From the NCBI GenBank assembly GCA_005776395.1, contig SXPJ01000048.1, forward strand, positions 24,211-88,210: a DNA stretch of 64,000 nt, in the 5' to 3' direction. A program made the position numbers and the translations under genes. The stretch is from Bdellovibrionales bacterium (GTDB lineage Bacteria; Bdellovibrionota; FAC87; UBA2466). Below, one piece after another: positions 1 through 64,000 of the stretch. Within the stretch, counting starts at the first letter, position 1; every line of letters begins with the position of its first letter. Under the pieces are notes generated by a model, which saw only the letters and a list, made by a program, of their open reading frames with translations, ran no database searches and was not told where the DNA came from.

Positions 1-309
1 CTTCAAGTAGGGACTAAAACAGTGCCCCATCACTAAGGTGAGCCCCGCCCCAGTTAAAAGCCAAGGGGTAGTTGCAGGATAAAACCTCGTCAACGCCCAA
101 AGGGGTAGATAGCCTTTAATGAAATCAAGGACAAAAACCAAGAATCCAGCATACCAACCAAAGACTCGGGTGACATTAGTAGCACCTATGTTGCCACTCC
201 CCATCTCACGAACATCGAGTCCGAACTTGCGCTTGGTAATAGCCACTCCCGCAGGAAAACCGCCAAGTAAATAACAGCCTAAAATAATGAGAAGATCTAA
301 GGGGTTCAC
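1..309 (-). CDS. plsY: Glycerol-3-phosphate acyltransferase PlsY. The gene runs off the window edge. Start is probably GTG at 309.
   Basis: Manual reverse translation gives ...LDLLIILGCYLLGGFPAGVAITKRKFGLDVREMGSGNIGATNVTRVFGW...LDFIKGYLPLW...GHCFSPYLK. The SGN(I/P)GATNV and D.xKG.LP motifs are diagnostic of PlsY. Not in the ORF track because it is truncated. Confidence 0.75.
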   Translation of the reverse strand, partial: MNPLDLLIILGCYLLGGFPAGVAITKRKFGLDVREMGSGNIGATNVTRVFGWYAGFLVFVLDFIKGYLPLWALTRFYPATTPWLLTGAGLTLVMGHCFSPYLK

Positions 310-415
310 AGTTTTCTTATACCGCCTGATTGTCTATTTGGCACTGAAAAGAAAAGAGGCAAGGTTTTCCTTTTCAATTCTTCTGAGTTATGGAAGGTTA
401 GAAACTTCTAAATCC

Positions 416-489
416 GGGCGGTTAGCTCAGCTGGATAGAGCACATGGCTTCGAACCATGGGGTCAGGGGTTCGACTCCCTTACCGCCCA
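416..489 (+). tRNA. tRNA-Arg (anticodon UCG)
   Basis: Cloverleaf GGGCGGT/ACCGCCC acceptor, D-arm GCTC-AGCTGGATA-GAGC, anticodon stem CATGG/CCATG with loop CUUCGAA (anticodon UCG), T-arm AGGGG-TTCGACT-CCCTT, discriminator A. CCA is not encoded. Confidence 0.88.
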
Positions 490-592
490 AATTCTTCTTA
501 AAGCCCATCCATTCGTGTTACAATTTCCTTACACATATAATTTTAAACAAGAATTGGACCCGCAAAAATCAAGATAGATTAGGTGGCAGCGA

Positions 593-1816
593 ATGAATTT
601 TAAAATATGTAGTCTATGGATTTGTTTTCTTATCTCAATTACTTTTTTTAAACCTCTATTAGGTGCTGAAGATTCTTGGGATTATGGAAAAAAATGTGCA
701 GAGGAGTTAGGTGTAGAACTCCCTGCTATCGATTGTAACCAAGGGGCTACCGTGCCCGTCACCGGAGCAGCAAATGATAAGTGCGATCGCCCCTCATTTG
801 GTGTTGCACACTGTTACACAGGAAGCAAAGTTCTCCAACTTACAGCTCAATTTAAACGGACCCCCAACGGTCCCCAAGAAAAAGTGGTGACGACTGTTCA
901 ATGTAGAAAAGGCAAGGGAGATGGAGACTATGAATTAGCGGTGATACAGTACAATGAAACTAATAATAAATCGTGTTGGTGGTTTCCTGGCTACAGAACG
1001 ACTCTTCCCAAACCCTATGATGCCAATATCGAAAGACAAGGGGGCAATGCCCTAACAACATTTCAAAAAAATTCAAGGGCAAGATGGGGAAACTCCTTGC
1101 AAACCCAAGACTGTACGGGCTGTCATACGAATGGTGTTTATATCAGGTCCCCTTGGATCATGCAGATTGATGGATCGGAAGCGGGAAGTTTTGTTCGCAA
1201 TGAAAGAACCGGAGCATACGAACCGGGGGGAAGGATCAGATTTCCTTCAACTATCAATAGACGAGGATATTCCTGCGCCGTAGAACCGGGACAGACCTAC
1301 CCGGAACTTGTGAAGATCAACAGTGCCGCCTTTGACAGCTATAAGTATAATGCAACAAATCCCAGGCCTCCAAATACAGCGCCCTCCGATACCTGTACCA
1401 AATGCCATTTCATGGGCTTTGGAGGATCGGTTTGTAGCATGAGTCGTGTAGGCCTCGGGGAACATGTGACAAATAGCACTTTGAAATACCCTGATAATCG
1501 ATGGATGCCTCCGATAAGTGACTGGCCGAGTGAATTAATCCCCAAGGACAACGACACCCAAGAGAAAAAAGACCAGCTAGAAAAAAAGTTTCTTGAATAT
1601 TATAAGCCCGCTATTGACGCTGTCTTATACTGTTGCGATTCTGCGAACCAAGGACGAAAAGTTAATGTGAGGGGTGAACCTGTCGACATTTGCCAAGGGG
1701 GGGAAGTATTTAATGAAACAAGAACAAGAAACCCCAGTCGACCCTGTCCCGAGCCAGTGGGGCAAATAAGAAGGCCAATTAAAAATAGTACATCTACTGA
1801 AGAACCAACGCATTAA
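593..1816 (+). CDS. Cys-rich exported protein with two CXXCH motifs (possible c-type heme sites); unknown function
   Basis: N-terminal signal peptide (MNFKICSLWICFLISITFF...). Many Cys, including DCTGCHTNG and DTCTKCHFMG. The last ~40 codons are duplicated in inverted orientation at 3218..3345. Confidence 0.6.
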   Translation: MNFKICSLWICFLISITFFKPLLGAEDSWDYGKKCAEELGVELPAIDCNQGATVPVTGAANDKCDRPSFGVAHCYTGSKVLQLTAQFKRTPNGPQEKVVTTVQCRKGKGDGDYELAVIQYNETNNKSCWWFPGYRTTLPKPYDANIERQGGNALTTFQKNSRARWGNSLQTQDCTGCHTNGVYIRSPWIMQIDGSEAGSFVRNERTGAYEPGGRIRFPSTINRRGYSCAVEPGQTYPELVKINSAAFDSYKYNATNPRPPNTAPSDTCTKCHFMGFGGSVCSMSRVGLGEHVTNSTLKYPDNRWMPPISDWPSELIPKDNDTQEKKDQLEKKFLEYYKPAIDAVLYCCDSANQGRKVNVRGEPVDICQGGEVFNETRTRNPSRPCPEPVGQIRRPIKNSTSTEEPTH

Positions 1817-1820
1817 CAGG
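1691..1820. repeat. Left arm of a ~130-bp inverted repeat, partner at 3218..3345, ~96% identity
   Basis: The reverse complement of 1691..1820 aligns with 3218..3345 with 3 substitutions and a 2-nt indel. Confidence 0.85.
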
Positions 1821-2135
1821 AGAAATGACTGCGATTTCTCACGACTGCTCTTGAAAGGCTTATATTCGTTTTGTTTGTACTTACTCACCACAACTTGGCT
1901 TCAATTCGATAAAGCGAGAGCTTTCTTTGAGGCCCCTTCTCGAAAAGCAATTCTGACGATTACTCTTATAGCTATGCTTGTCATCTAACTTATATCAGGG
2001 GTCAGCAGCAGGATCCCACCTTGAATTAATTGATGAATGAATCAGAAAGTTTCTCACTTTGTGTGTACGACGTTTCTTGTAAAGTTTCGGATATCTTGAT
2101 AACTTCACACAAGTTCTCGTAAAAAAGGAGATTAC

Positions 2136-3122
2136 ATGTCTATTTACTGGCGCTTTTCGGGATTGTTTGTAGGAATTTTATGTGTAGCCATCGCTTTCCA
2201 AAGCATTGGAGCTATCGGAAGCGAAATCTATTATGAGGTCTTTAAGCCCGGTGATACCGTCACGGACCAATCCACTGACAGCTCGCACTCTTATCTAGTT
2301 GGCTATGAAGGGCAAGTTCCTGATACCGAATTTGCGGACAAAATCGCCAAGACGGCACTTGCTGCCCACGCAAGCCTTTACATGGTCTTTAACCAGTGCT
2401 TCTCGGGGGGATTTATCGATGAGCTTTCAAAGTTGGGAGGAACACAGTTCATTTTCACTGCCGCCCGTCATTCGGAAACAGCCAGTTATGGATCCCCAGC
2501 GCCCAGCGGTGTAGATCTAGACTCTACCGACACTTTTAATATCGCGCTCGCCGATGGCAACGTTCCAGCCTCGATCGTTGCAGCAGAATCGGTCGCACTA
2601 AATCCCTTTGGCCCTAATCCAAATGCCAAACGCATAGGTGAATCCATGGGAAGTGAGCATGCTCAATATTTAGCCATTGGCGGCGGTGACCAACTACGAC
2701 CTGCCAATTTTGCCGACAGAGGGATAGCGATCCTTTGGGCCGGCCATCCCGCGGAGCGCGATGGCAAACAAATGAGTTTGATGATCGACCGCCTTATCAG
2801 TATGGGATTTAACGCCAACAAGATCTGGCTATTTTATGGGGCAGGAACCATTGAAGCATCCCACCCGATCGCCAAAACCCATTTCGTAGGAAAAGCTCAG
2901 CCAATTAATCTTCAGGCGGCGCTACCGAAAAATCTATTTTCCGTATTTGAAAATTCTTTTAACGAGAAAAATTCGACGCCCCCTGAGTTTGTCTTCTTCT
3001 ATGTCGGGGATCACGGGGGACTTAACTTCAAGGAGGTTGCTAAAACCGGTTTCACTCCCGATCCACTCGTTGCGCCGAACTTTTCAATGAAGCCAGGAAT
3101 AAAAACTTATGGAAACAAGTAG
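2136..3122 (+). CDS. Exported/membrane-anchored hypothetical protein. Possible clan-CD-like Cys/His motifs (NQCFSGGF, GDHGG); speculative.
   Basis: Good RBS (AAGGAG) 8 nt upstream of the ATG. N-terminal hydrophobic segment. GC is higher than the flanks. Sits between the two IR arms. Confidence 0.55.
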   Translation: MSIYWRFSGLFVGILCVAIAFQSIGAIGSEIYYEVFKPGDTVTDQSTDSSHSYLVGYEGQVPDTEFADKIAKTALAAHASLYMVFNQCFSGGFIDELSKLGGTQFIFTAARHSETASYGSPAPSGVDLDSTDTFNIALADGNVPASIVAAESVALNPFGPNPNAKRIGESMGSEHAQYLAIGGGDQLRPANFADRGIAILWAGHPAERDGKQMSLMIDRLISMGFNANKIWLFYGAGTIEASHPIAKTHFVGKAQPINLQAALPKNLFSVFENSFNEKNSTPPEFVFFYVGDHGGLNFKEVAKTGFTPDPLVAPNFSMKPGIKTYGNK

Positions 3123-3217
3123 TTCGGTATTGCCACATACCAGAAAACGCTGAACTAAAACACAATACTCTGAATCTCCAAGTCCGTCGAATCGATAAAT
3201 ACAGTTCTCGATTACTA

Positions 3218-3345
3218 CCTGTTAATGCGTTGGCTCTTCAGTAGATGTGCTATTTTTAATTGGCCTTCTTATTTGCCCCACTGGCTCGGGACAGGGTCGA
3301 CTGGGGTTTCTTGTTCTGGTTTCATTAAATACTCCCCCCTTGGCA
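3218..3345 (-). pseudogene. Frameshifted 3'-terminal fragment of a paralog of the 593..1816 gene (right IR arm)
   Basis: Minus-strand translation reproduces ...VFNETRTRNPSRPCPEPVGQIRRPIKNSTSTEEPTH*, but a 2-nt deletion in the G-run breaks the frame upstream. Confidence 0.55.
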
Positions 3346-3393
3346 TTTGAGGTTGTTATAAAGGGGGGAATTTTAGGGTGCAAGGCTAGTTCT

Positions 3394-4572
3394 CTAGATT
3401 AGGGCTCCCAATATTTTCTCATAGCTTCCCACGTGGATTCGTTTATCGGAATAGTATTTCAAATAGTTCTTTTCCGTTACAAGCTGGAAGTTATGTTGGG
3501 TTTTCAACTGAGCTTGAAATTTAATCAGAGTGGGGCTCAACGTTCGCGAATTTGACTTGCACTCGACCAACATCCAAGGTTTTTTATCTCGAGTGATACA
3601 AAAATCCACCTCGGCTTTGTCCTTGGTCCGAAGAAAGTGTAAATCAAATTCCCCTTGGGCTGTATCCGTCCAGAAATGACAGGCTTTCAAAAGATGTAGA
3701 GCGGTTAGGTTCTCTAAGCGCTTAGGAATGGAACTAATCTGTAAGGAGTCAAATAAGTACAGTTTCCGTTCGGCCCTTACCATGCGATTTAACTTTCCAA
3801 CATAAGGACGAATCAAAAAACAGTGATAAAGCACTTCGAGAACCTGGATCCAATCACGAATGGTCGCATAGGCAACACCCACATCCTCTCTTAAGCTATT
3901 CATGGAAAGAAGTGAGCCCACCCGTTCTGGAAGCAGATCAACCAAGACTTTCACAGCCTGTATATCATCGACAGCTCGAAAATCTCTGACATCTTCTTGA
4001 ACAAGACGCTCTAACCGTAAACGACTCCATCGTGCTGCTTTGGAAACACTGGCCTGCATAAATGGTTCTGGAAAACCCGAATACTGCACAAGATCATCCC
4101 AGGAATAGGGGGCGGGACCTTTTAAGAAGGACTCGCATTCGTCGGGAGAGTGTGGGGTTGTCGTTTCTCCAACTGAAAAGGGGTGTAGACGATAAGGAAT
4201 ATACCTTCCCATTAAACTGTCCCCGCCCTTTCTATAAAAATCTAACCGTGCACTTCCGGTAACTAGAATATGTAAACTATTACCTCTCATGTCATAGAGC
4301 CCTTTTAGGCGTTGCTTCCACCGACGATCTTTATGAATTTCATCCAGAACGATAATCCCCTGCATTTCATTCCCAATTGCAATTTCTGGATCTTTAACCC
4401 ATTTTTTTCTGAATCCAGTGCTATCCCAATTGAAATACTGTTGGGGAACTTGAAGCAAACCTTTGGCAAGGGTGGATTTTCCCACCTGCCTGGGGCCTGA
4501 GATAAACGCCATTTTATTGGATTTAAGGGCGTCTTCAGTAATCAAATTTTGTAAATAACGTTGCCGCATCAT
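3394..4572 (-). CDS. AAA+ ATPase of the COG1373 / DUF4143 family (predicted ATP-binding protein)
   Basis: Walker A GPRQVGKST near the N-terminus. Overall architecture typical of AAA_14 + DUF4143 proteins. Confidence 0.8.
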   Translation of the reverse strand: MMRQRYLQNLITEDALKSNKMAFISGPRQVGKSTLAKGLLQVPQQYFNWDSTGFRKKWVKDPEIAIGNEMQGIIVLDEIHKDRRWKQRLKGLYDMRGNSLHILVTGSARLDFYRKGGDSLMGRYIPYRLHPFSVGETTTPHSPDECESFLKGPAPYSWDDLVQYSGFPEPFMQASVSKAARWSRLRLERLVQEDVRDFRAVDDIQAVKVLVDLLPERVGSLLSMNSLREDVGVAYATIRDWIQVLEVLYHCFLIRPYVGKLNRMVRAERKLYLFDSLQISSIPKRLENLTALHLLKACHFWTDTAQGEFDLHFLRTKDKAEVDFCITRDKKPWMLVECKSNSRTLSPTLIKFQAQLKTQHNFQLVTEKNYLKYYSDKRIHVGSYEKILGALI

Positions 4573-4689
4573 AGCCTCTCATATAACTGATAGATAGCCG
4601 CGTCCAGTTATCAGTTTAGTAAGAAGATGTTTGAAAGACAAGGTAATTGAAAGAACCCCTTTTCGTGAACCTGTGGTCTTCTGTTTGGA

Positions 4690-5040
4690 TATTGTAAGAA
4701 ATGGTCGGGGTGGCCCTACAGTGGTTGAACCAATGGTCGTGGTGCGAGAGCACACCCGGCGATGTGGGTGAAATCATCATGAGTTGGGCTGGCTACCAGG
4801 CTTTGGTGAACCGATTGGGAGGATAACGTAATTTCAGGTCACGCGGATCATTTTACGGTGCCAGGCTGGACGGGCCCCGGCCACCTTTAACTCTTCCTGG
4901 TTGGATGTGAGTATTTAAACCTTTTGCGGTACCTGGACCGCCGTTCCGAGCAGTTGGTGTGTCGCTAATTCCTCGTGTGTCGCATTCATTTTTCGCAAGT
5001 TCTCTACTCCCTCCCTCTGCCGGGTCCTTTTTTTTGCTCT
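4690..5040. other. GC-rich (~55%) non-coding block; candidate structured RNA or decayed foreign DNA
   Basis: No ORF of 60 aa or more in any frame across 4573..4914 despite high GC. Local GNRA-capped hairpins (GTGC-GAGA-GCAC; CACCC..GGGTG). Ends in a T8 run at 5031..5038. Confidence 0.3.
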
Positions 5041-5154
5041 CAATTTTGACAAGATTTTCAACCTACCCGATATCTGTACGAACCCGTTTACTATACCGAT
5101 ATCATTCATCATTCGGTAAAACCCTTCAAATCAAACTCTCCCCAAATCGCCGAA

Positions 5155-5406
5155 ATGTACTTAAAAGATGGCCTTTCCGCGTCCCAGATCTCCGACAGAC
5201 TTGGAATTTCAAAGACGGCGGTTTTGGGGCGATTGCACGCTCTCGGCATACGAAAACTGACTTCGAGCAGTGAGAGGATAACCACCCCGAAGAACTATCG
5301 CGCATCGGTTGCGCCCTACGGGTATCGCAACGTTGATGGTCAGTTACTAGCGAACCGGAAGGAGGTTCGCATATGCAGGGTAGTGGCTCCAACGATAAAG
5401 GCGTAG
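5155..5406 (+). CDS. GcrA-like N-terminal HTH domain protein fragment (tentative)
   Basis: GLSASQISDRLGISKTAVLGRLHALGI resembles the GcrA DNA-binding N-domain (GLSASQIA..LG.SRNAVIGKVHRLGL). The C-terminal part is unlike GcrA. Embedded in GC-rich DNA where overlapping ORFs occur on both strands. Confidence 0.3.
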   Translation: MYLKDGLSASQISDRLGISKTAVLGRLHALGIRKLTSSSERITTPKNYRASVAPYGYRNVDGQLLANRKEVRICRVVAPTIKA

Positions 5407-5533
5407 GGAGAAAACATCCATGAAGAATCGGAATCAGGCACAATAAGGGAAACTGACCCAAGCACAAAGGCCATCATCCCAATGGCGGATAGCCGTGTAC
5501 CCCTCGTCATTTCCTTATGTTCATCGTTCCACA

Positions 5534-5857
5534 TTATGATTTCATCTCGTAAAGGTTGCCCCCACAATATCGACAGAATTTAATTCGCAACGATCCTCCA
5601 AGATAGAACCGACAAGTGGGGCACTTCCAAATCCCGCGGAATAGGATTTGCTGAAGGAGAAAACCCAGCCCAATCAACAAGAGGAAAATCGGAGCTCTTA
5701 ACGCAATTTCAAACAACACATATAGATTCTTGTTGTTTGCCCATTTAATGATCGAAGATAGGCAACTTTGCTCAACGTAAACCAGAGCAAAGCCCGTTAA
5801 GAGACCGAGACCAAGGTTCGCAAAGTAGAGTCGTTTTCTTATGACATCAGGAGACAT
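5534..5857 (-). CDS. Small membrane protein with C-terminal zinc-ribbon (CPTC...CRYC)
   Basis: ATG start, two hydrophobic segments, CxxC-x13-CxxC at the C-terminus. Confidence 0.4.
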   Translation of the reverse strand: MSPDVIRKRLYFANLGLGLLTGFALVYVEQSCLSSIIKWANNKNLYVLFEIALRAPIFLLLIGLGFLLQQILFRGIWKCPTCRFYLGGSLRIKFCRYCGGNLYEMKS

Positions 5858-5863
5858 TTAGAT

Positions 5864-6139
5864 CTATTCGGATTCGGGAGAATTCCACCCATCAATAAAG
5901 GCTTTGATGCTGATGTCTTCATCCACTTCTGGCCAATGGATTCCGTACCCATAGGGATCGATCTCGAATTTCTTAAGTTGCGCAGCCGAAGCATTGGATA
6001 AACGCTCCGACCAGGCGATTGGAATTGACACCTCTCGGCCGTCATCAAGAACGGCGGTAATAATGTCTTTACCGATTTTTAGATCCTTTATAGCCGGGTA
6101 GATTCTTTCCGGTTTATTTTTTTTTGCTAAAGAACTCAT
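5864..6139 (-). CDS. DUF2442 family protein
   Basis: ...ITAVLDDGREVSIPIAWSERL...IHWPEVDEDISIKAFIDGW is typical of DUF2442. ATG at 6139 preferred over the upstream TTG at 6232. Confidence 0.6.
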   Translation of the reverse strand: MSSLAKKNKPERIYPAIKDLKIGKDIITAVLDDGREVSIPIAWSERLSNASAAQLKKFEIDPYGYGIHWPEVDEDISIKAFIDGWNSPESE

Positions 6140-6356
6140 TCCATTCCTCCACAAATTTTTCTTTCTTGTTTCTGATGATTCCCAGAATATCTCTCTGTTC
6201 CCGAGGAGAGTAACCACGTACGTCTGCGACAATGACTTCAGGCAGCCAGACTTTCATGATGCCGCCTTTTCCTCTCACATGAACGTGACAAGGTTCATTT
6301 CCTTCGTTGCTAAAAAAACGAAACTGGTATCCTTTCTCAGTGTGTATCGTTGGCAC
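6114..6356 (-). CDS. DUF4160 family protein
   Basis: MPTIHTEKGYQFRFFSNEGNEPCHVHV matches the DUF4160 N-terminal signature (..F.FysnE..ePpHvHv). GTG start. Overlaps the DUF2442 gene by 26 nt. Confidence 0.65.
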   Translation of the reverse strand: MPTIHTEKGYQFRFFSNEGNEPCHVHVRGKGGIMKVWLPEVIVADVRGYSPREQRDILGIIRNKKEKFVEEWNEFFSKKK

Positions 6357-6469
6357 TTAAGCTCCGCTTGAATCCAAAAGCCTTTGGTTCGAATCCGTTC
6401 AAGATGTCAGGCCAGAAATCTTCCCATCATTTCGGGAACATGTGGTCGCCAAAATTCAAAAAATTTCAA

Positions 6470-6543
6470 TCGGGGTGGCGAGATTTGAACTCACTACCCT
6501 CTGCTCCCAAAGCAGATGCGCTAGCCAACTGCGCTACACCCCG
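6470..6543 (-). tRNA. tRNA-Pro (anticodon UGG)
   Basis: Minus-strand cloverleaf CGGGGTG/CACCCCG acceptor, D-arm GCGC-AGTTGGCTA-GCGC, anticodon stem TCTGC/GCAGA with loop UUUGGGA (anticodon UGG), T-arm GTGAG-TTCAAAT-CTCGC, discriminator A. Confidence 0.88.
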
Positions 6544-6953
6544 ATAAAGATTACTTCAGTTGCTTTGGTAACTTAGATTACCTCCTTTCTTTTGTCCACA
6601 TCTTCCATTGGGCTTCATGGAAGATTCGTGAAAGATTTTGATTTTTAGCAAGATTTCCACGCTTGAGATGAGGTGTATTAAGTTAAAACCCACATAGCAC
6701 TATCTTTCGATACTCCATGCGACCATCAACACTTGATAGATGATTTGCCTTTTGAGGGAATTACTTTGTTGCTAGATAGGATGTTCAGATTTGGAATAGA
6801 TTTTCATTTAGAATGCGGCGAGCAAGTATCACCATGAGATAATATGCAAAATTTCCATGATGGGAGCCAGGCAATTTCCAAAGAATGAGTCCACCGGAAA
6901 TACAGGCGGTAACGAGGGTTCGGTGGCAATCTGGATGTGGGCCATAAATAACC

Positions 6954-7220
6954 TTGAAACCAGCATTAAGCTCGCAAGAGATAATTCGGGAAAAATTAAC
7001 GCCCGAAAGAGCCTATCATCTCGACATGAATCAATCTTACATATTCACCTACTATGACAGTGAAATCACCGCCGATGTAACCATGCACCTTGGGACTGAT
7101 TTAGGATGCTTAAGGCGGGACAGGTTAGCCAATCATTCGTTAATGATTTACCGTTTTAATGCCAGTGGGAGCTGGGGAGTGTTCTGTGTTTGCGGACGAA
7201 TCGTTTGGGATTTTCATTAG
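6954..7220 (+). CDS. Hypothetical small protein (weak)
   Basis: 88-aa ORF with no recognisable motif, followed by a hairpin terminator. Confidence 0.25.
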   Translation: MKPALSSQEIIREKLTPERAYHLDMNQSYIFTYYDSEITADVTMHLGTDLGCLRRDRLANHSLMIYRFNASGSWGVFCVCGRIVWDFH

Positions 7221-7235
7221 TAGGTCAAAAAGAAA

Positions 7236-7275
7236 AAGCCGACCAGATTTTCATCGTCGGCTTTCCCTAAATTAT
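7236..7275. terminator. Rho-independent terminator-like hairpin
   Basis: GCCGAC-CAGATTTTCATC-GTCGGC stem-loop followed by a T-rich tract. Confidence 0.45.
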
Positions 7276-7384
7276 TTTAATAGCGTTATCTTAGTTGTAT
7301 TCGCAGGATAATTCTAATGAAGAACCGCCAGAACTCTTTTGAGTAGAACTGGCGATTCTTGCTAACTGAGTTCCGTAACCGGAA

Positions 7385-7633
7385 TTAGTTGATTGAACAG
7401 ATTCGGACCAATGAGTGTGAAGCAATGTCATAGCTGTGCGAGCACTCAATGCGACTGGCGCGAACAGTGAAGGTTCCGCTGTTCAGCTCTTCGATTTTGA
7501 CCCCTGCTTTTTTAAGAGCTGAGTAGAGGTTGAGTGCTGGGGTCACAGCAGGCGACAAATGCTTTTTTGATACGTTATCAGTGAGCGTTCCTTGTGCCCA
7601 TATAAATCCATGTGGGGTATATTCCATTCTCAC
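7385..7633 (-). CDS. Hypothetical protein; possibly the remnant of a larger exported protein whose signal peptide has no start codon
   Basis: The upstream in-frame sequence encodes a signal-peptide-like ...KSVFLSLFFFSLIAQASDGLKVKGEKAKAV... with no ATG/GTG/TTG before the preceding stop. Confidence 0.3.
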   Translation of the reverse strand: MRMEYTPHGFIWAQGTLTDNVSKKHLSPAVTPALNLYSALKKAGVKIEELNSGTFTVRASRIECSHSYDIASHSLVRICSIN

Positions 7634-8029
7634 ATCAGAAACATCCCAAGAAGCGCTTTCAATGGCTTCTAGCGTAACAGCTCCAACGCTCTGTAGGGCA
7701 TCGATAACAGCTTTTGCCTTCTCACCCTTAACCTTAAGGCCATCGCTAGCCTGGGCTATGAGTGAAAAAAAGAATAAAGATAAGAAAACACTTTTTATGG
7801 GGACCTCTTTTTGGGTGGACTATTCTACAGGTAAACAAAAAACCACTCTTCTAATTCGAGTAGGACCAAACCACATTCCGAGGAATTTAACGCGTAACGT
7901 ATAAAATATCCAGGAATATAACTTCGTGAAAAATTCATGATTAAAAAACTTCATCTTAAAGAGTCGCAATTGGCAATGAACAGAGTAAAAAGAGCCTTAA
8001 TAAAAACTGTCCAAACCTAAAAAAGTCGC

Positions 8030-8719
8030 TTAGAAACTTGCACTCAAAGAATAAAACAAGACATGATTCTGTCTATCAGATACCGATCTCGGTTTATGAA
8101 CATAATTGAACAAATAAGCCACATCAGAATTTAAATTCTTTGCCCACTGATAATTAAAACCTACATACAATCGGTTTTGATCAAAGCCTGAAGCAGGTCC
8201 CGTCACGGCCGTAGTATTTAGATTAAAGAAAAACTCATTAGCCAGTAGAGCTTTGAAGTTCGAGTTATCAAACCAAGAATGCAAAGTTCTTAACTGGTAA
8301 CGAAGTCTGTAAGCCTTATCTAAAGTCGTATTAATCGCTCTGTACTCTGCTCTAAAGCGATGAATAAAATTACTTTTAGTTCCAACATTATGATTAAAAA
8401 TGTACTGAAGAAAGATTCGAGTTTCGTTGGATGCTGATGGAGAAAAAGAGGGCTGCCAGAGAAATCCAGCTCCTACAGAGTTCTGAGAATTAATATGATA
8501 AATCGGCGCTAATCGAGCTACAAATGTAGCAAGCTCCCCCTCCGAAAAGGAGATACGAGGCTGAATTTCGGTAAAAAAACTTAAAGAATCGGAAAGTGAA
8601 ACCGTTTGATTGAGCTGTATCCAATTCTCAAGCTTACTATCCGCATTAACGGGTGTAATAGGAACTAAAAATAAAATCAGCCCAACTGCAAGATATTTCA
8701 ATGATTGAAGAACTTTCAC
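8030..8719 (-). CDS. Outer-membrane beta-barrel protein (DUF2490-like, tentative)
   Basis: Signal peptide, alternating amphipathic strands, C-terminal ...YSLSASF typical of outer-membrane beta-barrels. Confidence 0.5.
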   Translation of the reverse strand: MKVLQSLKYLAVGLILFLVPITPVNADSKLENWIQLNQTVSLSDSLSFFTEIQPRISFSEGELATFVARLAPIYHINSQNSVGAGFLWQPSFSPSASNETRIFLQYIFNHNVGTKSNFIHRFRAEYRAINTTLDKAYRLRYQLRTLHSWFDNSNFKALLANEFFFNLNTTAVTGPASGFDQNRLYVGFNYQWAKNLNSDVAYLFNYVHKPRSVSDRQNHVLFYSLSASF

Positions 8720-8835
8720 ATGCGCCCCCTAAGCCTATATTTTAATTATAAAAATTCTATCCTACACCTCCTTTTAGGCAAATACTTTCTCGTTAAGATT
8801 GCATTGTTTTCACTGGATAGATAAAACCCCTTTCA

Positions 8836-9924
8836 ATGACAGCCTCTATCTGCTCACCCTCAATCTCTCTTCCACCTTCTCGCCTTCACAAGCTTGGGCT
8901 CTCTTTTCCCTTTATGGTGGCTCCTATGGTGGGGATTAGCCATGTGGCCTTTCGAGAGCTAATACGAAGCTATCTACCTGATTCCCTCTCCCCCCTTCTT
9001 TTTACTGAAATGTTATCTACGCTAAGACTTCCCCATGAGGATCTAAGTGATCTTCCCGGCCCCTTAACTAGCTTAGGAGAAAACTATTTTGTTCCACAGC
9101 TCTTAGGTAATGATGAGACCTACATTTCTAACTCAATTGAAAGACTTTTGCCGTTTCACCCTTGGGGCTTTGATATCAATATGGGATGTCCAGCCTCTCA
9201 TCAACTTCAACACAATTGGGGTGTCCGACTTCTGGGTGACATAGACTATGCTTCACATGTTGTTGCCATTACAAAAAAACATTCTCCTAGACCTGTGAGT
9301 GTGAAGTTAAGAGCTGCCACAGGAGCTTATATCGACCTAAAATATCTTTTAGAGTTCACAAAAATGATGGAAGAGTCAGGGGCCGATTGGATAACACTTC
9401 ACTGTCGCACCCAAAATCAAGGGCACCACGGATATGCTCATTGGGATCTTGTAGGAGAGGTAGCTAGAGCCAGAAAAATCCCTGTAGTTGCAAATGGAGA
9501 TATTCATACTTGGCAAGATGCTATCGACTTAATGAAAACTTATCAGGTCGATGGAGCCATGATTGCTAGAGCGGCTACGGCTCGACCTTGGATTCTATGG
9601 CAAATAGCTAAAAAATTGGGCTATCAAGAAAAACCGACAAAGAGATGGGAAACTGAACCTCCTTGGACTCCTGATGAGGAAGGAAAAGAATATTTTAGAG
9701 CCGTTCTTAGATTCTCCTGTTTACTTGAAGATCATTTCACTGACTCTCCTTTTGCACTAAAAAAACTTCAGTTTTTTGTGGCACAAGGATCACGTTGGTT
9801 GCTATTTGGTCACCAGTTTTTTCATCTAGTGAAACGGTGTAAAAACTTGGTAGAGGTTCGAGATTTTGTAAATGACTACGCAGAAAAGACCCCTCAACCC
9901 ATGGGACAACGGGCAAGAACCTAA
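8836..9924 (+). CDS. tRNA-dihydrouridine synthase (Dus family). True start may be the internal MVAPM at 8914.
   Basis: APMVGISHVAFREL, DINMGCPA, VKLRAATG, ITLHCRTQ...PVVANGDI...DGAMIARAATARPWI match conserved Dus motifs. Confidence 0.85.
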   Translation: MTASICSPSISLPPSRLHKLGLSFPFMVAPMVGISHVAFRELIRSYLPDSLSPLLFTEMLSTLRLPHEDLSDLPGPLTSLGENYFVPQLLGNDETYISNSIERLLPFHPWGFDINMGCPASHQLQHNWGVRLLGDIDYASHVVAITKKHSPRPVSVKLRAATGAYIDLKYLLEFTKMMEESGADWITLHCRTQNQGHHGYAHWDLVGEVARARKIPVVANGDIHTWQDAIDLMKTYQVDGAMIARAATARPWILWQIAKKLGYQEKPTKRWETEPPWTPDEEGKEYFRAVLRFSCLLEDHFTDSPFALKKLQFFVAQGSRWLLFGHQFFHLVKRCKNLVEVRDFVNDYAEKTPQPMGQRART

Positions 9925-9927
9925 ACT

Positions 9928-11088
9928 CTATTTTTTCCGAACTAAAAGTCCCTCCGCTAAAAACTGAGCAATCTTATCGTTAGAATATCCGAGCCCGTGC
10001 ATAATAGAAAAACTATCCTGCCCTAAGGAAGGGCAAGGCTGTAAATTTGGACAATCTGCAAACCCCGCCCAAGACAAAGGATCCGAGTTAAGTTTGATTC
10101 GTGATTGTGAAACTTTAAGAAATTCTTCCCAAGGGATAACTCTAAAAAGACAGGCTTCAACATTTGTGCTGAGAGCTTCCCAATAAGAGGCCGGAGCATC
10201 TAAAAATAATTTCTCAAGTTCTGGAACCAAAGAAAGATCCTCTGCTCTCTCCTTCCAATCTTTTTTATCAACAATCTCACAAAACTGATCCCAGTGTTTT
10301 TTTTGAATAGCCTGCAAAGATATCCATTGCTGATCGCGACATTTATAAAATCTAGAATGGGCATAGGCTCCATTCAACTTGGAAAAAGCATTAAATTTAC
10401 CCTTGTCCTCTTCACTGGCAGATTCTTTCTCAAGGGCCTCGTAAGCTTTAGGAAGATAAAGACTTCTAAAGCCTTCATTGGCATTAGAGATTAAGTGCAT
10501 GCCTCGACGATTAGGATTAACCAAGTGAAGAAGAAGTTTAGTTAAAGGAGCAAAAACACCGCCAATTACATCTCCAAATTGAGCACTGTAGTTTAATCCC
10601 CCCTCTAAAAACCAATGACCGCAACCACTGGTAGCAATAAAATTAAGATCGTGCCCCGATTTTGCACTAAATTTATCACTCATTCCGCGCAATGATAGAT
10701 AGATAAGATCAGGATTTTTTTCTGCCAAATCTGCGTATCCCAAACCCAAACTATCCATGACTCCAGAGCGAAAATTTTCCACAAAAACATCCGCTTCAGC
10801 CGCCAATATTTTTACAATCTCTTGCCCCTCTTTTTTAGTTAAGTCGGTACAGATCGATTTTTTTCCCTGATTGAGCAGCTCAAAAACAGCGGAATATTCA
10901 GGTGCTCTACAGGGATCACCCTCAGGCCCTTTCTCCACCTTTATTACTTCAGCCCCATATTGGGTTAAAATACGGGTTAAATAAGGCCCCGTTAACATCA
11001 CAGAAAGATCTACAACCCGAATATGCTGAATAGGTTTAATAGCTTCATCATTCCATAGAGATTCTGACACGACGCCCCCTATCCGCAA
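9928..11088 (-). CDS. CoA-transferase family III (CaiB/BaiF-like)
   Basis: IRVVDLSVMLTGPYLTRILTQYGAEVIKVE N-terminal signature of family III CoA transferases. Confidence 0.8.
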   Translation of the reverse strand: MRIGGVVSESLWNDEAIKPIQHIRVVDLSVMLTGPYLTRILTQYGAEVIKVEKGPEGDPCRAPEYSAVFELLNQGKKSICTDLTKKEGQEIVKILAAEADVFVENFRSGVMDSLGLGYADLAEKNPDLIYLSLRGMSDKFSAKSGHDLNFIATSGCGHWFLEGGLNYSAQFGDVIGGVFAPLTKLLLHLVNPNRRGMHLISNANEGFRSLYLPKAYEALEKESASEEDKGKFNAFSKLNGAYAHSRFYKCRDQQWISLQAIQKKHWDQFCEIVDKKDWKERAEDLSLVPELEKLFLDAPASYWEALSTNVEACLFRVIPWEEFLKVSQSRIKLNSDPLSWAGFADCPNLQPCPSLGQDSFSIMHGLGYSNDKIAQFLAEGLLVRKK

Positions 11089-11576
11089 ATGAATTAGATT
11101 TTGTGGTTAATAAAATTAATGTTATCTATTTTAGACTCTTGTAAGGGGTTCACTCAAGTTCTCAAAAAACAAAAAGTCTCCTATGGGATCTCTAACAGAA
11201 AACTGAGACGCCTAGCGAAGTAACTGCTCTACGACGCGCCGAACAAGTTTAGTAATTTCAACGTAATTTTGTAATGGCTTAGCACACCTCTGCTTTGCTA
11301 CAAAGCTACGGATCCAATTTGGAAAGAGAAAGAGGTCAGTGCTCCAATAAGAGTCTGAGATAACTTTTGTATCTAGCAAAAATTAACACCACTCAAAATA
11401 TGGGGATTTACTGTTTTGAGTTTAGATGATGTTTTGTTTGCCAAAACAGCCCAAGAATTTAAATAGTTTGGAAGACAAAGAAGACCCAAAAAACTCCTAA
11501 AAAACACAGTATAAGGTGCCAGGTATAAATTATTAAATGACTCCACTTTTTACCATGCGCTGTGGCTCAGCAAGAA

Positions 11577-12314
11577 CTACTGGGCTTTTGTTATGTTTTT
11601 AGGTGGGAAATATTTTGTTTTAGAGGACTCTAATTTTCGATAGGCCACATCATAAAGCATAAAACGATTACCCGCCTGAGTTAACTCTGGATTTAAATCA
11701 GGATGATATTTTTTAGCCAGTTCTCTATATCTTTTTTGAATCATATTCCAATCTCTTTCGTTTGGAATTCCCATCACTCCAAGAGCATTAATAAGTTCTC
11801 TCGGGAGAAGAGTAATAGTCTCATCTTGTCTGCCATGTGGAGTCTGGTCTTTGTTTAAGGGCTGACTTTTAGAGGATTCAGAAGGGGCTGAGTAAACTTT
11901 CGGTTTTGTTCGATATTGAGGTTCTCTGGCTCTCTGTTTTTTTGAACTTATTAATGAAGTAATTATTTTTTCAGTAAGTTCAACGAATACTATTTTAACG
12001 AACCAAATACAGCTTGTCATTAAAGTTACAGGAATACCACTCAAGTCCCACTTTCGCTCACTGGTGAGTCTTTTCTCCAGATCTCCAGGTTGATAATAGG
12101 TGTAATAAAAGGCCCAGAAAAAGAGAAACCCCATAGGAAATAATAGTCCCGATGAATAACGGTTAAATTTGAGTTGCAAAAAATATTCTACAGCTACAAA
12201 AGCACCAATCGAAAGATAGAGTGAGGTGGCATCAGCCTTTTGATTAACGACCCCCTCTTTAATAGGATGGGCACGATTCTGATAAAGGTGAACTCTATAA
12301 TCTCTTACGTTCAT
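11577..12314 (-). CDS. Membrane protein with C-terminal J-domain (DnaJ-like)
   Basis: N-terminal transmembrane segments. C-terminal ALGVMGIPNERDWNMIQKRYRELAKKYHPDLN with an HPD motif. Confidence 0.6.
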   Translation of the reverse strand: MNVRDYRVHLYQNRAHPIKEGVVNQKADATSLYLSIGAFVAVEYFLQLKFNRYSSGLLFPMGFLFFWAFYYTYYQPGDLEKRLTSERKWDLSGIPVTLMTSCIWFVKIVFVELTEKIITSLISSKKQRAREPQYRTKPKVYSAPSESSKSQPLNKDQTPHGRQDETITLLPRELINALGVMGIPNERDWNMIQKRYRELAKKYHPDLNPELTQAGNRFMLYDVAYRKLESSKTKYFPPKNITKAQ

Positions 12315-12607
12315 AAATTACACTCTTAGCTTTTAAAGAAATGCAATTTCGAACCCAAGTTTTTTAGAGTGTTTAGGAGTTGAAGAGTTGATTATCTTTT
12401 TAACAGTGGCTAAGAAGAGTTTAATAGGTTGTCGAATTCATTCAGTTTTTAATGTGCCATCTTTTAAACACTTAAAAGAAAATTAAGTAAGATCTTAATA
12501 ATAGAAGAGTTTTTTACGCAATAGTTAAAAAACGACTAGCCCGATGGCGGTTTCCATGGTCAAATGCCGACTTAAATTTTTTTGTTTCTTTATTGGAAGG
12601 ATAAACA

Positions 12608-13234
12608 ATGGCTCTAACAGATTTAAACTCAAACCTTTTACTCATCTTAAGATGGATTCATATCTTAGCCGGTATCACTTGGATCGGACATCTTTACTTC
12701 TTTAATTTTGTAAATGTCCCCTTTCAAGCGGCGTTAGAAAAAGAGATTAAACCTAAAGTAAATCCCATTCTACTCTCTAGAGCCCTTTGGTGGTTTCGAT
12801 GGGGTGCGATGGTAACTTTCGTGATTGGCTTACTTCTATTCCTTATCAAGTATGGAATGCTTGGCGAAGCCACTGGGTTACTAAAAGACGAATCTGGTCA
12901 GATCACTGGTCGTGCTCAATGGATTATGTTGGGAATGCTGCTTGGAACTATCATGTGGTTCAATGTTTGGTTTGTAATTTGGCCTGCTCAAAAGCAAATT
13001 ATTACCTGGGTAAAAGCAGGACAAACTCCCCCTGAAATGCCGGGCTTAGCAAAGAGAGCTTTATTGTTCTCTAGAACCAACACTTATCTGTCAGCTCCCA
13101 TGCTATTTGCAATGATTGCTCCTAACAACTACGGAGCCTTTAGCTGGTGCACAGTGGTTGTTGTTTCTGTGATCGGATCAGCTGTTATTTGGGGACTTAT
13201 CAAAATGTCCCACAAAGTCGGTCAAACCGTCTAA
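12608..13234 (+). CDS. Integral membrane protein, HemJ/UPF0093-like (tentative)
   Basis: LRWIHILAGITWIGHLYFFNFVNVPF resembles the first HemJ helix (W.KalHii.vv.WfaGlfYL.RlfV). About 5 transmembrane segments. Confidence 0.4.
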   Translation: MALTDLNSNLLLILRWIHILAGITWIGHLYFFNFVNVPFQAALEKEIKPKVNPILLSRALWWFRWGAMVTFVIGLLLFLIKYGMLGEATGLLKDESGQITGRAQWIMLGMLLGTIMWFNVWFVIWPAQKQIITWVKAGQTPPEMPGLAKRALLFSRTNTYLSAPMLFAMIAPNNYGAFSWCTVVVVSVIGSAVIWGLIKMSHKVGQTV

Positions 13235-13242
13235 AAAATTAA

Positions 13243-13286
13243 AGGCCCGTGAGAATATCTTTAAGATTTTTCACGGGCTTTTTTAT
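13243..13286. terminator. Bidirectional rho-independent terminator
   Basis: GCCCGTGA-(19 nt)-TCACGGGC stem followed by TTTTTTAT. Lies between convergent genes. Confidence 0.6.
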
Positions 13287-13338
13287 GTCTTTTATTTTTT
13301 AATTAACTAGATTTTATCGGAGTTCGTCCCAATAAAAA

Positions 13339-13614
13339 CTAACTATCAATTCGCTTTTTAAGCTCTTTACCTACTTTAAAGAAAGGGAGCTTTTTTTCTG
13401 GAACAAAAACATCAGCGCCAGTTTTGGGATTTCTACCCACATAAGACTTATAGCTTTTTACAAACCAGCTTCCAAAACCACGAATCTCAATTCGATCCCC
13501 TTTGACCATAGACATAAAGAAGGAGTCAAAAATAGTATTCACTAGCTCTTCAGCCTTTTTCTTAGTCAAATTTGCTTTGCGCGCTAAATTTTCAATCAAT
13601 TCGGATTTGGTCAC
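13339..13614 (-). CDS. ihfB: Integration host factor beta subunit (HU/IHF family)
   Basis: MTKSELIENLA..., GDRIEIRGFGSW, GRNPKTGADVFVPEKKLPFFKVGKELKKR closely follow IHF-beta. Confidence 0.75.
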   Translation of the reverse strand: MTKSELIENLARKANLTKKKAEELVNTIFDSFFMSMVKGDRIEIRGFGSWFVKSYKSYVGRNPKTGADVFVPEKKLPFFKVGKELKKRIDS

Positions 13615-13819
13615 GATGCCTCCTCAAAACGTAGCCATACAATGCGTTGAGCCATTCAAAATCCTAAGTACTTTATTATTATAAGTTTTTGCTTAACTTA
13701 ATCCAAGTAAAAACAAATATTTGAGTGTTCTCACAATAGGAGTCAGTTGAGAAGGTATTATATATTGCGTCTAAATTAGGAGTCTACACCCCCACCACTT
13801 CTACTCAAAATAGGGGATC

Positions 13820-14431
13820 TCACACAACATCACGCCAAACGTTAGGTTCTTTGGAGCAGATGGCATCAGCTATTTCATAAAGAGGTAAAAAAGAGGTTAA
13901 ATTCTCGCGAAGTGACCTTCCATGAAGCTCGGGGCTGACAAGACATACTTTAAAATTATTTTTTAATCCCTTAACTAATTTCTCCGAAACCGGTTTTCCT
14001 TGAAAACAATCCACCCAAACCCAGTCTGCTTTTCCTTTGAAACAATTCACGAAAATATCAGGCTCGTAAGTGGAAAAACGGATTGCAAACCGGTTTTTAG
14101 CTTCAAAATGGGTCTTTTTAACTAGAGTTGGTAGCACAGTGTCTAAAAAGCAATAGTTCTCAATTTGATATTTTGCCAAAAGCTCTTCAACTCGATTTTC
14201 AAGCCCGTCCTCTTTAGTGTTAAGCCAAATAGGGCCTTGAATTCCAAGACTCTTAAACTCTTTGATCCATATTTCAAAATCATCCCCAAAGGTCCACGGA
14301 TCATGGGAGAGATGAATCGCCCCCCATCTTGAAACATCAGATCTTAAATCGATCTCAACTCCCCATGATTTTTCAAGAGATGCGAGATCTTTGATGGCAT
14401 TAACTCGATGTTTTAAAAATAACTTACTCAT
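13820..14431 (-). CDS. GDPD / PI-PLC-like TIM-barrel phosphodiesterase family protein (tentative); last gene of the glycan operon
   Basis: FLKHRVNAI...EIDLRSDVSRWGAIHLSHD resembles the HR(G)..E.D....dG...v.HD motif of glycerophosphodiester phosphodiesterases. The ATG overlaps the upstream stop. Confidence 0.4.
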   Translation of the reverse strand: MSKLFLKHRVNAIKDLASLEKSWGVEIDLRSDVSRWGAIHLSHDPWTFGDDFEIWIKEFKSLGIQGPIWLNTKEDGLENRVEELLAKYQIENYCFLDTVLPTLVKKTHFEAKNRFAIRFSTYEPDIFVNCFKGKADWVWVDCFQGKPVSEKLVKGLKNNFKVCLVSPELHGRSLRENLTSFLPLYEIADAICSKEPNVWRDVV

Positions 14432-16461
14432 GAACCCATTTCCTCGGTCATTCCCCCTGAAAGTAAAGCGATAGCTGTTAATTGATTTAATCCATCAACT
14501 CCAGACCGCCAGTGAGGTTTTCTCCAGGCTCGCGTAATACTTCTCAGGTTAGGAAAAATATTTTTCGCAACAGCTTGAACCTCTTGATCTGTCGGATTGC
14601 CCTTAATCTCAACTAAGGTACGATTAATATCATTGGGCAAAACTTCAAAAGAGATTTTACAATTAGCGATCTCTTTTAGGGCCTTAAGTAGCGTTCCAAT
14701 AGGGGCATCATTCCAAAAAGTATATCTAACGATAAACTCGAAAGTACTCCCAGCCATGACCTCTTCACGCGTAACCTCTTTTTCCGGAAGATACTGAATA
14801 ACCCAATCAGCAAACTCTTTCTGAGGAGCAATGTGTTTTATAGAATCGGACTCTCTCTTTACAAAACTATCAACCACCTGTTTGGGTGAATGGCCTCGTT
14901 CATTCACGTCTCTTCGATACTTCCATGCAAATCTAACAATTTCATGAGGATCGATAAAAATTTTCAAATCAAACTTGGATCTAAGACCTCGTAAATAAAG
15001 GGTATGGAGCCCCTGAATAATTAGAGTCTTAGTCGGTTTGATCTCTTTAGCCTCTGAAAATATTCCCATGGCATGATCGTAATGAGATTGTAAAACTGTA
15101 GAGCCCTTAGCAAGTTGCAAAGCGTGGCTAGCCATCATTGATAAATGATTAGCTTTAGGATTAAGATGGGTATACTCCTGCCACTTCTCATGGTTACGTT
15201 CCCACTTATGATAATCATCTCCTTCGACGACTAGGGTGTTTTTAGAATTAAAGAGATCTTGAAAAATATGGCTTAGATGATTTTTTCCTGAACCACTATT
15301 TCCTGCAATTCCTAAAATTAAGGGACGAGCTCGTCCCTGAAGTTTAGCCTCTTGCTCAAGAACCAACTTCCAAATAACCAATAAGATTCCTGCCATAGCT
15401 GTTTGTAATAAAGTAAAGGCTACACCGGTCACCATTCCCTCTAAATGGCCCCCTAATTTGGAAAGGAGAACAAAGTTAACCATGTAAATAATCTGAAAGC
15501 CCCAAAAGAGTGCTTTCGAAACATTTAGATAAAGGGCAAAGAAAAGACAGAAGAAAGGGATAACCCAATAATACCAGCCAGGCATAGCATTGGTACCCAT
15601 AAGTAGGGCCCCAAACAAGGAAGCGGATCCAAAGATAAGTCCCCTTTCAGTAATTCTAGAGGAGACGCAAAGGCGTCCTAAAACAACTAGCACAATAAAA
15701 ACCCCTAAATAGACAACTTGCCCGGATCCAAAATTAAGGTTGGCAGCAAAAAGTCTCATAGCTTCAGGCGAAGTCGCGCTCGCATAAAACAACCTACCTG
15801 CATGGTAAACCGGAATAAAACCTAAAGCTGTAATTCCACTCCAAATCGCAAGCCACAATCCTATACAGGCTAATGCTTTCTTTGCGAAATTCTGATGCCA
15901 CAAATAGGCCAGAATAAAAGGGACTAGAACCACTACATGAAACTTAGACAAAGTCGCACAGGCCATTAATAGAGCTGAGGCTTCTATTTTTCGAAGCGTT
16001 AAAAAAATGAGAGATAAAATACACAACATCATAACCACTACATCTAACTGCCCGTGGATATAGGTAATAAAAATAGTAATGGGATTAAACCAATAGAGCA
16101 AAAAGAAAGACCTTCGTCTCTCTCCACAAATTCTCATCATTCCCCACAACAGAAAAACATCCGCCACTAATAGGGGAAGTTTCATTGCGATAAGACTTAA
16201 GGGTATATCGCCCATACTCATAGCACCCAAAATCTTAAAGGCTAAAAACTTAGGTAAAAATAAAATTCCAAATAAAAAGCTTCCATAAGGAAAAAAATGG
16301 GCCGGAGATAATGCCCAGGGATTTTGTCCTAAATGTAAAATTGAGGTGTCTATAAAAGGAATAAATAGCTCTTTTAAATACTGAGAACCGAAAAAGGGCA
16401 TCAGCCCCACACGAATCAAAACACCCCACCAAAACAGACGGTTTTTTAGCAGTTGTCTCAT
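14428..16461 (-). CDS. Fusion protein: N-terminal multi-TM GT-C-like (DUF2029 / mannosyltransferase-like) domain plus C-terminal uridine-kinase / phosphoribulokinase-family P-loop kinase domain
   Basis: About 12 transmembrane helices, then LILGIAGNSGSGKNHLS (P-loop) and VVEGDDYHK, typical of the PRK/UDK family. ATG at 16461 overlaps the GT2 stop (ATGA). Confidence 0.65.
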   Translation of the reverse strand: MRQLLKNRLFWWGVLIRVGLMPFFGSQYLKELFIPFIDTSILHLGQNPWALSPAHFFPYGSFLFGILFLPKFLAFKILGAMSMGDIPLSLIAMKLPLLVADVFLLWGMMRICGERRRSFFLLYWFNPITIFITYIHGQLDVVVMMLCILSLIFLTLRKIEASALLMACATLSKFHVVVLVPFILAYLWHQNFAKKALACIGLWLAIWSGITALGFIPVYHAGRLFYASATSPEAMRLFAANLNFGSGQVVYLGVFIVLVVLGRLCVSSRITERGLIFGSASLFGALLMGTNAMPGWYYWVIPFFCLFFALYLNVSKALFWGFQIIYMVNFVLLSKLGGHLEGMVTGVAFTLLQTAMAGILLVIWKLVLEQEAKLQGRARPLILGIAGNSGSGKNHLSHIFQDLFNSKNTLVVEGDDYHKWERNHEKWQEYTHLNPKANHLSMMASHALQLAKGSTVLQSHYDHAMGIFSEAKEIKPTKTLIIQGLHTLYLRGLRSKFDLKIFIDPHEIVRFAWKYRRDVNERGHSPKQVVDSFVKRESDSIKHIAPQKEFADWVIQYLPEKEVTREEVMAGSTFEFIVRYTFWNDAPIGTLLKALKEIANCKISFEVLPNDINRTLVEIKGNPTDQEVQAVAKNIFPNLRSITRAWRKPHWRSGVDGLNQLTAIALLSGGMTEEMGS

Positions 16462-17186
16462 ACTCTTCCTTGTGAACGGGAAAGCTGGCACATGTACTTC
16501 ACCATTCCCAAAATGGTTTTGTATCGACTAAAAAAACTAGAAGCCCAATTGGAAACTCCATGAACCCTAGGAGGAAAAAGAACCGGTATGGTCTCAACAT
16601 GGAATTTATTTTTAAGAGCACAGAAAAGAACATAAAGATCGAACGCAAAGTTATTTGGAGGCGCAGTTAGAGAATTTAACAATTGTCTTGTAAAAATTTT
16701 AGGCTGGGCATTTAGCTCTTTGGTTTTAATTCCTAAAATTAAAAAGGCTAGGATCTCAAAAATATGAGTTACCCATTTATCTTTCCAGTTTCTTCCACTT
16801 CTAACCCCTTTAACAAGCACCTTATCTTTTTCAACTGACTTTAGCTTTTTCAGAGCCGTAAAAGCATCCCTAGGATCACACTGCTGATCCGCATGGGACC
16901 AACCAATAATCGGCGCTGAAGTATTTTTCAAACCCTGAAGTACGCCATAACCATAACCTAAATTAACTGGAACAATTACAGTACTAAACCACTGGGAAAG
17001 TTCTGTTTTTTGAAGTTCAGTTAACACCTCTTTGGAATTATCCTGACTTCCATTCTCAACAAGAACCAATTGAAATCGTTTCGAGTCGAATCCAGCTTCT
17101 TCAGCAGCGCTGACAGCTCTTTGCAATAGAGTTTTTAAGGATTTAGATTCGTTGTAACAAGGCAATACCAGTTCAAACTCTTTCAC
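16458..17186 (-). CDS. Family 2 glycosyltransferase (polyprenyl-phosphate sugar transferase, DPM1/GtrB-like)
   Basis: LVLPCYNESKSL...LVLVENGSQDNS GT-A signature. GTG start overlaps the upstream stop. Confidence 0.7.
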   Translation of the reverse strand: MKEFELVLPCYNESKSLKTLLQRAVSAAEEAGFDSKRFQLVLVENGSQDNSKEVLTELQKTELSQWFSTVIVPVNLGYGYGVLQGLKNTSAPIIGWSHADQQCDPRDAFTALKKLKSVEKDKVLVKGVRSGRNWKDKWVTHIFEILAFLILGIKTKELNAQPKIFTRQLLNSLTAPPNNFAFDLYVLFCALKNKFHVETIPVLFPPRVHGVSNWASSFFSRYKTILGMVKYMCQLSRSQGRV

Positions 17187-18766
17187 TTTGTAATCTCCTT
17201 TGAAAACTTAGTTCTAGGTTCAAAATGATACCCTCCAAAAATCTCCTGCCAATAAAGTGCTTCAGCTAGAGAGTCGGGATCTCCCCAACACAGATAACCC
17301 GTTAGTGGGATTTCTCTAACTCTAAAACCCTGCTTAATTAAAACCTCAAAAACAGAATCAAGATACATCTCGCCATTAACTAAAATCTCCTGCTTTTTTA
17401 GTTCCTGGATTCCTTGAGCTAATATTTCAATATTTCGAAACCAAAAGGTCCCTACTAATAACGAATCTTTACTTGGATTTTTGGAGAGGGGTGACTTTAC
17501 CGATACTTTTTTAACTTGAGGATAGTCCCCCTGATTGTCAGATTCTACATAGGCAAAGGCCTTAGGATGAGAATCAGCTCCTGGATATCCTTTTATCGTA
17601 AAAATAGCTGCATCGCAGTCGGGGTGAGCCTTAAACCGATTCCATAATCTAGGATCTAAAACAATTCCATGATCACAGGAACTCACAATGACCTCTTTTT
17701 TAAGATCTAGCGCCGTTATTCCAAACTCCGTTGATAAAGCCTGGCCACTAGGCGTCTGTTTTAACGAAACAATCTTTTCCTTGGAGCCCGATAGGTAAGA
17801 CTTTACTGAATCTAAGGTTACAAGAACGGAAGTTTTACTTTTGGGCAATGTTTCCAATGCCCTCTGGTACATGGGAGTCCCTGAAATTGGAATGAAGGGC
17901 TTCGGACAGGAGGTCACTGAAGCAAATCGACTTCCTAGACCTGCCATGGGCATGAGAACTTGATCGACTTCACCTCTTTGCATTCCTAAAAACCTATTGT
18001 GATCTTTCAAGCTTTTTTCCCAATACTCAAAGATTCTTAAATCTTCAGGAGTTCCCCATTGAAAAAAACCAGGAATTTCAAATACCCGGACATGAGCGTT
18101 AGATCTCATTTGAAGTAAGGACTGAACAGTAAGACTCGAGTAGTACTCGCCATTGAGCTGTATCTTATTCGTAATCTGATACTCAATCGCCTCTCTTAAA
18201 AGCTTTGCACTTTTGAAATAGTAGCCCCCTGAAGAGGCAAATTCCTGTTCTCTGTTCTCTGTGAAAGAGCCCTTCTCTTTAACCTCAACTACCCGTTCCC
18301 CCTCCATTCGAGAGTACGCGTACTGTAAAGGGCTTCGATAATGAGCATGATAGCCTCGATAGGAGATGACACAAGCATCACATTCGGTCTCTCTTACAAA
18401 GTTAGAGAAACGAACTCCATCCCAAACCATCGCGTAATCACAATAGCTTAAAAAAACAGGGGCCTCAGGATCTAGAAACTCCATTGCTTTTAATGCAGCA
18501 AAGCCCGGTCCCTGATTATGTTTCTCAATAAAAATCTGTTTTCCTTGAGGTCTCTCCTTCGATAGAACGGTAGGCAGCTCAGTGTTTTTATGATTCTCAG
18601 CCATGACAAAAAAACAGGGCCAGCTCTCAGGAAAGTTCTCCAAAAGTCGCTGAATCATTGGAGTTCCATTGATCGGGATAAGCGGCTTAGGTTCAAGATA
18701 GCCCGCGGCCTGATAACGGGTCCCTTGTCCCGACATCGGAATAAGTAGTTGGATCTTTTTATCCAT
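17183..18766 (-). CDS. Tandem-domain sugar-phosphate nucleotidyltransferase (two RmlA/GalU-like NTP-transferase domains)
   Basis: LLIPMSGQGTRYQ...PKPLIPINGTPMIQ and a second copy LMPMAGLGSRFAS...PKPFIPISGTPMYQ, each like the G-x-G-T-R-(L) nucleotidyltransferase N-terminus. Confidence 0.65.
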   Translation of the reverse strand: MDKKIQLLIPMSGQGTRYQAAGYLEPKPLIPINGTPMIQRLLENFPESWPCFFVMAENHKNTELPTVLSKERPQGKQIFIEKHNQGPGFAALKAMEFLDPEAPVFLSYCDYAMVWDGVRFSNFVRETECDACVISYRGYHAHYRSPLQYAYSRMEGERVVEVKEKGSFTENREQEFASSGGYYFKSAKLLREAIEYQITNKIQLNGEYYSSLTVQSLLQMRSNAHVRVFEIPGFFQWGTPEDLRIFEYWEKSLKDHNRFLGMQRGEVDQVLMPMAGLGSRFASVTSCPKPFIPISGTPMYQRALETLPKSKTSVLVTLDSVKSYLSGSKEKIVSLKQTPSGQALSTEFGITALDLKKEVIVSSCDHGIVLDPRLWNRFKAHPDCDAAIFTIKGYPGADSHPKAFAYVESDNQGDYPQVKKVSVKSPLSKNPSKDSLLVGTFWFRNIEILAQGIQELKKQEILVNGEMYLDSVFEVLIKQGFRVREIPLTGYLCWGDPDSLAEALYWQEIFGGYHFEPRTKFSKEITK

Positions 18767-19712
18767 GAGGTAACTCTCTTTGCTGGCGTAATTTTTCAGT
18801 GGGCAAATCTCTAATAACGGCTCTTATCTCTTTGGGAACCTCTTGGAAGTTGGGTGAAAGCCGATAAAGAATCGCTGTCGCAAGCCATAATTCTGCCATA
18901 TCCTTATCTTTCGAGATTGAAGACACAGGAAAGAAAACCTCGCCTGAAGCTGTAGGTTGCAAAACCCTATCTAGTCTTTCAGAAAAGACTGCTACATCGG
19001 GAAAAAAACACCTAAAAGGCATTGGGTTAGCGGCAAAAAGCTGAAAGAGTTTATCAAAGTTTGGGATCTCAGTAAGCAATGAATAGAGTCCAGAGTAATT
19101 AAAATCTTTGCAGAACTCTTTTTCCAGAGACTCCCATTCGGTAATAATAGAATCGTCATCTCCATGAAGAATGATCCCATGGCTCTCAAGAAAATAGATT
19201 CCAGCATCTCCCTTGATCTGTTTCGAAAGAACCCAACCTGGACGACAGGCCTCTACAAAAATAGTTTCTCTTTGAGTGTTGTTTTTTAACCACCCGATGA
19301 CTCGAGTTCGATCCATGTTAAATTCGTGATAGAAAAGCAATGATGCTAAAGAGTGAAAGTGAAGAACATACTTTTTAGGTAACAAAGCATGAAAGCCGGT
19401 CTCCATTGAGGCCCTTCCAAGGCCGTCCCCTAGGAGAGTTGTTTCTTTAATTAGTTTCGCGTAATTTTCTTCGGCCTCTGATTCTTTCCAAGACTCACTT
19501 TTTAGAACCTGAGCCATGGTTTTGTAATCAACATGAGCTATCCCTGTATTTTCAGTGACTCTATCCAAACGAAAGCCGGTGGCTTTAATCCAAAGGGTAT
19601 TTTTATCCTCTTTGATTGAAATATTTCCTCCAGCCCCTTGAGTCCAGACTGGAATACGAGCGCCTATTTTTTGGCACAAATAGCTTAATTCTATTTCTAT
19701 TTTTTTAGTCAT
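18759..19712 (-). CDS. Class II aldolase/adducin-family protein (MtnB / AraD-like)
   Basis: GAGGNISIKEDKNTLWIKATG and HFHS motifs resemble the class II aldolase N-terminal fold and its zinc-binding His pair. Confidence 0.5.
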   Translation of the reverse strand: MTKKIEIELSYLCQKIGARIPVWTQGAGGNISIKEDKNTLWIKATGFRLDRVTENTGIAHVDYKTMAQVLKSESWKESEAEENYAKLIKETTLLGDGLGRASMETGFHALLPKKYVLHFHSLASLLFYHEFNMDRTRVIGWLKNNTQRETIFVEACRPGWVLSKQIKGDAGIYFLESHGIILHGDDDSIITEWESLEKEFCKDFNYSGLYSLLTEIPNFDKLFQLFAANPMPFRCFFPDVAVFSERLDRVLQPTASGEVFFPVSSISKDKDMAELWLATAILYRLSPNFQEVPKEIRAVIRDLPTEKLRQQRELPHG

Positions 19713-20389
19713 TGCAGTAACATTTCTAGTTCATTCAAAGAGTTGATTACTTTCACATCACTTGGAATGGTATCTTTTTGAATCAATTTTCTAAATTCTG
19801 TTGTCAAAACACTTTGCATTCCCAATTTCAGTGCTGGAGCTATATCAGTTTCTAAGCTGTCTCCCACCATCACGCACTCATTGGGTTTGCAACCTAACTT
19901 TTCAAGAGCAGATTGAAAAAGACTTAAGTGGGGTTTTTCCACCCCCATTTCTTCTGAGGTAATAATAGCAGGAAATAAACTCCCAGTAGGATCTATCACT
20001 CTTAGTTTAATCATCTGGGTTCTAATATTTTCATTAGTTAAAATTATTTTAGGCAATTTACCTAATCGTCCCTCAAAAAGTTTTTGGCGTTCCAAGCTTC
20101 TCCATTGCTCACCAATATGTTCAGCTATTTTTTTTTCATAGGCCTGCATCAGATCTAAAACTGCACCATGAGAATATTGATTATTTGTATCGAGTAACTG
20201 CTTGAAATAGAGAATTCGATTTCTAGCCCCCACATGCCCCTCTCCCAATCGAGACTTAATTATCTGACGCGCTATTAAAAATTCCTCAGAGAGGGGATCG
20301 ATTCCTATCGCTTTAAGAGCATAAGCATAGGCAGCCTCCGCGTCATAAAGCGTGTCATCTAAATCTAAAATAAGGCAGGTCTTTGTCAT
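19709..20389 (-). CDS. HAD-superfamily hydrolase/phosphatase
   Basis: ILDLDDTLYD (motif I DxDxT), later K and DD motifs. First gene of the operon. Confidence 0.8.
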   Translation of the reverse strand: MTKTCLILDLDDTLYDAEAAYAYALKAIGIDPLSEEFLIARQIIKSRLGEGHVGARNRILYFKQLLDTNNQYSHGAVLDLMQAYEKKIAEHIGEQWRSLERQKLFEGRLGKLPKIILTNENIRTQMIKLRVIDPTGSLFPAIITSEEMGVEKPHLSLFQSALEKLGCKPNECVMVGDSLETDIAPALKLGMQSVLTTEFRKLIQKDTIPSDVKVINSLNELEMLLQ

Positions 20390-20426
20390 CTTATAATTTT
20401 CCTAAAGCTTGCCGTAGGTAGCAAGC

Positions 20427-20476
20427 ACCAAAAGGTACCACCAAAAGGCACCAAAAGGTACGGCTTTACTTTGGGT
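20427..20476. repeat. CCAAAAGG motif array ending in a 26-nt direct repeat (copy 1 at 20451..20476)
   Basis: caccaaaaggtaccaccaaaaggcaccaaaaggtacggctttactttgggt. The last 26 nt recur at 21051..21076 (25/26 identical). Confidence 0.8.
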
Positions 20477-20513
20477 TGGACGCACCTCCCCACCATCCCC
20501 CCAAGATATGGTT

Positions 20514-20981
20514 TTACAATAACAGTATCGAAACAGGGTAACTAATCCCCTCTCCAATAGTTATAGCCTCTTTATCTTCACCGATTAAAATAAATCGGTT
20601 TATATTCAGGGCAGTTCCAAGGAACTTATGCTCCTCTTTCTTCAGACCTCTTCCCTTTAAAGGTAGGACAATTTCAATACGATCGACTATCGCTTCAGGA
20701 ATTAAGTACTGCATCTGACGAAGCCCAGACTTAAGTTGCTCTAGGGCCTTAGTTACCAAACGTTCCTCTAATTTGAACTTAACCTCCCGGAGACGAAACA
20801 GAGTTCTATTTCCAATAGAGGTAGAACTAAAGAGATCGGGCAGGGACAATCCTTTTCCTAAACAAATATCGGTTTTGTAAGAGGGATTAAGATACTGAGC
20901 AAGTTGCTTGTCTCCAACTGAAAGAAATACCTCCCCTTCAGTCACTCTTAAAATATCAGCACAATAGGCTTCAGGGTTCAA
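20514..20981 (-). CDS. Hypothetical protein, flanked by 26-nt direct repeats
   Basis: 155-aa ORF with no recognisable domain. Confidence 0.45.
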   Translation of the reverse strand: MNPEAYCADILRVTEGEVFLSVGDKQLAQYLNPSYKTDICLGKGLSLPDLFSSTSIGNRTLFRLREVKFKLEERLVTKALEQLKSGLRQMQYLIPEAIVDRIEIVLPLKGRGLKKEEHKFLGTALNINRFILIGEDKEAITIGEGISYPVSILLL

Positions 20982-21050
20982 AGATCTCTCTCCTCACTAA
21001 TAATTGGGGCTAAGTTAAAGATGACATAAGGATTTTAATAAGTGAATATA

Positions 21051-21122
21051 CCAAAAGGTATGGCTTTACTTTGGGTAGTCCCGCCAAAAGTAAAGCCATA
21101 CCTTTTGATACCTTTTGGTACC
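21051..21122. repeat. Direct repeat copy 2 folded into a ~23-bp hairpin, plus a further CCTTTTGG copy
   Basis: ccaaaaggtatggctttactttgg - gtagtcccg - ccaaaagtaaagccataccttttg, then ataccttttggtacc. Confidence 0.8.
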
Positions 21123-21124
21123 TT

Positions 21125-22327
21125 ATGCCTGTAGTGCCCATTACCGCCAGCCCCCATGTCTTTTATATTCGCCCTGCTCCAGGTTGGTTGGAGTTGCTTC
21201 ATGAAGAGGTCATTTCTTTAGTTAAAACCCCTCTTCAAAAGTATAAGTTCGAACCTAAAATCACACTTTTAAAAGGAACTGTAAAACTTCACCGCTGCGA
21301 TTGGCGTCAGGGTTTAGAGATCATGCTTAGACTTACCACGGCTCACGATGTGGAGTGGATGATTCTAGAGTCTAAATGCAACCAGTGGACTGAGGTCGAT
21401 GCCATTTTAAATAGAGTCCCCTGGAATGACATTCTTCCCAATAGAGAGATTCCCATTCATGTCACTGCCGATGTTTCAAATGGATTTACCACCGCATCAG
21501 GAAAACTTCGGGAAAATCTTTGTCGGATTGCTAAGGTTAATCATGTCTCTGAAGGAGGGGTTCTCCGATTCAAAATTGAGTTACGATCAGATTTTTTGAG
21601 AATATCGGTAAGCCTTTGTGGAGATCCCTTATACAAACGTGGCTATAAGGCGAAATTACTGGCGACAGCGCCACTTCCAGAACATCAAGCCGCAGCTTGC
21701 ACCCGATGGGTATTGGCCGGTGTCGAACCAACTCATCCCGTGAGCTCTGTTTTTATCCCCTTTGCGGGTTCGGGAACATTTGGATTTGAATCTCTCATTG
21801 TTCTTTCTGGAGCTGGACCTGGAGCCTTTTTAAGGCAGTTCTCATGCGATATATTCCCCTGCACCTCAGAAGCCACAATGCGCTTTTTAAGACGGAAAAT
21901 TTCAGAGAAACTTACCTCAACCCCACACCCACGGCTTCTATTTAATGAATTAAATTCGGATGCCGCTTCAACTCTCAAAGAGAACGCAGCCGCATTTTCA
22001 ATAAATTCCAAATTTGAAATCATTGAAGGGGATATTTTTGAAATTCAGCCCAACTTTTCCCCAGAGGGAAACATCCTAATCTTATTAAACCCACCCTATG
22101 GAAACAGACTCGCAAAAAACTCCTCTATTTCAGCTCTCTACAATCGCCTTGGAATCTATATTCAAAAACTCTCAGAGAGTTATTCAGGTCGAATCATTGG
22201 AGGTTGTATTTGTCCAGATGCTCATTCTTGGCGGAGTTTTCTCAATGGGCTTAAAACCCCAACCCAGGAAACCCATCACTTTACCCATGGAGGGAAAGAG
22301 ATGCGCCTAGTACGATGGCAAGGATAA
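21125..22327 (+). CDS. THUMP-domain RNA (guanine-N2) methyltransferase, RlmL-like
   Basis: FAGSGTFGFESLIV (SAM motif I-like) and LNPPYGNRL (motif IV NPPY) in the expected order. The track start at 21071 is TTG inside the hairpin repeat; ATG at 21125 is preferred. Confidence 0.6.
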   Translation: MPVVPITASPHVFYIRPAPGWLELLHEEVISLVKTPLQKYKFEPKITLLKGTVKLHRCDWRQGLEIMLRLTTAHDVEWMILESKCNQWTEVDAILNRVPWNDILPNREIPIHVTADVSNGFTTASGKLRENLCRIAKVNHVSEGGVLRFKIELRSDFLRISVSLCGDPLYKRGYKAKLLATAPLPEHQAAACTRWVLAGVEPTHPVSSVFIPFAGSGTFGFESLIVLSGAGPGAFLRQFSCDIFPCTSEATMRFLRRKISEKLTSTPHPRLLFNELNSDAASTLKENAAAFSINSKFEIIEGDIFEIQPNFSPEGNILILLNPPYGNRLAKNSSISALYNRLGIYIQKLSESYSGRIIGGCICPDAHSWRSFLNGLKTPTQETHHFTHGGKEMRLVRWQG

Positions 22328-22695
22328 AATTTATTATGACAGATAGTAAACTTATCTTTTCAACTGATCCTAAGTTAAATCAAAAATGTCCCAAATGCCG
22401 AGAGCTACTAATCTACTGTAAATGTGAAGTTGAAATCAAACTTAAATCCTCTAACTTCATCGCTCTATTACGTATAGAAAAAGCCGGTCGCTCAGGAAAA
22501 ACTGTCACAGTCATAGATAATCTACCCAAGATTAATGTCTTTCTAAAAGATTTAACTAAGGAGCTAAAAAACCGGTGTGGTTCTGGCGGAACCTACAGTC
22601 TCGAAAACAAAGAGGGTAAAATAGAAATTCAAGGGGATAAAAGAGAGCTTATTAGAACTTTGCTTTCAGCTCGAGGCATTCGAACCCAAGGTTAA
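22315..22695 (+). CDS. yciH: Translation initiation factor SUI1-family protein YciH
   Basis: GRSGKTVTVIDNL...LKNRCGSGGTY...IEIQGDKRE matches the SUI1/YciH pattern. Confidence 0.75.
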   Translation: MARIKFIMTDSKLIFSTDPKLNQKCPKCRELLIYCKCEVEIKLKSSNFIALLRIEKAGRSGKTVTVIDNLPKINVFLKDLTKELKNRCGSGGTYSLENKEGKIEIQGDKRELIRTLLSARGIRTQG

Positions 22696-22923
22696 TGATT
22701 TTAGACTAAAATAAAAATAACGGGTCTGGCTACAAAAACTAGAATTACTTTCTTTGAATTATTTAAATTAAATCAATAAGTTATAATTACCCATTAAGCG
22801 TCTTAAAATTCAATTTTATCCCCCCCTATTTGATTCGTATTGCGTTCCATTTGGAAACCCCCACAAAACATTCGCAATTTTTCTTCGCTTTTAATCAGCC
22901 CCAAGGAACTCTATAGTAAAAAG

Positions 22924-23313
22924 ATGAGACCTTTACGAGTAACGCGAAAGCCACTGGACCCTGAGTTTCAAAAAACAGAAGTTCTTCGCATCTCTCAGCT
23001 TATTTCATCAACTGTTCATCCTTTAGCGATTTATAGTTTTGGTTCGGCAGCGGAAAATAAAGCCACGGATCAATCCGATTTTGATTTTTTAATAGTAGTA
23101 GAAGATTCTGAAAATTTGACTAAGGCAAGAATCAAATTGAGAAAGCTCATGCCTCTATCTCAATTCCCAGTTGATCTTATTTGGAAAAAAAGAACAGAGT
23201 TTTTAACCCAACGAGAGATAGGTGGGATTGCTTGGGTTGTCTGGGAAGATGGTAACTGTACTTTTCATACTAACTCCAAGGAGTTTATCAATGACAAAAA
23301 AACGAAAATTTAA
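22924..23313 (+). CDS. Minimal nucleotidyltransferase (MntA-like antitoxin) of an MNT-HEPN pair
   Basis: IYSFGSAAENKATDQSDFDFLIVVE is the GS...SD.D nucleotidyltransferase signature. Confidence 0.7.
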   Translation: MRPLRVTRKPLDPEFQKTEVLRISQLISSTVHPLAIYSFGSAAENKATDQSDFDFLIVVEDSENLTKARIKLRKLMPLSQFPVDLIWKKRTEFLTQREIGGIAWVVWEDGNCTFHTNSKEFINDKKTKI

Positions 23314-23689
23314 AAAAGAATATTCTGTGGAGTTACTTCGAATTGCCGAGGGAGATCTGCAGACTGCTAGAGGCCTTATTCAAGTTAAGATGGGAAGACG
23401 GGAGAATATTTTTTTCCATCTAGAGCAAGCCATAGAAAAGGCTCTCAAAGCAGTTCTCTGCTCACGAGAAATTGCGACTCCTTTTGTTCATGAAATGGGA
23501 ATTGTATTAGAGCTATTTCCAGCCGACTTAGAAGTTCCTCGTTCTGAGGAGATGTTAGATTTAGGACAGTTTGCTACTATTCGTCGTTATGAGGAAGATA
23601 TTGCTGATCTCACGGATGAAGAGGTTCAGGCTACTCTTGATTTAGCTGTTCAAACCTTGGATTGGGCTAAAAATAATTTGGGAAAATAG
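23291..23689 (+). CDS. HEPN-domain protein (HepT-like toxin)
   Basis: RRENIFFH R-x(4-6)-H motif inside a helical HEPN-like region. Overlaps the MNT gene by 23 nt. Confidence 0.7.
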   Translation: MTKKRKFKKEYSVELLRIAEGDLQTARGLIQVKMGRRENIFFHLEQAIEKALKAVLCSREIATPFVHEMGIVLELFPADLEVPRSEEMLDLGQFATIRRYEEDIADLTDEEVQATLDLAVQTLDWAKNNLGK

Positions 23690-23758
23690 TCCTGATTTTA
23701 AGTAGTAACGTTTCGCGATAGTTCGGTTCTTTATAAATAACGGCTAGAGGACTAGCCA

Positions 23759-24100
23759 TCACTCGAGGGCTTTGCATAATTTGTAAAGGTGACGAGCGAG
23801 TTTGTCCGTGATTTCATTCAATTCAGCGTTATGAATCTCAAGTAATTGAAGAGCTCCTATACTTTCACGAAAACTGCCAAGAGCAATACGGTAGAATCTT
23901 GCTCTGTCTTTGGGACTGGGTTTAGCCGAGCCACTTCTGCAGATAGGCGAAGGTTCTTCCAGATCGCTTTTGGGAGTCACAGAGAAGTACAAGCCATTAT
24001 TCAACTTGAACCTGATGAATTTAACGAAAAGGAACGAGATACTTTGGACCCTCTAGCTGCCAGCGTCTTCAAACTCTTGCGCAATTGCCTGGCGCCTTGA
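23759..24100. pseudogene. Two overlapping, oppositely oriented C-terminal fragments of four-helix-bundle (PF05635 / Avd-like) genes
   Basis: Minus ORF: ...KDRARFYRIALGSFRESIGALQLL. Plus ORF: ...ADRRRFFQIAFGSHREVQAIIQL...SVFKLLRNCLAP*. Both match the C-terminal half of PF05635 (f.~fL.iA.GS..E). The N-terminal halves are absent. Confidence 0.45.
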
Positions 24101-24150
24101 CCGCAACCCGGTATGCCGGTTTTGCTGCAATGCCGAAATCAGATATCAGC
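24062..24150. repeat. Repeat R1, copy a (inverted copy at 39950..40038, ~90% identity)
   Basis: The reverse complement aligns with 39950..40038. Corresponds to the 3' end of the four-helix-bundle gene plus ~50 nt downstream. Confidence 0.8.
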
Positions 24151-24252
24151 TAGGCGGGGACATACAAATAAAAGAAAGAGCGCGATAGATCTGTGACCCG
24201 TTACAAATAAAAAAGAGCCTAGCTATCAAGCCAACCCCTTTTCAAACTTCTC

Positions 24253-25452
24253 TTAAGGAATATCCATCCTAACTTTTCCAGCAGCAATCGGTTTAGCGGC
24301 AAACTTAACTTTCAACTCATCGGGTCCGTTACATGCCATTTCAGTTGCTTTAGAGAACTTAAAAGCGTTGATATTGTTAACGCAAGCTTCTAATGGCCCT
24401 TCAATAAGCAAAGTACCGTCCGAATTTTCAACGTGAAGCCATACCTCTTCTGCATCAATCACAAGATCTTTAACGCACTCTCCACCTTTAAGAGTAGACC
24501 AGCCTTTTGAAATTACCTGTCCACTGAATTCAGCATCTTTCCAAGCAATAGCAACAAGAATACTATTTTCTTCACTTCGAGAGTTGCAAATGTCCATCAT
24601 TGAACGAGCTACATAAGCTTCATTAGTTTTAAAATGATGCCCATATTCTCCAGAGGTCGGAAGTGCCTCTTTTTGGAAATACTCCATTTTCAATTTATTT
24701 AACGAACAGTCCATAATTTCAGCATCTGGATGATTAAACCCATCATAATCATTGGTGCACAAGGGGACATTACCTCGCCATTTATGAGATCCATTAGATG
24801 AAGTAGCGAAATAGAGAATTTCACTAGCCTCCTCTTTTCGATCTACCTCAAAACATTTTCCAGGTTTAGCCATCAACCAACCATTGACTGTGGTTTTAGC
24901 ATCGCTCGATCTCTTTTGGGCAGACGAAATAAAAATATCTTCCGAGGTATCATTACAAAACTTTACACCCCCTCCTACCTTAGTCGCATCGGAAAGTTTA
25001 AATTCGATCTTAGGAATTTCTTCTCCTGTGGCAGTTCTTAAATTAGCTATTGAAAACTCTTTAAAGGGCCTAATCTCCTGTTCCGATTCATTACAGGAAA
25101 TCGTACCCGCATTCTCTAAGTTATAAATATCGACTGTGTTTATACAAAGCTTGGTCTCACCTAGCCATTGATATATTTTAGAGAATGATTGGGCGTAAAC
25201 TAGAATTTTATCCCCTGATATTGGAAATGACAGCTCTGAGCATTTATTCGGTTCAATTCCCCACCAACCTCGAGCCATTAAATTGGCATTCTCATCTGGC
25301 TTATAAGCTACTGAAATAAATATTTTTCCTTCATCTCTATTGCAAAAATTTATCTTTGTTTCAATGTTAGAGTCTGTTGTTGCAGCCAGTAACAGAGGAG
25401 TATAAAACCCCACACCAAGAAGCGCCAATCCAAAGACAATCTTTTTTTTCAT
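24253..25452 (-). CDS. Exported protein with three Cys-bracketed ~110-aa repeats (DUF1036-like, tentative)
   Basis: Signal peptide MKKKIVFGLALLGVGF. Recurring C..D...IFISVAY....ARGWW.I.P.KC modules. Confidence 0.5.
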   Translation of the reverse strand: MKKKIVFGLALLGVGFYTPLLLAATTDSNIETKINFCNRDEGKIFISVAYKPDENANLMARGWWGIEPNKCSELSFPISGDKILVYAQSFSKIYQWLGETKLCINTVDIYNLENAGTISCNESEQEIRPFKEFSIANLRTATGEEIPKIEFKLSDATKVGGGVKFCNDTSEDIFISSAQKRSSDAKTTVNGWLMAKPGKCFEVDRKEEASEILYFATSSNGSHKWRGNVPLCTNDYDGFNHPDAEIMDCSLNKLKMEYFQKEALPTSGEYGHHFKTNEAYVARSMMDICNSRSEENSILVAIAWKDAEFSGQVISKGWSTLKGGECVKDLVIDAEEVWLHVENSDGTLLIEGPLEACVNNINAFKFSKATEMACNGPDELKVKFAAKPIAAGKVRMDIP

Positions 25453-25571
25453 GGTTAAACTCCCCAATAAAAATAGTTAAAACGACTCTAGAGAGAGGAG
25501 TAAAGCAAGCTGCATGCCATTTGAATTTTATTTTTATAACTGATAAAGAAAGGCTCGATTTTCCACTTCAT

Positions 25572-26066
25572 CTATCGAGAATTATATTTGTCGGCATCCA
25601 CATTAACTGGAACACCAATCCCCTGCCATTTTGTCGTTTGATAGCCCTCATTTCTCTTCTTTTCAGAGGTCACTACCACATCGACGAGAGCGTTAAAATT
25701 AGACTGAGCCGCAAAAAAAGCTAACCTCATAATTATTTCATTTCGGTCATCGCAATTAGTAACCTTAATCGGTTTCTCAGTTCGCCTAATAAGTCGAGTT
25801 TCCTCTCCTTGGCTTTTAGAAAAAATAAAAACCTCTTTAGCCCGCGTCATAACTTCACGATAAGATTCCAGGGCAGGAGCTACCTTTTCATCAAAACAGG
25901 ATCCACAATATTTTCGATAGGAAAGTTCCTTAGGAATTACTTCTAAAAAAGAGAAGCTCTCTTTTTTTAGTTTCTGTATGCAGTTCTTACATTGAATTGC
26001 AAAACAACATTCACACTTTAAAATACCCTTAGGTAATCGACATGATGAACAGACCGAGTTTTCCAT
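25572..26066 (-). CDS. YbjQ/UPF0145-like domain protein with N-terminal Cys-rich zinc ribbon (tentative)
   Basis: CSSC...CECC..CKNC, then a C-terminal region resembling UPF0145 (..AQSNFNALVDVVV..). Confidence 0.4.
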   Translation of the reverse strand: MENSVCSSCRLPKGILKCECCFAIQCKNCIQKLKKESFSFLEVIPKELSYRKYCGSCFDEKVAPALESYREVMTRAKEVFIFSKSQGEETRLIRRTEKPIKVTNCDDRNEIIMRLAFFAAQSNFNALVDVVVTSEKKRNEGYQTTKWQGIGVPVNVDADKYNSR

Positions 26067-26152
26067 GGTGAAGCCAGTACCACAATTAAAACAAACAATG
26101 GAGTCTTTTAATCAAAAAACTCAAAAACCCATCCCAGGCTCACTTTTCTACT

Positions 26153-26566
26153 CTAATTAAACGAAGAAAATCCAGCGCTCGCACTGCAAATAGCCTGTCC
26201 AGAGGGACTTTCTATGCTGATCTTTTGAGTAAATGCCAAAAACTTACGATCCACCAGCCCCTCTGCCTCAACAAATATTTGATTTTCCCCTTTTGGAAAG
26301 CTTTTCTCGACTTTGAAATCTCCCATAACTCCATAAAGCCCAAACTGTGTCAGGCCGTGCAGGAATCCAGTTTTGTTTTTATTCTGATAATTGAGAACAG
26401 CTGTAGTTCCCCCCATCCCAGTCAAAATAAAGTTAGCATTATATTGAGACACCTGAAAAATCTGGTCACAGATCCCACCCGATGAATGAATTTCAGAAAA
26501 CTCTCCGCTATAAATTTGAGAGTAACTCGCAAACGACAAAACTAGAGCAAAGAAAATAACCTTCAT
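26153..26566 (-). CDS. Small exported protein, paralog of 26586..27089
   Basis: Signal peptide from MKVIFFALVL (ATG 26566). The GGICDQ motif parallels DGCGLGWQ in the neighbour. Confidence 0.45.
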   Translation of the reverse strand: MKVIFFALVLSFASYSQIYSGEFSEIHSSGGICDQIFQVSQYNANFILTGMGGTTAVLNYQNKNKTGFLHGLTQFGLYGVMGDFKVEKSFPKGENQIFVEAEGLVDRKFLAFTQKISIESPSGQAICSASAGFSSFN

Positions 26567-26585
26567 AAAACCTCCACAATCTATC

Positions 26586-27089
26586 TTAAACGCCACAAGA
26601 AGCTGATAGTTCAGGATCCTGTGCGATCTGAGTTTTTACATTTTTATACATTTGAACTGCAGAATCGTTCTCTCGAATGATTTCAGAGTATTTAGATTGA
26701 ATCCTACGTCCCAAGGTGACTACATCACTGCAGCCTAGCGCCTGAGCAAATCCAGCTACATACTCCCCTTCCCCTTTTGCTAACTCAATAGATAAATTTT
26801 CTTGGTTAGCAAGTGCAAAGGTAATTCCAGCCTCTTCATTTTTAGCAAAATTGTGTTTATCGCATCCCATAGTTCCAAAGCTCATTCCAAACGAGGGGGG
26901 AAGAAAGGCATTGGTAGTTCCACGAGTTGTGGTAGCTAAAAAACTTTTCTTCTGAGTTATCTGCCAACCTAAACCACAGCCATCAGTTCCTACATCATTC
27001 ATTCCTAGAGTGCTTTTTGCCGCAGCTGCCATGGAGAGGGTTGGGAGTAGAGCTAAAAAACTCACGACTAACGTTAATACGTATTTCAT
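26586..27089 (-). CDS. Small exported protein (DUF3015-like, tentative)
   Basis: Signal peptide. GMNDVGTDGCGLGWQ resembles the N-terminal signature recalled for DUF3015. Confidence 0.45.
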   Translation of the reverse strand: MKYVLTLVVSFLALLPTLSMAAAAKSTLGMNDVGTDGCGLGWQITQKKSFLATTTRGTTNAFLPPSFGMSFGTMGCDKHNFAKNEEAGITFALANQENLSIELAKGEGEYVAGFAQALGCSDVVTLGRRIQSKYSEIIRENDSAVQMYKNVKTQIAQDPELSASCGV

Positions 27090-27197
27090 ATTTATCCTTT
27101 CAGCGATAATAAAACACTTTTACTTCATTCTTAGAATTATAAATAAAAAAAGGGGAAAGTATATTTGAGTTTTATACCATGGTCATTTTACGGAAAA

Positions 27198-29105
27198 TTA
27201 AAAATAATAATTCAGAGAAAATTTTCCTTCATAGAAAGAAGAGTTCTCCTGGGAAGAGATAACTGCCTGAGTCATGAATCTTAATTCCCAGATCTGACTC
27301 AACGCTAACGACTGATTAAGTTGAAACTCAAAGAACTGAGCTCTTCGCTCCCTTTGAAAAAGATCCCATAACCAGCTCGACTGCAGCTGGATTTTATATT
27401 TTTCAAAAAGATAGATAATACTTCCCATTTGCCATTTAGGAATCACACGATATCTCAATCGAAAACTATTTCCGGCCTCTATCTGTGCGACCCCTAAACT
27501 ATAAAATATCGCCTTATTTTTACCCACCCCAATAGCTCCTCCACCTCCCAGATCGAAATGAAAAACCTGGCAGTGATTACAGGAGAGATCTTTCGGAGAC
27601 AATACTTCAAGATGAAATGTCCAAGAAGGATGTTTATCAAGATCGGCCAATGGAGACAGCGAAGTTAGAGACAAAATATGAATATTTTCAAACCTTAACT
27701 GATAACTCTTTAAATAATATCTCAGCGTTACCGCCGGAAAATCAACCTGAGAAAAAGGGGTATATCCCAGATCACTATTTAAAAGATCATGAAACGCAAA
27801 TTTGAATTGAATATCTTGAAAGAATTGGGTCTCAAGGAAAGGGTGTTGCCTATGTTCAACCCCAGAAGACAAGCCCAATCTATACGTGTTATGAGCTAAA
27901 TCGGGACGAGAAGAATCCATAAGATTTCCCATGGAGTCATTTTCTTGATTAGACTTCCCTAGAGTACTGCGCTGAACCAAAACCTGTCTAAAAAGTTTTT
28001 TCTCACTTTCATTTAACTCATTTTCTTTTTTCTTTTTAACGTAAAGAAGATAGTCCGATACTTCATCTAATACTTCTATATCACTGACCTCTTGGGGCGT
28101 TGTCTTATATGCAATAATGTTTTGAAAACTATTTTTTTGAGACCTCTCTAACTTCTCATAATTTCCCATCATCTTTTTTTGCAAAGACGGACGATACTTA
28201 ATATTTTTAATCGCACCCGAAATTGCAGAAACCTTTTTAATAGTTTCCCCCGGAATCACATAAATGGGAAAATCGGTCAATTCCCAATCAGGCTTAGCAA
28301 CTTCAAGAAATGCAAGTAATTGATAGGAACAGTTTTCATCTAAAAAGTAATAGTCAAAAAAACTATTAGTTTCGACCTCCCAAACATTTCTTATAAGTCG
28401 ATAGGTTTCCTCACGATTAAGATTTAACTCATACTCCCAAACATCTCGACTTTCATTGTTCACATATTCATTAACTTTAGCGTAATAGGGAAGGAGTGAA
28501 AATTGTCCTCGATACCCTCCAGTAAGTCCCAAATAGACAAACGCAAACCCATTTTCATCATTCTCTACTTGAGCCGCATAACTAATTCCCCAATCTAAAA
28601 GATCCTGTTTTTTTTGATTCTTCGATTTAGAGTTAATCCGCAAAAAGGTATGCCCAAACATAGATCCTGGGTTGTGGGGATAGGCGCTAGAAAAGACGAG
28701 AGTTACCGATTCAGGGTTAAGCTTATCCAAATACTCATTCAACTTAGAGCATAAGACATCTTTAGTTTTTAGCTTTAAGCCCTCTTTAAGAAAACGATAA
28801 CGTTCTGGAAAGGCACATTGAGGGTGCTGTTTCAATCGTCCCACTTCAATATCTTTTGACATAGCAGCAAGAGTTGCCTGCATTTCTAAGTAAGGATTGC
28901 TCTTACCCTCAGGAGAAAAAAAGAATTCACCTCCCTCAACTCGACTTCGGTACCCTCCCCAAAAACTTTTCTCATAATGAATAAGCCTCAGCCAATAAGG
29001 AGATTTGGCTAAAGTCTCTAATTCAGATTCAGGGGATAAGGTTCCAGTCAAAGAGGATTGAATACCGATCCCAATTAATATCAAGAGAATAAAATGCAAT
29101 CTCAC
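27198..29105 (-). CDS. DUF4105 domain-containing exported protein
   Basis: LAKSPYWLRLIHYEKSFWGGYRSRVEGGEFFFSPEGKSNPYLEMQATLAAM matches the DUF4105 core (WlrLlHY...FFls..G...P..El.Atl.a). Confidence 0.55.
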   Translation of the reverse strand: MRLHFILLILIGIGIQSSLTGTLSPESELETLAKSPYWLRLIHYEKSFWGGYRSRVEGGEFFFSPEGKSNPYLEMQATLAAMSKDIEVGRLKQHPQCAFPERYRFLKEGLKLKTKDVLCSKLNEYLDKLNPESVTLVFSSAYPHNPGSMFGHTFLRINSKSKNQKKQDLLDWGISYAAQVENDENGFAFVYLGLTGGYRGQFSLLPYYAKVNEYVNNESRDVWEYELNLNREETYRLIRNVWEVETNSFFDYYFLDENCSYQLLAFLEVAKPDWELTDFPIYVIPGETIKKVSAISGAIKNIKYRPSLQKKMMGNYEKLERSQKNSFQNIIAYKTTPQEVSDIEVLDEVSDYLLYVKKKKENELNESEKKLFRQVLVQRSTLGKSNQENDSMGNLMDSSRPDLAHNTYRLGLSSGVEHRQHPFLETQFFQDIQFKFAFHDLLNSDLGYTPFSQVDFPAVTLRYYLKSYQLRFENIHILSLTSLSPLADLDKHPSWTFHLEVLSPKDLSCNHCQVFHFDLGGGGAIGVGKNKAIFYSLGVAQIEAGNSFRLRYRVIPKWQMGSIIYLFEKYKIQLQSSWLWDLFQRERRAQFFEFQLNQSLALSQIWELRFMTQAVISSQENSSFYEGKFSLNYYF

Positions 29106-29148
29106 AAGAGAGCAATACTAGTTTTAGACTTTTAATAAAACAAAAAAA

Positions 29149-29469
29149 TCAGGGGACCGAATCTAAGATCTCTAAACTTGAACTTTCAACTCTTAGTTTT
29201 ATCGACTTGCCATGGGTTTCAGCCTCTTTTAGATGGCTTTCTAGGACTTTAAATCTGGGATTATTAGATTTTAAATAATAGATTCCCGCGTGTTTTTTAA
29301 AAGTAATTTGATATCCCTCATTATGAGTCATTACAGATCTCACTGAATCCATAAGTTCTAAAAACTTTTTTTCTGACATGACGCTTTTTTCAGGCTTAGA
29401 ATTCTTAAAAGCTAAGCCCTCTCCAAAAAAATTGGCACCTATTAATAAAATGAGTGCCACAATTCTCAT
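29149..29469 (-). CDS. Small exported protein co-transcribed with the protein glutaminase (possible partner/inhibitor; inference)
   Basis: Signal peptide. The start overlaps the upstream stop by 4 nt. Confidence 0.4.
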   Translation of the reverse strand: MRIVALILLIGANFFGEGLAFKNSKPEKSVMSEKKFLELMDSVRSVMTHNEGYQITFKKHAGIYYLKSNNPRFKVLESHLKEAETHGKSIKLRVESSSLEILDSVP

Positions 29470-30263
29470 TTCTTTTCCTTAATTCGCTCTAACTGAATCT
29501 GTAAATAGCTCTGCAGAGTTTGTTTTGTATCTGTGATGTCTTGTGATTGATAACTATCTAGCTCCTCTTTTTTAGCACCTGGAAGATAGTTATACCTCTT
29601 AGTGTGGTAGATCTCATCTATCTTCCCATTTTTATGAGAGGTCTGTAATTTAACCCATTCATCTATAGTGACTGGTTTTTTAAATAACGAAGGATCAATC
29701 ACATACAGGATCGTTTTACCCTCTTTTTTCACAGCTACGAATGGCGCTACATGATACCACCACTCGACAAAGCCTTTCGGGGCATTTGTGGTTTCAACTC
29801 TAAGATCTCCCTCTAAAAACACCTTGCCTGTTACTACCCCCTTTTTCTCCATTAGTTGGGTCATTTCATGGGCTCTCGCATAGCATCCATCCTCTGGATA
29901 ACAAAATGGAATATGTTTTTGCTCTGCCATCTCTTGAAATAATTTATTAAGTTGATCTTCGGTTAGTAGACTTACTTTAAAAACCTTTCCAGAGGGGGAA
30001 GAAATCTTGTGGGTTTTAGAATTGATTAAAAGAGTAAAGATCCCTTTTTTTATGGCCTCTTTGAGGATCATTAGAGAGGGGGATAAATTCTTTAATTCAA
30101 TAGCTATGGGCCTAGCTTTATTCGTTTCTGGATTAATGGGTGGGTCCACTCGAGCTGAAATGTGGTCATCTGCTGCTGTTAAAATTGAACTCAATGTTAC
30201 AAAAAGAACTAAAAAATACCGCACTCGCATCTCTCCTGTTTTTTGATAAATATGACGCCTCAT
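29466..30263 (-). CDS. Protein-glutamine glutaminase (protein glutaminase family, Cys-His-Asp papain-like)
   Basis: FCYPEDGCYARAHEM...WWYHVAPFV...ILYVIDPSLFKKPVT closely parallels the Chryseobacterium protein glutaminase core (YPVDGCYARAHKM...WSYHVAILV...RIIDPSLFSSGPVT). Signal peptide present. Confidence 0.7.
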   Translation of the reverse strand: MRRHIYQKTGEMRVRYFLVLFVTLSSILTAADDHISARVDPPINPETNKARPIAIELKNLSPSLMILKEAIKKGIFTLLINSKTHKISSPSGKVFKVSLLTEDQLNKLFQEMAEQKHIPFCYPEDGCYARAHEMTQLMEKKGVVTGKVFLEGDLRVETTNAPKGFVEWWYHVAPFVAVKKEGKTILYVIDPSLFKKPVTIDEWVKLQTSHKNGKIDEIYHTKRYNYLPGAKKEELDSYQSQDITDTKQTLQSYLQIQLERIKEKK

Positions 30264-30475
30264 ACCGTCACAGTGTATTCCTCTTAGCCACTCTTCCTAC
30301 TGCAACTTAGCCTTACGGCCAGTTGCACACCGCCAGAGTGCAAGGACAGTGCTAGACGCTTTGTTTCTTAATCCTAAACTTGATTTGATTATTGCGACCT
30401 GCGAATTGCCTCATTTACGCTCTAAGTGTTACACTTAAAGGGTCTTCACTAACTCTTTAAAAAAACGATAACTTC

Positions 30476-31540
30476 ATGAAAATACTAATCACAGGCGGAG
30501 CCGGTTTTGTGGGATCCTCTTTGGCTCTTCACTTTAAAAATAGATATCCCCAAGGTCGGGTAGTGGCTTTTGACAACCTAAAACGCAGAGGCTCTGAAAT
30601 TAATCTCTCCAAATTTCGTGAACAGGGAATAGAGTTTATTCATGGAGACATTAGAAATCCATCAGACTTTGAATCTATTAAAGAGTCATGGGATATTTTT
30701 ATTGAATGTTCGGCTGAACCCAGTGTCTTAGCTGGGCTTAACTCCTCTCCAAAGTATTTACTAGAAACCAATTTAACTGGAACCCTCAACTGTCTTGAAT
30801 TAGCCAGACACTCTTGTGGACTATTTATTTTTCTTTCAACATCGAGAGTTTATTCAATCGTTCCTTTAAAAGAATTAAATCTGGTAGAGGGCCCTACCCG
30901 ATTCGAATTAGCAAAACATCAAACTCTCTCTGGAATTACATCAAAAGGAATTTCAGAGCAATTTCCCAGTGACTCTAGCCGTTCTCTTTATGGAACTAGC
31001 AAACTAGCCTCGGAGTATTTAGTTCAAGAATATGCTTTCACCTATGGTCTCAAATCAATCATTAACCGATGTGGAGTCATTGCAGGGCCGGGACAGTTTG
31101 GTAAAACCGATCAAGGGGTTTACACACTTTGGGTTGCTCGCCACTTCTTCAAACAAGGACTTAAGTACACAGGTTTTGGGGGAACAGGAAAACAGGTCAG
31201 AGATCTCCTGCATATTGAAGATCTTATCTCTTTGCTAGAAAAGCAAATTGAAAGTAAACCCGGCTTACAATCTGAAACCTATAATATTGGCGGGGGGAAC
31301 GAATGTTCTACCTCACTTTTTGAGCTCACTCAAATCTGTCAAGAGGTCACAGGAAATTCAGTTGCGATCGGAAGTGAAAAAGATTCACCTGCGGTCGATA
31401 TTCCTTGGTATATCTCGGACTGCTCAAAAGCAAAATCAGCTTTCGATTGGAATCCTAAAAAAACCGTTAAGAACTTAGCCTATGACATTAAAGATTGGTT
31501 AAGCTGCAACGAAAATTTATTAAAGCATTCTTTCACTTGA
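30476..31540 (+). CDS. NAD-dependent epimerase/dehydratase (extended SDR, CDP-paratose 2-epimerase-like)
   Basis: [17 protein letters not shown] Rossmann motif. YGTSK catalytic [17 protein letters not shown]. Confidence 0.8.
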
Positions 31541-31559
31541 AAAAGCAAAAAGGGATCTT

Positions 31560-32636
31560 ATGGCTATTGCAATCATCACGGGTTCATCGGGACTTATCGG
31601 AAGTGAATCAGCTCATTTTTTTCATGACAAAGGATTTGAAGTTGTCGGCATTGACAATGATCTTCGAAGTTATTTTTTCGGAAAAGAAAGTTCTACAGCC
31701 TGGAATACTCAAAGACTTTCTAAAAAATTAAAAAACTTTAGTTCCCATTCAATCGACATTAGAAACCAAGAGGAAATTTTCAAACTATTTAAAAAGCATG
31801 GAACCCAAATCAAACTAGTTGTGCACACGGCTGCACAACCTAGCCATGATTGGGCGGCTCGCGAACCCTTCACCGATTTCACCGTTAACGCTAATGGAAC
31901 CCTGGTTCTACTCGAGGCCACACGGCAATTTTGTCCTGAAGCCACCTTCATTTTTACATCAACCAACAAAGTTTATGGGGACACACCCAATAATCTACCC
32001 CTTGTTGAAACTAAATTACGTTGGGAAATAGATTCTAAACATCCCTATTTCCAATTTGGAATTGATGAATCGATGTCAATTGATCATTCAAAACACAGCT
32101 TATTTGGGGCTAGTAAAGTAGCTGGCGATATTCTTGTTCAAGAATATGGCCGATATTTCGAAATGAAAACCGGCGTATTTAGAGGGGGTTGTTTAACAGG
32201 CCCCATGCATTCTGGAGCTGAACTTCATGGCTTTCTGGCCTATTTGGTTCACTGCGGAGTTAATAGGAAATCTTATAATATCTATGGATATAAAGGAAAA
32301 CAGGTAAGAGACAATATTCACTCTTATGATTTGGTAAATGCATTCTGGCACTTTTTCCAAAGTCCTAAGACAGGAGCGGTTTATAACATTGGGGGAAGTC
32401 GCCATAGTAATTGCTCTGTTTTAGAAGCTATCGAAAAAATAGAAAAATTAACTCACACACCTTTTAAGTATCAGCTCCTGGATCAAGCTCGATCGGGTGA
32501 TCATATTTGGTGGATCAGTGATGTAAGAAGATTTCAAAGTGATTATCCGAATTGGTCTTATCGTTACAACATCGATACTATTCTAGAAGAAATGGTTACA
32601 CTAAGTATTGAATCTCTACCCAAAAAGGTCGCATGA
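31560..32636 (+). CDS. NAD-dependent epimerase (CDP-paratose 2-epimerase RfbE-like), tandem paralog
   Basis: [20 protein letters not shown]...FGASKVAGD...[16 protein letters not shown] parallels RfbE (SSTNKVYGD...YGCSKGAAD...GNGKQVRDVLHAED). Confidence 0.8.
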
Positions 32637-33406
32637 AACTTTCCATTATTATACCCGCCCACAACGAGGAGGAATGCATTGAAAGTACCGTTTCGCAACT
32701 CTCGAAACATTTAAAAAGCGAATCAATCCCTCACGAAATCTTAGTTATTAATGACAGTTCAACTGACAACACCTCTGAAATCCTGGAAAACCTTTCTCAG
32801 TCTATAAATGAATTAAGATGCATTAGAAATGCCCCACCAAATGGTTTTGGTTATGCCGTTCGCTGTGGACTTAACCAATTCAAAGGAGAGGCTGTTGCTA
32901 TCTATATGGCTGACGCATCGGATACCCCCCAAGATTTAGTTCGTTTTTATCGAGCTATGATTGCTCAAAAGGTAGACTGTGTTTTTGGTTCACGATGGGA
33001 AAAAGAGTCAAAGGTTGTTGATTATCCTCTTTTTAAATTGGTTTTAAATCGAATGGTGAATCGCTTTATTCAGTGCTTATTTGGGATTCGATATAACGAT
33101 GTCACTAATGCCTTTAAACTTTACTCTAAAGATACTCTCCGAGGGGTTGAACCCATCATAAGTCCGCACTTCAACCTCACAGTGGAACTTCCTTTGAAAG
33201 CCATTGTACGAGGTTACAGTTATGCAGTGCTTCCCAATACCTGGGTTAATAGAAAAACAGGTGAGTCGAAACTCAAAGTTAAAGAGATGGGTTCAAGATA
33301 TCTGTTTATTATCCTTTACTGTTTTATTGAGAAATGGCTTTCACGTGGAGATTATCGACTTAACGCAACTGTAGAGCACGCCAAAAAGGCTGTTTCTATT
33401 AAGTAA
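32633..33406 (+). CDS. Family 2 glycosyltransferase
   Basis: [14 protein letters not shown]...[13 protein letters not shown] signature. The start overlaps the upstream stop. Confidence 0.75.
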
Positions 33407-33464
33407 TTTGACCTTTTTATACTTATTTACTCAAGAACACCTCTCCCATTCCGATAAACTAGAT

Positions 33465-34223
33465 ATGAAATACAATATGAATAAATTTATTTTTGGATCA
33501 TTAACTTTAACCTCAATTTTCTTCTCTCAAGGACTCATAGCCGACAGTGATAACAGGCCAGTCTTAAGAAAAGTGCAGCCCGAGGTCGAATCGCTCGACT
33601 CGCTACATCCCAAAGCTTCCCCTCTTGCCAATAACGCCCAGCACAACGACAACAAGGCAACTCGAAGACTTGCTAGCGGAAACAATGCAGAAGATTTAGA
33701 GCATTATTCTAAATTAGAGCGTCGTTTAGGAGTTGATATAGGACTCATGGTTCCATTCAATGACTTCCAAAAAGATTTTTCAAACGCTACAATGCTTGGA
33801 CTGCATTTTACCTGGGAGGCGATCGCCCCTTTTGCTTTAAGAGTGAGTACCCATAGAGCCTCTTCGTATCACAAGTCAGGAGCCGCTTCAGGAAAGCTCA
33901 CTGTTTCCGCAATTAACATTGGAACACAGGCTTCATTCCCGATAGGTCGATTTATTCCCTTCTTAAAGTTTGAGGGCTCATTTAACTTCAATGATGTTTC
34001 TTTTGACGCCAGTAAAATCGTAACCGCAGGTAGCGACACTTTTGTCACGACTCTGGGACTTAATGCAGGGATCGGAATTGACTTCATCGTAGGTAGAGAG
34101 GTGAGTTTCGGTTTTGAAGGCACCTATCACTACTTAATTCCCAAAAAAATCAACCTAAGCGATAGCACAATGTTCGACTTAGGTAGTAGCTACGCAACCG
34201 CAGGCTTTAGAGTGAATTTTTAA
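33465..34223 (+). CDS. Outer-membrane beta-barrel protein
   Basis: Signal peptide MKYNMNKFIFGSLTLTSIFFSQG. C-terminal ...GFRVNF*. Confidence 0.55.
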   Translation: MKYNMNKFIFGSLTLTSIFFSQGLIADSDNRPVLRKVQPEVESLDSLHPKASPLANNAQHNDNKATRRLASGNNAEDLEHYSKLERRLGVDIGLMVPFNDFQKDFSNATMLGLHFTWEAIAPFALRVSTHRASSYHKSGAASGKLTVSAINIGTQASFPIGRFIPFLKFEGSFNFNDVSFDASKIVTAGSDTFVTTLGLNAGIGIDFIVGREVSFGFEGTYHYLIPKKINLSDSTMFDLGSSYATAGFRVNF

Positions 34224-34309
34224 TACCTAATCTCAGTTTGGGTAAGCTTATTCGGCGCGGCGTGGCGCACCTGCTGCGCTAACCCTCTCACCTATTTATT
34301 AGAGATCCT

Positions 34310-34368
34310 AGATCTCCATCACAAAAACCCCATTGCGAGAGGTGGAGAGTATAGCCTTAGTAATATTG
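34310..34368. repeat. Repeat R2, copy a (direct copy at 44258..44316, ~80% identity)
   Basis: agatctccatcacaaaaaccccattgcgagaggtggagagtatagccttagtaatatt versus agatctccagcacaaaaaaaccattgcgaatggtggcgagcataggcttagcaatatt. Confidence 0.75.
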
Positions 34369-34480
34369 CGACGCTACGCATCAGCCCCTATCTTACTTTC
34401 TTGAAATCCCCTCAAGTGTCCCCTATCATGCCGTCTATCTTAAACGGGTATCTGTTTTTTACTGAAAGAGAGTCATTACG

Positions 34481-35254
34481 ATGGGTTTTATTAAACAACA
34501 TACACAGCTTGTGCTTATGCTCGCGGCTCTATTTGCGTTGCGGTGGAGCGTAGTAGAGCCCTATGTCGTTCCTACAGGATCTATGGAGCCCACGCTCAAG
34601 ACTGGGGACAGGTTATATGCCTTGAAATGCGCTTATGACCTTCGCATTCCCATGACCAATAAAATTTTATTTCGCACCGGCAGTGTCAAACGGGGAGATG
34701 TTATTTTATTTCAGGCCCCTAGAACCCCTGAAATCACTTATGTAAAAAGAGCCGTAGGACTTCCCGGAGATAAACTGGCCTTCAGAGATGGGGCTCTCTA
34801 CATCAATGGGCAAGAGGTGCAAAAATCTATATTTCCTAATCGCGATGTTATGTACGACATCGATATGAAAGAGCTCAAAACTCTTTATTTAGAACAGCTC
34901 GGAGATAAAAAACATTACGTCATTCTGATTAATGAAAACTCTCAAAGTGCATCACGATTCATGGATGAAATCCAGATTCCTGAGGGTTATCTATTTGCAG
35001 TAGGCGACAATCGAGACCAAAGCTATGACAGCAGAGCCTGGGGTTTTGTACCCCTAGAAAACTTAAAAGGTAAAGCCATGTTTATCTGGTATTCAAGCTG
35101 GGATCCGTTGGTTAAAGAAAGCATGACCGCAACCTCACTCACAGTATTCGAAAGAATCTATTATTACATTTATGAATTTTTTGTTTTCTTCCCTCATTAT
35201 TTTAACGATGAAGCCTGGATACGCAAAGAGCGGGTAGGAACTTTTATTCAGTAA
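34481..35254 (+). CDS. lepB: Signal peptidase I
   Basis: VPTGSMEPTLKTGDRL (catalytic Ser box), KRAVGLPGD, GDNRDQSYDSRAWG. Confidence 0.9.
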   Translation: MGFIKQHTQLVLMLAALFALRWSVVEPYVVPTGSMEPTLKTGDRLYALKCAYDLRIPMTNKILFRTGSVKRGDVILFQAPRTPEITYVKRAVGLPGDKLAFRDGALYINGQEVQKSIFPNRDVMYDIDMKELKTLYLEQLGDKKHYVILINENSQSASRFMDEIQIPEGYLFAVGDNRDQSYDSRAWGFVPLENLKGKAMFIWYSSWDPLVKESMTATSLTVFERIYYYIYEFFVFFPHYFNDEAWIRKERVGTFIQ

Positions 35255-35284
35255 TTATTTAATTAGGGGTCGAGAACTTACAAA

Positions 35285-38200
35285 ATGGCAGCAGAGTTTA
35301 CACATCTACATGTGCACTCCAATTATAGTCTATTGGACAGCACGATTCGTATTGAAGATTTAGTTAAAACTGCTTCGAACGATAAAATGGCGGCCTTAGC
35401 TCTCACCGATCATGGCAATATGTTCGGAGCCCTAGACTTCTATCTCTATGCTAAAAAATATGGCCTTAAACCCATCCTGGGTTGTGAAGTCTATTTAGCT
35501 CCTGGAAATCGATTTCTCCGAGGTAATAATACCAGTGGAGATGAAGAGGTAGCCCCCTACTCCACTAGCCGTTCTGGAATGAACCACCTAATTCTTTTGG
35601 TTCAAAATGAAATCGGATACCAAAATCTTTGTAAACTAGTGAGCAGCGGATTTCTAGAGGGCTTTTATTATAAACCTCGAATTGATAAAGATATTTTAAA
35701 AGAACACTGTGAAGGACTTATAGCTACTTCAGCCTGCCTTAAAGGTGAGGTTTCAAATCTCTGTCTTCTCGGTGACATGGATCGAGCTAGAGAAGCCGCT
35801 ATTTTCTATCGCAATCTCTTTAAGGGAAATTTTTATTTGGAACTCCAACAAAATGGAATTCCCCAACAGATGTTGGTTAACCAACGCTTTCAAGAGTTAT
35901 CAAAAGAGTTGGGAATCCCGCTAATCGCAACTGCCGATTGCCATTACTTAACTCAAAAAGAGGCTTTTGCTCAGGAAGTTTTATTAGCAATCCAAACTGG
36001 GCGAACCCTAGAAGATCCCTCAGCCCAAAATATCGCAAGTGATGAGTTTTACTTTAAACCTCAAGCGGTAATGAAAGAAGAATTTTCCTACTGTCCTGAA
36101 GCCATTAATAACACCATGGCTATTGCTGAAAAATGTACCTTTGAATTTAAGTTTGATGATGAAAAAGGGAAAAAGATCTACCACTTCCCAAAATTTGACC
36201 CCCCCGATGGAAAAACAGCAGAGCAATTTATTATTGATTCAGCAAAAGCTGGTTTAGACCGAATCCTTTCTGAGAAAGAACAGATTGAAGGAAAAAAACT
36301 AACTTCGGAGCAGAGAAAAAAATATGATGATCGGCTTGAGAAAGAACTCAACGTCATCACCTCCATGGGATTTATCGGCTACTTCTTAATCGTTTCTGAT
36401 TTTATCGGCTATGCTAAAGATCATGGAGTCCCTGTCGGACCTGGTAGGGGTTCAGGTGCAGGTAGTTTGGTAGCTTACTGTCTTAGAATTACTGAACTTG
36501 ATCCCCTAGAACATGGACTTCTCTTTGAACGCTTTCTAAATCCGGAACGGATCTCTCTTCCCGATTTTGACGTCGATTTTTGCATGGATAAAAGAGACCA
36601 GATTATTAAGTATGTCGTTGATAAGTATGGCAAAGAGTGTGTCGCTCAAATTATCACCTACGGAAAACTTCAAGCTCGCGGAGTTATTCGAGACGTAGGC
36701 CGAGCCTTTGGAATGCCGGTCAGTGAAGTCGATAAGATAGCAAAGCTGGTTCCAGAGACGGTCAATATTACTTTAGATAAAGCATTCGAACAGGAATCAA
36801 GACTGAGAGATCTCACAGCCAATGATCCTAAGCTACATCATCTGTTCTCTGTATGCCGATCTTTAGAAGGATTGGCTCGTCATGCCTCTATCCATGCTGC
36901 GGGGATTGTAATTTCTAATCGGCCCATGGTCGAGCACTGTCCTCTTTATCGAGGGAAAAATGATGAACTGGTGATTCAGTTCGACATGAAAAAAGCTGAG
37001 GAGATAGGCTTAATCAAGTTCGACTTCTTAGGACTTAAGACCCTCACCTTTTTACAGTCAGCTGAGAGACTTGTTAATAATCGATATCCCGAAAATGAAT
37101 TTAGACTCTCTCATTTAGATTTAGCTAATAAAAAAATGTATGAGATGCTTTCAAAGGGGGACACCTTCGGAATTTTCCAGTTAGAAAGTTCCGGAATGCA
37201 AGATCTTCTCAAAAAGGCACGCCCTGACTGCTTTGCAGATATCGTAGCTATTATTTCTCTCTATCGTCCAGGCCCCATGGTGATGCTAGATGATTTTATC
37301 GGCCGTAAACACGGAACCATTCCTATTCAATATGAATTTGAAGAGCTGAGACCTATTCTGCAAGAAACTTACGGAATCATGGTTTATCAAGAACAGGTTC
37401 AGCAGATCGCAATGAAACTTGCTAGCTATACTGCAGGAGGGGCCGATCTTCTCCGTCGTGCAATGGGAAAGAAGAAGCCTGAAGAGATGGCAAAGCAAAA
37501 GACTGTCTTTTTGGAAGGGGCAGCTAAAAATAATCACGATCCTATTAAGGCGGAAAAACTTTTCGATCTGATGGCCAACTTCGCAGGTTACGGATTCAAC
37601 AAATCCCATGCAGCCGCTTACTCAGTGATCACCTGCCAAACAGCCTTTCTCAAAGCTCATTACCCTGTCGAATTTTATGCAACCCTGCTTTCAACCGAGC
37701 GTGAGAACACCGACAAGATCACAAAATATATCGCCGATGCTAAAAGGCATCATATCGATGTCCTTCCACCTGACATCAATGAAAGTGACACCGACTTTAC
37801 TGTACTCACCGAATCTCAAATTCGCTTTGGTTTAGGCGCTATTAAAGGGGTAGGACAGATTGCTATCGACTCTGTTTTAGAGGCACGAAAAAAGGGGGGC
37901 CCCTTCACGGATCTCTTTGATCTTTGCGCCCGTGGTAATACCCGTACCGTGAATAAGAGAGTCCTAGAAGCTTTTGTAAAAGCTGGCGCTTTAGATAGTT
38001 TTAAAATTCACAGAGCCTCTCTCTTTAAGGCAATCGATGAAGCCTTACAGATGGGCTCTGCCCTACAAAAAACCAAAGACGATCTGCAACCCTCCTTTTC
38101 TGATCTTTTGGGCCCAGAAGAAGACTCAAGCTTCACTCACAGAAAAGTTTCCTATCCTCATGAAACTCCATGGCCTAGACTTTATGAATTAAAATTGGAA

Positions 38201-38839
38201 AAAGAGACGATCGGATTTTTCGTCTCTGGCCATCCTCTTGACGATTTTTCTGAGGAACTTGAATGTTACACCACCACCTCTATCTCAGACTGTTTAACCT
38301 CTACGAGTTCTAAAGAGGTCTTTGTAGGCGTTGAAATAGTCTCTTCAAGAGAAATTATTACAAAACGCGGAGACCGAATGGCGTTTCTAACCCTCGAGGA
38401 CAAAACAGGACAGATTGATACTGTGGCCTTCTCAGATATCTATTTAGAGAACGAAACCCTCTTAAAAGCGGGAGAACCCATTTGGGTTAAAGGCCAAGTA
38501 GAGATCAATGAAGGTGGAGCTAAGCTAATTCTATCCAAAAAAGGGCACGCTAAAATCTTGCCTTTGCGTCATGCTTACGAGGCTATGGCTAAAGAGATTC
38601 ATCTCCACTTTGCAGTTGAAGAAAAAACCAATCTAAACCCTCAGACTTTAAACAAACTTCAAAACTATCTTAAAGCTATCGCTGATAAGAATGGATCTCC
38701 TCTATTTTTACATTTAAAAACCTCTAAACGCTCTGAAGCAGTGCTTCGTATGAAAGAGACTATTCCTCTTAATCGAGACACGATAAGCTTTATTAAAAAT
38801 ATTCTCCAAGAAGAAAGGATTCGACTTGAATTTAGGTAA
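35285..38839 (+). CDS. dnaE: DNA polymerase III alpha subunit
   Basis: FTHLHVHSNYSLLDS PHP domain, GPGRGSGAGSLVAY, LPDFDVDF, FNKSHAAAYS. 1184 aa. Confidence 0.95.
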   Translation: MAAEFTHLHVHSNYSLLDSTIRIEDLVKTASNDKMAALALTDHGNMFGALDFYLYAKKYGLKPILGCEVYLAPGNRFLRGNNTSGDEEVAPYSTSRSGMNHLILLVQNEIGYQNLCKLVSSGFLEGFYYKPRIDKDILKEHCEGLIATSACLKGEVSNLCLLGDMDRAREAAIFYRNLFKGNFYLELQQNGIPQQMLVNQRFQELSKELGIPLIATADCHYLTQKEAFAQEVLLAIQTGRTLEDPSAQNIASDEFYFKPQAVMKEEFSYCPEAINNTMAIAEKCTFEFKFDDEKGKKIYHFPKFDPPDGKTAEQFIIDSAKAGLDRILSEKEQIEGKKLTSEQRKKYDDRLEKELNVITSMGFIGYFLIVSDFIGYAKDHGVPVGPGRGSGAGSLVAYCLRITELDPLEHGLLFERFLNPERISLPDFDVDFCMDKRDQIIKYVVDKYGKECVAQIITYGKLQARGVIRDVGRAFGMPVSEVDKIAKLVPETVNITLDKAFEQESRLRDLTANDPKLHHLFSVCRSLEGLARHASIHAAGIVISNRPMVEHCPLYRGKNDELVIQFDMKKAEEIGLIKFDFLGLKTLTFLQSAERLVNNRYPENEFRLSHLDLANKKMYEMLSKGDTFGIFQLESSGMQDLLKKARPDCFADIVAIISLYRPGPMVMLDDFIGRKHGTIPIQYEFEELRPILQETYGIMVYQEQVQQIAMKLASYTAGGADLLRRAMGKKKPEEMAKQKTVFLEGAAKNNHDPIKAEKLFDLMANFAGYGFNKSHAAAYSVITCQTAFLKAHYPVEFYATLLSTERENTDKITKYIADAKRHHIDVLPPDINESDTDFTVLTESQIRFGLGAIKGVGQIAIDSVLEARKKGGPFTDLFDLCARGNTRTVNKRVLEAFVKAGALDSFKIHRASLFKAIDEALQMGSALQKTKDDLQPSFSDLLGPEEDSSFTHRKVSYPHETPWPRLYELKLEKETIGFFVSGHPLDDFSEELECYTTTSISDCLTSTSSKEVFVGVEIVSSREIITKRGDRMAFLTLEDKTGQIDTVAFSDIYLENETLLKAGEPIWVKGQVEINEGGAKLILSKKGHAKILPLRHAYEAMAKEIHLHFAVEEKTNLNPQTLNKLQNYLKAIADKNGSPLFLHLKTSKRSEAVLRMKETIPLNRDTISFIKNILQEERIRLEFR

Positions 38840-39947
38840 ACTGATTTTTTACAGTCTATTTTTCGTGAAACTTCTTTTTGCTGAAGGAGTTCCTTTTAAA
38901 GTTTCCTCCTCATCTCTTAATACGGCCCCCACAACCGCAGGGCAATCGATTGAAAATGGAGATCCAGAATCCACCCTTATTGATGAGCTGAAATATCTGG
39001 CAGTATCTAATTGGCTTCAAGACTACTTAAGTCAACGCTACAATCAGTTCGATAAATATGTAACCCCAGAATTCGCAGAAAAATATATTTTAGACTACAA
39101 AGTTTCTCGTACTGGAACCCCTTCAGGAGGGCTAGATCTCATAGGCCACTTAGATGGAGAGGCCCTTAAAAAATGGGTTCGTCTGGTTGATTCGAAATCG
39201 AAAGCTTCAAATCAAATCAAACCGCTATTTATCATTTCATCCCAGTTACCCGGATTAAGTATCTCACCTGGGGAGACAGCCCATAAGCTTAGAGACTCTT
39301 CTACAGCTCAGTTGCTATCTCAAATGACTCAGCAGCAACTTAATAAACTAAATGCCCATTTGAGCCCACTAGAAAGCTCTTTAAGTATAGAATCTCCGCC
39401 CAAGAACAGCTCTGAAATTCAAAGTCTTACATCACTAGCAAGAGAGCGAGGTCAGAGCCTAGTATTATGGGAATCCTTCTCTACCTGTCCCGGCTGTACC
39501 AATCCTAGATTCGACATCTTTTTGTATAATACACAAACTCAAAATATCTCTTTTGTCGTTGGAGATGACTTAGCTCTCTCTATGAAAGATTTAACAAACA
39601 CAGAACTCTTAAAGAGATCCCTTCTTCCCATTTTTCAGCAGTTTCAATCTGAACTGGAAAAAACCTTCTCCGAAGGATCCCTACAAGAAACCCCTTTCAA
39701 ACTCATTCTTGAAAATGTCGATTCCTATCGAGCTTTAAAAACTGCAGAAGCTGAACTCAGCCGTGGTAACGGTTTTAGCAGCCCCATTTTCAAAAGGGTT
39801 GGAAAAAAAACAGCCGAGTATGAAGTTAAATCTTCCCTTTCCATCGAGGAACTCGCCGTAAGAGTACAATCGACCGTACTGCCTGGTTTTAAAACCGAGG
39901 TTTCTAAAGTCGATAGTTCAACTTTAGTTGTGAGATATTCCAAATGA
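38826..39947 (+). CDS. Exported hypothetical protein
   Basis: Signal peptide. No recognisable domain. Overlaps the dnaE stop by 14 nt. Confidence 0.5.
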   Translation: MNLGKLIFYSLFFVKLLFAEGVPFKVSSSSLNTAPTTAGQSIENGDPESTLIDELKYLAVSNWLQDYLSQRYNQFDKYVTPEFAEKYILDYKVSRTGTPSGGLDLIGHLDGEALKKWVRLVDSKSKASNQIKPLFIISSQLPGLSISPGETAHKLRDSSTAQLLSQMTQQQLNKLNAHLSPLESSLSIESPPKNSSEIQSLTSLARERGQSLVLWESFSTCPGCTNPRFDIFLYNTQTQNISFVVGDDLALSMKDLTNTELLKRSLLPIFQQFQSELEKTFSEGSLQETPFKLILENVDSYRALKTAEAELSRGNGFSSPIFKRVGKKTAEYEVKSSLSIEELAVRVQSTVLPGFKTEVSKVDSSTLVVRYSK

Positions 39948-39949
39948 AT

Positions 39950-40096
39950 GCTGATTTCTGATTTCGGCATTGCGGCAACCGGCACACCGAGTTGCGGTCA
40001 AGGCACCCGGTAATTGCGCAAGAGTTTGAAGACGCTGACGTTTCCCGTATGCACCACCGCTGAATCGATTCCCGCATGGCCATTGCTGCAGCCCTA
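39950..40096 (-). pseudogene. Repeat R1 copy b with a 33-codon C-terminal remnant of a four-helix-bundle gene
   Basis: Minus-strand ...GIDSAVVHTGNVSVFKLLRNYRVP* parallels ...LDPLAASVFKLLRNCLAP* at 24100. 39950..40038 aligns with the reverse complement of 24062..24150. Confidence 0.5.
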
Positions 40097-40163
40097 GAAT
40101 CATGAGATACTTTACTAGTTAGCCTTTCTAATCTTTAACCACTTCCTAAAATAAAATATCGCT

Positions 40164-41147
40164 ATGCAATACACTCAATTTTTGTCCCTTGTTTTAGCCT
40201 TAAGTCTTCTCACTCAATGTGCGGGGCTCAACCCCTTTGGCTCCGACTCAACTGAAAAAATAGAGTCTGAAGATAAAGGCCAAGCCGAAAATTCTAATAG
40301 TCCTCCAAGGTATACCTGGGAAATAAATGAATCTTTAAAAAATTCTCTTAAGAAAAAAATTGTGGTTTTAAACTTCCACAACAAGACCCAATTCGGCGGA
40401 AAAGAGCTGGGAGAGTATGCGGCTAGTACCGTTCAAGACACCATTTCAAAAATGCCCGAATTTGTCATCGTAACCCAAGAGGAGATCAACCCTGACGAAG
40501 CCATTATTTTTGAGGATGGCAAATACAACATGAAACAGGTTTTTGAAAGGGCTCGCGCTCGAGGGGTTTCGGCTGTGGTGATGGGTTCAATCGATGATGT
40601 TAAGATTCAAGAAAAAGGGGATGAGATTGGTTTGTTCCGAACTCGCTACCACTCGGTCACTGCAAAAATTAAGTTCCAACTTCATGACGCCACTAATGAA
40701 AAGATCTTAGTTTCCAAAGATTCTACCGCAGAAGTTATTGAGGAACACACTCGATTTCTAGCTAGCCGTACGATTGAAAGCTATGATGCCTCTCGAGCCG
40801 AAGGAGCTGTCTCAAAAGCTATTAATAAAGTCCTTCCCCTCTTCTCTCAGTACGCTAAAAGAATCTCGTGGGTAGGTAAAATTGTAAAAATCGAAATGAA
40901 CCGTTTCTTTATTAATGCCGGAGAGCCTACTGGAATCACCCAAGGACAGCTTCTTAAGGTATTTGGCTCGAGTGAACCTATTATTGATGATGAATCTCAA
41001 CAATTACTCGGAATGGCCCCCGGACGTTTCAAAGGTATTTTGAAAGTAGTAGACTACTTTGGAAATGATGGAGCTGTCGCCATTGTTCACGCCGGTGCAG
41101 GTTTTCAGGAAAAAGACAGAGTTGAAATCTACAGCCCTCCGCACTAA
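40164..41147 (+). CDS. Lipoprotein (CsgG/LpoB-like fold suggested; tentative)
   Basis: Lipobox LLTQC. KKIVVLNFHNKTQ...VQDTISKMPEFVIVTQEEIN resembles the iAVl.F.N.t ... R..l..il.E pattern. Confidence 0.45.
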   Translation: MQYTQFLSLVLALSLLTQCAGLNPFGSDSTEKIESEDKGQAENSNSPPRYTWEINESLKNSLKKKIVVLNFHNKTQFGGKELGEYAASTVQDTISKMPEFVIVTQEEINPDEAIIFEDGKYNMKQVFERARARGVSAVVMGSIDDVKIQEKGDEIGLFRTRYHSVTAKIKFQLHDATNEKILVSKDSTAEVIEEHTRFLASRTIESYDASRAEGAVSKAINKVLPLFSQYAKRISWVGKIVKIEMNRFFINAGEPTGITQGQLLKVFGSSEPIIDDESQQLLGMAPGRFKGILKVVDYFGNDGAVAIVHAGAGFQEKDRVEIYSPPH

Positions 41148-41184
41148 AAGTATTCCACTCTAGCTCCTCTTTACAACTCATGTT

Positions 41185-41856
41185 ATGAGAATTCTCATGA
41201 CGTGGAATTTTATCTTTCACCAAAATATCTCTTGGGATGATTTAGAGGCTAAACAGCAAGAGCTCATTCAACAGGTCCAAAGTCATAAAAACGAGGCCTA
41301 CCTTCTCATCTCAGAGCCCTCTCCTACTTTTACTTACGGTCGAAATTCTAATCCTCAGGAGCTTTTGTGGTCGAAATCGGAGCTTAAAAACAAGCAAGTT
41401 CAAGTGGCTTCAGTAACCCGAGGTGGAAAATGGACCTACCATGGCCCTGGACAGATCTTAATTTATCCGATTCTTCATTTACCTAGCTGGGGATATTCCT
41501 CCAAGTCGGTCCGAGCCTTTCTCGAAGATTTTAGGACGGCGATTCGAGAGGCCTTAGAAAAATTGGGTTGTAAAAACCTGCAACCTCAAGAGCCTTTTGG
41601 TCTCTATATCGACAATAAAAAACTAGTGTCATTTGGACTGGCCTTTGAAAGAACCATCTCCTCTCATGGAATGGCTCTTTATTACAGTGACCAATCTCAG
41701 TTTTTTTCTGGAATCACTCCCTGTGGAGTCACTCACGGTAGCACGACCGATTTAAAAGAAAAACTCCCTCAAGAAACCTCATGGAACTCCGTGGCAAACA
41801 TTGTCGCAGAGGCCATAAAAAATAGTTTAAGTTTAAGATTAACTCAGGTACTCTAA
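41185..41856 (+). CDS. lipB: Octanoyltransferase (lipoate-protein ligase B)
   Basis: RGGKWTYHGPGQILIYPILHL matches the LipB core RGG.vTYHGPGQ.v.Y. Confidence 0.85.
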   Translation: MRILMTWNFIFHQNISWDDLEAKQQELIQQVQSHKNEAYLLISEPSPTFTYGRNSNPQELLWSKSELKNKQVQVASVTRGGKWTYHGPGQILIYPILHLPSWGYSSKSVRAFLEDFRTAIREALEKLGCKNLQPQEPFGLYIDNKKLVSFGLAFERTISSHGMALYYSDQSQFFSGITPCGVTHGSTTDLKEKLPQETSWNSVANIVAEAIKNSLSLRLTQVL

Positions 41857-41895
41857 GCCCTGCATTTTAATGCCTTTTATTTTTAGGAGACATAC

Positions 41896-42975
41896 ATGTT
41901 AAAACAAAACTGTAGTGAAAATTCACTCAAAATTAATAACAAAGGCAATATCACTATTTACTCTTTATGTGGGGTAGTCGGTATTGTCGTCGGTATTTTA
42001 GCAGGAATGGCCTTTTCAGGCGGGATGGGATCTTCAGGTGAGAATCCTGTCATTGCCGAATACAATGGAAAATCGGTTCGTTCCTCGGAAGTTTTCACCC
42101 AAGTTAAAACAAGATTATTCGAACTTGAAGAAGAGGTTTATCGTACTAAAGAACAGGCCATCAGAGAGTTTGTCGAACAGAGACTTTTGGATGATGAGGC
42201 CAAAAAAGCCAATCTGAAGATTGAAGAGCTTCTTGATAAACAGGCCGGGGGGGCTGTTGCAGAGGTCGCCGATAAAGATATCGAAGCCTTTTTAGCTTCG
42301 AAGGGATTAAGCTTAAAAGATCCCCGAATCAAAAAAGATGATGTTCGAGAATACTTAAAATACCGTCAGAAATTTGAAAAACGACAAGGTTATGTTGAAA
42401 AACTTCGCGAAAGTGCGAAGCTCAAGATTCTTATTAAAGAACCTGAATCTCCAAAATTAACCGTGAGTACGGACGGGCATCCTTCATGGGGAAATGCTAA
42501 AGCCCCTGTCACAGTGGTCGAATTCTCTGACTTCCAATGTCCGTTCTGCTCAAGAGCGGTACCTGTTATCGACCGCATCAAGAAAGAATTTGGACCAGAG
42601 AAGGTTCGCATTGTATTCCGCGATATGCCTCTACCTAATCACAACCGAGCTCTTCCAGCTAGCTTAGCGGCTCGTTGTGCTAATGAGCAGGGTAAATTCT
42701 GGGAAATGCACAATGCTTTGTTTGAAAATCAACAGAAGTTAGAAGACAAAGACTTGAAAGAATATGCCAAAACAGTTGGATTGGATTTACCTAAGTTCAA
42801 TGATTGCTTCGACAATAAAAAGTATGTGGCCGATCTTGAAAAAAGCCGATCCGAAGCTGAGAAGGTTGGAATTACTGCAACTCCTTCTTTCTTAATTAAC
42901 GGAGTTCTATTGCAAGGCGCTCAACCCTTTGAAAAATTCAAAGAAAAAATTGATCGCGCTGCTAAACAGGGCTAA
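41896..42975 (+). CDS. DsbA-family thiol:disulfide oxidoreductase with N-terminal membrane anchor
   Basis: FSDFQCPFCSRAVP (CxxC thioredoxin active site), TPSFLINGVLLQGAQP. Confidence 0.75.
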   Translation: MLKQNCSENSLKINNKGNITIYSLCGVVGIVVGILAGMAFSGGMGSSGENPVIAEYNGKSVRSSEVFTQVKTRLFELEEEVYRTKEQAIREFVEQRLLDDEAKKANLKIEELLDKQAGGAVAEVADKDIEAFLASKGLSLKDPRIKKDDVREYLKYRQKFEKRQGYVEKLRESAKLKILIKEPESPKLTVSTDGHPSWGNAKAPVTVVEFSDFQCPFCSRAVPVIDRIKKEFGPEKVRIVFRDMPLPNHNRALPASLAARCANEQGKFWEMHNALFENQQKLEDKDLKEYAKTVGLDLPKFNDCFDNKKYVADLEKSRSEAEKVGITATPSFLINGVLLQGAQPFEKFKEKIDRAAKQG

Positions 42976-42991
42976 GTCTTAAAAAATTAAA

Positions 42992-43028
42992 AGGCCTGCT
43001 TACTCTTCAGTAAGCAGGCCTTTTTTTA
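42992..43028. terminator. Bidirectional rho-independent terminator
   Basis: GGCCTGCTTACT-CTTC-AGTAAGCAGGCC perfect 12-bp stem followed by TTTTTTTAT. Confidence 0.65.
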
Positions 43029-43072
43029 TGCCTAAAATAACCTCATCCGTATTTCACACAAACTGCTTTACA

Positions 43073-43834
43073 CTACTCACATACCCTACCACCTGCGATT
43101 GCAGTAACCATTCTCATCACACCGGCGTTATGGCGCATTGTTCTAACTGTATGGCAACCATTCATAATGGCAGGTATTTGGCATTCCAAAGGGAAATTTA
43201 GAACGGGGTCCATTGATATCAAGCCTATCCTGAACATCGTGCTCGTCGCCTCATTAGAATCTCGAATCGCTTCTTGAGCTTCTTGACCCCCTTGAGTTAA
43301 TAGACCCCTAAAGCCGTTCTGCAATCCGGCATTTACAATCCTCGTTATTCCACCTACCGCTCTTTCGCGGGGATTCAGAAAAGATTTCTTGGCCCCACCT
43401 AAACTCGTGGAAAAACTCAAGTTCATACTGCCCACAGCCGGAACAGTCCCGCCCCCGAGAGAAACCCCCAACTTAGAAGAATCGCAACCTGTCAAAATAT
43501 CGCCAATTTTTTTGAACACCTGCGAGTAGACTGTGGCGTGCGCCTTTGCCACAGGCGTTGCATTGATATCATTCTTAATCGTATCAAGTCTTCTTACGAG
43601 AGTATTAATCAATGCTCTGGAATCGACCGGCTGTGGAGCGAGAGCGTTGACTGGCATCTGAACCCTGGCGACCTCTCTTATCGTATGGAGGGCTAAATTA
43701 GCTGTAACGTTTGCCCCCTCAAAAAGTGACCTGGTCAGATCAAAAAGGGATTGGACGGCGGCAACCTGCCCTGGCTGACGATTGCCTCCCAGGACATCCT
43801 GTACGACATTCCTAATGAAGTTGATTCTATCCAC
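43073..43834 (-). CDS. Hypothetical protein, GC-rich (~50%), no signal peptide, no recognisable domain
   Basis: 253-aa ORF, compositionally distinct from its neighbours. Confidence 0.5.
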   Translation of the reverse strand: MDRINFIRNVVQDVLGGNRQPGQVAAVQSLFDLTRSLFEGANVTANLALHTIREVARVQMPVNALAPQPVDSRALINTLVRRLDTIKNDINATPVAKAHATVYSQVFKKIGDILTGCDSSKLGVSLGGGTVPAVGSMNLSFSTSLGGAKKSFLNPRERAVGGITRIVNAGLQNGFRGLLTQGGQEAQEAIRDSNEATSTMFRIGLISMDPVLNFPLECQIPAIMNGCHTVRTMRHNAGVMRMVTAIAGGRVCE

Positions 43835-43917
43835 ATCTTGCCCAAAGGCCGGCAGCGCTCCCGCCCTAAGAATGATAAAATTGAACGGCCAATTCGTAAC
43901 ATCACCACCAAGATTTA

Positions 43918-43982
43918 TTTTCTTTCCTTTAAAAAATTAGTTTCCGCCCTTGGTGAAAACTAATTTTTTAAAGGAAAGAAAA
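43918..43982. promoter_or_regulatory. Perfect 23-bp inverted repeat with 19-nt spacer (operator-like palindrome)
   Basis: ttttctttcctttaaaaaattag - 19 nt - ctaattttttaaaggaaagaaaa, in a divergent promoter region. Confidence 0.5.
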
Positions 43983-44131
43983 TGAATGATTTTAGAACTT
44001 ACGAATTAGCCGTTCAATTTTATCGCTTGGTTTCGAAATTTAAAGTGCCCTGTCATCTGAAGGGGCAATTGCAATGGGCCGCTTCAAACGAGTTCTTAAA
44101 AAAGATTCACTCTCCTTATCCGAATTAACAC
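43982..44131 (+). pseudogene. N-terminal fragment (49 codons) of a four-helix-bundle (PF05635 / Avd-like) gene
   Basis: MNDFRTYELAVQFYRLVSKFKVPCHLKGQLQWAASNEFL... follows the PF05635 N-terminal helix pair (QlrRAa.SI.NIAEG region), then stops. Confidence 0.45.
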
Positions 44132-44257
44132 AGTCAACGCAACACTAAGAAAATAGAAAAGGGCTAACAAAAGGTCCATAATTCTATCCCTAACGACCAA
44201 GCTAGGAGTGAATAATGGGATACCTTAGGCTAACCCATGTCAGAATAAAAGAGGGTT

Positions 44258-44316
44258 AGATCTCCAGCACAAAAAAACCATTGCGAATGGTGGCGAGCAT
44301 AGGCTTAGCAATATTA
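44258..44316. repeat. Repeat R2, copy b
   Basis: See 34310..34368. One frame encodes RMVASIGLAIL, a degenerate RAAvSIPlNIAEG-like peptide. Confidence 0.7.
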
Positions 44317-44539
44317 CAACCCTCTGCCGACAACATCACAGACTCCTTCATCAAAAAATATTTTAGCAGAGGGAGAACCCGATACAAAAATTATGACCGA
44401 TTTGAAGAGGGGCACCGACTCTAAAAAAACAGGGGCCGTAGCTTTGCGAAGAAAACGTAGGACTGACAAGCCGTTACACAACTATTTATGAACTGAAATC
44501 AATTGGCGAGTCAGGAACTCAATCCTGCACTTTTAAGAG

Positions 44540-46495
44540 TCAGGGCAAATCCAGACTTGGATTTTTCGTAAAAAATCCCCCAGGCAAAAGCTTAAAGCCC
44601 AAATGAGCCACCGGCATAATAGGCCATTCTTCTGGTCGAGGCACATGAGTTATTCCTACTGTATACCAGGTCACGAGATCCTGATTTACAATCGACTCAT
44701 CGTTAGAGGCCCACTGTTTTAAGCCATAGCCCAATTTATTTTGGTTAATAAAGTCCCCCGCTGAATAGATCTCATCAGGATGATATTGAGTCGTCCAAAA
44801 ATGATAATCAATAAAACCGGCTCGCTTTCTCACTCCAGATTCAGCTCGAGAGTAAGGAATCGTGTTGTCTTCAGGGATTAAGATATAACCAGGTTGATAT
44901 CCTAAACTGCTTCTAAGATTCGGATTAAATACCCTCCACTTTCTTGCCTCCTCTAAACTCATATTACGGCAAGATTCCCCCTCTTTTTTAAAGACAACCT
45001 CTTCCATCTGAATTGCATTATTAAAGGGATTATCTTTCCCTTTTTCAACACTACGCGTGTTGATCTCCATGACAGAATTTTTCTCTCCATCGATATCAAA
45101 ATCGAGACGAAAATTAAAAAAATGCTGATGATGAGGAGCCACCACATTAGGAGCTACTAAATGGCCATAGTGCCCCCCCTCGTGAAGTTTGGGATCTTGC
45201 AAGTTCTTCGCATCGACCCCTTTAGGTAACATAATTCCACTAAGATCTAGCTCCTGTCGAATGCCCCCCTCTTGGCCAAAGATCCACTTAAACGCATAAT
45301 CGTAATTACCCACTGCAGTCGTGAAGGTAATGATCAATTCTCTAGCCCTACGAACCTCATTTTTATCGGAATAGATGTCCCAGTGTTTCCAGATCATCCC
45401 TCCATCTCTCTCATAAATACCAACTACATTCTTTCTTTCGTAGGGCTTTCCATTGTCATTACTAAAAGTCGCATTAAAAAGTTCTCCGTTATCAGGAATG
45501 TCCTTCCCCTTTTCTAAAGGTGCAGCTAAACGTCCAATACCATATTCACCTGCATCAAAGGCATTTCTCCAAGCCCAATTCCCATCAGGATCTCCATAGG
45601 GAACTACCATTTCAGAGACCGAAGCCCGATAAAGAACGGGACGAATTTTTCCTTGATCTTCATATCCAATATCGTAGAGAACTAGCCCCTCTCTTGGATG
45701 CAGAGACCAACGGAAATGCCACTTCTGCCAAATAATCTCATTTCCATTCTTTTTGTAACTCGCCCCCTTGGGCTGAGAGATCTTTAAAGGCTTAATATCT
45801 TTTCTTGTGGGGCTTTGAGATTTTGCATCGAACTGTTCCGATTTTTCAGCAATCTGAACGACTCCAGTATCTATGACCTCAAGCACCTTTTCTGCATTCA
45901 TATCGACGAGCACAATGACCCCCTCGATAGGTCGACCATAGAAATTCATATCCTTTTCTTTAACATAGGAAATCGCTCGAAGGAGACGTCGTCCGTCATC
46001 AAAATCCTTATTGATGAGATGTCCTGCGGCCCAGGCATCGATCTGAATTTTTGAAAAATCGGTGATGCCTCTTTTTTTCATTGCCTCTTGCCAGCGAACA
46101 TCTTTGTTCACTATCACTGGCAGCTTTTCGTACTCATCTAGAAGCACCATGGGTTGAGCCTTTTTTTCCTCTTTCCATAAAAGTAAACTCTGCTTTTTTA
46201 AATCACACACCACCTGAAAAGTTTGGTTACTCTTTTTTTCAAAAACCCAAATCAAGGCCTCCCGACGAAAGGTTTTCCCAGGGCTAAAAGCTCTCACCTC
46301 TTCTTTAGGAGGTTCATTTAAAACGATAAGGGGAAACATCCCCTCTTTAGGAAATTGCGGGGATGTTCTGGCGCATTTTCCAGCCAGTTCAAGTTCCTTC
46401 TTATTTAAGGGCTCTAAAGGATGATTCGCGGCCCTAAGCGACACTGCAAAAAAAACAGCCAAAACAATCAAATTAAATTTCATTTTTATCCTCAA
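44540..46495 (-). CDS. Copper amine oxidase (topaquinone enzyme)
   Basis: TTAVGNYDYAFKWIF contains the TPQ consensus N-Y-D-Y. Conserved HHQH copper-ligand region. Signal peptide. Confidence 0.85.
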   Translation of the reverse strand: MRIKMKFNLIVLAVFFAVSLRAANHPLEPLNKKELELAGKCARTSPQFPKEGMFPLIVLNEPPKEEVRAFSPGKTFRREALIWVFEKKSNQTFQVVCDLKKQSLLLWKEEKKAQPMVLLDEYEKLPVIVNKDVRWQEAMKKRGITDFSKIQIDAWAAGHLINKDFDDGRRLLRAISYVKEKDMNFYGRPIEGVIVLVDMNAEKVLEVIDTGVVQIAEKSEQFDAKSQSPTRKDIKPLKISQPKGASYKKNGNEIIWQKWHFRWSLHPREGLVLYDIGYEDQGKIRPVLYRASVSEMVVPYGDPDGNWAWRNAFDAGEYGIGRLAAPLEKGKDIPDNGELFNATFSNDNGKPYERKNVVGIYERDGGMIWKHWDIYSDKNEVRRARELIITFTTAVGNYDYAFKWIFGQEGGIRQELDLSGIMLPKGVDAKNLQDPKLHEGGHYGHLVAPNVVAPHHQHFFNFRLDFDIDGEKNSVMEINTRSVEKGKDNPFNNAIQMEEVVFKKEGESCRNMSLEEARKWRVFNPNLRSSLGYQPGYILIPEDNTIPYSRAESGVRKRAGFIDYHFWTTQYHPDEIYSAGDFINQNKLGYGLKQWASNDESIVNQDLVTWYTVGITHVPRPEEWPIMPVAHLGFKLLPGGFFTKNPSLDLP

Positions 46496-46660
46496 AGAAA
46501 GTCATGAACGTACTTATAAACTACTTAGTAACCTACTTTCTCTTTTTCATCTTTTCAAATCCTTAAATCTAATGCAATGGGTTAGCTCTCGTATTTTCTC
46601 TGAAACTCTCTTTACCAACTAAACTTTGAGTGTTGAAATGGGCGCATCTATAGAGTTCAG

Positions 46661-48094
46661 ATGGGGGATTTCATGAAGTCGCAAGAGGAACAGCTAAAAA
46701 AAGACGCTCAACAATTAGAAAAGCTCGGCTACAACCAGGAGCTTCTTCGAGGGCTTAGTGGATTCTCTAATTTTGCAGTCGCATTTTCGGTAGTTTCCAT
46801 TCTCACCGGCATCAGTCAGCTCTATGGCTATGGACTCCAACATGGCGGTCCTAGCCAAATGTTCTGGGGTTGGATCCTCGTAGGTTTTTTTACCCTTCTT
46901 GTTTCTCTCTCAATGGCGGAACTTGCCAGCGCCTATCCGACAGCAGGCGCTCTTTACCATTGGAGCAGTTTTTTAGGCGGCCGAACTCTCGGTTGGTTTA
47001 CGGCCTGTTTTAATGCGATTGGGATGTTTGCGATCCTTGCTGGAATCGACTATGGACTCGCTAAATTCTTAACTCCGTTACTTCATCTTCCCAATACCTC
47101 TTGGGTCGTAAACTCTCTCTATGCGGCCCTACTCTTCTCCCATGCCTTTTTAAATTATCGAGGCATTAAACTTGTAGCTTGGCTCAATGATTTTTCTGCG
47201 ATCTACCATGTAGCAGTTGTTCTTATTTTGATTGTAGCTCTTGCTATTAAAGGTTTTCATCAACCCTTAAGTTTTTTAAATCAATTTAATTCAACCGATG
47301 GCTTTTCCATGCCCTACAGTTTTATGATGGGGCTTCTACTCGCTCAATGGACCTTAACTGGATACGATGCCTCTGCCCAGGTCACTGAAGAGACAATTGA
47401 TCCCGGAAGAAAAGCCCCCTGGGGAATTTTTTTCGCTGTTATTTTGTCCTTTTTTAGTGGCCTTTTTATGTTAATGGCAGTCACCCTCTCTATTCCCGAC
47501 TTAGCTGAATTTACACAAAAAGGAGATACAGCCTTCTTAGATATTTTTCGTTATAACTTAGGCAATGGCTTTGGTTCTTTAGTCGTAGGGCTTGTTGCAG
47601 GTGCTATGTGGCTCTGTGGTCTAGCGGGAATGACCTCAGCCTCACGTATGGTCTACGCTTTTGCGAGAGATAAAGGACTTCCTCTTTCTCACCTACTGGC
47701 CAAAGTAGATGAAACTTACAAGACCCCTGCTCCTGCGATTTTTGCCTTGGCTATTTTAGCTCTCATTCTAGCTTTTTCTGTAAGCATCTATAGTGCTGTG
47801 GTTTCTATTGCAACTGTAGCCCTCTATATTTCCTATGGTCTTCCCATTGCTGGACGACTTTGGGCTAGATTCACTCACAAGCATGAAAAAATTGGCCCTT
47901 GGAATTTGGGTCGAGCTAGTACTTTTATCTCTCTGTTAGCGGTCTTGTGGATCGGTTTTATCACCGTCGTTTTCATGCTGCCTCCTAATGAACAGGCCGG
48001 TCAGGTCATGGGTGTTTGTGTAATTTTTTTAGTTATTCTATGGGTTTTTTATGTTCGAAATAAATATGTGGGCCCCCAATACCATGAAAATTAA
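46661..48094 (+). CDS. Amino acid/polyamine permease (APC superfamily)
   Basis: About 12 transmembrane segments. N-terminal APC-like GSG/FS motif region. Confidence 0.75.
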   Translation: MGDFMKSQEEQLKKDAQQLEKLGYNQELLRGLSGFSNFAVAFSVVSILTGISQLYGYGLQHGGPSQMFWGWILVGFFTLLVSLSMAELASAYPTAGALYHWSSFLGGRTLGWFTACFNAIGMFAILAGIDYGLAKFLTPLLHLPNTSWVVNSLYAALLFSHAFLNYRGIKLVAWLNDFSAIYHVAVVLILIVALAIKGFHQPLSFLNQFNSTDGFSMPYSFMMGLLLAQWTLTGYDASAQVTEETIDPGRKAPWGIFFAVILSFFSGLFMLMAVTLSIPDLAEFTQKGDTAFLDIFRYNLGNGFGSLVVGLVAGAMWLCGLAGMTSASRMVYAFARDKGLPLSHLLAKVDETYKTPAPAIFALAILALILAFSVSIYSAVVSIATVALYISYGLPIAGRLWARFTHKHEKIGPWNLGRASTFISLLAVLWIGFITVVFMLPPNEQAGQVMGVCVIFLVILWVFYVRNKYVGPQYHEN

Positions 48095-48119
48095 TTTTTA
48101 AGGATCAAAGGAGAACTTC

Positions 48120-49586
48120 ATGAAATCCTATCGCATGTATGTCCGAGGAGAATGGATCGAAGCTAAATCTAAAGCTAAACGAGAAATTTTTGATCCAGGC
48201 AATGGAGAGCTTTTAGCCACGGTTCCTGAATCTGGCAGAGAAGATGTGATTGAAGCTGTTAAAGCGGCTAGAGAAGCTTTTGACAATGGTCCATGGAGGA
48301 ACACCACAGCTTTAGATCGTGGTAAATTTCTATTTAAAATCTCAGAGCTAATCAAGCGAGAATCAAAAAAACTTGCTGAGCTCGAAGTTAAAAACTGTGG
48401 AAAACCTTTAGCTGAAGCTGAATTTGATGCCGCTGATGCTGCTAACTGTTTTGAATTTTATGGAGGGCTTGCTACCAAAATTCATGGGGAGACGATGTCG
48501 GTTCCGGCCAACTCTATGAGTTTTGTGATTCGTGAACCCCTTGGAGTCTGTGGTCAAATCATCCCTTGGAACTATCCCTTACTCATGTCGGCTTGGAAAT
48601 TAGCTCCAGCTTTAGCTGCAGGTTGTACAGTTATTTTAAAGCCTTCTGAACTCACCCCTCTTACAGCTCTGGAGTTAGCGGCACTTATTCATGAGGCAGG
48701 ACTCCCACCCGGCGTTGTCAATATCATCTCAGGCCCTGGGGCAGGAGCAGGTGAAGAACTAGCTTCAAATAAACTCTGTGACAAAGTGGCCTTCACAGGG
48801 GGAACAGCCACCGGAAGAAAAATTTTAGAGGGGGCTTCAACCAATCTTAAAAAAGTTACTTTGGAGCTTGGGGGGAAAAATCCTAATATCGTTTTTGCCG
48901 ATTGTGACTTAGAGGCAGCTATTGATGGGGCTCTTTTTGCGGCCTTCGCCAATCAAGGAGAGGTTTGCTCTGCAGGCTCGAGACTTCTCGTCGAAAAATC
49001 GATTCACAAAGCCATGGTAGATGGAATGCTTTCTAAAATTAATCGTATTAAATTGGGCCATGGTCTTACTCCCGGAGTCAAAATGGGGCCCCTGGTTTCA
49101 AAGGCCCATTTAGAGAAGGTTCAAAACTATATTCAAATTGGAATTCAGGAGGGGGCTAAACTCCTCTGGGGTGGGCAACGGCCTGAGGGTTCTGAATTTA
49201 CTAAAGGAAACTTCCTGATGCCGACTATTTTCGACAATGTGACTCCTAAAATGAGAATCGCAAAAGAGGAAATATTTGGACCCGTACTCTCAGTCATCCC
49301 CTTCTCGACTGAAGAAGAGGCCATTCAAATTGCCAATGACACCGATTACGGTCTTGCGGCCGGAGTATGGAGCAAAAATATTTTCCAGGCCATGAGAGTC
49401 ATTCGCCAAATCCGAGCTGGAATCACTTGGATTAACACCTATCATCCCACTTTTAATGAAATGCCTTGGGGGGGATACAAACAGAGCGGTTGGGGGAGAG
49501 AATTGGGATTCCACGGTATTGAAGGGTATTTAGAAACTAAACAGATCAATATCAACCTCGATGAGGCTCCAATTAACTGGTACTAA
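48120..49586 (+). CDS. NAD-dependent aldehyde dehydrogenase (aminobutyraldehyde / betaine-aldehyde DH-like)
   Basis: VTLELGGKNP, FANQGEVCSAGSRL (catalytic Cys), EEIFGPV. Confidence 0.9.
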   Translation: MKSYRMYVRGEWIEAKSKAKREIFDPGNGELLATVPESGREDVIEAVKAAREAFDNGPWRNTTALDRGKFLFKISELIKRESKKLAELEVKNCGKPLAEAEFDAADAANCFEFYGGLATKIHGETMSVPANSMSFVIREPLGVCGQIIPWNYPLLMSAWKLAPALAAGCTVILKPSELTPLTALELAALIHEAGLPPGVVNIISGPGAGAGEELASNKLCDKVAFTGGTATGRKILEGASTNLKKVTLELGGKNPNIVFADCDLEAAIDGALFAAFANQGEVCSAGSRLLVEKSIHKAMVDGMLSKINRIKLGHGLTPGVKMGPLVSKAHLEKVQNYIQIGIQEGAKLLWGGQRPEGSEFTKGNFLMPTIFDNVTPKMRIAKEEIFGPVLSVIPFSTEEEAIQIANDTDYGLAAGVWSKNIFQAMRVIRQIRAGITWINTYHPTFNEMPWGGYKQSGWGRELGFHGIEGYLETKQININLDEAPINWY

Positions 49587-49588
49587 TT

Positions 49589-50911
49589 ATGATCGAACTC
49601 AAAACTAAAATTCCAGGACCTAAAAGTTTAGCGTTAATGGAACGCCGAAAAAAAGCAGTAGCTAGAGGCCCTTTTCATGCCACTCCAATCTTTGCTGAAA
49701 AAGCTCTAGGGGCATGGATTATCGATGTGGATGGAAATAAACTTTTAGATTTCTCCTCTGGAATTGGAGTTGTTAATGTAGGCCACTCTCCCAAAGAGGT
49801 CGTAGAGGCCTCTAAAAAACAGCTCGATAAATTCATTCATACGAGCTTCAACGTAGTGGCTTATGAGAACTACATTACGGTTTGTGAAAAACTCAATTCG
49901 GCAATGCCAGGAGCTTTTCAGAAAAAAAGTTTCCTTGCTAATAGTGGCGCAGAAGCTGTGGAGAATGCCATTAAGATTGCTCGAGCTACCACGGGGAAAC
50001 AGGCAATTGTCTGTTTCCAACACGCCTATCATGGACGCACCTACATGGCGATGTCTTTAACAGCTAAAGCCAAGCCCTATAAACACGGATTTGCTCCATT
50101 TAATTGCGAAGTTTATCGAGCCCCTTTCCCCTATCCCTATCGATGGCCCACCACAAGCCAACCTGAAAAAGTAGCCGAAGAGTGCTTTCAAGAATTTAAA
50201 ACTTTGGTGAGTTCAGAAATTGGAACTTCTCAAGTTGCGGCTGTCATTATCGAACCCGTGCTGGGTGAAGGGGGTTTTATCCCTGCCCCAAAAAAATTCC
50301 TTTCTCTGCTCAGAGAATTTTGTAGTGAAAATAAAATAGTTCTTATTTTTGATGAAGTCCAATGTGGATTTGGACGTACCGGAACTCTTTTTGCTTGCGA
50401 GCAATTAGAGGTCTATCCCGATCTCTTAGTTTCAGCTAAAGGAATTGCTGCAGGCCTTCCTCTTTCGGCCGTTACTGGAAAAGCTGAAATCATGGACGGG
50501 CCGCCGGAAGGAGGCATCGGAGGCACTTATGGTGGAAACCCTGTAGCCTGCGCTGCAGCTCTAGCTGTCATTGAACAGTGGGAAAAAGGTGAACTCTATA
50601 AAAATGCAAAAGCCATGGAGAGGATCCTTACTGAAACAACTCAGAGCTGGCTAAAAAAATTTCCTATAGTGGGAGATGCTCGAGGCCTGGGGCCCATGCG
50701 AGCCATTGAATTAGTCAAAGATAGAGAAACAAAAGAGCCTAATCCGGAAGCTGTAAAAATAATTATCAAAGCGGCTTATGAAAAAGGGCTTATCCTTATG
50801 AGTGCGGGGACCTTTAGCAATGTGATCCGTTTTTTACCACCTTTATGTATTACTGAAAATGATCTCACTCAAGGATTAGAGATAGTTCAAGAGGTAATTT
50901 CCAAGGCTTAG
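49589..50911 (+). CDS. Class III aminotransferase (4-aminobutyrate aminotransferase-like)
   Basis: LIFDEVQCGFGRTG and AKGIAAGLPL (PLP-lysine region) are typical of GabT-type enzymes. Confidence 0.85.
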   Translation: MIELKTKIPGPKSLALMERRKKAVARGPFHATPIFAEKALGAWIIDVDGNKLLDFSSGIGVVNVGHSPKEVVEASKKQLDKFIHTSFNVVAYENYITVCEKLNSAMPGAFQKKSFLANSGAEAVENAIKIARATTGKQAIVCFQHAYHGRTYMAMSLTAKAKPYKHGFAPFNCEVYRAPFPYPYRWPTTSQPEKVAEECFQEFKTLVSSEIGTSQVAAVIIEPVLGEGGFIPAPKKFLSLLREFCSENKIVLIFDEVQCGFGRTGTLFACEQLEVYPDLLVSAKGIAAGLPLSAVTGKAEIMDGPPEGGIGGTYGGNPVACAAALAVIEQWEKGELYKNAKAMERILTETTQSWLKKFPIVGDARGLGPMRAIELVKDRETKEPNPEAVKIIIKAAYEKGLILMSAGTFSNVIRFLPPLCITENDLTQGLEIVQEVISKA

Positions 50912-50912
50912 A

Positions 50913-51779
50913 TTAAAAGAAGTTTCCAATAAGGATAATGAAGAATCCGATACAGGTTGAAAGCCAAAAGAAATTTAATTTCTCCATGGTTCTTTCAAAA
51001 TAGATGAGGCTAGGATTTCTTTGAATATCCCGAATGGCTCTCCAAACAAATCCCACAGCGGCTCCAATAAGTAAGTAAGCCGCTCCACTAAGAGCCACTG
51101 CAATATTATCAAGAGATGTATTGATTAGGGCATCCCCTAAATAGGCCCAAACCCACAAAAGACCACAACCTATCGAAACAAAAGTCAGCGTTCTCGCCCT
51201 GGATAAATTTTTATTCGCAAACCACTCCACATACTGAGTTAGAGTTTTTTGCACAGCGAAAAATTTATTTTCCCGAAACAAAAACAAAATCAAACTAAAG
51301 CCAATAAAAAGAGCAGGAATTCCTAGAAACCCTTTAAGTGCAAAATCTTGATAATCAAAACCGAAAAAACTTCGAATTAAATACGCCATTAAAGGAGCTA
51401 CCGAAAAGAAGAGAGCCAGTTGATACGAAACCCAGAATCCCCCTATATGATTCAAAGCTTTAGCAAGGGGTTCGTTACTATCTGATTTTACATAGTTTTG
51501 AGATTGCTTAAAGAAAAGAGAAACCTGCCAAGCCATAAAAAAGAAGGCGACCGCAAGAGCGATCTTCCAGGTTCCCATTAAAATATTTTCACGAATAAAA
51601 AATGAAATAATTCCAAAGATCAATTGTTGAATCGCAATAGAACAACTTAAATAAAATAGTAACCGAGTTGGAAATACACTCCAGGCCATCAAACCATGAA
51701 CTTCATTTTCATGTGCCATTAATGGAGATATGTTCTTTGCCACCTCCCTATTATATCTTAATTCCCAGCAACTATTCAC
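50913..51779 (-). CDS. Integral membrane protein, unknown function
   Basis: Multiple hydrophobic helices. No motif recognised. Confidence 0.5.
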   Translation of the reverse strand: MNSCWELRYNREVAKNISPLMAHENEVHGLMAWSVFPTRLLFYLSCSIAIQQLIFGIISFFIRENILMGTWKIALAVAFFFMAWQVSLFFKQSQNYVKSDSNEPLAKALNHIGGFWVSYQLALFFSVAPLMAYLIRSFFGFDYQDFALKGFLGIPALFIGFSLILFLFRENKFFAVQKTLTQYVEWFANKNLSRARTLTFVSIGCGLLWVWAYLGDALINTSLDNIAVALSGAAYLLIGAAVGFVWRAIRDIQRNPSLIYFERTMEKLNFFWLSTCIGFFIILIGNFF

Positions 51780-51992
51780 CCTATAAAAGGGGTGAGCTTT
51801 TTAAAAATGGGGAGAAAACTATCTTTTTTAATCAAATACAGCAGCAGTTCTCGGTGAATAAATTTTGAGGCTAATTGAGGAGCACTAGAAAAACCTTTTC
51901 GCAAAGTCTCGGTGTGCCATTGGGATAATTTTATGTGGGCGCGCTGTGACTCACCGAGAATCGCTGCAAATACAGGTAAATAGTTGCAATTT

Positions 51993-52808
51993 TTATTGAT
52001 TCAAAAACTGCAAAAGCAAAGTGGGATAATCCGTAGTAAGCCCAGTGACGCCCAATGCAATCATCTCTTGAAAGCCTTGCACCGTATTAATCGTATAAGG
52101 AATTACTTCAATCTCCTTAGTTCTAGCCTCGAAAACATTTTCAAGAGAGAGATCTTTATAAAAAGGGGCCCAGATTTTAGGTTGAAATTTCTGACAGATT
52201 TCACTAACTGAAATCTGCCTCTGATAGGTTAATACTGCTATAGGAATTTCAGGAGCTTGGCGCTTCACCTCTTCTAGAACCGAGAAATCAAAGGATCTTA
52301 AAACTGTTTTCTTAACATCCCAATTTTTCCTAATTTCAGCCACAACTTGTTGAACCATAAACTCCACGCTAGGAGCTTTTTTCTCGATTAAGTCTTGGTG
52401 TTTAATCTCGATGTCTAAGGTGGGAGAACTCCCATATTCGCCCCCCCAGTTTTTTACAGCTTGAAAGACATCTCTTAGTGTAGGAATTTTTTTTTCTACG
52501 TCCGCGAGGGTTCGTTTATTAGCGAGTCTCCGATCTACTCTTGTCTCTAATTCCTTAATTTCTTGAAGACTTAGTTCCCATATAGGTAAAGAGGTCTTAA
52601 CCGGATTTCCCAATTTGTCCCGGCACCATTCTGGAGTAATTTCGAAATCATGAAAAACAACGACCTCTCCATCTTGGGTCAAATGGACATCTAACTCAAT
52701 GCTGTCTACTTTCAATTCAACCGCTCTTTGAAAAGCAGGAAGAGTATTTTCAACATACTCAGAGCAAGCGCCACGATGGGCCTGAACATGAATTTTTCTC
52801 TCACCCAT
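51993..52808 (-). CDS. Glycerophosphodiester phosphodiesterase
   Basis: VQAHRGACSEYVENTLPAFQRAVELKVDSIELDVHLTQDGEVVVFHD is the canonical GDPD N-terminal motif. Confidence 0.85.
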   Translation of the reverse strand: MGERKIHVQAHRGACSEYVENTLPAFQRAVELKVDSIELDVHLTQDGEVVVFHDFEITPEWCRDKLGNPVKTSLPIWELSLQEIKELETRVDRRLANKRTLADVEKKIPTLRDVFQAVKNWGGEYGSSPTLDIEIKHQDLIEKKAPSVEFMVQQVVAEIRKNWDVKKTVLRSFDFSVLEEVKRQAPEIPIAVLTYQRQISVSEICQKFQPKIWAPFYKDLSLENVFEARTKEIEVIPYTINTVQGFQEMIALGVTGLTTDYPTLLLQFLNQ

Positions 52809-52845
52809 TGGCGACTCCTAAAAAAAAAGCTAGTATGACTTCACT

Positions 52846-53154
52846 ATGAAAGACATTAAATCAGAAGCACAAGATTGCAAAGTCCAAGTCTTAGTTTGTA
52901 CCAATGAACGTCCCCCAGGAAAGAGTTGCTGCCATAAATTAGGCGGTCAGGATTTTTATCTAGCTCTAAAAAATCGCCTTAAACAAGAAGGGCTTTACAA
53001 CACCCACTGGGTGACTCGTACAGGCTGTTTGGGTTTTTGTAACGATGTAGGAACCACAGTGGCTATCTATCGACAGGGGCAATCCACTCAGTGGTTTAAT
53101 GAAGTTACTGCAGCGGACATGGATTCCCTGTGGCAAGAGATTGTGAGAGAATAA
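52846..53154 (+). CDS. Thioredoxin-like [2Fe-2S] ferredoxin
   Basis: Cys pattern C(24)...C(38)C(39)...C(81)...C(85) in a ~100-aa protein. Confidence 0.6.
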   Translation: MKDIKSEAQDCKVQVLVCTNERPPGKSCCHKLGGQDFYLALKNRLKQEGLYNTHWVTRTGCLGFCNDVGTTVAIYRQGQSTQWFNEVTAADMDSLWQEIVRE

Positions 53155-53158
53155 AGGG

Positions 53159-53980
53159 ATGAACCCCCTTATTTTGCTGTGCTGCATCTTTATTTCATTA
53201 CATTCTCTTCCTCTATTTTCTGAAGAATCTAAAGAAGCCCCCCCCACCGAGCTGGTTGATTTAATTTCAACCCCAATCCATCCGGGTGAAGGGGCTCTGA
53301 TCTTTGCTAGTGAAAACGAACAAGAGATCATAAATTTAGGGACCCAATCTGGAATTTATGGCGTTGGACTGCTGATGAAGGGCTCATGGTTTGCAGAGCC
53401 ATTCAAAAAGAATCTAGCCCAAGCTTTTATTATTCAAATTTCTCTAGGAACTTTAAAATCTAAACTCGAAGGTAAAGTCCCGCAGTTTGGAGTTCTTACT
53501 TTGGTAAGTTCAGAAATCCCCAAAGAAACCACCGCTTTTGTTTTGCCAGAGGCCGGAAAATCCCCCTCAAAAAAACAGTCCGAGGCAAGAATCCTTTTTA
53601 TGTCTCCCAAAACTCAAATAACTCAAAACGACCAAGAAAAACTCCAAAATACATTTTTTGGAAAAACAGGTGGAGTTACGTTAACTCCGGTAGGTGAAAA
53701 CAAAGAGGTCTCAGTTCGCACTAAAGAAAGAAAGGTTTTTTTTAAAAGTCAGAAAATGAAATTAGACTTTCAAACAACTCTCGGAACACCTTTCAATGGA
53801 ATGGAAAAAAAATTGATCGGCTCAGTAACCTTTCCAGTTTATACCCCCTTTGGAACCGCAGCTGAAGCACTGGCCATGAAATTAGGAAACAGTCTAGAGG
53901 GTATCATCCCCCCTACCCCAACCCATACTAAGGCCAATCGCAAAATTACAGGATTGAAGACCAACTCTTCCCAAAAATAG
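53159..53980 (+). CDS. Exported hypothetical protein
   Basis: Signal peptide. No motif recognised. Confidence 0.5.
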   Translation: MNPLILLCCIFISLHSLPLFSEESKEAPPTELVDLISTPIHPGEGALIFASENEQEIINLGTQSGIYGVGLLMKGSWFAEPFKKNLAQAFIIQISLGTLKSKLEGKVPQFGVLTLVSSEIPKETTAFVLPEAGKSPSKKQSEARILFMSPKTQITQNDQEKLQNTFFGKTGGVTLTPVGENKEVSVRTKERKVFFKSQKMKLDFQTTLGTPFNGMEKKLIGSVTFPVYTPFGTAAEALAMKLGNSLEGIIPPTPTHTKANRKITGLKTNSSQK

Positions 53981-54138
53981 GGGTTAATTCAGTTAAAACC
54001 TCCTTGCCCCCCATAACTCCTATCAAGCACAAGCATAAATACTTGAAATTAAACATTTTTTTTACCACTTCCAATTAGCTCTATATTCCCGCATTTATCA
54101 TTGTAATTACTCAAGGAATTTCATAGGATGCGTGCCTT

Positions 54139-55101
54139 ATGAGTGTAGCCTTGTCTCATGAAGAGAATTTCAAGCTTCTTTCGGGAACTGCCAATGTGGC
54201 GTTGTCGAAGTCTATTGCTGACCACTTAGGCATGCCTTTGTGCCAGGCGGAAGTACGTCGATTTTCAGATGGTGAAATTTTTGTAGAGATTCAGGAAAGT
54301 GTCCGCGGCGCAGATACCTTTATTATCCAGTCAACCTGTCATCCAGTGAATGATTCATTGATGGAACTTTTGATTATGGCAGACTCCCTCAAACGCTCAT
54401 CTGCCTCTTCAATCACAGCGGTCATCCCCTATTACGGCTATGGACGACAAGATAGAAAAGTTCAGCCGCGCGTTCCTATTACAGCAAAATTAGTAGCGGA
54501 TCTCTTAGTGGCCGCTGGAGTCACTCGAGTGATTTCAATGGATCTTCACGCAAGCCAAATTCAAGGATTTTTTAATATTCCCTTTGACCATCTTTTCGCA
54601 AAACCGGTCATTACCCAATACCTAAAGCAGCACTATGATCTGAATAAAGTTATTATAGTGAGCCCAGATGCTGGAGGGGTAGAAAGAGCCCGAGCTTTTG
54701 CTAAAAGACTAGATGTGCCACTTGCTATTATCGACAAACGTCGAGTCAAAGCCAATGAAGTGGGCGGAATGAATCTCATCGGAGAGGTCCAGGGACGTCA
54801 CGCTATCATCGTAGATGACATGATCGATACAGCTGGAACTTTGATTCAAGCCACAAAAGTTTTATTAGATAATGGAGCAGAACAGGTAAGTGCTGTTTGC
54901 TCTCATGGAGTTTTTTCAGGTACGGCGTATGAACGGATTCGAGACAGCCAATTAAAGGAAGTCATTTGTACCGACACGATTCCGTTTTCGCCGGCATTAG
55001 CAAAACTAGCCAAAGTAAAGAGCCTTTCGGTGGCTCCCATCTTGGCAGAAGCAATGCGAAGAGTTCAAACACGACAGTCGGTCAGTAGTCTTTTTGATTA
55101 A
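54139..55101 (+). CDS. prs: Ribose-phosphate pyrophosphokinase
   Basis: LLSGTAN, DLHASQIQGFF, IIVDDMIDTAGT (PRPP-binding motif). Confidence 0.95.
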   Translation: MSVALSHEENFKLLSGTANVALSKSIADHLGMPLCQAEVRRFSDGEIFVEIQESVRGADTFIIQSTCHPVNDSLMELLIMADSLKRSSASSITAVIPYYGYGRQDRKVQPRVPITAKLVADLLVAAGVTRVISMDLHASQIQGFFNIPFDHLFAKPVITQYLKQHYDLNKVIIVSPDAGGVERARAFAKRLDVPLAIIDKRRVKANEVGGMNLIGEVQGRHAIIVDDMIDTAGTLIQATKVLLDNGAEQVSAVCSHGVFSGTAYERIRDSQLKEVICTDTIPFSPALAKLAKVKSLSVAPILAEAMRRVQTRQSVSSLFD

Positions 55102-55123
55102 CGAAAGTAGTAGGTAGATAAAA

Positions 55124-55801
55124 ATGGAACAACAATCTCTTTCAGTAGAAAGCAGAACAGGCACTGGTAAAAGTGTCACTCGAAAACTAAGAGCTGTAGG
55201 AAAACTTCCCGCAGTACTTTACGGATTGGGCAAAAGCCAACCCATTACAGTAGAGCCCTCCTTCATCACTAAGCTATTGCTCAGTGAAGGGGGACGTAAT
55301 CAAATCCTAAACCTCAAAGGGGCCGGATTAGATGGTAAACACGTTCTAGTAAAAGACTATGACGTCGATCCAGTAACTCGAAAGTTAGTTCACGTCGATC
55401 TTCTAGAAATCGATGTCACTAAAAAAATTGAGGTTACCGTAGCTCTTAATTTTACAGGGAAAGCTATCGGCATAGGTGAAGGTGGCGTACTAAACTTTAT
55501 CGAAAGAACTATTCGAATCAAATGCTTGCCCACTGCAATTCCACAACACATCGATGTAGATGTAAGTGGATTGGCTATTGGGGATTCGCTGCATTCTGAT
55601 GACTTGAATTTGCCTGAAGGCATTGAAAAAACAGGTCAGCTCAATTCAACTCTAGTCACCTGCGTTCCTCCCACTAAAGAGGAAGAGGCAGTGGCCTCCT
55701 TGGCTCCGACAGCTGAGCCGGAAGTTATTACTGAGAAAAAACCTGCTGAAGGCGCGGCTACAGCGGGTGCAGATGCTAAAAAAGAGGAGAAGAAGAAGTA
55801 A
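55124..55801 (+). CDS. rplY: 50S ribosomal protein L25 / general stress protein Ctc
   Basis: RKLRAVGKLPAVLYG N-terminal L25 motif with an Ala/Lys-rich C-terminal tail. Conserved position between prs and pth. Confidence 0.88.
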   Translation: MEQQSLSVESRTGTGKSVTRKLRAVGKLPAVLYGLGKSQPITVEPSFITKLLLSEGGRNQILNLKGAGLDGKHVLVKDYDVDPVTRKLVHVDLLEIDVTKKIEVTVALNFTGKAIGIGEGGVLNFIERTIRIKCLPTAIPQHIDVDVSGLAIGDSLHSDDLNLPEGIEKTGQLNSTLVTCVPPTKEEEAVASLAPTAEPEVITEKKPAEGAATAGADAKKEEKKK

Positions 55802-55822
55802 TTTCTTCTCTGATTCGATTCT

Positions 55823-56422
55823 GTGTCTAATTCAATTGAGACCTTTCTTATTGTCGGCCTGGGTAATCCCGGGCCGAAATATGAAAAAACCAGGCACAAT
55901 ATTGGCTTTGAACTTGTGGATCGATTGGCAAAAACGTGGGGAGCCCCTGCATTTTTACCCAAATTTCAAGGTCTCTTGGCCCAGGTTAATCGAAGCGGCC
56001 TAAAAGTTATTCTTCTAAAGCCAGAAACCTTCATGAATCTTTCGGGAAGAAGTGTTCAAGAAACCCTTCACTTTTTTAAACTTGATCCATCGACACAACT
56101 TCTGGTGATTAACGATGATCTGGATTTACCCCCGGCTCAACTTAGATTGAGACTTGCAGGCGGAGCAGGGGGCCACAATGGCCTAAAATCAATTATCGAG
56201 TGCTTAGGAACTGAAGGTTTTGCCAGATTAAGAATCGGCATAGGTCGTTCGGAACAGGGGCCGAGTGAAAACTATGTTTTAGGAAAAATTCCTAAAGCGG
56301 AGCAACAAGCTTTTAATGAAGCCCTTATCGATGCCCAAGAGGGAATTGAAGCCATCTTAAAAGATGGACTCTCTAAAGCTATGAATGTTATCAATAAAAA
56401 AAGAGGTTCTCATGAGTCTTAA
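55823..56422 (+). CDS. pth: Peptidyl-tRNA hydrolase
   Basis: LIVGLGNPGPKYEKTRHNIGF, GGHNGLKS. Confidence 0.9.
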   Translation: MSNSIETFLIVGLGNPGPKYEKTRHNIGFELVDRLAKTWGAPAFLPKFQGLLAQVNRSGLKVILLKPETFMNLSGRSVQETLHFFKLDPSTQLLVINDDLDLPPAQLRLRLAGGAGGHNGLKSIIECLGTEGFARLRIGIGRSEQGPSENYVLGKIPKAEQQAFNEALIDAQEGIEAILKDGLSKAMNVINKKRGSHES

Positions 56423-57500
56423 ATGCGGAATCGTTGGGTTACCCAACGTTGGAAAATCTACACTTTTTAATGCACTTGGTTCAGCTAAGGCCGAAGCGGC
56501 AAATTATCCTTTTTGTACTATCGAACCCAATATGGGAATGGTAGAGGTTCCCGATCTAAGACTTCATCAATTGGCCAAAATCATGGGCTCACAGAAAAGC
56601 ATCTCAGCGACCACCGAAATTGTGGATATCGCCGGCATTGTTAAAGGGGCCAGTAAAGGGGAAGGTTTAGGTAATCAATTTCTATCTCACATTCGACAGG
56701 TGGATGCGATTGTTCATTTAGTTCGTTGTTTTACTAACGACGATATCATTCATGTGGATGGCAGCGTCGATCCCGCAAGAGATATCGAGGTTATTAATAC
56801 TGAACTTCTCTTAGCCGATCTTCAAACTCTGGAAAAACGTATTGATAAAGATCGACGCCTTGCTAAATCTGGGGACAAAGAGGCTCGTAGAAATGCTGAG
56901 ATTTTTGAAGGGCTTTTAAAACACATGAATGAAGGCAATCCTGTTCGTTCATTCCCATTAGATCCTAGTGATCTTCCAAGAATTGCCCCTCTTTTCTTCT
57001 TAACAGCGAAACCCGTTCTCTATGTAGCTAACTCCAGCGGCAAACCGGAAGAGCAGCCCTATGTGCAAATAGTAGCTGAAATCGCGAAGAGGGAAAATGC
57101 TAAACAGATCGTGATCGATTGCAGTATAGAAAGCGAAATTGCCCAACTCCCTGACAATGAAAAACTGGAGATGCTCGAAACCATGGGACTTGAAGAGCCT
57201 GGCCTTCACCGTTTTATTCGAACCGCTTTTGAACTGTTGGGCCTTGCTACCTATTACACCCTAGGCCCCAAAGAGGCTCGTGCCTGGACTATCCAAAATG
57301 GAATGAAAGCCCCACAGGCTGCCGGTGTGATTCATACCGACTTCGAACGCGGATTTATCTGTGCTGAAACCTATCGCAGTGAAGATTTAATTAAGTTGGG
57401 CAGTGAACAAAAAATTAAAGAGGCAGGCCTCTATCGACAAGAAGGTAAAGAATATATTGTACAAACAGGAGATGTGCTGCTCTTTAGATTCAATGTTTAA
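56412..57500 (+). CDS. ychF: Ribosome-binding ATPase YchF
   Basis: GIVGLPNVGKSTLFNAL, FCTIEPN, C-terminal TGS domain. ATG at 56412 preferred over the upstream alternative start. Confidence 0.92.
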   Translation: MSLKCGIVGLPNVGKSTLFNALGSAKAEAANYPFCTIEPNMGMVEVPDLRLHQLAKIMGSQKSISATTEIVDIAGIVKGASKGEGLGNQFLSHIRQVDAIVHLVRCFTNDDIIHVDGSVDPARDIEVINTELLLADLQTLEKRIDKDRRLAKSGDKEARRNAEIFEGLLKHMNEGNPVRSFPLDPSDLPRIAPLFFLTAKPVLYVANSSGKPEEQPYVQIVAEIAKRENAKQIVIDCSIESEIAQLPDNEKLEMLETMGLEEPGLHRFIRTAFELLGLATYYTLGPKEARAWTIQNGMKAPQAAGVIHTDFERGFICAETYRSEDLIKLGSEQKIKEAGLYRQEGKEYIVQTGDVLLFRFNV

Positions 57501-58378
57501 TGAATAAAACACCCACAATTAGCGGCTTTACGATTGTTCGTAACGCCTCTCTTTTAGAATATCCTTTTAGAGAATCGGTACTATCCGTTCTCCCTCTTTG
57601 CGATGAATTCATCATTAATTGTGGTGATTCGACAGATGATACCGCTGAAATCATAAGACAACTTGTCCAAGAGTTTCCCCATAAAATTAAGACTATTTTC
57701 ACCGAGTGGACAAAAGAGAATCAATCGGGAGGATTTCAACTTAAAAAGCAATCCGATCTAGCGCTTCAAAAAGCCACAGGCGATTGGTGTTTTTATATTC
57801 AGGCCGATGAAGTGATTCATGAAACGGATCATCCAGCTATTTTGCGAGCTATTCAAAAGGCCTCAATACGTCCCGAAGTCGACGGTATTTTATTTGATTA
57901 TCTCCATTTTTACGGAAACTTTTCCTACCAAATTAAAGGGCGCAATTGGTATCGAAAAGAGGTTAGAGTTTTTAAGAACCATCGAGGAATTGAAGCCTTC
58001 CGAGATGCTCAAGGCTTTAGAAAAACCGGCAAAAGAATCAACGTAATCCCAAGTGGGGCTAGAGTTTTTCACTACGGATATGTCAGAACTTCGCAATCTC
58101 TAAGAAAAAAAGCGGAACAAATGGCTCAATGGTGGGGAGAAAAGGCTACTAAATCACCCGAGAGCTTTTTATTAAAAAGACACGTAGGACTTTCAAAGTT
58201 CTTAGATAGTCACCCTCAAGAAATGGCCAGTAAAATTTCTCAAAACACAAAGTACTGTGATCCCATAAAAGGAAAGCGCTCTTGGGATAAAAATGAAATT
58301 AAGAATGCAATAACTCTTATTTGGGAATCAATTATCCCTTATCGAATCGGCGAGTTTAAAAACTACGAAATAGTTTGA
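57500..58378 (+). CDS. Glycosyltransferase family 2-like protein
   Basis: FTIVRNASLLEY...IINCGDSTDDT GT-A-like N-terminal pattern. Confidence 0.5.
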   Translation: MNKTPTISGFTIVRNASLLEYPFRESVLSVLPLCDEFIINCGDSTDDTAEIIRQLVQEFPHKIKTIFTEWTKENQSGGFQLKKQSDLALQKATGDWCFYIQADEVIHETDHPAILRAIQKASIRPEVDGILFDYLHFYGNFSYQIKGRNWYRKEVRVFKNHRGIEAFRDAQGFRKTGKRINVIPSGARVFHYGYVRTSQSLRKKAEQMAQWWGEKATKSPESFLLKRHVGLSKFLDSHPQEMASKISQNTKYCDPIKGKRSWDKNEIKNAITLIWESIIPYRIGEFKNYEIV

Positions 58379-58391
58379 AGAGATCTATCAT

Positions 58392-61106
58392 CTAATCTTC
58401 TAAATGGCTGACCAATACCTGAATCTCAAACCTGCCCTTTAGAGTAGTTCCAGTCACCTTATGGGTCGCATAGAGACGATTGAAATTATTAACAGAGGCC
58501 TTACCCAGATAAATACTTGGAAGTGAAAGTTGAAAATTAATACCCTTCTGTTCTAGTTCTCTCATAAGATTTCCACCAATCATATTGCTGGTTTCATTAA
58601 GACAATCAAAAAGATCTAATTTCCTTCCTTCGGCTCCTAAATTATCAGCTTTAATCGTGTTTTGAAGCAATGCTTTGGCTAAATTAAGTTCGTAGCTCAA
58701 AAATAACGTCATATCGGGTTCAGTCTCAATAGGCGACGAGCAAGAAATAATTGCAGTGACCCCACCTTCGAATCCAATGAGATCGGACTGTGAAGAGAGG
58801 GGATGGTACGTTAGAGACAACTCAACCGATGCAAATTGAATTTGGCACTGCTTCTTAGCCTCATCTAAAATAGTTCGAGTGTTAAATGAAACTCTCTCAG
58901 GTAATGACAGGGGAATCTGCATTTCCTGAGGCAGCCTAAAGTCCCCTACCAAATAAAAGAGAAAACCGTCGACTTCAACAGAGTAACAATAGGTGGGCTT
59001 ACCTAAAATCCTTAATGGCTGTCCCCAACCGAAATATGAAAGTGGATAGAGAGCGCGAATAGAAACCCCATCTGAAGTACTGCGTTCGGAAATTTCTATT
59101 CCCATATGTTTTCCAAATTCAGTTAAGGCTTCAATATGGTATTTTATAGAGACCCTATTTTTATTACCGGTAAGTCTCGGCAAAATACATTTTTCAAAGG
59201 TATCCTCAGGAACAAGTAGCCCCGCATATCCTATTCGTTCTCCATTAAACTGAATTAAAGTTCCATAGGGTTGAGAGAGTGCTTTTTGAAAATCAAACTC
59301 AGGCAAAATTTTAATTTTTTTCCCTGTCGCAGGAATTCCAAGAATTTTTTCGAGACTACTCAAATGATATTTCCCAAGAAAAAAGCAACCCTTCTGTTCA
59401 TTTTGAGTGGAAGCCCAGATAGCTTGTAGAATTCTAGCCTCAAGCCTTCTAACCTGAACCATTGAATAATGATTGTTTTCACGAAAAGCTTCACAGAGTG
59501 ACTTAATGCATATTCCACCCTCTACTATTAGATCAATTTGAGCATTATCTAGCTCAGCCTTCTCCTCAGCCACCAATTTTAAAATCTCTTCGTAATGGTG
59601 ACATAAACTTGTGATTCGACTCCAATTTAAAAATCCCACCACCCCTTTGATACTATGAACTAAACGATAGGCTTCATAGGCTGCGCTCACACGTTTCTCT
59701 TTGGAGATGGCCTGTAAACTAAGAGTTAAACGATCCAGATATTGTGACAACTCATCCAAGAGCAGAGTTTTTTCTTCCTCTTCCGCGGTAGAATAATCTC
59801 CGGAAGAGACCAAGTTAGGCGAGATCGCTAATGAAAAATCTTCGTTCAACGGAATAAGAAGTTCTATTGCTGTTCCAAAAGAGGTACTTGATAAAACTCT
59901 AATCTCTCCTCCTATAGCTTCAATTCCTCTCTTAACAATATCAAGTCCTAAACCTCTTCCCGAGATAGTATCGGCAGAATTTCGTGTCGAAAAACCTGAA
60001 TAAAAAACGAAAGGCGCCAACTCTTCACTTAATAAAGTTTGGGCCTGCTGTTCAGAGATAATCCCCTTCATTAAAGCCTTTTCCCTGATTCTCTCAAAAT
60101 CAAAACCCGAACCATCATCACTAATTACAAGATGTAATTCATTCTCCAAGAAAGCAGCTCTTATCTTAATGGTTCCACGAGCATTCTTTCCTTTTCGTTC
60201 TCGCTCTAATGGGGCTTCAATACCATGATCTACGGCATTTCTAAAAAGATGAAGCATCGGTTCGTAGAGATGATTTAAAAGAGATTTATCTAAATAGAGC
60301 CAAGCTCCCTGCGTGACAAATTGAATCTCTTTCCCCTGATCTTTAGCAATCTCCTGAACAAGCTTATGAGCTGGAATAAACAATATCTCAAGCGGCTCCG
60401 ATTTCATCTGTCGCATCATTCGCTTTACACGTTTAATTTCAGCCCGCATCTGAGCTCGTGCTTTTGGGCCGGTAAAAAGACGACTTTCTAACAATTCAAT
60501 GTTTTTTAATCGACTATAAACCATCTCTAATTGAGAGGCATAGACCCTTATTTTTCGAGGTTCTAGAATGGCCTGACGACTTGAGATCTCTTCAAGAAGT
60601 TCAGGAGAAGAGGCATTTAAACTAAAAAACACCTTAAAGGAACCATATCGAGTTTCAATAGGGCACACAAGACATGAACCCAAATCAGTGGAAAGAGAAT
60701 AATTATTTTGAAGCCCACTTCCCTTCTTTAATTCGCTCTGAAAATCCTCTGAAGCAAACTGTTTCTCAAGTGAACTAGCTAAAGACTCAAAAATAACCGA
60801 CAAAGTTAAGGCTAAAGAATCATTTTCGCTTTCCTCTTGAATATTAAGTTGATGGGAAAAAAGTTTCAGCGCAGGGACATCAATCCCCACTCCGATAAAA
60901 CCCTTAAATTCTCCGATCACTTTTGCATCTAACCAGTAAGCAAACCTCTCCTCCCCAGCTAAAGGAGTCATTTCACCAAAAAGAACTTCAGATTTTAATA
61001 ACGGGCAAAGAGCCTCAATTAAAACGCGTGTAACTAGAGTGTAAATCGGAAACTCTTTGGCGGTTTCCAGAACTCGATAATCTAGTTTTAATACCGATGA
61101 ACTCAT
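58392..61106 (-). CDS. CheA-like histidine kinase with atypical domain order (kinase core, then HPt, then CheX/CheC-like C-terminal domain)
   Basis: HLFRNAVDHGIE...DDGSGFD...GFSTR...SGRGLGLDIVK (CheA HATPase_c). HPt-like ...YRLVHSIKGVVGFL. C-terminal ETSNMIGGNLMRELEQKG...SLPSI (CheX/CheC-like). Confidence 0.75.
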   Translation of the reverse strand: MSSSVLKLDYRVLETAKEFPIYTLVTRVLIEALCPLLKSEVLFGEMTPLAGEERFAYWLDAKVIGEFKGFIGVGIDVPALKLFSHQLNIQEESENDSLALTLSVIFESLASSLEKQFASEDFQSELKKGSGLQNNYSLSTDLGSCLVCPIETRYGSFKVFFSLNASSPELLEEISSRQAILEPRKIRVYASQLEMVYSRLKNIELLESRLFTGPKARAQMRAEIKRVKRMMRQMKSEPLEILFIPAHKLVQEIAKDQGKEIQFVTQGAWLYLDKSLLNHLYEPMLHLFRNAVDHGIEAPLERERKGKNARGTIKIRAAFLENELHLVISDDGSGFDFERIREKALMKGIISEQQAQTLLSEELAPFVFYSGFSTRNSADTISGRGLGLDIVKRGIEAIGGEIRVLSSTSFGTAIELLIPLNEDFSLAISPNLVSSGDYSTAEEEEKTLLLDELSQYLDRLTLSLQAISKEKRVSAAYEAYRLVHSIKGVVGFLNWSRITSLCHHYEEILKLVAEEKAELDNAQIDLIVEGGICIKSLCEAFRENNHYSMVQVRRLEARILQAIWASTQNEQKGCFFLGKYHLSSLEKILGIPATGKKIKILPEFDFQKALSQPYGTLIQFNGERIGYAGLLVPEDTFEKCILPRLTGNKNRVSIKYHIEALTEFGKHMGIEISERSTSDGVSIRALYPLSYFGWGQPLRILGKPTYCYSVEVDGFLFYLVGDFRLPQEMQIPLSLPERVSFNTRTILDEAKKQCQIQFASVELSLTYHPLSSQSDLIGFEGGVTAIISCSSPIETEPDMTLFLSYELNLAKALLQNTIKADNLGAEGRKLDLFDCLNETSNMIGGNLMRELEQKGINFQLSLPSIYLGKASVNNFNRLYATHKVTGTTLKGRFEIQVLVSHLED

Positions 61107-61108
61107 AA

Positions 61109-61492
61109 TTAAGCAGCCTCCTCACTTGATTGAATAGGGATATTAATTTTGAGAATCAATTGACGAAGAGACTCTTTATCAAAAGGCTTCTTTAAAAAAC
61201 CGTTAGATCCAGATTGGCTTGCAGCCAGTTCATTGGCTAGGGTTGCGGCTGAACTCACCATGACAATCCAAATCTTTCTGTTTTCATAACGAATGGCTCG
61301 TAACACAGAAAGACCATCCAATTCCGGCATGACTAGATCCAAAGTCACAAGATCAGGTTTCTTTTCGGCCACTAGTTTTAGAGCTTCATAGCCATTAACA
61401 GCCTCTCCAATGACTTCATGCCCCAACTCCTTAAAATAACGACCCAATTTTATTCGAATACTTGAAGAATCATCAGCAATAACAACTTTCAT
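61109..61492 (-). CDS. CheY-like single-domain response regulator
   Basis: MKVVIADDSSSIR...DLVTLDLVMPELDG...KKPF receiver motifs (D-D...D...K). ATG at 61492 preferred over GTG at 61540. Confidence 0.8.
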   Translation of the reverse strand: MKVVIADDSSSIRIKLGRYFKELGHEVIGEAVNGYEALKLVAEKKPDLVTLDLVMPELDGLSVLRAIRYENRKIWIVMVSSAATLANELAASQSGSNGFLKKPFDKESLRQLILKINIPIQSSEEAA

Positions 61493-62057
61493 GGATATTC
61501 CTTCCTGAGTACCCCTAGTTATCGGAAAACTTAAAGACACACTGAAGCCGTTGTTAATACCGGGCGACTTGGTGCGGTCTACTTATGAATCAATACGCTT
61601 TGTCGCCTCTGACAAATTAGAGTGATGGGATAAAATAAAGTCTTTTCATAAAGCATCTTAATAAAATGGAAGCTATGACATTACGGGCCAGGAATCATAA
61701 GGGGAGACTTATGGAAATCGAGGAACAACTGCATCATTTGAATGGCATCGTAAAGATTATGAACAGAGCAAATGACAGGGGAGCATAAAAAATGGAAGCT
61801 AGAAGAGAACAGGGAGGTACAGAATTTTTTGGGGAAACAAAATCCCAATGCAGTAAGCTCTAAAATTTTATATGTGATTTTCTCTCTTTAGTGGAACATT
61901 TTTATTACCTGGTCTAGGTTCTCTAGGAGACTCGTCACAATCGTTAGCTCGTTCTCTTGCAGAACAAAGAGCACAAGGTTCACGGTAAACTTCAAGATGA
62001 AAAAGTTACGGGTATAGGAGCTATACTATGCCCTAGCGAATTAGATTATGTTTTGAA

Positions 62058-62372
62058 TTACTCAATCAGCCCTTGTTGTTTAAATACTTCGCCGGCTGAA
62101 TCTCTCAATTCAATAAGGTCAGACTCTTCTACGTCTCTCTTTTTCTCAACCTCGTCCTTCTCTACGATTTCCTGATTTTTCTTTTCCTGATTGGGAACTG
62201 TTAATTTTAAAACCTTTGCGTAGGGAATGGTTACTGCAACCGGAGATTTAACTCTCTGTTCATTTGCATTGCTCTCACCTTTCGGAAAATAGAGAGGTTG
62301 ATTATCAACCGACCCTCCAAAGTAGTAACCCACTGCGATCACCAAGAATAATACTAGCCAAAAAATTTTCAT
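62058..62372 (-). CDS. Small membrane-anchored hypothetical protein
   Basis: N-terminal transmembrane segment and a charged C-terminal region. Confidence 0.4.
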   Translation of the reverse strand: MKIFWLVLFLVIAVGYYFGGSVDNQPLYFPKGESNANEQRVKSPVAVTIPYAKVLKLTVPNQEKKNQEIVEKDEVEKKRDVEESDLIELRDSAGEVFKQQGLIE

Positions 62373-62381
62373 GCCATTATT

Positions 62382-63698
62382 ATGCCGACTATGAAAATAA
62401 AAAGCAAAGTCAGTTCTAGCATCATTCTACTCGTTTTAACTTCTCTAGTAGGGGGAGGTTATCTAATCAAAAAACGCACAACATCAAATCCTTATACCTA
62501 TAAATTTCGTTTAATAGAGAGCGCAACTTCACAAACAGACTTGGAAATTTTAGTGAAAAAGCACTTAGAAGCCCCCTCCAATCCCTATACGTTAGATGCC
62601 CTATCATGGGCCTATCTCGCAAAAGCCAAGGAGACTGATGATCCCGAACTCTATAATAAAGCAATGGAATTTGCTGGCAAGTATTCAAAGTTAAATCTCG
62701 GGAGAAATTCCAATCCTGGACTTATCATGGCTCAACTCCACCAAGCCCAACATCAGTTTGATGACGCAATTAAAATTGCACTGCCTTTACTTCTTAAAAC
62801 AAGCGACATTGGAGCTCTTCAAATATTAGTAACAAGTTATCTTGCCTTAGGAGAATTAGATAAGGCTGCTGAGCGAGCCGTACAGTGGGTATATCGACTT
62901 CCTAGTTTAACCAGTTATGTGATGTTGGCTCTAGTTCAAGAGGCACAAGGGCGTAACTCTGAAGCAGAACAAAGTTTTAAATCAGCATTGCGAGTGGAGG
63001 ATATCGGGGAAGAATGGGCTGGAGCTTGGGGGCGTAGTCTTTACGCTAGACACTTGATGCAAATGGGAAATTTAGGAGAGGCTAAAAAATTAATTGAAGC
63101 TGCACTTGCGATTCGTCCTAAGGATCCCTTTGCCTTACTTCAACTGGCCGACTTTAATTTTAAAAAGGAAAATTTTAAAATTGCCAGCGACCTATATTTT
63201 AAAATTTTCACGGAACATCAAAAATTAATTGCACTCATTGGATATATTCACACTAAAAAAGCTATGAATGAGATCGAAACCGCCAAAGAGTGGATTACAA
63301 AATCTGAAGAATTGGCCAGAAAACAAATTGGAACCTCGAAGTTTGGGCACCGATTAGAGTTAGTACAAATATTGTTAGAAAAGGAAACCTCCGAAGCGGC
63401 TAAAGAAGCAATGCTCATTGTACAGGAAGAAACTAAAGTACGTAAAGATGCCAATACCTATTATTGGCTGGCGAAAAGTTTTTCTGCTGTTAAAGAAATA
63501 CCTCGAGCTCGCATGGCAATCCAGAATACATTGGCCACAGGAGCTATCAAAGCAGACTATTATTTACTAGCAGGAGAGCTTGAAGAATCTGTACAAAGCG
63601 TACATCGAGCTCTGCTTTATTATAGTCTTGCACTAGAACTCGATCCAAATTTAAAAGCCGCTGCCAAAGGGAGGCAACGGCTTCAGCAGTATAGTTAA
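62382..63698 (+). CDS. Tetratricopeptide-repeat protein
   Basis: N-terminal transmembrane segment. Repeated W-LG-Y-A-F-P-like TPR helices. Confidence 0.6.
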   Translation: MPTMKIKSKVSSSIILLVLTSLVGGGYLIKKRTTSNPYTYKFRLIESATSQTDLEILVKKHLEAPSNPYTLDALSWAYLAKAKETDDPELYNKAMEFAGKYSKLNLGRNSNPGLIMAQLHQAQHQFDDAIKIALPLLLKTSDIGALQILVTSYLALGELDKAAERAVQWVYRLPSLTSYVMLALVQEAQGRNSEAEQSFKSALRVEDIGEEWAGAWGRSLYARHLMQMGNLGEAKKLIEAALAIRPKDPFALLQLADFNFKKENFKIASDLYFKIFTEHQKLIALIGYIHTKKAMNEIETAKEWITKSEELARKQIGTSKFGHRLELVQILLEKETSEAAKEAMLIVQEETKVRKDANTYYWLAKSFSAVKEIPRARMAIQNTLATGAIKADYYLLAGELEESVQSVHRALLYYSLALELDPNLKAAAKGRQRLQQYS

Positions 63699-63706
63699 AT
63701 TCCGTC

Positions 63707-63728
63707 CGCGTGAAACGCGACAGAATTT
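63707..63728. terminator. Weak hairpin (CGCGT-GAA-ACGCG) between convergent genes
   Basis: Short stem and a poor T tract. Confidence 0.2.
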
Positions 63729-63745
63729 AGTTAAAGAATAACGCC

Positions 63746-64000
63746 TTAAAGTATTGTCGTAATAGTAGCGTAAAATTGATTCATAACATCACGCTGAATC
63801 ACATTTGCGGAGTTTGGAGAGGCGCTTATAGCGCGTCTGGCATATTCCATACCAAAGCGGAATTGTGCATCCCAAATATAATTAGCATTAACGCGTATTC
63901 GACTGAAGGAACCTGAGTTAAAGGTCGCAGAAGCTGTATCTGTAGAGCCTGTGGTATTTTTCAAACTCGGAGAAGTGGCAAAGGCCAGTGCAAAGTCAGC
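63746..64000 (-). CDS. Hypothetical protein, 5'-truncated by the window edge
   Basis: The ORF continues in frame to the window end. Confidence 0.35.
   Translation of the reverse strand, partial: ADFALAFATSPSLKNTTGSTDTASATFNSGSFSRIRVNANYIWDAQFRFGMEYARRAISASPNSANVIQRDVMNQFYATITTIL

Follow-up and report, generated by a model that had tools for sequence, protein, structure and literature searches.

Genomic islands and integrative mobilizable elements associated with tRNA genes, the latter lacking an integrase and being mobilised in trans, are the closest described counterparts of the locus considered here. The 6-kb interval that we analyzed shares with them a site at tRNA 3' ends, an atypical composition, accessory cargo (a toxin-antitoxin pair and a defence candidate), variation between relatives and a joined-ends junction at a tRNA terminus. 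However, it has neither an integrase nor clear tRNA-derived direct repeats, its piece next to tRNA-Pro is only about 1.4 kb long, and the sole recombination-related gene is a non-catalytic fragment with a helix-turn-helix (HTH) and part of a recombinase domain. The interval is a genuine accessory islet of an ordinary, tRNA-associated kind, and it is probably a mosaic of at least three pieces lying where two convergent tRNA genes face each other with their 3' ends.

Several of its genes also have described counterparts. DhiTA of Dickeya dadantii is a type II toxin-antitoxin system formed by a DUF4160/DUF2442 pair (PMC8198452). DUF4143 proteins have been treated previously (PMC3424549), as has PDC-S01 (PMC12988326), which is itself an experimentally unvalidated phage-defence candidate. 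Large serine recombinases combine PF00239, PF07508 and a zinc ribbon, and the clan CD peptidases (legumain, C13; caspases and metacaspases, C14) carry conserved His-Gly and Cys motifs.

An atypical interval between two tRNA genes

The window, a stretch of 64,000 nt, comes from an uncultured freshwater Silvanigrellales-like bacterium (Bdellovibrionota/Oligoflexia). The interval is bounded by tRNA-Arg(TCG) at 416-489 on the plus strand (Rfam 67.8 bits) and tRNA-Pro(TGG) at 6469-6544 on the minus strand (Rfam 65 bits), and both 3' ends point into it. ARAGORN and Rfam detected no other tRNA in the window. The convergent pair 6 kb apart described in an earlier note on this DNA is thus borne out.

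The same note had called the interval compositionally atypical, and this holds for GC, GC3, codon usage and tetranucleotides alike. The GC content is 0.450, compared with 0.405 in the rest of the window and 0.401 in the left flank, and ranks within the top 3% of 6-kb windows. Along the window profile the interval stands out, all seven of its ORFs being off-type: their GC3 ranges from 0.385 to 0.607 (core 0.350 +/- 0.037), and their codon-usage log-likelihoods all fall below the core mean. In tetranucleotide usage the interval lies at a distance of 0.239, whereas 103 other windows of 6 kb give 0.124 +/- 0.013 (z = 8.6). Each of the sub-blocks 490-3340, 3341-5060 and 5061-6472 is atypical (z 2.1-4.3), the last being among the most atypical of all (z 3.9-4.0). 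The stretch 6545-8029 and the gene for the DUF2490 protein are both typical in composition (z about 0), which places the compositional edge at tRNA-Pro, where the foreign signal stops.

Profile searches with Pfam, NCBIfam and PHROG found no integrase domain or other catalytic recombinase in any interval ORF, in agreement with the earlier statement that no intact integrase is present. Partial direct repeats of the tRNA 3' ends, for which the note had proposed a search, did not exceed shuffled controls; the only possible core is a 13-nt repeat with 10 of 13 positions matching (5051-5063 and 6458-6470), which is not significant by itself.

Comparison with related genomes showed that the interval is not conserved. 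Relatives at 73-83% amino-acid identity retain the order plsY-Trx-HisKA-tRNA-Arg, and in relatives L085-L089 the tRNA-Arg gene itself is unchanged (100% identity). Seven related contigs lose all similarity after the last base of tRNA-Arg, and each relative lineage has its own different genes beyond it; one relative (L089) carries a 5.3-kb insert relative to two others (L087 and LLD_281). The relatives' Dus-CoA-transferase neighbourhoods lack tRNA-Pro as well as every islet gene, and their synteny is scrambled on both flanks. Because even the nearest genomes share only 73-83% protein identity, the absence of the islet from them gives no date of acquisition.

Secreted-protein genes and an ATPase gene

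The tRNA-Arg-proximal part (490-3340) has the content previously ascribed to it, namely a Cys-rich CXXCH protein gene and an exported-protein gene between inverted repeats of about 130 bp. The former (593-1816, plus strand) encodes a 407-aa secreted protein with a signal peptide. Its two CXXCH motifs, C174-H178 and C268-H272, are invariant in the homologues, as are 13 Cys residues, and conservation extends to the C-terminal tail. A search of 5.8 billion proteins yielded only 4 members, which makes the family very rare, and Pfam, NCBIfam and PHROG gave no match to the protein. A search against PDB profiles gave a weak match to a monohaem cytochrome (E 0.1), and the AlphaFold model was unusable (pLDDT 37). 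The protein is possibly a dihaem c-type protein.

The second gene (2136-3122, plus strand) encodes an exported protein of 328 aa whose small family numbers 20 proteins. Its fold is like that of caspases and legumain (clan CD) in circularly permuted form, the Cys block preceding the His block. Its top structural matches are caspase and legumain, and it shares the conserved His-Gly and Cys motifs of clan CD peptidases in legumain-like contexts. However, the order of these motifs is reversed (Cys block at about residue 88, His block at about 293), which amounts to a natural circular permutation, and its sequence matches fall below the Pfam thresholds. Both secreted proteins have homologues about 70% identical in freshwater metagenomes that also hold relatives of the host, and therefore this part could be vertically inherited and merely relocated. 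The homologues elsewhere lie in ordinary, unrelated contexts.

The left arm of the inverted repeat (1691-1820, plus strand) consists of the native last 39 codons and stop codon of the Cys-rich gene, and the right arm (3218-3345, minus strand) is a copy of that 3' end just downstream of the DUF4143 gene. The arms match over 122 nt at 97%, or over 130 nt (96-97% identity) if a single 2-nt indel at their outer edge is included, and all three substitutions are synonymous third-position changes. The window contains only these two copies.

The DUF4143 gene and the non-coding GC-rich block beside it were also present as claimed. The gene (3394-4572, minus strand) encodes an AAA_14 ATPase domain (Pfam, 5e-23) and a PD-(D/E)XK nuclease-like DUF4143 domain (9e-22). 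It matches PDC-S01 in PADLOC at 2.2e-48, with strong HMM matches to several models and the same two-domain architecture, and no known defence system adjoins it. The block at 4573-5049, with local GC up to 0.58, is ORF-free in the feature list, and ORF translations from it have no family match. It has no Rfam match even at E <= 10 and no plasmid match, and it folds no better than shuffled sequences on either strand (z +1.07 and +0.55). It is probably decayed sequence or a former flank of tRNA-Pro.

A probable module next to tRNA-Pro

Beside the block lies a pseudogene (5050-5480, plus strand) that, according to the alignment of its relatives and Pfam, encoded an HTH and the N-terminal half of the serine-recombinase 'Recombinase' domain (PF07508). 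An ORF at 5155-5406 is left, and the C-terminus has been destroyed by deletions, four of 8-11 nt being seen in comparison with the DNA of a related metagenome contig, L127. The earlier note had labelled this fragment GcrA-like; although it does match Pfam GcrA, the label is wrong in substance, since the family is one of HTH and serine-recombinase-domain proteins. The family comprises 442 relatives (the top one 72% identical) and had no match in plasmid or phage collections. Its members share with large serine recombinases the N-terminal helical part of PF07508, including the PYGY motif, and their match to phage integrase PHROG 95 covers that same part. However, they have no catalytic resolvase, zinc-ribbon or coiled-coil domain. 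Given this, and their length of 125-160 aa, these proteins are predicted to bind DNA and to be incapable of cutting it. In another contig (L126), a member of the family begins about 40 nt past tRNA-Ala(GGC), where the GC content drops from 0.42 to about 0.3.

The DUF4160/DUF2442 pair that had been noted here was confirmed with Pfam. The DUF4160 gene (6114-6356, minus strand; 4.5e-16 over the full profile), encoding a DhiT-like toxin, lies upstream of the DUF2442 gene (5864-6139, minus strand; 3.1e-18; present in the public annotation), encoding a DhiA-like antitoxin, and overlaps it by 26 nt. Six nucleotides past the end of the latter starts a gene from the ORF list (5534-5857, minus strand) for a membrane protein of 107 aa, with a CxxC...CxxC zinc ribbon at its C-terminus, which has no family match in Pfam, NCBIfam, PHROG or PADLOC. 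The Pfam pair, toxin-first order and gene overlap are those of DhiTA. However, the sequences are very distant (19.7 bits against NCBIfam DhiT, whose cut-off is 100), the pair here is followed by a third co-directional gene, that of the zinc-ribbon protein, and toxicity here is a prediction.

A segment, X (6395-6472), separates the start codon of the dhiT-like gene from the 3' end of tRNA-Pro and is conserved in L127, as seen with blastn and in a three-way alignment. Positions 30-81 of that contig correspond to 6421-6472 (84.6% identity by blastn over 52 nt, E 7.6e-11), and after a further 8 nt its positions 90-393 correspond to 5069-5372 (E 6e-69). In L127, X therefore leads straight into the HTH gene at its 5' end, and the breakpoint lies 2-3 nt within the 3' end of tRNA-Pro. 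These joined ends, together with the composition, suggest that 5064-6472, comprising the pseudogene, the zinc-ribbon ORF, the DhiTA-like pair and X, is a discrete module of about 1.4 kb inserted at the tRNA-Pro 3' end. L127 is 704 bp long and fits either a circular or tandem junction, with X in the element, or an occupied site, with X as chromosomal flank.

Origin of the islet

The interval had been interpreted as the decayed remains of one or two integrative elements. This is borne out in part. The foreign, integrase-less and non-conserved character of the interval and the site-specific junction in L127 favor it; there is, however, no significant tRNA repeat, and the tRNA-Arg-proximal half has no mobile-element feature. 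We propose that the islet was probably gathered in at least three pieces. The piece at about 5064-6472 would be a small integrase-less integrative module, with the decayed HTH gene at one end and the three-gene operon and X at the other. It would have recombined site-specifically into the 3' end of tRNA-Pro, the recombinase presumably having acted in trans or since been lost. The operon might act in addiction. The middle piece (3341-5063) would consist of the ATPase-nuclease gene of PDC-S01 type, a putative anti-phage gene, and about 0.5 kb of dead sequence. The piece at 490-3340 would represent two lineage-restricted secreted-protein genes in a recombination-prone spot directly past tRNA-Arg, together with a partial, inverted duplication (130 bp) derived from the 3' end of the first of them.

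We also considered the possibility that nothing was acquired horizontally and that the interval is a native, fast-evolving, rearrangement-prone chromosomal segment, with an odd composition due to its kinds of genes (secreted, Cys-rich, small ORFs) and dead DNA. The absence of both integrase and att repeats, the scrambled flanks of the relatives and the homologues of the two secreted proteins, which are compatible with vertical descent, all agree with this. However, the compositional shift affects every ORF and the non-coding part and is gone after tRNA-Pro, the L127 breakpoint is located at a tRNA 3' end, and the cargo (toxin-antitoxin pair, PDC-S01, recombinase-domain gene) is typical of mobile DNA, which makes a native segment improbable. 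Somewhat less improbable, though still unlikely, is that X is the native flank of tRNA-Pro and L127 an occupied attachment site (flank-core-HTH gene) in a related genome. The tRNA-Pro junction in the window would then now be empty, and the pseudogene 1.35 kb away would be debris of an earlier visit. In favor of this, the X-HTH junction is all that L127 shows, and in L126 the HTH gene adjoins the chromosomal tRNA side of a junction. Against this, a decayed copy of a gene of the same family would have to lie 1.35 kb from X by coincidence, and 5061-6472, with its toxin-antitoxin genes and X (z about 4), resembles cargo more than native flank.

A metagenome assembly chimera of unrelated organisms might also be suspected from the composition changes at the interval edges and from breaks at 1861-2060 in several other assemblies. 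However, contigs of three other assemblies (ENA, Logan and NCBI GCA_005801785.1) cover 1-1874, 1759-3279 and 2060-6514 at 99.96-100% identity and so tile 1-6514 across both tRNA junctions. Independent assemblies of the same strain thus reproduce the interval, which is not an assembly artefact, and a chimera is effectively refuted. For the inverted repeats, we regard it as very unlikely that they delimit an invertible, phase-variable cassette switching expression of the exported protein, even though long arms of 97% identity enclose one gene and its upstream region. No invertase gene lies nearby, and both inner junctions show a single orientation in three independent assemblies (L114-116, L118, L119). 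Moreover, the left arm is merely native coding sequence, and the right arm is an orphan whose indel is frameshifting.

Boundaries, composition and integrity of the islet

We analyzed the window for tRNA genes with ARAGORN and Rfam, and the two agreed on exactly two genes: tRNA-Arg(TCG) at 416-489 on the forward strand and tRNA-Pro(TGG) at 6469-6544 on the reverse strand. Their 3' ends face each other, so that the convergent pair about 6 kb apart that an earlier note had read from the sequence was borne out by both programs. The interval between them (490-6468, the islet) thus lies at tRNA 3' ends, a classic location of integrative elements and genomic islands.

We also compared the composition of the islet with that of its surroundings, the reference being 64-70 kb of one contig and not a whole genome. 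The GC content is 0.450 at 490-6468, against 0.405 in the rest of the window and 0.401 in 6.6 kb to the left; this value is matched by just 3% of 6-kb windows, every one of which overlaps the interval. GC3 is raised in all seven islet ORFs (0.385-0.607, against 0.350 +/- 0.037 for the core), and the codon-usage scores of all seven fall under the core mean. The strand-symmetric tetranucleotide distance is 0.239 for the interval, compared with 0.124 +/- 0.013 in 103 other windows (z = 8.6), and the sub-blocks 490-3340, 3341-5060 and 5061-6472 give z-values of 4.3, 2.1-2.3 and 3.9-4.0, respectively. The 1.5 kb past tRNA-Pro and the DUF2490 gene are compositionally ordinary (z ~0), and tRNA-Pro is the right-hand edge of the atypical composition. 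The profile of GC and codon usage proposed in the earlier note therefore agrees with its description of the islet as compositionally atypical, since GC, GC3, codon scores and tetranucleotides are all off-type, as in tRNA-targeting islands. Elsewhere in the window, composition is atypical in a single ORF, at 43073-43834 on the reverse strand (253 aa, GC3 0.476, codon score -0.059, no Pfam match).

The possibility of an assembly chimera was rejected, because contigs from three further assemblies, all of this strain, independently tile 1-6514 (1-1874, 1759-3279 and 2060-6514) with identities of 99.96-100%. Three independent same-strain assemblies end at 1861, 1861 and 1874 and one starts at 2060, and a fifth contig spans 1861-2060 at 100% identity. 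These breaks lie off the boundary of an inverted repeat at 1820 and could stem from a heterogeneous population or from a repeat located elsewhere in the genome.

The tRNA flanks in related genomes

The window belongs to a metagenome contig of 197.5 kb (ENA ERZ27257034 k141_81355). Among named organisms, Silvanigrella and Fluviispira have the Dus proteins closest to its own (52-55% identity), and the host is therefore a Silvanigrellales-like, uncultured member of Bdellovibrionota/Oligoflexia. The closest species-level GTDB genome is the metagenome-assembled genome LLD_281, with a PlsY identity of only 58%, and closer relatives (73-83% protein identity) occur in freshwater-lake metagenomes.

The gene order HisKA-Trx-plsY-tRNA-Arg is kept in seven related contigs, in which the tRNA is 100% identical and the similarity ends at its last base. 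Beyond this point, contig L087 and the distant LLD_281 have in common a 155-aa gene and a xylose-isomerase-like gene, which is probably the ancestral state. In contigs L089 and L090 a further 5.3 kb is present, and other orphan membrane/secreted genes are found in L085, L086 and L091; past tRNA-Arg, no integrase and no islet gene was found in any related contig. When L089 (2126-7466) is set against L087 (7112-9238), the 5.3 kb appears as an insert of orphan membrane/secreted genes that separates tRNA-Arg from the genes adjoining it in L087 and LLD_281, with no integrase and no tRNA repeat. Therefore, the tRNA-Arg flank is variable across the whole clade. On the Dus side, the relatives keep Dus-CoA-transferase with either PCC-Vut_1-Dus2-EamA or a radical-SAM gene upstream, and neither tRNA-Pro nor a DUF2490 gene was found there.

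The interval is absent from every relative sampled at 73-83% protein identity. The earlier note had named conservation across related genomes, together with a core-like composition, as the finding that would count against it; because the interval is neither conserved nor core-like, that objection does not arise, and the distance to the relatives is too great for the acquisition to be dated. For the two islet genes of secreted proteins, homologues about 70% identical lie in ordinary, unrelated contexts. Therefore, the tRNA-Arg-proximal half may be relocated DNA of the lineage and not an imported element.

Gene content of the islet

The list of genes given for the interval in the earlier note proved essentially right when compared with our ORF list and Pfam matches. 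The gene at 593-1816 (+) encodes a Cys-rich protein of 407 aa, in which the family alignment shows 13 invariant Cys residues and two CXXCH motifs. Its N-terminus resembles a signal peptide, and both motifs are invariant in all four members of the family, the only ones among 5.8 billion proteins, whose genes sit in unrelated genomic contexts. It has no match to a Pfam, NCBIfam, PHROG or PADLOC family. In a profile search against the PDB, the monohaem cytochrome ScyA was a marginal match (E = 0.1), and the structure model, built from too shallow an alignment, is unusable (pLDDT 37). A dihaem c-type protein would be a reasonable guess, no more.

The end of this gene is one arm of an inverted repeat (1691-1820 and 3218-3345) with 96-97% identity between arms and these two copies only in the window. 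The left arm corresponds to the gene's own, native 3' end, and the C-terminus that it encodes is conserved in the homologues. The right arm is an orphan, an inverted copy that directly follows the 3' end of the DUF4143 gene and has a 2-nt indel on its outer side. The arms differ by three substitutions, each of them synonymous and at a third codon position when read in the Cys-rich frame. This pattern suggests that a second paralogue, in inverted orientation, was lost recently, or that gene conversion took place, and it hints (n = 3) that the right arm belonged to a working paralogue until recently.

Between the arms, at 2136-3122 (+), lies the gene for an exported protein of 328 aa, for which the family search gave 20 members. 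The invariant motifs of this family, NQC(F/Y)SGG (C88) and GDHGG (H293), resemble the legumain contexts in reversed order: in clan CD the His precedes the Cys, whereas here the Cys block comes first. Positions 128-190 of the Pfam Peptidase_C13 profile align with residues 65-130, and positions 105-127 with residues 294-316 of a homologue, both below threshold. The protein may represent the clan CD (caspase/legumain) fold in a naturally circularly permuted form.

The gene at 3394-4572 (-) encodes a protein with the AAA_14 and DUF4143 domains (Pfam) and matches the PADLOC models of PDC-S01 (2.2e-48, 1e-39 and 6e-28). DUF4143 has been classed as a PD-(D/E)XK nuclease family (PMC3424549). PDC-S01 is a very common, unvalidated defence candidate, and most PDCs still await validation (PMC12988326). 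By this match, the protein is a putative candidate for anti-phage defence. The adjoining block at 4573-5049 has no credible ORF and is best described as dead sequence. A structured RNA in 4573-5154 was rejected, given that no Rfam family matched even at E <= 10 and that folding energies on both strands were no better than those of shuffled sequences. The region 4573-5540 had no match in the plasmid collection, the short ORFs of 1851-1988, 4915-5467 and 6556-7969 matched nothing in Pfam at E <= 0.1, and the other islet ORFs had no informative PHROGs, PADLOC or NCBIfam match.

Next to tRNA-Pro, the reverse strand of 5534-6356 carries a string of three genes, DUF4160 (6114-6356), DUF2442 (5864-6139) and a 107-aa zinc-ribbon membrane protein, as read from the ORF list and Pfam. 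The first two (4.5e-16 and 3.1e-18, respectively) overlap by 26 nt, with the toxin gene first. DhiTA, an experimentally validated toxin-antitoxin, is likewise a DUF4160/DUF2442 pair led by the toxin gene (PMC8198452). The domains, gene order and gene overlap are thus the same, but the resemblance to DhiT in sequence is very weak, with an NCBIfam toxin_DhiT score of 19.7 bits where the cut-off is 100. We therefore regard the architecture as that of a putative DhiTA-like toxin-antitoxin.

Joined ends at tRNA-Pro and the origin of the islet

The fragment at 5050-5480 (+), with an ORF remaining at 5155-5406, had been labelled GcrA-like, which our results contradict: the Pfam GcrA match covers only positions 14-67 of a 155-position profile, and with NCBIfam it scores 22.4 bits, the cut-off being 280. 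Searched exhaustively with HMMER, the query 5050-5403 gave 442 relatives, the full-length ones of 125-160 aa. Members of this family, here called HTH-Rec (125-180 aa), join an HTH to the N-terminal half of PF07508, the serine-recombinase 'Recombinase' domain (profile positions 1-50 of 102), including a PYGY motif. Members have no catalytic resolvase domain and no full recombinase or zinc-ribbon domains, and so differ from large serine recombinases. The closest intact copy, P0145, is 72% identical to the window gene, which compared with it has lost the C-terminal ~45 codons through several 8-11-nt deletions and is, by its sequence, a pseudogene. Searches of plasmid and phage collections with the family member P0148 gave nothing.

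Pfam, PHROGs and NCBIfam revealed no domain of a tyrosine or serine integrase in any of the ORFs and short ORFs, in agreement with the earlier note, and the sole recombinase-related sequence in the interval is the non-catalytic recombinase-domain fragment. The search for direct repeats of tRNA 3' ends suggested in that note gave nothing above shuffled controls. The best local matches to either tRNA stayed inside the shuffled-control range, leaving no tRNA-derived attL/attR; likewise, neither partial direct or inverted repeats of tRNA-Arg and tRNA-Pro within the islet nor tRNA repeats after tRNA-Arg in five relatives exceeded the controls. As a candidate core there is only an imperfect repeat (10/13), located where the ~1.4-kb unit discussed below is inferred to begin and end. 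The idea of decayed integrative elements thus stands in part: the tRNA association, the foreign composition and the decayed HTH-Rec gene favor it, but there is neither an integrase nor a tRNA-derived repeat.

The closest intact HTH-Rec gene is carried by a 704-bp contig, L127, the one contig with a joined-ends junction. Positions 30-81 of L127 match window 6421-6472 (84.6% identity, E = 7.6e-11) in the segment between the dhiT-like start codon and the tRNA-Pro 3' end (X, 6395-6472; core TCGGGAACATGTGGTCGC), and the match stops 2-3 nt within tRNA-Pro, at its 3' end. After a gap of 8 nt, L127 continues with positions 90-393, which correspond to window 5069-5372, where the HTH-Rec gene begins (78% identity, E = 6e-69). 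Therefore, sequences that are 1.35 kb apart in the window abut in L127, with the breakpoint at the tRNA-Pro terminus. The simplest reading would be a circularisable unit of ~1.4 kb (5064-6472), comprising the HTH-Rec gene, the zinc-ribbon ORF, the DhiTA-like pair and X, integrated at the tRNA-Pro 3' end. In such a unit X and the HTH gene would flank the attachment site, and L127 would be a copy that is circular, in tandem or opened at a different point. Viral-contig scans with P0148, the window fragment and the X core gave nothing beyond a 23-aa HTH match.

In another contig, L126, an HTH-Rec member begins ~40 nt after tRNA-Ala(GGC), where GC falls from 0.42 to ~0.3, and because of this placement the family tends toward the tRNA-side junctions of foreign DNA. 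No tRNA-Ala repeats beyond shuffled controls were found in L126. The public gene call P0147 (L126:2297-2860) starts inside this tRNA and reads on into the HTH-Rec gene, so that its N-terminal '...GSIPVVST' is translated T-arm sequence; the lower GC persists for another 6 kb, in which the ORFs are small orphans.

The islet is bounded by tRNA genes, foreign in composition, mosaic in content and not conserved in relatives, and it has a decayed HTH-Rec gene and a counterpart contig with joined ends. We consider it fairly probable that it is a composite. The unit at tRNA-Pro would have entered site-specifically, with a recombinase acting in trans or since lost, and would be stabilised by the DhiTA-like pair. 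The middle piece (3341-5063; PDC-S01 gene and dead DNA) would be older cargo or a former flank, and the left piece (490-3340) would occupy a recombination-prone spot after tRNA-Arg, where the inverted partial duplication would have taken place. If X were instead chromosomal flank, L127 would represent an occupied site; the contig, 704 bp in all, is compatible with this, and we regard it as improbable. That the whole interval, neither core-like nor found in the relatives, is purely native and fast-evolving seems less probable still. Very little weight is left for a chimera, given the tiling contigs, or for an inverton, that is, an invertible promoter or gene cassette: the repeats are present, but no invertase was found with Pfam, and a switch is unlikely because the inner junctions of both arms show one orientation only in independent assemblies.

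Accessory DNA beside tRNA genes is commonplace; the islet, a further example of the well-known decayed, tRNA-associated accessory islet, is therefore of little import as such. The newer points are not established: with considerable doubt, we suggest an undescribed class of ~1.4-kb, integrase-less, satellite-like elements at tRNA 3' ends, with HTH-Rec as hallmark and DhiTA-like retention, and separately the 328-aa permutant. The hallmark may be a protein of 125-160 aa, an HTH plus the DNA-binding half of the recombinase domain, encoded at most ~40 nt from the attachment junction, a position that the gene has in the window, in L127 and, beside tRNA-Ala, in L126. In the manner of a satellite or hitchhiker, a protein of this kind could bring in a large serine recombinase as helper in trans, and the DhiTA-like pair could keep the mini-element in place. 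The islet thus offers three modest leads from Silvanigrellales-like Oligoflexia, a lineage that has hardly been sampled. One is a possible mini-element that lacks an integrase and has as its mark a truncated serine-recombinase DNA-binding protein. Another is the small family of exported proteins in which a caspase/legumain-like fold is apparently circularly permuted, and the third is the secreted double-CXXCH family, which is extremely rare, with 4 members in 5.8 billion proteins.

Two observations concern the surroundings of the islet. Past tRNA-Pro, a stop-free run of 137 codons at 7388-7798 (-) begins with a signal-peptide-like sequence and is preceded by a GAGG ribosome-binding site, 5 nt ahead of an ATA where ATG would be expected, which would be a start-codon loss or a rare start; it has no called gene and no Pfam match, and the remainder of 6545-7384 holds no recognisable gene. 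Outside the window, ~6.5-8 kb left of its start on the same contig, a Fic/DUF4172 gene adjoins an XRE-type HTH gene (L113:1427-2910), a further accessory-looking module near the islet.

Follow-up and report, generated by a model that had tools for sequence, protein, structure and literature searches.

Invertons combine short inverted repeats (about 10-40 bp) with small, promoter-holding segments and a dedicated invertase. Programmed inversions that have no recombinase nearby exist as exceptions (PMC9881135). Inverted repeats around a segment are also the outcome of the staggered-break model, under which an inversion leaves inverted duplicates flanking the inverted segment (Ranz et al. 2007, PMC1885836). 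The locus analysed here lies in a 64-kb window (the whole stretch of DNA under study), in which the 3' end of one gene, hereafter gene 1 (593..1816, plus strand), recurs in reverse complement about 1.4 kb downstream, beyond a second gene, hereafter gene 2 (2136..3122, plus strand). We believe that this downstream copy is probably a relic inverted partial duplication, which at most offers a passive substrate for rare RecA-dependent inversion.

The initial annotation had reported that the tail of gene 1 recurs inverted, with three substitutions and a 2-nt indel, on the far side of gene 2, and repeat search, BLASTN and MAFFT each bore this out. The left arm (1691..1820, plus strand) comprises codons 367-407 of gene 1, the stop codon (1814-1816) and 4 nt; the right arm (3218..3345, minus strand) is the inverted copy. 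The repeat search returned arms at 1699-1820 and 3218-3339, which are 122 nt long, ungapped, 97% complementary and 1397 nt apart, and BLASTN aligned 1691-1820 with 3345-3218 over 130 columns at 96.2% (E = 2e-55). By MAFFT alignment together with direct comparison, the arms differ by exactly three substitutions (left/right), namely A/C at 1720, T/C at 1789 and A/G at 1804, for which the matching right-arm sites are 3318, 3249 and 3234. Their sole indel is a 2-nt GA deletion in the outer G-run of the right arm (G7AA as against G6A), and the 130-bp arms share a perfect core of 68 bp. No other repeat in the 64-kb window exceeds 61 nt, so the pair is far beyond what chance would give. At the level of sequence, three differences in 122 nt indicate that the tail copy is recent or has been homogenised.

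The distal arm had also been described as frameshifted. This holds for its outermost two codons (TGC CAA) only; the remaining 38 codons and the stop codon are intact and in frame. Furthermore, all of the substitutions (3/3) are synonymous, third-position changes in the frame of gene 1, an outcome with a probability of 0.012-0.021 if both arms are neutral and of 0.05-0.08 if the left arm alone is constrained. Such a pattern, which counts against a plain relic, hints at coding constraint on the copy, either now or in the recent past, or at sequence exchange with the left arm.

The reading of the distal arm as a gene-tail copy was correct, in that gene 1 natively ends in the left arm and the right arm stands alone. 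We regard the left arm as native because the gene-1 relatives P0002, P0025 and P0003 (47-69% identity) have homologous tails. A tblastn search with gene 1 against the window and the 9.4 kb upstream of it (74 kb in all) recovered the tail copy only, with no further fragment of gene 1 or of a paralog. As is characteristic of a relic duplication, the copy derives from unique native sequence and sits by itself; it has no ribosome-binding site, the gene caller passed it over, and we infer that it has no dedicated function, with the purely synonymous differences as a caveat. Ends of an insertion sequence, a MITE or a composite transposon were considered and rejected, as no transposase was found in the 74 kb and only two copies exist there, one of which is the native gene tail. 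No flanking direct repeat of the kind left by target-site duplication was seen in the sequence around the arms.

We propose that a one-off rearrangement would have put a 130-bp copy of the gene-1 3' end, inverted, past gene 2 and beside an accessory region. Two routes are compatible with the anatomy. In the first, the 1.4-kb segment would have inverted via a staggered break across the gene tail, which would create inverted duplicates exactly flanking the segment; under this route gene 2 would once have been co-directional with the ATPase gene that lies beyond the copy. In the second, a longer inverted paralog would have been present, its body later being replaced by accessory DNA. By either route, the arm pair remains a passive substrate on which RecA-dependent inversion or gene conversion may act, if rarely. 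A genome close enough for a comparison of synteny was not found: the best PlsY match in GTDB is 58% identical, and its contig ends at the site.

The accessory region beside the copy comprises a defence-candidate ATPase, a DUF4160/DUF2442 pair, an ORF-poor stretch and a tRNA-Pro gene. The ATPase gene (AAA_14/DUF4143; 3394..4572, minus strand) is convergent with gene 2 and matches the PADLOC defence candidate PDC-S01. Gene 2 has a GC3 of 0.48, compared with 0.33-0.39 in housekeeping genes, and this deviation, together with an ATPase of the defence-island type, points to a variable region. Gene 2, the only gene enclosed by the repeat, encodes 328 residues with an N-terminal signal or membrane anchor, and its predicted model shows a distant caspase/legumain-like fold. 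In this gene-2 family the Cys motif precedes the His motif within the caspase-like fold. Relatives of gene 2 occupy unrelated contexts, without such repeats, and no relative was found on viral contigs.

Gene 1 encodes a 407-residue secreted, Cys-rich protein with two conserved CxxCH haem-binding motifs and belongs to no Pfam family. Its structural model was unusable (pLDDT 39), the shared tail being modelled with very low confidence (pLDDT about 25), and among relatives the tail varies by indels. Only three relatives were present in a collection of 5.8 billion proteins, two of them full-length, and the other gene-1 loci (47-69% identity) are short contigs only. Scanning JGI metagenomes with the gene-1 alignment gave nothing beyond a 1956-nt contig that was already known, and two further members of the protein cluster, P0026 and P0027, proved to be unrelated 55-aa proteins brought in by a clustering artefact. 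The locus of one relative (L008, L100) bears a 120-nt inverted repeat of its own, so that long inverted repeats occur in two of the three sampled lineages of this family, which counts against a plain relic. The flanks of L008 showed no noncoding homology to the flanks in the window that was significant against shuffles.

Among the alternatives, the one that fares best holds that recombination of the arms by RecA, with no recombinase taking part, inverts the 1.4-kb segment often enough to be of use and thereby changes the transcriptional context of gene 2. In one state gene 2 would receive read-through from gene 1, in the other it would be co-directional with the ATPase gene, and each arm in its turn would form the end of gene 1, so that both would stay translatable. 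Arms of 130 bp with a 68-bp perfect core are above the length that RecA needs, so the inversion proposed in the initial annotation is physically possible. It is, however, unsupported by the contigs, which give a single orientation. All contigs that cross a junction, four at the left (L001-L004) and two at the right (L001, L006), have the orientation of the window and none is inverted, a sample that shows the majority state only and that comes from one near-clonal population, probably from one study. The arm-specific variants are never shuffled among these contigs, each being tied to its own flank. Nor was an invertase found: the ORFs of at least 120 aa in the window and the called genes in the 9.4 kb upstream, 74 kb in all, gave no Pfam match to a recombinase, integrase, transposase or reverse transcriptase, and the ORFs in 4572-8030 had no Pfam matches at all, with no decayed integrase detected.

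The consequences of such a flip would also be limited. Because both arms encode the same 38 residues and stop codon, inversion would leave the gene-1 protein and its frame unchanged, which counts for a flip, and the synonymy of all three substitutions fits arms that alternate as coding sequence. Conversely, tail-to-tail repeats at the extreme 3' ends are the very geometry in which inversion alters no coding sequence. The initial annotation had further suggested that inversion would reorient gene 2 relative to upstream transcription. There is indeed no strong terminator between gene 1 and gene 2, but the segment also contains the upstream region of gene 2 itself (1821..2135, plus strand), a 315-nt, AT-rich spacer (GC 0.39) with a strong Shine-Dalgarno sequence (AAGGAG) before the ATG. 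Since both move with the segment, a flip need not switch anything. Of the features of a programmed invertible element, the locus has the flanking inverted repeats; no recombinase was found in the 74 kb, and inversion would change neither a coding sequence nor, probably, the pairing of promoter and gene. Given the uniform orientation of the contigs, the lack of an invertase match in the 74 kb, the transport of the upstream region with gene 2 and the occurrence of gene-2 relatives without such repeats, we consider a flip at useful frequency unlikely. We give still less credence to the stronger proposal that selection keeps both arms translatable as the gene-2 cassette flips by recombinase-independent homologous recombination, which would make the locus a gene-sized inverton with coding arms and no invertase. 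If that were true, the long inverted repeat near the gene-1 relative (L008, L100) would be a second, differently built instance in the same gene family.

A second alternative, to which we assign a low probability, somewhat below that of the flip, is that the copy acts at the level of RNA. The mRNA of gene 2 would include a 130-nt stretch antisense to the terminal part of the gene-1 mRNA, and a co-transcript of the two genes would fold into a stem of about 130 bp enclosing gene 2, a target for RNase III that would couple both messages. The predicted duplex is stable (dG -241 kcal/mol); this pairing is not evidence, because any inverted copy would pair in the same way. No terminator was predicted at 1817-2135 or at 3123-3217, the latter being the 95-nt spacer between the gene-2 stop codon and the right arm (3123..3217, plus strand). 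Downstream lies a hairpin (3333..3369) in which the C-run of the arm (3334-3339) pairs with a G-run outside it (3363-3368), with a dG of -19 kcal/mol on the plus strand and -17 kcal/mol on the minus strand; AAUUUUA follows on the plus strand. The chance of finding a G6 run 24 nt from the C6 run of the arm is about 0.01-0.02, which weighs against a plain relic. Gene 2 and the ATPase gene converge on this hairpin, a candidate bidirectional terminator for the two, and such a position would place the arm within the gene-2 mRNA. Against an RNA-level role, other loci of gene 1 or gene 2 do not share the arrangement, and cleavage would take off the stop codon of gene 1, which looks harmful. Local RNA folds were no better than those of shuffled sequence, and Rfam searches over 1-9000 returned the two tRNAs only.

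A third alternative is that the copy is expressed as protein. A 53-aa ORF (3383..3222, minus strand) contains the tail copy and starts 10 nt past the ATPase stop codon, so that re-initiation, for example, could yield a small protein ending in the same 38 residues as the gene-1 product. The frame stays open, and the codons for these 38 residues differ from their gene-1 counterparts only synonymously. Nevertheless, given that it begins with TTG, that it has no Shine-Dalgarno sequence, that its frame differs from that of the ATPase gene, that gene calling on the source contig did not report it, and that the tail it would share is the part of gene 1 modelled with very low confidence and varying by indels, it is probably not a gene and its translation seems very unlikely.

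The last alternative, a chimeric inverted join made during assembly, has a negligible probability and we reject it: although the window derives from a metagenome assembly, both arms recur, each with its two flanks, in assemblies deposited separately and in other runs (L002-L004, L006, L007), with an NCBI assembly and Logan/ENA contigs of other runs covering the left arm (L002, L003, L004) and the right arm (L006), and the arms differ at three sites and one indel, each variant being bound to its own flank.

The relic inverted partial duplication that we favour is a clean, small case in an almost unsampled bacterial lineage and, as it stands, matters little. It does carry a caution, in that a long inverted repeat is not in itself a switch: the geometry of the arms alone, which encode the same peptide up to the stop codon, ensures that a flip leaves gene 1 unchanged. 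Should both orientations be present in reads, the locus would be unusual as an invertible cassette the size of a gene and without an invertase. The incidental findings on two uncharacterised secreted families, one bearing CxxCH motifs and the other with a caspase-like fold, may have more lasting use.

How, then, does the locus compare with known systems? With invertible promoters (invertons, fimS) it shares inverted repeats that bracket a segment whose flip could change transcription; it differs in the 130-bp length of its repeats, in enclosing a whole gene with its own upstream region, and in that no invertase was found. RecA-dependent inversion between rRNA operons or IS copies has homologous recombination between inverted copies as a shared possible mechanism, whereas those repeats are kilobases long and multi-copy, and here there is a single 130-bp pair whose inversion is unobserved in contigs. 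Like the VR/TR pair of a diversity-generating retroelement, the locus has two nearly identical copies of a sequence of about 130 nt, and the very 3' end of a gene forms one of them. In contrast to VR/TR, the copies here are inverted, and we rejected such an element because no reverse transcriptase was found in the 74 kb and the differences (A/C, T/C and A/G) are not adenine-specific and are all synonymous.

Gene-altering programmed inversions and shufflon-like loci (Milman et al. 2023, PMC9881135) likewise place one arm within a coding sequence and its partner, at a distance below 15 kb, in a silent fragment on the other strand. In our case, however, the arms reach the stop codon and differ synonymously, so that the coding sequence would not change, and there is neither a recombinase nearby nor a second orientation or intra-population variant in the contigs. 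The staggered-break model (Ranz et al. 2007, PMC1885836) was formulated for Drosophila chromosomes and for much larger inversions. What the two have in common is that an otherwise unique sequence, in our case a gene's 3' end, occurs as two inverted copies placed precisely at the ends of the segment, with neither a transposon nor a recombinase involved.

The 3' end of gene 1, an ORF at 593..1816 on the plus strand, is repeated in reverse complement beyond the neighbouring gene 2 (2136..3122, plus strand), and we consider it fairly probable that the distal copy, here termed the right arm, is the relic of an inverted partial duplication. A repeat search delimited arms of 122 nt at 1699-1820 and 3218-3339, which are 97% complementary and separated by a spacer of 1397 nt, and when the region was compared with the full window by BLASTN, the pair widened to 130 columns at 96.2% (1691-1820 and 3345-3218; E = 2e-55). 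The initial annotation had claimed such a repeat enclosing gene 2; the alignment bears it out, with three substitutions and a 2-nt indel over the 130 columns and the gene 2 ORF lying inside the bracketed 1397 nt. Given in left-arm sense as left/right arm, the substitutions are A/C at 1720, T/C at 1789 and A/G at 1804, as seen in the alignment and by direct comparison, while the outer G-run, G7AA on the left and G6A on the right, shows a single 2-nt GA deletion. The longest stretch identical between the arms is a perfect core of 68 nt (1721-1788). BLASTN detected no third copy of the arm in the whole window and, since a scan of all 64 kb returned no other repeat longer than 61 nt, the pair is not a chance likeness. 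Nor is it an assembly artefact, because other assemblies (the NCBI-deposited metagenome assembly GCA_005801785.1, Logan assemblies of two runs and a second ENA assembly) carry the left arm with both flanks (contigs L002, L003 and L004) or the right arm with both flanks (L006), each with that arm's own variants.

The first base of the left arm is that of codon 367 in gene 1, and the arm runs 4 nt past the stop codon (1814-1816). The 407-aa product of gene 1 is rich in cysteines and, given its signal-like N-terminus, probably secreted; it contains two CxxCH motifs, both invariant across all its relatives. It matches no Pfam family, and its sole NCBIfam match, to a CxxCH cytochrome domain, is sub-threshold. 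In a word-indexed search of 5.8 billion proteins, no more than three relatives emerged: one at 69% and one at 47% identity, both full-length, and a third at 30% identity that aligns to 41% of the query. When 1.84 billion representatives were searched with a profile, 666 distant clusters matched, most of them solely across the initial ~190 profile positions that lead up to the first CxxCH; in some of the distant clusters sampled this shared N-terminal part is fused to PAN, TIG, fn3 or P-domain modules. Two unrelated 55-aa proteins, P0026 and P0027, share the 90% cluster of the relative P0002; we rejected them as gene-1 fragments, their grouping being a clustering artefact of the protein collection. 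The structure model of gene 1 is poor (mean pLDDT 39, about 25 in the tail). The protein relatives P0002, P0025 and P0003 all end in a homologous, indel-rich tail of the form IC.GG..F.E..NPSRPC...P..N...E.P.H, and the tail under the left arm is native to gene 1, which makes the right arm the derived copy.

That the right arm is a copy of the gene tail, as initially annotated, is confirmed by tblastn: residues 370-407 of gene 1 are encoded at 3338-3225, the sole match besides gene 1 itself, and no other gene-1 fragment was found in the window or in the 9.4 kb upstream provided by contig L001. The copy lies in a 53-aa ORF on the minus strand (3383..3222) with a TTG start and no Shine-Dalgarno sequence, which begins 10 nt past the stop of the adjacent ATPase gene (3394..4572, minus strand) in another frame and has no gene call on the source contig.

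An inverted partial duplication could have arisen by either of two routes. In the first, the segment 1821-3217 would have been inverted with a left break staggered across the gene-1 tail, leaving unique sequence duplicated, in inverted orientation, at both ends of the inverted segment, as in the staggered-break inversion model (Ranz et al., 2007, PMC1885836); gene 2 would then have been co-directional with the ATPase in the ancestor. In the second, a longer inverted paralog would have lost its body on the arrival of accessory DNA, the ATPase and the rest. The nearest GTDB genome by PlsY (58% identity) has a contig end at the site, and a scan of JGI metagenomes returned only a 1956-nt contig that was already known.

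Within the bracketed segment, an AT-rich spacer of 315 nt precedes gene 2, which has a strong AAGGAG ribosome-binding site, and 95 nt separate gene 2 from the right arm. The GC3 of gene 2 (0.48) exceeds that of the window's housekeeping genes (0.33-0.39). Its relatives sit in unrelated neighbourhoods, none of them beside a relative of gene 1, and their loci yielded no inverted repeats of a comparable kind. To the right of the right arm, the convergent AAA_14/DUF4143 ATPase matches the PADLOC defence candidate PDC-S01 and is followed by a GcrA-like HTH fragment (5155-5406), a DUF4160/DUF2442 pair (5864-6356) and a tRNA-Pro (6469-6544); the stretch 3394-8030, which includes about 3 kb devoid of credible ORFs, looks accessory in character. 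Position 6495, within the tRNA-Pro, is T in the window and G in two other assemblies. The remaining window is ordinary chromosome, encoding DnaE, Prs, L25, Pth, YchF and others. Elsewhere, an adjacent nucleotidyltransferase and HEPN pair (22840-23689), the former matching PADLOC candidate PDC-S09, is like a toxin-antitoxin module. A second inverted pair (24061-24121 and 39977-40037; 61 nt, 92%) has its halves in separate intergenic regions at a distance of 15.9 kb; on visual inspection the likeness reaches about 80 nt and the sequence seems richer in GC than its surroundings. The pair could represent a dispersed repeat of small size, or else a regulatory or RNA element common to both sites.

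Could the right arm act at the RNA level? We regard this as a rival reading of low probability, though the following feature sits less neatly with a relic. Outside the right arm, 24 nt from its C6 run (3334-3339), is a G6 run (3363-3368), and the two would pair to give a predicted hairpin at 3333-3369 (dG -19 kcal/mol on the plus strand, followed by AAUUUUA; -17 kcal/mol on the minus). As G or C runs of six or more occur about once per 2.6 kb, the chance of such adjacency is about 0.01-0.02. In form the hairpin resembles a bidirectional terminator, and it is a candidate for that role between gene 2 and the ATPase, which are convergent. If it is one, transcripts of gene 2 would extend through the entire right arm and carry 130 nt antisense to the 3' end of the gene-1 mRNA, a duplex with a predicted dG of -241 kcal/mol.

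The initial annotation also proposed an inversion switch, which is possible in principle. All three substitutions between the arms are synonymous third-position changes; by enumeration over the actual codons, this has P = 0.012-0.021 under free drift of both arms and P = 0.05-0.08 under constraint on the left arm alone. Such a pattern sits less neatly with a relic and would be expected with exchange between the arms (conversion or inversion) or with a translated copy; at n = 3, it is no more than a hint. We queried an index of public assemblies with the exact protein sequences encoded by gene 1, gene 2 and the ATPase gene and retrieved all encoding contigs; a flipped locus would have been among them, since a flip leaves the encoded proteins identical. 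All four contigs across the left arm (L001-L004) run on into 1821 onwards, and both contigs across the right arm (L001 and L006) join 3217 through the arm to the ATPase. Over the arms, every arm-crossing contig matches the window at 100% identity, which means that none mixes variants of the two arms; L007, a k=31 contig, is uninformative on orientation, as both of its ends fall within the 68-nt core common to the arms. The contigs represent one near-clonal population (1-2 differences per 4-12 kb), probably from one study, and their single orientation is that of the majority path; because assemblers report just this path, the population may hold a minority orientation. Contig ends fall at 1861 (L002 and L003) and 1874 (L004), and L006 begins at 2060; these positions are 40-240 nt into the spacer and away from the arm edge, probably owing to low coverage of the AT-rich stretch, though a strain-level variant may be responsible. 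No recombinase, integrase, transposase or reverse transcriptase domain was found among window ORFs of at least 120 aa, small ORFs in 4572-8030 or called genes in the 9.4 kb upstream. A flip also has no obvious pay-off. The repeats lie at the extreme 3' ends of two tail-to-tail coding sequences, a geometry in which it alters neither; a crossover at any point of the 122 nt that are in frame would preserve the frame and protein of gene 1, given three synonymous differences and a stop codon common to the arms, and gene 2 would travel with its own 315-nt upstream region. A gene-sized, invertase-free flip-flop whose arms are kept translatable seems to us very improbable.

Counting that of the window, long inverted repeats occur at two of the three sampled lineages of the gene-1 family. 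The sole sequenced locus of the 69% relative (contig L008) has an AT-rich inverted repeat of 120 nt at 96% identity (163-282 and 1640-1759), unrelated to that of the window; its arms stand 1357 nt apart and enclose the whole of the gene-1 relative, and a third, partial copy lies at 1829-1863. A 95%-identical strain from another study (L100) has the same repeat and breaks at the same arms (1-28 and 1413-1440); the locus of the 47% relative (L010) has no long inverted repeat. As the architecture of L008 and L100 is unlike that of the window, a conserved mechanism is unsupported.

Among known systems, the pair lacks the tested defining features of three candidate classes. Unlike programmed invertible elements, it has no recombinase, no second orientation has been seen in the contigs, and inversion would bring no coding or demonstrable promoter change; gene-altering programmed inversions change coding sequence (Milman et al., PMC9881135), whereas the arms described here would not. 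In contrast to the VR/TR pairs of DGRs, there is no reverse transcriptase and the differences between the arms are not adenine-specific. Transposon ends are likewise rejected, there being no transposase and only two copies, one of which is native coding sequence. The pair behaves as inverted homologous sequences and nothing more, and it fits the relic inverted segmental duplications, a general class.

Follow-up and report, generated by a model that had tools for sequence, protein, structure and literature searches.

A predicted glycan-decoration operon with its own candidate sugar-activation pathway in a Bdellovibrionales bacterium

Introduction

Several described systems resemble parts of the locus reported here. 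Gtr three-component systems, which glucosylate the O antigens of Shigella and Salmonella, and the ArnC/ArnT pair, which acts on lipid A, combine a GT2 polyprenyl-phosphate sugar synthase with a GT-C membrane protein. Ketopentofuranoses form a further case: chloroviruses are reported to contain xylulofuranose, and the synthesis of a xylulofuranose donor is, to our knowledge, unsolved. Pentofuranoses can be added by PRPP-dependent systems composed of PPPRS/PRP, a MATE flippase and GT136 (Kelly et al. PNAS 2024, PMC11127046). Two further relatives are enzymes of ribulose bisphosphate metabolism, namely the phosphoribulokinase (PRK) of the Calvin cycle and the catabolic, non-carboxylating pentose bisphosphate pathway of haloarchaea.

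We analysed a 64,000-nucleotide stretch of a Bdellovibrionales contig (the window), in which six genes combine elements of these systems. A first-pass annotation had not recognised the combination as a described pathway and, indeed, full-text literature searches found no paper describing it. We propose that the operon probably encodes a self-contained system for decorating a glycan, which includes a pathway of its own for activating the sugar; it is very widespread yet apparently undescribed.

Results

Six consecutive open reading frames, all on the minus strand, occupy positions 13820-20389, exactly where the first-pass annotation had placed them. The features, from the first gene of the operon to the last, are as follows.

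19709..20389, minus strand: HAD-IA phosphatase, 226 aa, operon gene 1
18759..19712, minus strand: class II aldolase-like Zn enzyme with a C-terminal extension of ~130 aa, 317 aa
17183..18766, minus strand: tandem nucleotidyltransferase, 527 aa (NTn, ~residues 1-262; NTc, ~residues 263-527)
16458..17186, minus strand: soluble GT2, DPM1/GtrB/ArnC-like, 242 aa
14428-16461, minus strand: GT-C + PRK fusion gene, 677 aa counted from ATG
15343..16461, minus strand: GT-C-fold polytopic membrane domain, N-terminal, ~residues 1-372 of the fusion
14428..15342, minus strand: phosphoribulokinase-type kinase domain, C-terminal, ~residues 373-677 of the fusion
13820..14431, minus strand: GDPD/PI-PLC-like TIM-barrel protein, cytoplasmic, 203 aa, final gene of the operon

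The program-made gene list begins the fusion further out, at a GTG at 16491. Public annotation of an identical metagenome contig has these six genes too, with the fusion starting so as to give 677 aa. Neighbouring genes overlap at all five junctions, by 4 nt at four of them and by 8 nt at the other. As read from the sequence, these are HAD/aldolase-like, GCAATGACT (ATGA); aldolase-like/nucleotidyltransferase, CATGGATAA (an 8-nt overlap, ATGGATAA, that is neither ATGA nor GTGA); nucleotidyltransferase/GT2, AAGTGAAA (GTGA); GT2/fusion, GTATGAGA (ATGA, with AAGGAAG ahead of the overlap); and fusion/GDPD-like, TCATGAGT (ATGA). Hence, the earlier description of ATGA or GTGA overlaps throughout is correct as to overlap at every junction and wrong as to the sequence of one. 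The operon itself is real: the reading frames lie at the expected positions and, since dozens of genomes that are not related to one another contain this set of genes, the arrangement is not due to chance. The enzyme assignments of all six genes were likewise borne out by Pfam, NCBIfam, PDB and Foldseek comparisons and by motifs.

The HAD protein matches Pfam Hydrolase/HAD_2 and contains a DxDxT motif. All 33 of the cluster-associated HADs examined match NF053830, the NCBIfam model for the haloarchaeal ribulose-1,5-bisphosphate 5-phosphatase, ahead of every other family (best E-value 5e-56), with scores under its curated cut-off of 330 bits; this similarity suggests a pentulose-1,5-bisphosphate 5-phosphatase. 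The 317-aa protein matches Pfam Aldolase_II, and its family profile finds PDB 3m4r at 2e-32 and FucA at 1e-12. Residues G28, N30, S32, E104, H118, H120 and H178 are invariant in the family, and the hallmarks of the class II aldolase/epimerase/dehydratase superfamily, as represented by FucA, RhaD, AraD and MtnB, are present: three His that bind Zn, a catalytic Glu and a GN.S motif for phosphate binding. The nearest NCBIfam models describe the aldolase domain of the bifunctional rhamnulose-1-P aldolase/SDR (best 2e-29); 9 of 33 aldolase-like proteins also match the Ru1P aldolase model NF053831 weakly, and scores lie under the curated cut-offs of the nearest characterised families. A ketopentose-1-phosphate epimerase or aldolase is the predicted function.

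The kinase domain has a full phosphoribulokinase fold, P-loop included. Residues R64, Y103, H105, R159, D160 and R164 of CrPRK, whose roles have been described (bioRxiv 10.1101/422709), align with residues that are invariant among 17 divergent fusion proteins, so that the P-loop, the Ru5P-binding residues and the catalytic residues of a PRK are all present. Against NCBIfam NF005655 the domain scores 199.5 bits, under the curated cut-off of 236.

Two stretches of the 527-aa protein match Pfam NTP_transf_3. NTn and NTc are 28-29% identical, both have an intact GxG[TS]R...PKP signature, and nearly every related locus encodes both, either fused or in adjacent genes. Weak matches link NTn to HddC (PDB) and NTc to IspD/TarI-like proteins. 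For the 203-aa protein, neither Pfam nor NCBIfam gave a match at E <= 0.01, and a search of its family profile against PDB sequences returned no GDPD; the earlier GDPD/PI-PLC call is therefore upheld by structure prediction and motif conservation alone. The AF2 model (pLDDT 93) has glycerophosphodiester phosphodiesterases as its top Foldseek matches in the PDB (TM 0.72-0.77, E 6e-7). The protein combines a TIM-barrel fold with the HR...ExD...HD catalytic/metal motif, and H8, R9, E26, D28 and H43 are invariant in the family; from a reading of the motif, an invariant Asn (N71-x-K73) stands where the third metal-binding Glu is expected. The family comprises over 3000 proteins, some of which are named 'PI-PLC/GDPD family protein' at NCBI, and the protein has no signal peptide.

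The 242-aa GT2 matches Pfam Glycos_transf_2, contains a HADxQxDP motif and is closest among NCBIfam and PDB relatives to ArnC, the undecaprenyl-phosphate Ara4FN transferase (7e-10). It has none of the usual C-terminal transmembrane helices and is a putative polyprenyl-phosphate glycosyltransferase. The GT-C domain of the fusion has 10-12 helices and a GT-C_B type fold (PIG-M/ALG3-like). No invariant acidic residue was found in the first external loop of this domain, and hence it could serve as a scaffold that binds lipid and not as a transferase. Many relatives encode an additional, variable, polytopic GT-C-like membrane protein, so the fused domain may not be the acceptor-specific transferase. 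A tblastn search found no GtrA in the window. GtrA is encoded in the loci of Erwinia, Zeaxanthinibacter, an E. coli plasmid and Azospirillum and in at least 15 further loci, and in Flexibacter GtrA, GT-C and PRK form a single fusion.

Relatives of the GT-C-PRK fusion are present in at least 502 species genomes. The neighbourhood is conserved in Bdellovibrionota, Bacteroidota, Lachnospiraceae, CPR bacteria and DPANN archaea, as well as in O-antigen loci of Erwinia and Azospirillum and an IS26-flanked E. coli plasmid module. In a sample of 55 loci from different species, each of at least 14 kb, all five partners lie within 6.4-11.9 kb in 41 and at least four partners are present in 52; the synteny check proposed with the first-pass annotation thus shows conservation across phyla. 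In CPR loci, the aldolase-like protein is joined to the C-terminus of GT-C-PRK. The Erwinia, Azospirillum and E. coli plasmid loci share a setting of GtrA and ABC-transporter O-antigen genes. The E. coli strain with the plasmid module has an O35 locus, neither O95 nor O97, and so gives no tie to a known pentulose-containing glycan.

The soluble enzymes also occur in ~60 viral contigs, from giant viruses and phages, that have no partner GT2 or GT-C. There they adjoin Leloir-type glycosyltransferases (GT61, GT2 and TAGT) and FkbM methyltransferases, and in one locus the HAD and the aldolase-like protein are fused. Both nucleotidyltransferases, fused or neighbouring, are found in 58 of 63 viral loci, and the GDPD-like gene adjoins the pair in 39 of these 58. 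As they are kept, and kept adjacent, in viruses, the GDPD-like protein and both nucleotidyltransferases can be assigned to the soluble, sugar-activation part of the system.

Discussion

The gene structure, folds, conserved catalytic residues, neighbourhood conservation and gene fusions are observed here; from homology we infer all reactions of the route proposed below, and which sugar it yields is likewise a matter of inference. The cytoplasmic PRK domain may add a phosphate to C1 of ribulose 5-phosphate, or of one of its epimers, to give a pentulose 1,5-bisphosphate, from which the HAD phosphatase would remove the 5-phosphate to leave a ketopentose 1-phosphate. The class II aldolase-like Zn enzyme would then act on this ketose 1-phosphate, most likely by epimerisation through an enediolate or a retro-aldol/aldol reaction, and the two nucleotidyltransferase domains and the GDPD/PLC-like enzyme would generate a nucleotide-activated glycosyl donor; the roles of the second nucleotidyltransferase and the GDPD-like enzyme are guesses. 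The ArnC/DPM1-like GT2 could transfer the sugar to polyprenyl phosphate for extracytoplasmic use by a GT-C, namely the fused domain and, in many relatives, also the extra GT-C-like protein. The overall flow would run from Ru5P through RuBP, ketopentose 1-phosphate, a nucleotide-activated pentose and a polyprenyl-P-sugar to extracytoplasmic glycosylation, whose target seems to be a surface glycan.

The first-pass annotation had offered two products. An activated (keto)pentose passed through GT2 and GT-C agrees with the PRK residues, the RuBP-5-phosphatase-like HAD, the ArnC-like GT2 and the GtrA of relatives. A pentitol phosphate is less likely because no reductase or phospho-alcohol transferase is present and because the soluble enzymes are accompanied in viruses by Leloir-type glycosyltransferases.

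We can only infer that the sugar may be a pentulofuranose such as xylulofuranose. The phosphate of a ketose 1-phosphate is not at the anomeric position, so the epimerisation and activation steps would require unprecedented chemistry. It is conceivable, though not likely, that the soluble module of PRK-type kinase, RuBP-5-phosphatase-like HAD, aldolase-like epimerase, two nucleotidyltransferases and PLC/GDPD-like enzyme is the missing route to a nucleotide-activated ketopentofuranose (xylulofuranose or ribulofuranose). RuBP would then be an intermediate of biosynthesis rather than of carbon fixation. In this scheme, the first nucleotidyltransferase would activate the 1-phosphate, the PLC-like enzyme would cyclise the product to a 1,2-cyclic phosphate and open the ring to an anomeric 2-phosphate, and the second nucleotidyltransferase would make the true donor. 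If this is true, one ketopentofuranose donor would serve lipid-carrier glycosylation in bacteria and archaea, the capsid glycans of giant viruses and, given the TAGT neighbour, DNA hypermodification in T4-like phages.

It is rather unlikely that the product is instead an aldopentofuranose (Araf or Ribf), made from pentose 5-phosphate via pentose 1,5-bisphosphate, pentofuranose 1-phosphate and NDP-pentofuranose to polyprenyl-P-pentofuranose. Such a route would parallel the NDP-heptose pathway, in which HldE, GmhB and HddC supply kinase, HAD phosphatase and nucleotidyltransferase, and it would fit the weak match of NTn to HddC, the proximity of the GT2 to ArnC, a UDP-pentose user, and the viral GT61 neighbours, a family that includes xylosyl- and arabinofuranosyl-transferases. 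However, the PRK-specific residues that serve Ru5P, a ketose that takes up phosphate at C1, are retained in the kinase, an aldose-ketose isomerase is absent, and the second nucleotidyltransferase and the GDPD-like enzyme would be left unexplained. Moreover, PRPP-dependent PPPRS/MATE/GT136 systems already explain the Ribf, Xylf and Araf residues of bacterial side chains (PMC11127046).

We also think it unlikely that the nucleotidyltransferases activate a pentulose or pentitol phosphate in CDP form, for attachment as a phosphodiester substituent in the manner of teichoic acids and trimming or editing by the GDPD-like enzyme. The weak IspD/TarI-like matches of NTc, the glycerophosphodiester cleavage normal for a GDPD fold and the precedent of pneumococcus, where CDP-arabinitol is made via CDP-xylulose, would suit this scheme. 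The loci examined, however, contain no reductase, TagF, LicD or CDP-alcohol transferase; GT2, GtrA and GT-C indicate a polyprenyl-P-glycosyl donor; and the GDPD-like protein lacks a signal peptide and is retained in viruses devoid of the membrane components. A catabolic or salvage route like that of haloarchaea, from RuBP through Ru1P to DHAP and glycolaldehyde and only loosely tied to an unrelated glycosyltransferase pair, is very improbable. The three enzyme families are shared with such a route, the HAD is nearest the RuBP 5-phosphatase model, and some aldolase-like proteins weakly match the Ru1P aldolase model, but the nucleotidyltransferases, GT2, GDPD-like protein and other partners are co-conserved across phyla, translational overlap extends to every junction, the kinase and a GT-C membrane domain form one polypeptide, extended in one case by GtrA, loci lie in O-antigen clusters, and the R15P isomerase is absent.

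The biosynthetic reading that we prefer sets the operon apart from each of its closest known relatives. Its kinase shares the fold, P-loop, Ru5P-phosphate-binding residues and catalytic Asp of Calvin-cycle PRK and of the 'cyanobacteria-specific' and archaeal homologues (PDB 9qko, 5b3f), but is fused to a GT-C, lacks regulatory cysteines and a CP12 context, scores under the NCBIfam subfamily cut-off and has no RuBisCO genes beside it in the operon. As in the haloarchaeal pathway (NF053830, NF053831), a RuBP-5-phosphatase-like HAD and a class II aldolase-family enzyme would follow RuBP. The operon does not contain the haloarchaeal equivalog set of R15P isomerase, RuBP 5-phosphatase and Ru1P aldolase: the isomerase is missing, so that RuBP would stem from the PRK-type kinase, the other proteins score under the equivalog cut-offs, and the aldolase-like protein is nearer to RhaD-type domains. 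Unlike that catabolic pathway, its context of nucleotidyltransferases, GT2 and GT-C is biosynthetic.

With PPPRS/MATE/GT136 and mycobacterial decaprenyl-phospho-arabinose the operon would share a polyprenyl-phosphate donor derived from the pentose phosphate pool, a HAD-type phosphatase step and the extracytoplasmic addition of a pentose. It differs from PPPRS/MATE/GT136 in dispensing with PRPP, and Pfam and NCBIfam detected neither a UbiA-like polyprenyl phosphoribose synthase nor a MATE flippase domain in any of the six proteins; activation would rely on a PRK-type kinase, nucleotidyltransferases and GT2, and the GT-C is of the GT-C_B (PIG-M/ALG3-like) type, not GT136. The operon resembles the Gtr systems in pairing a putative polyprenyl-phosphate GT2 with a GT-C-fold membrane protein, in the GtrA of many related loci and in the location of the module, which lies in O-antigen loci and, in E. 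coli, within a mobile plasmid module. It departs from them in the lack of GtrA in the window, in a GT2 without C-terminal membrane helices and in a GT-C that forms part of a kinase fusion and is not serotype specific but conserved across phyla. Gtr systems use housekeeping UDP-glucose, whereas in this operon five soluble enzyme domains are dedicated to the donor.

Gene organization

Six consecutive ORFs fill the operon interval in the ORF listing of the window, and they are flanked by housekeeping genes (IHF-beta, a DnaJ-domain protein, a UPF0020 methyltransferase and SUI1) and have a GC content close to that of the neighbouring DNA. The features of this region are as follows.

13820-20389, minus strand: the six-gene operon (HAD, aldolase-like, double nucleotidyltransferase, GT2, GT-C-phosphoribulokinase fusion and GDPD-like genes)
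20434-20452: terminator-like hairpin between the HAD gene and the 155-aa ORF, the sole feature noted in the terminator scan
20514-20981, minus strand: 155-aa ORF that begins with TTG, immediately upstream of the operon
22924-23689, plus strand: MNT-HEPN-type toxin-antitoxin pair, about 2.5 kb upstream of the operon

In coding orientation, the sequences of the five gene junctions are GCAATGACT, CATGGATAA, AAGTGAAA, GTATGAGA and TCATGAGT. The first-pass annotation had proposed ATGA or GTGA overlaps throughout; this is correct for four junctions, which overlap by 4 nt (three ATGA and one GTGA), but the remaining junction is an 8-nt overlap. For the fifth gene, which encodes the fusion, the ATG at 16461 is the most probable start; AAGGAAG precedes this codon, and public annotation of an identical metagenome contig likewise has a 677-aa protein. 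Identical proteins were found on metagenome contigs (Logan SRR8894379, ENA and GCA_005801785.1), while among named relatives, MAGs of Bdellovibrionales and Bdellovibrionota come nearest, at ~75% identity. A promoter scan of the operon gave promoter-like matches at no more than chance level. The 155-aa ORF matches nothing in Pfam or NCBIfam, and none of the related loci has an equivalent of it; it was ruled out as a member of the system for this lack of conservation. The toxin-antitoxin pair consists of overlapping nucleotidyltransferase (PF01909/Polbeta) and HEPN genes, as identified by Pfam on the identical contig.

Enzyme assignments

All domain calls made from the sequence alone were borne out by Pfam, NCBIfam, PDB profile and fold comparison. 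The HAD phosphatase (226 aa) matches Pfam Hydrolase/HAD_2. A model of the haloarchaeal ribulose 1,5-bisphosphate (RuBP) 5-phosphatase was matched by all 33 cluster HADs, with a best E value of 5e-56 that is well ahead of other families and with scores under the equivalog cut-off of this model. The class II aldolase-like protein (317 aa) falls in Pfam Aldolase_II, and a profile built from 33 cluster-associated homologues matched PDB 3m4r (2e-32) and FucA (1e-12). The Zn ligands and catalytic Glu are invariant in this family, whose nearest neighbours are ketose-1-phosphate (rhamnulose-1-P) aldolase domains. The tandem nucleotidyltransferase (527 aa) comprises two domains with a mutual identity of 28-29%, both of which retain the GxG[TS]R...PKP signature, and this paralogue pair is present, fused or as adjacent genes, in nearly all related loci. 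The N-terminal domain (17981-18766) aligns end to end with PDB 4evw (residues 7-256 versus 2-251; E 4e-4), an uncharacterised structural-genomics "nucleoside-diphosphate-sugar pyrophosphorylase" that may be a solved member of the same family. Among characterised and solved proteins, the GT2 protein (242 aa) is closest to ArnC, an undecaprenyl-phosphate pentose-type transferase.

The GDPD-like protein (203 aa, 13820-14431) has no Pfam or NCBIfam match, and a profile search against PDB sequences gave no meaningful match; only fold comparison placed it. The proposed GDPD/PI-PLC TIM barrel agrees with an AF2 model (pLDDT 93) that matches glycerophosphodiester phosphodiesterases with TM scores of 0.72-0.77. 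This family has >3000 members and an invariant HR...ExD...H motif. In place of the E-x-K with a third metal-binding Glu that we would expect of a GDPD motif, it has N71-x-K73, of which the Asn is invariant across the family. This substitution may signify an altered metal dependence, or a transferase or cyclase reaction in place of hydrolysis.

The kinase assignment of the fusion was upheld, as its C-terminal 300 residues are ~40% identical to cyanobacterial phosphoribulokinase (PRK; E 2e-36). In plant-type PRK, residues R64, Y103, H105, R159, D160 and R164 bind the phosphate of ribulose 5-phosphate (Ru5P) and catalyse transfer (bioRxiv 10.1101/422709); each of them aligns with a residue that is invariant across the fusion family. 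Sequence evidence for the N-terminal GT-C part is consistent with the structural model but weaker. This domain has invariant HGQxD and FPY motifs and may be either catalytic or a scaffold. Further gene fusions were found in related loci. In three CPR loci (L042, L043 and L060, from Saccharibacteria, Kaiserbacteria and Paceibacteria), GT-C, PRK and aldolase-like domains form a single 1058-aa protein:

~4215-7328 of L042, a CPR genome: match to the GT-C, PRK and aldolase-like triple fusion

One viral locus encodes the HAD and aldolase-like domains as a single 566-aa protein, and Flexibacter has a GtrA, GT-C and PRK fusion. The kinase, GT-C, aldolase-like and HAD steps are linked because they are joined in these fusions.

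Distribution and synteny

When one genome per species was scanned, at least 502 genomes proved to encode a relative of the fusion, including those of Bdellovibrionota, Bacteroidota, Lachnospiraceae, CPR, DPANN archaea, Rickettsiales and Nitrospirota, and of Erwinia mallotivora, Acetobacter lovaniensis and Zeaxanthinibacter. Among the hosts are Lachnospiraceae and Bacteroides of the gut as well as plant-associated Erwinia and Azospirillum. In tblastn searches of related loci with the six window proteins, the partner genes travel together while their order varies: among 55 loci of at least 14 kb, all five partners lie within 6.4-11.9 kb in 41, and 52 have at least four. The Erwinia cluster adjoins gnd and an ABC-transporter gene, and that of Azospirillum brasilense adjoins gmd, GT1/GT4 genes and a wzm/wzt-like pair of transporter genes; both are O-polysaccharide loci of the ABC-transporter type. 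Each cluster also contains GtrA, which is absent from the window. The extra polytopic membrane proteins of the Proteobacteria and Bacteroidota loci are not homologous to each other, a pattern like that of the acceptor-specific Gtr* enzymes.

In E. coli, an eight-gene version with IS26 on either side of it lies on a 33-kb plasmid in two strains, which come from human stool and from a bullfrog, respectively.

4986-17325 of NZ_CP145712.1 (L084): eight-gene module, at 6022-14984, with its two bracketing IS26 elements; the genes encode an NTase, GtrA, a GT2, a PLC/GDPD protein, a "uridine kinase", an HAD, an aldolase and a hypothetical polytopic membrane protein

These were the only carriers among 5426 complete E. 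coli genomes, in a DNA-level search that would miss divergent copies. The matches to the E. coli copy were mostly metagenomic betaproteobacterial sequences, with no Yersinia or Campylobacter among them; the nearest (Orrella and Crenobacter) have 80-97% identity. These data suggest that a glycan-modifying module was recently mobilised into E. coli.

Viral loci

The gene for the GDPD-like protein lies on 62 IMG/VR contigs, and the identifiers of many of them are those of giant-virus MAGs. Across 63 viral loci, we found the GDPD-like protein in 63, the N- and C-terminal nucleotidyltransferase domains in 58 each, the kinase domain in 50, the aldolase-like protein in 40 and the HAD in 28, while the GT2 (DPM1-like) and the GT-C domain were confined to 3 loci each. 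The kinases of these loci are soluble; those of giant-virus-type contigs are PRK-like with an unassigned ~200-aa N-terminal extension. The GDPD-like gene adjoins the nucleotidyltransferase pair in 39 of 58 loci, and the neighbours of the module include GT61, GT2 and GT11-type glycosyltransferases and FkbM methyltransferases.

1994-13101 of L095 and 7376-17056 of L131 (IMG/VR): giant-virus-type examples of the soluble half, in contigs that lack the DPM1-like GT2 and GT-C
3600-9877 of L120, a viral contig with a T4 baseplate gene: tight row of six soluble enzymes in the order GDPD-like, aldolase-like, N-terminal NTase, C-terminal NTase, 257-aa PRK and HAD

A TET-associated DNA glycosyltransferase (PF20691) directly follows the module in L120, which suggests that the same activated sugar serves phage DNA hypermodification. 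A collection of cultured phages contained no GDPD-like homologue, and the kinase query matched only ordinary uridine kinases there.

Discussion

The viral loci provide the most informative evidence on the chemistry of this system. As they combine the soluble proteins with Leloir-type neighbours and mostly lack GT2 and GT-C, the five soluble proteins constitute an autonomous module; its output is apparently used by cytoplasmic Leloir-type transferases and would therefore be a nucleotide sugar. From this gene content, the GDPD-like protein and both nucleotidyltransferases probably belong to nucleotide-sugar synthesis, and GT2 and GT-C would be the prokaryotic delivery arm.

In the pathway that we propose, the kinase would phosphorylate Ru5P to RuBP, the HAD would remove the 5-phosphate to leave a ketopentose 1-phosphate, and the aldolase-like Zn enzyme would epimerise or else remodel this product. 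The two nucleotidyltransferases and the PLC-like enzyme would then generate a nucleotide-activated donor, from which GT2 would form a polyprenyl-phosphate sugar for extracytoplasmic transfer by a GT-C enzyme. A ketose 1-phosphate is not anomeric. Phosphate migration could proceed by nucleotidylation of the 1-phosphate, a PLC-type intramolecular attack by the anomeric 2-OH to give a 1,2-cyclic phosphate, and ring opening to a 2-phosphate, followed by a second nucleotidylation. This scheme is unproven; it is chemically coherent and uses each conserved enzyme once, and under it the sugar would be a pentulofuranose.

Organisms in which xylulofuranose is known are E. coli O95/O97, Yersinia enterocolitica (O:5,27 and O:10), C. 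jejuni RM1221, Lachnoanaerobaculum (Eubacterium) saburreum T15, Devosia submarina KMM 9415 and the chloroviruses MT325 and TN603 (PMC8707391, PMC7685785, PMC9614988). No genes are known for its donor, including NDP-Xulf in E. coli O95 or O97 (PMC7685785). No link between the plasmid module and these E. coli serogroups emerged: in the single host whose chromosome was analysed (S1-CAM-01-A), the wzx/wzy locus is of the O35 type and not O95/O97.

An aldopentofuranose product is unlikely, and side chains of this type are already accounted for by a PRPP-based system (PMC11127046). A phosphodiester-linked pentulose or pentitol phosphate appears less probable again, and it is highly improbable that the genes encode a catabolic pentose-bisphosphate route merely co-located with glycosyltransferases. 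Each of these alternatives leaves conserved components unexplained or clashes with the synteny and fusion data. The gene cluster is a concrete candidate for the activation of ketofuranoses such as xylulofuranose in bacteria and viruses.

PRK-like genes of CPR genomes have been taken as a sign of Calvin-cycle-like metabolism (bioRxiv 10.1101/386292); such calls could be confounded by PRK genes that are related to glycans, and a family of this kind would be a reason for caution. The spread of this system is unusually wide, taking in bacteria and archaea, both phages and giant viruses, and a mobile module on an E. coli plasmid, and it is not an oddity of one genome. The suggestion that the enzyme combination is undescribed stood up to a full-text literature search, which gave no paper on the PRK-GT-C fusion or the gene set; the closest described system is the PRPP-based pentofuranose system, which is a different one (PMC11127046).

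In summary, we describe a probable decoration system with its own predicted sugar-activation route, built around a PRK fused to a GT-C domain and a phosphodiesterase-fold enzyme; the donor pathway may well be new to biochemistry. The decoration of glycans outside the cytoplasm from polyprenyl-phosphate carriers is an established principle, and the system described here would work in the manner of Gtr/Arn-type lipid-carrier glycosylation. Unlike Gtr/Arn-type systems, however, this one has an apparently undescribed donor pathway of its own, a kinase-GT-C fusion and a GDPD-fold enzyme.
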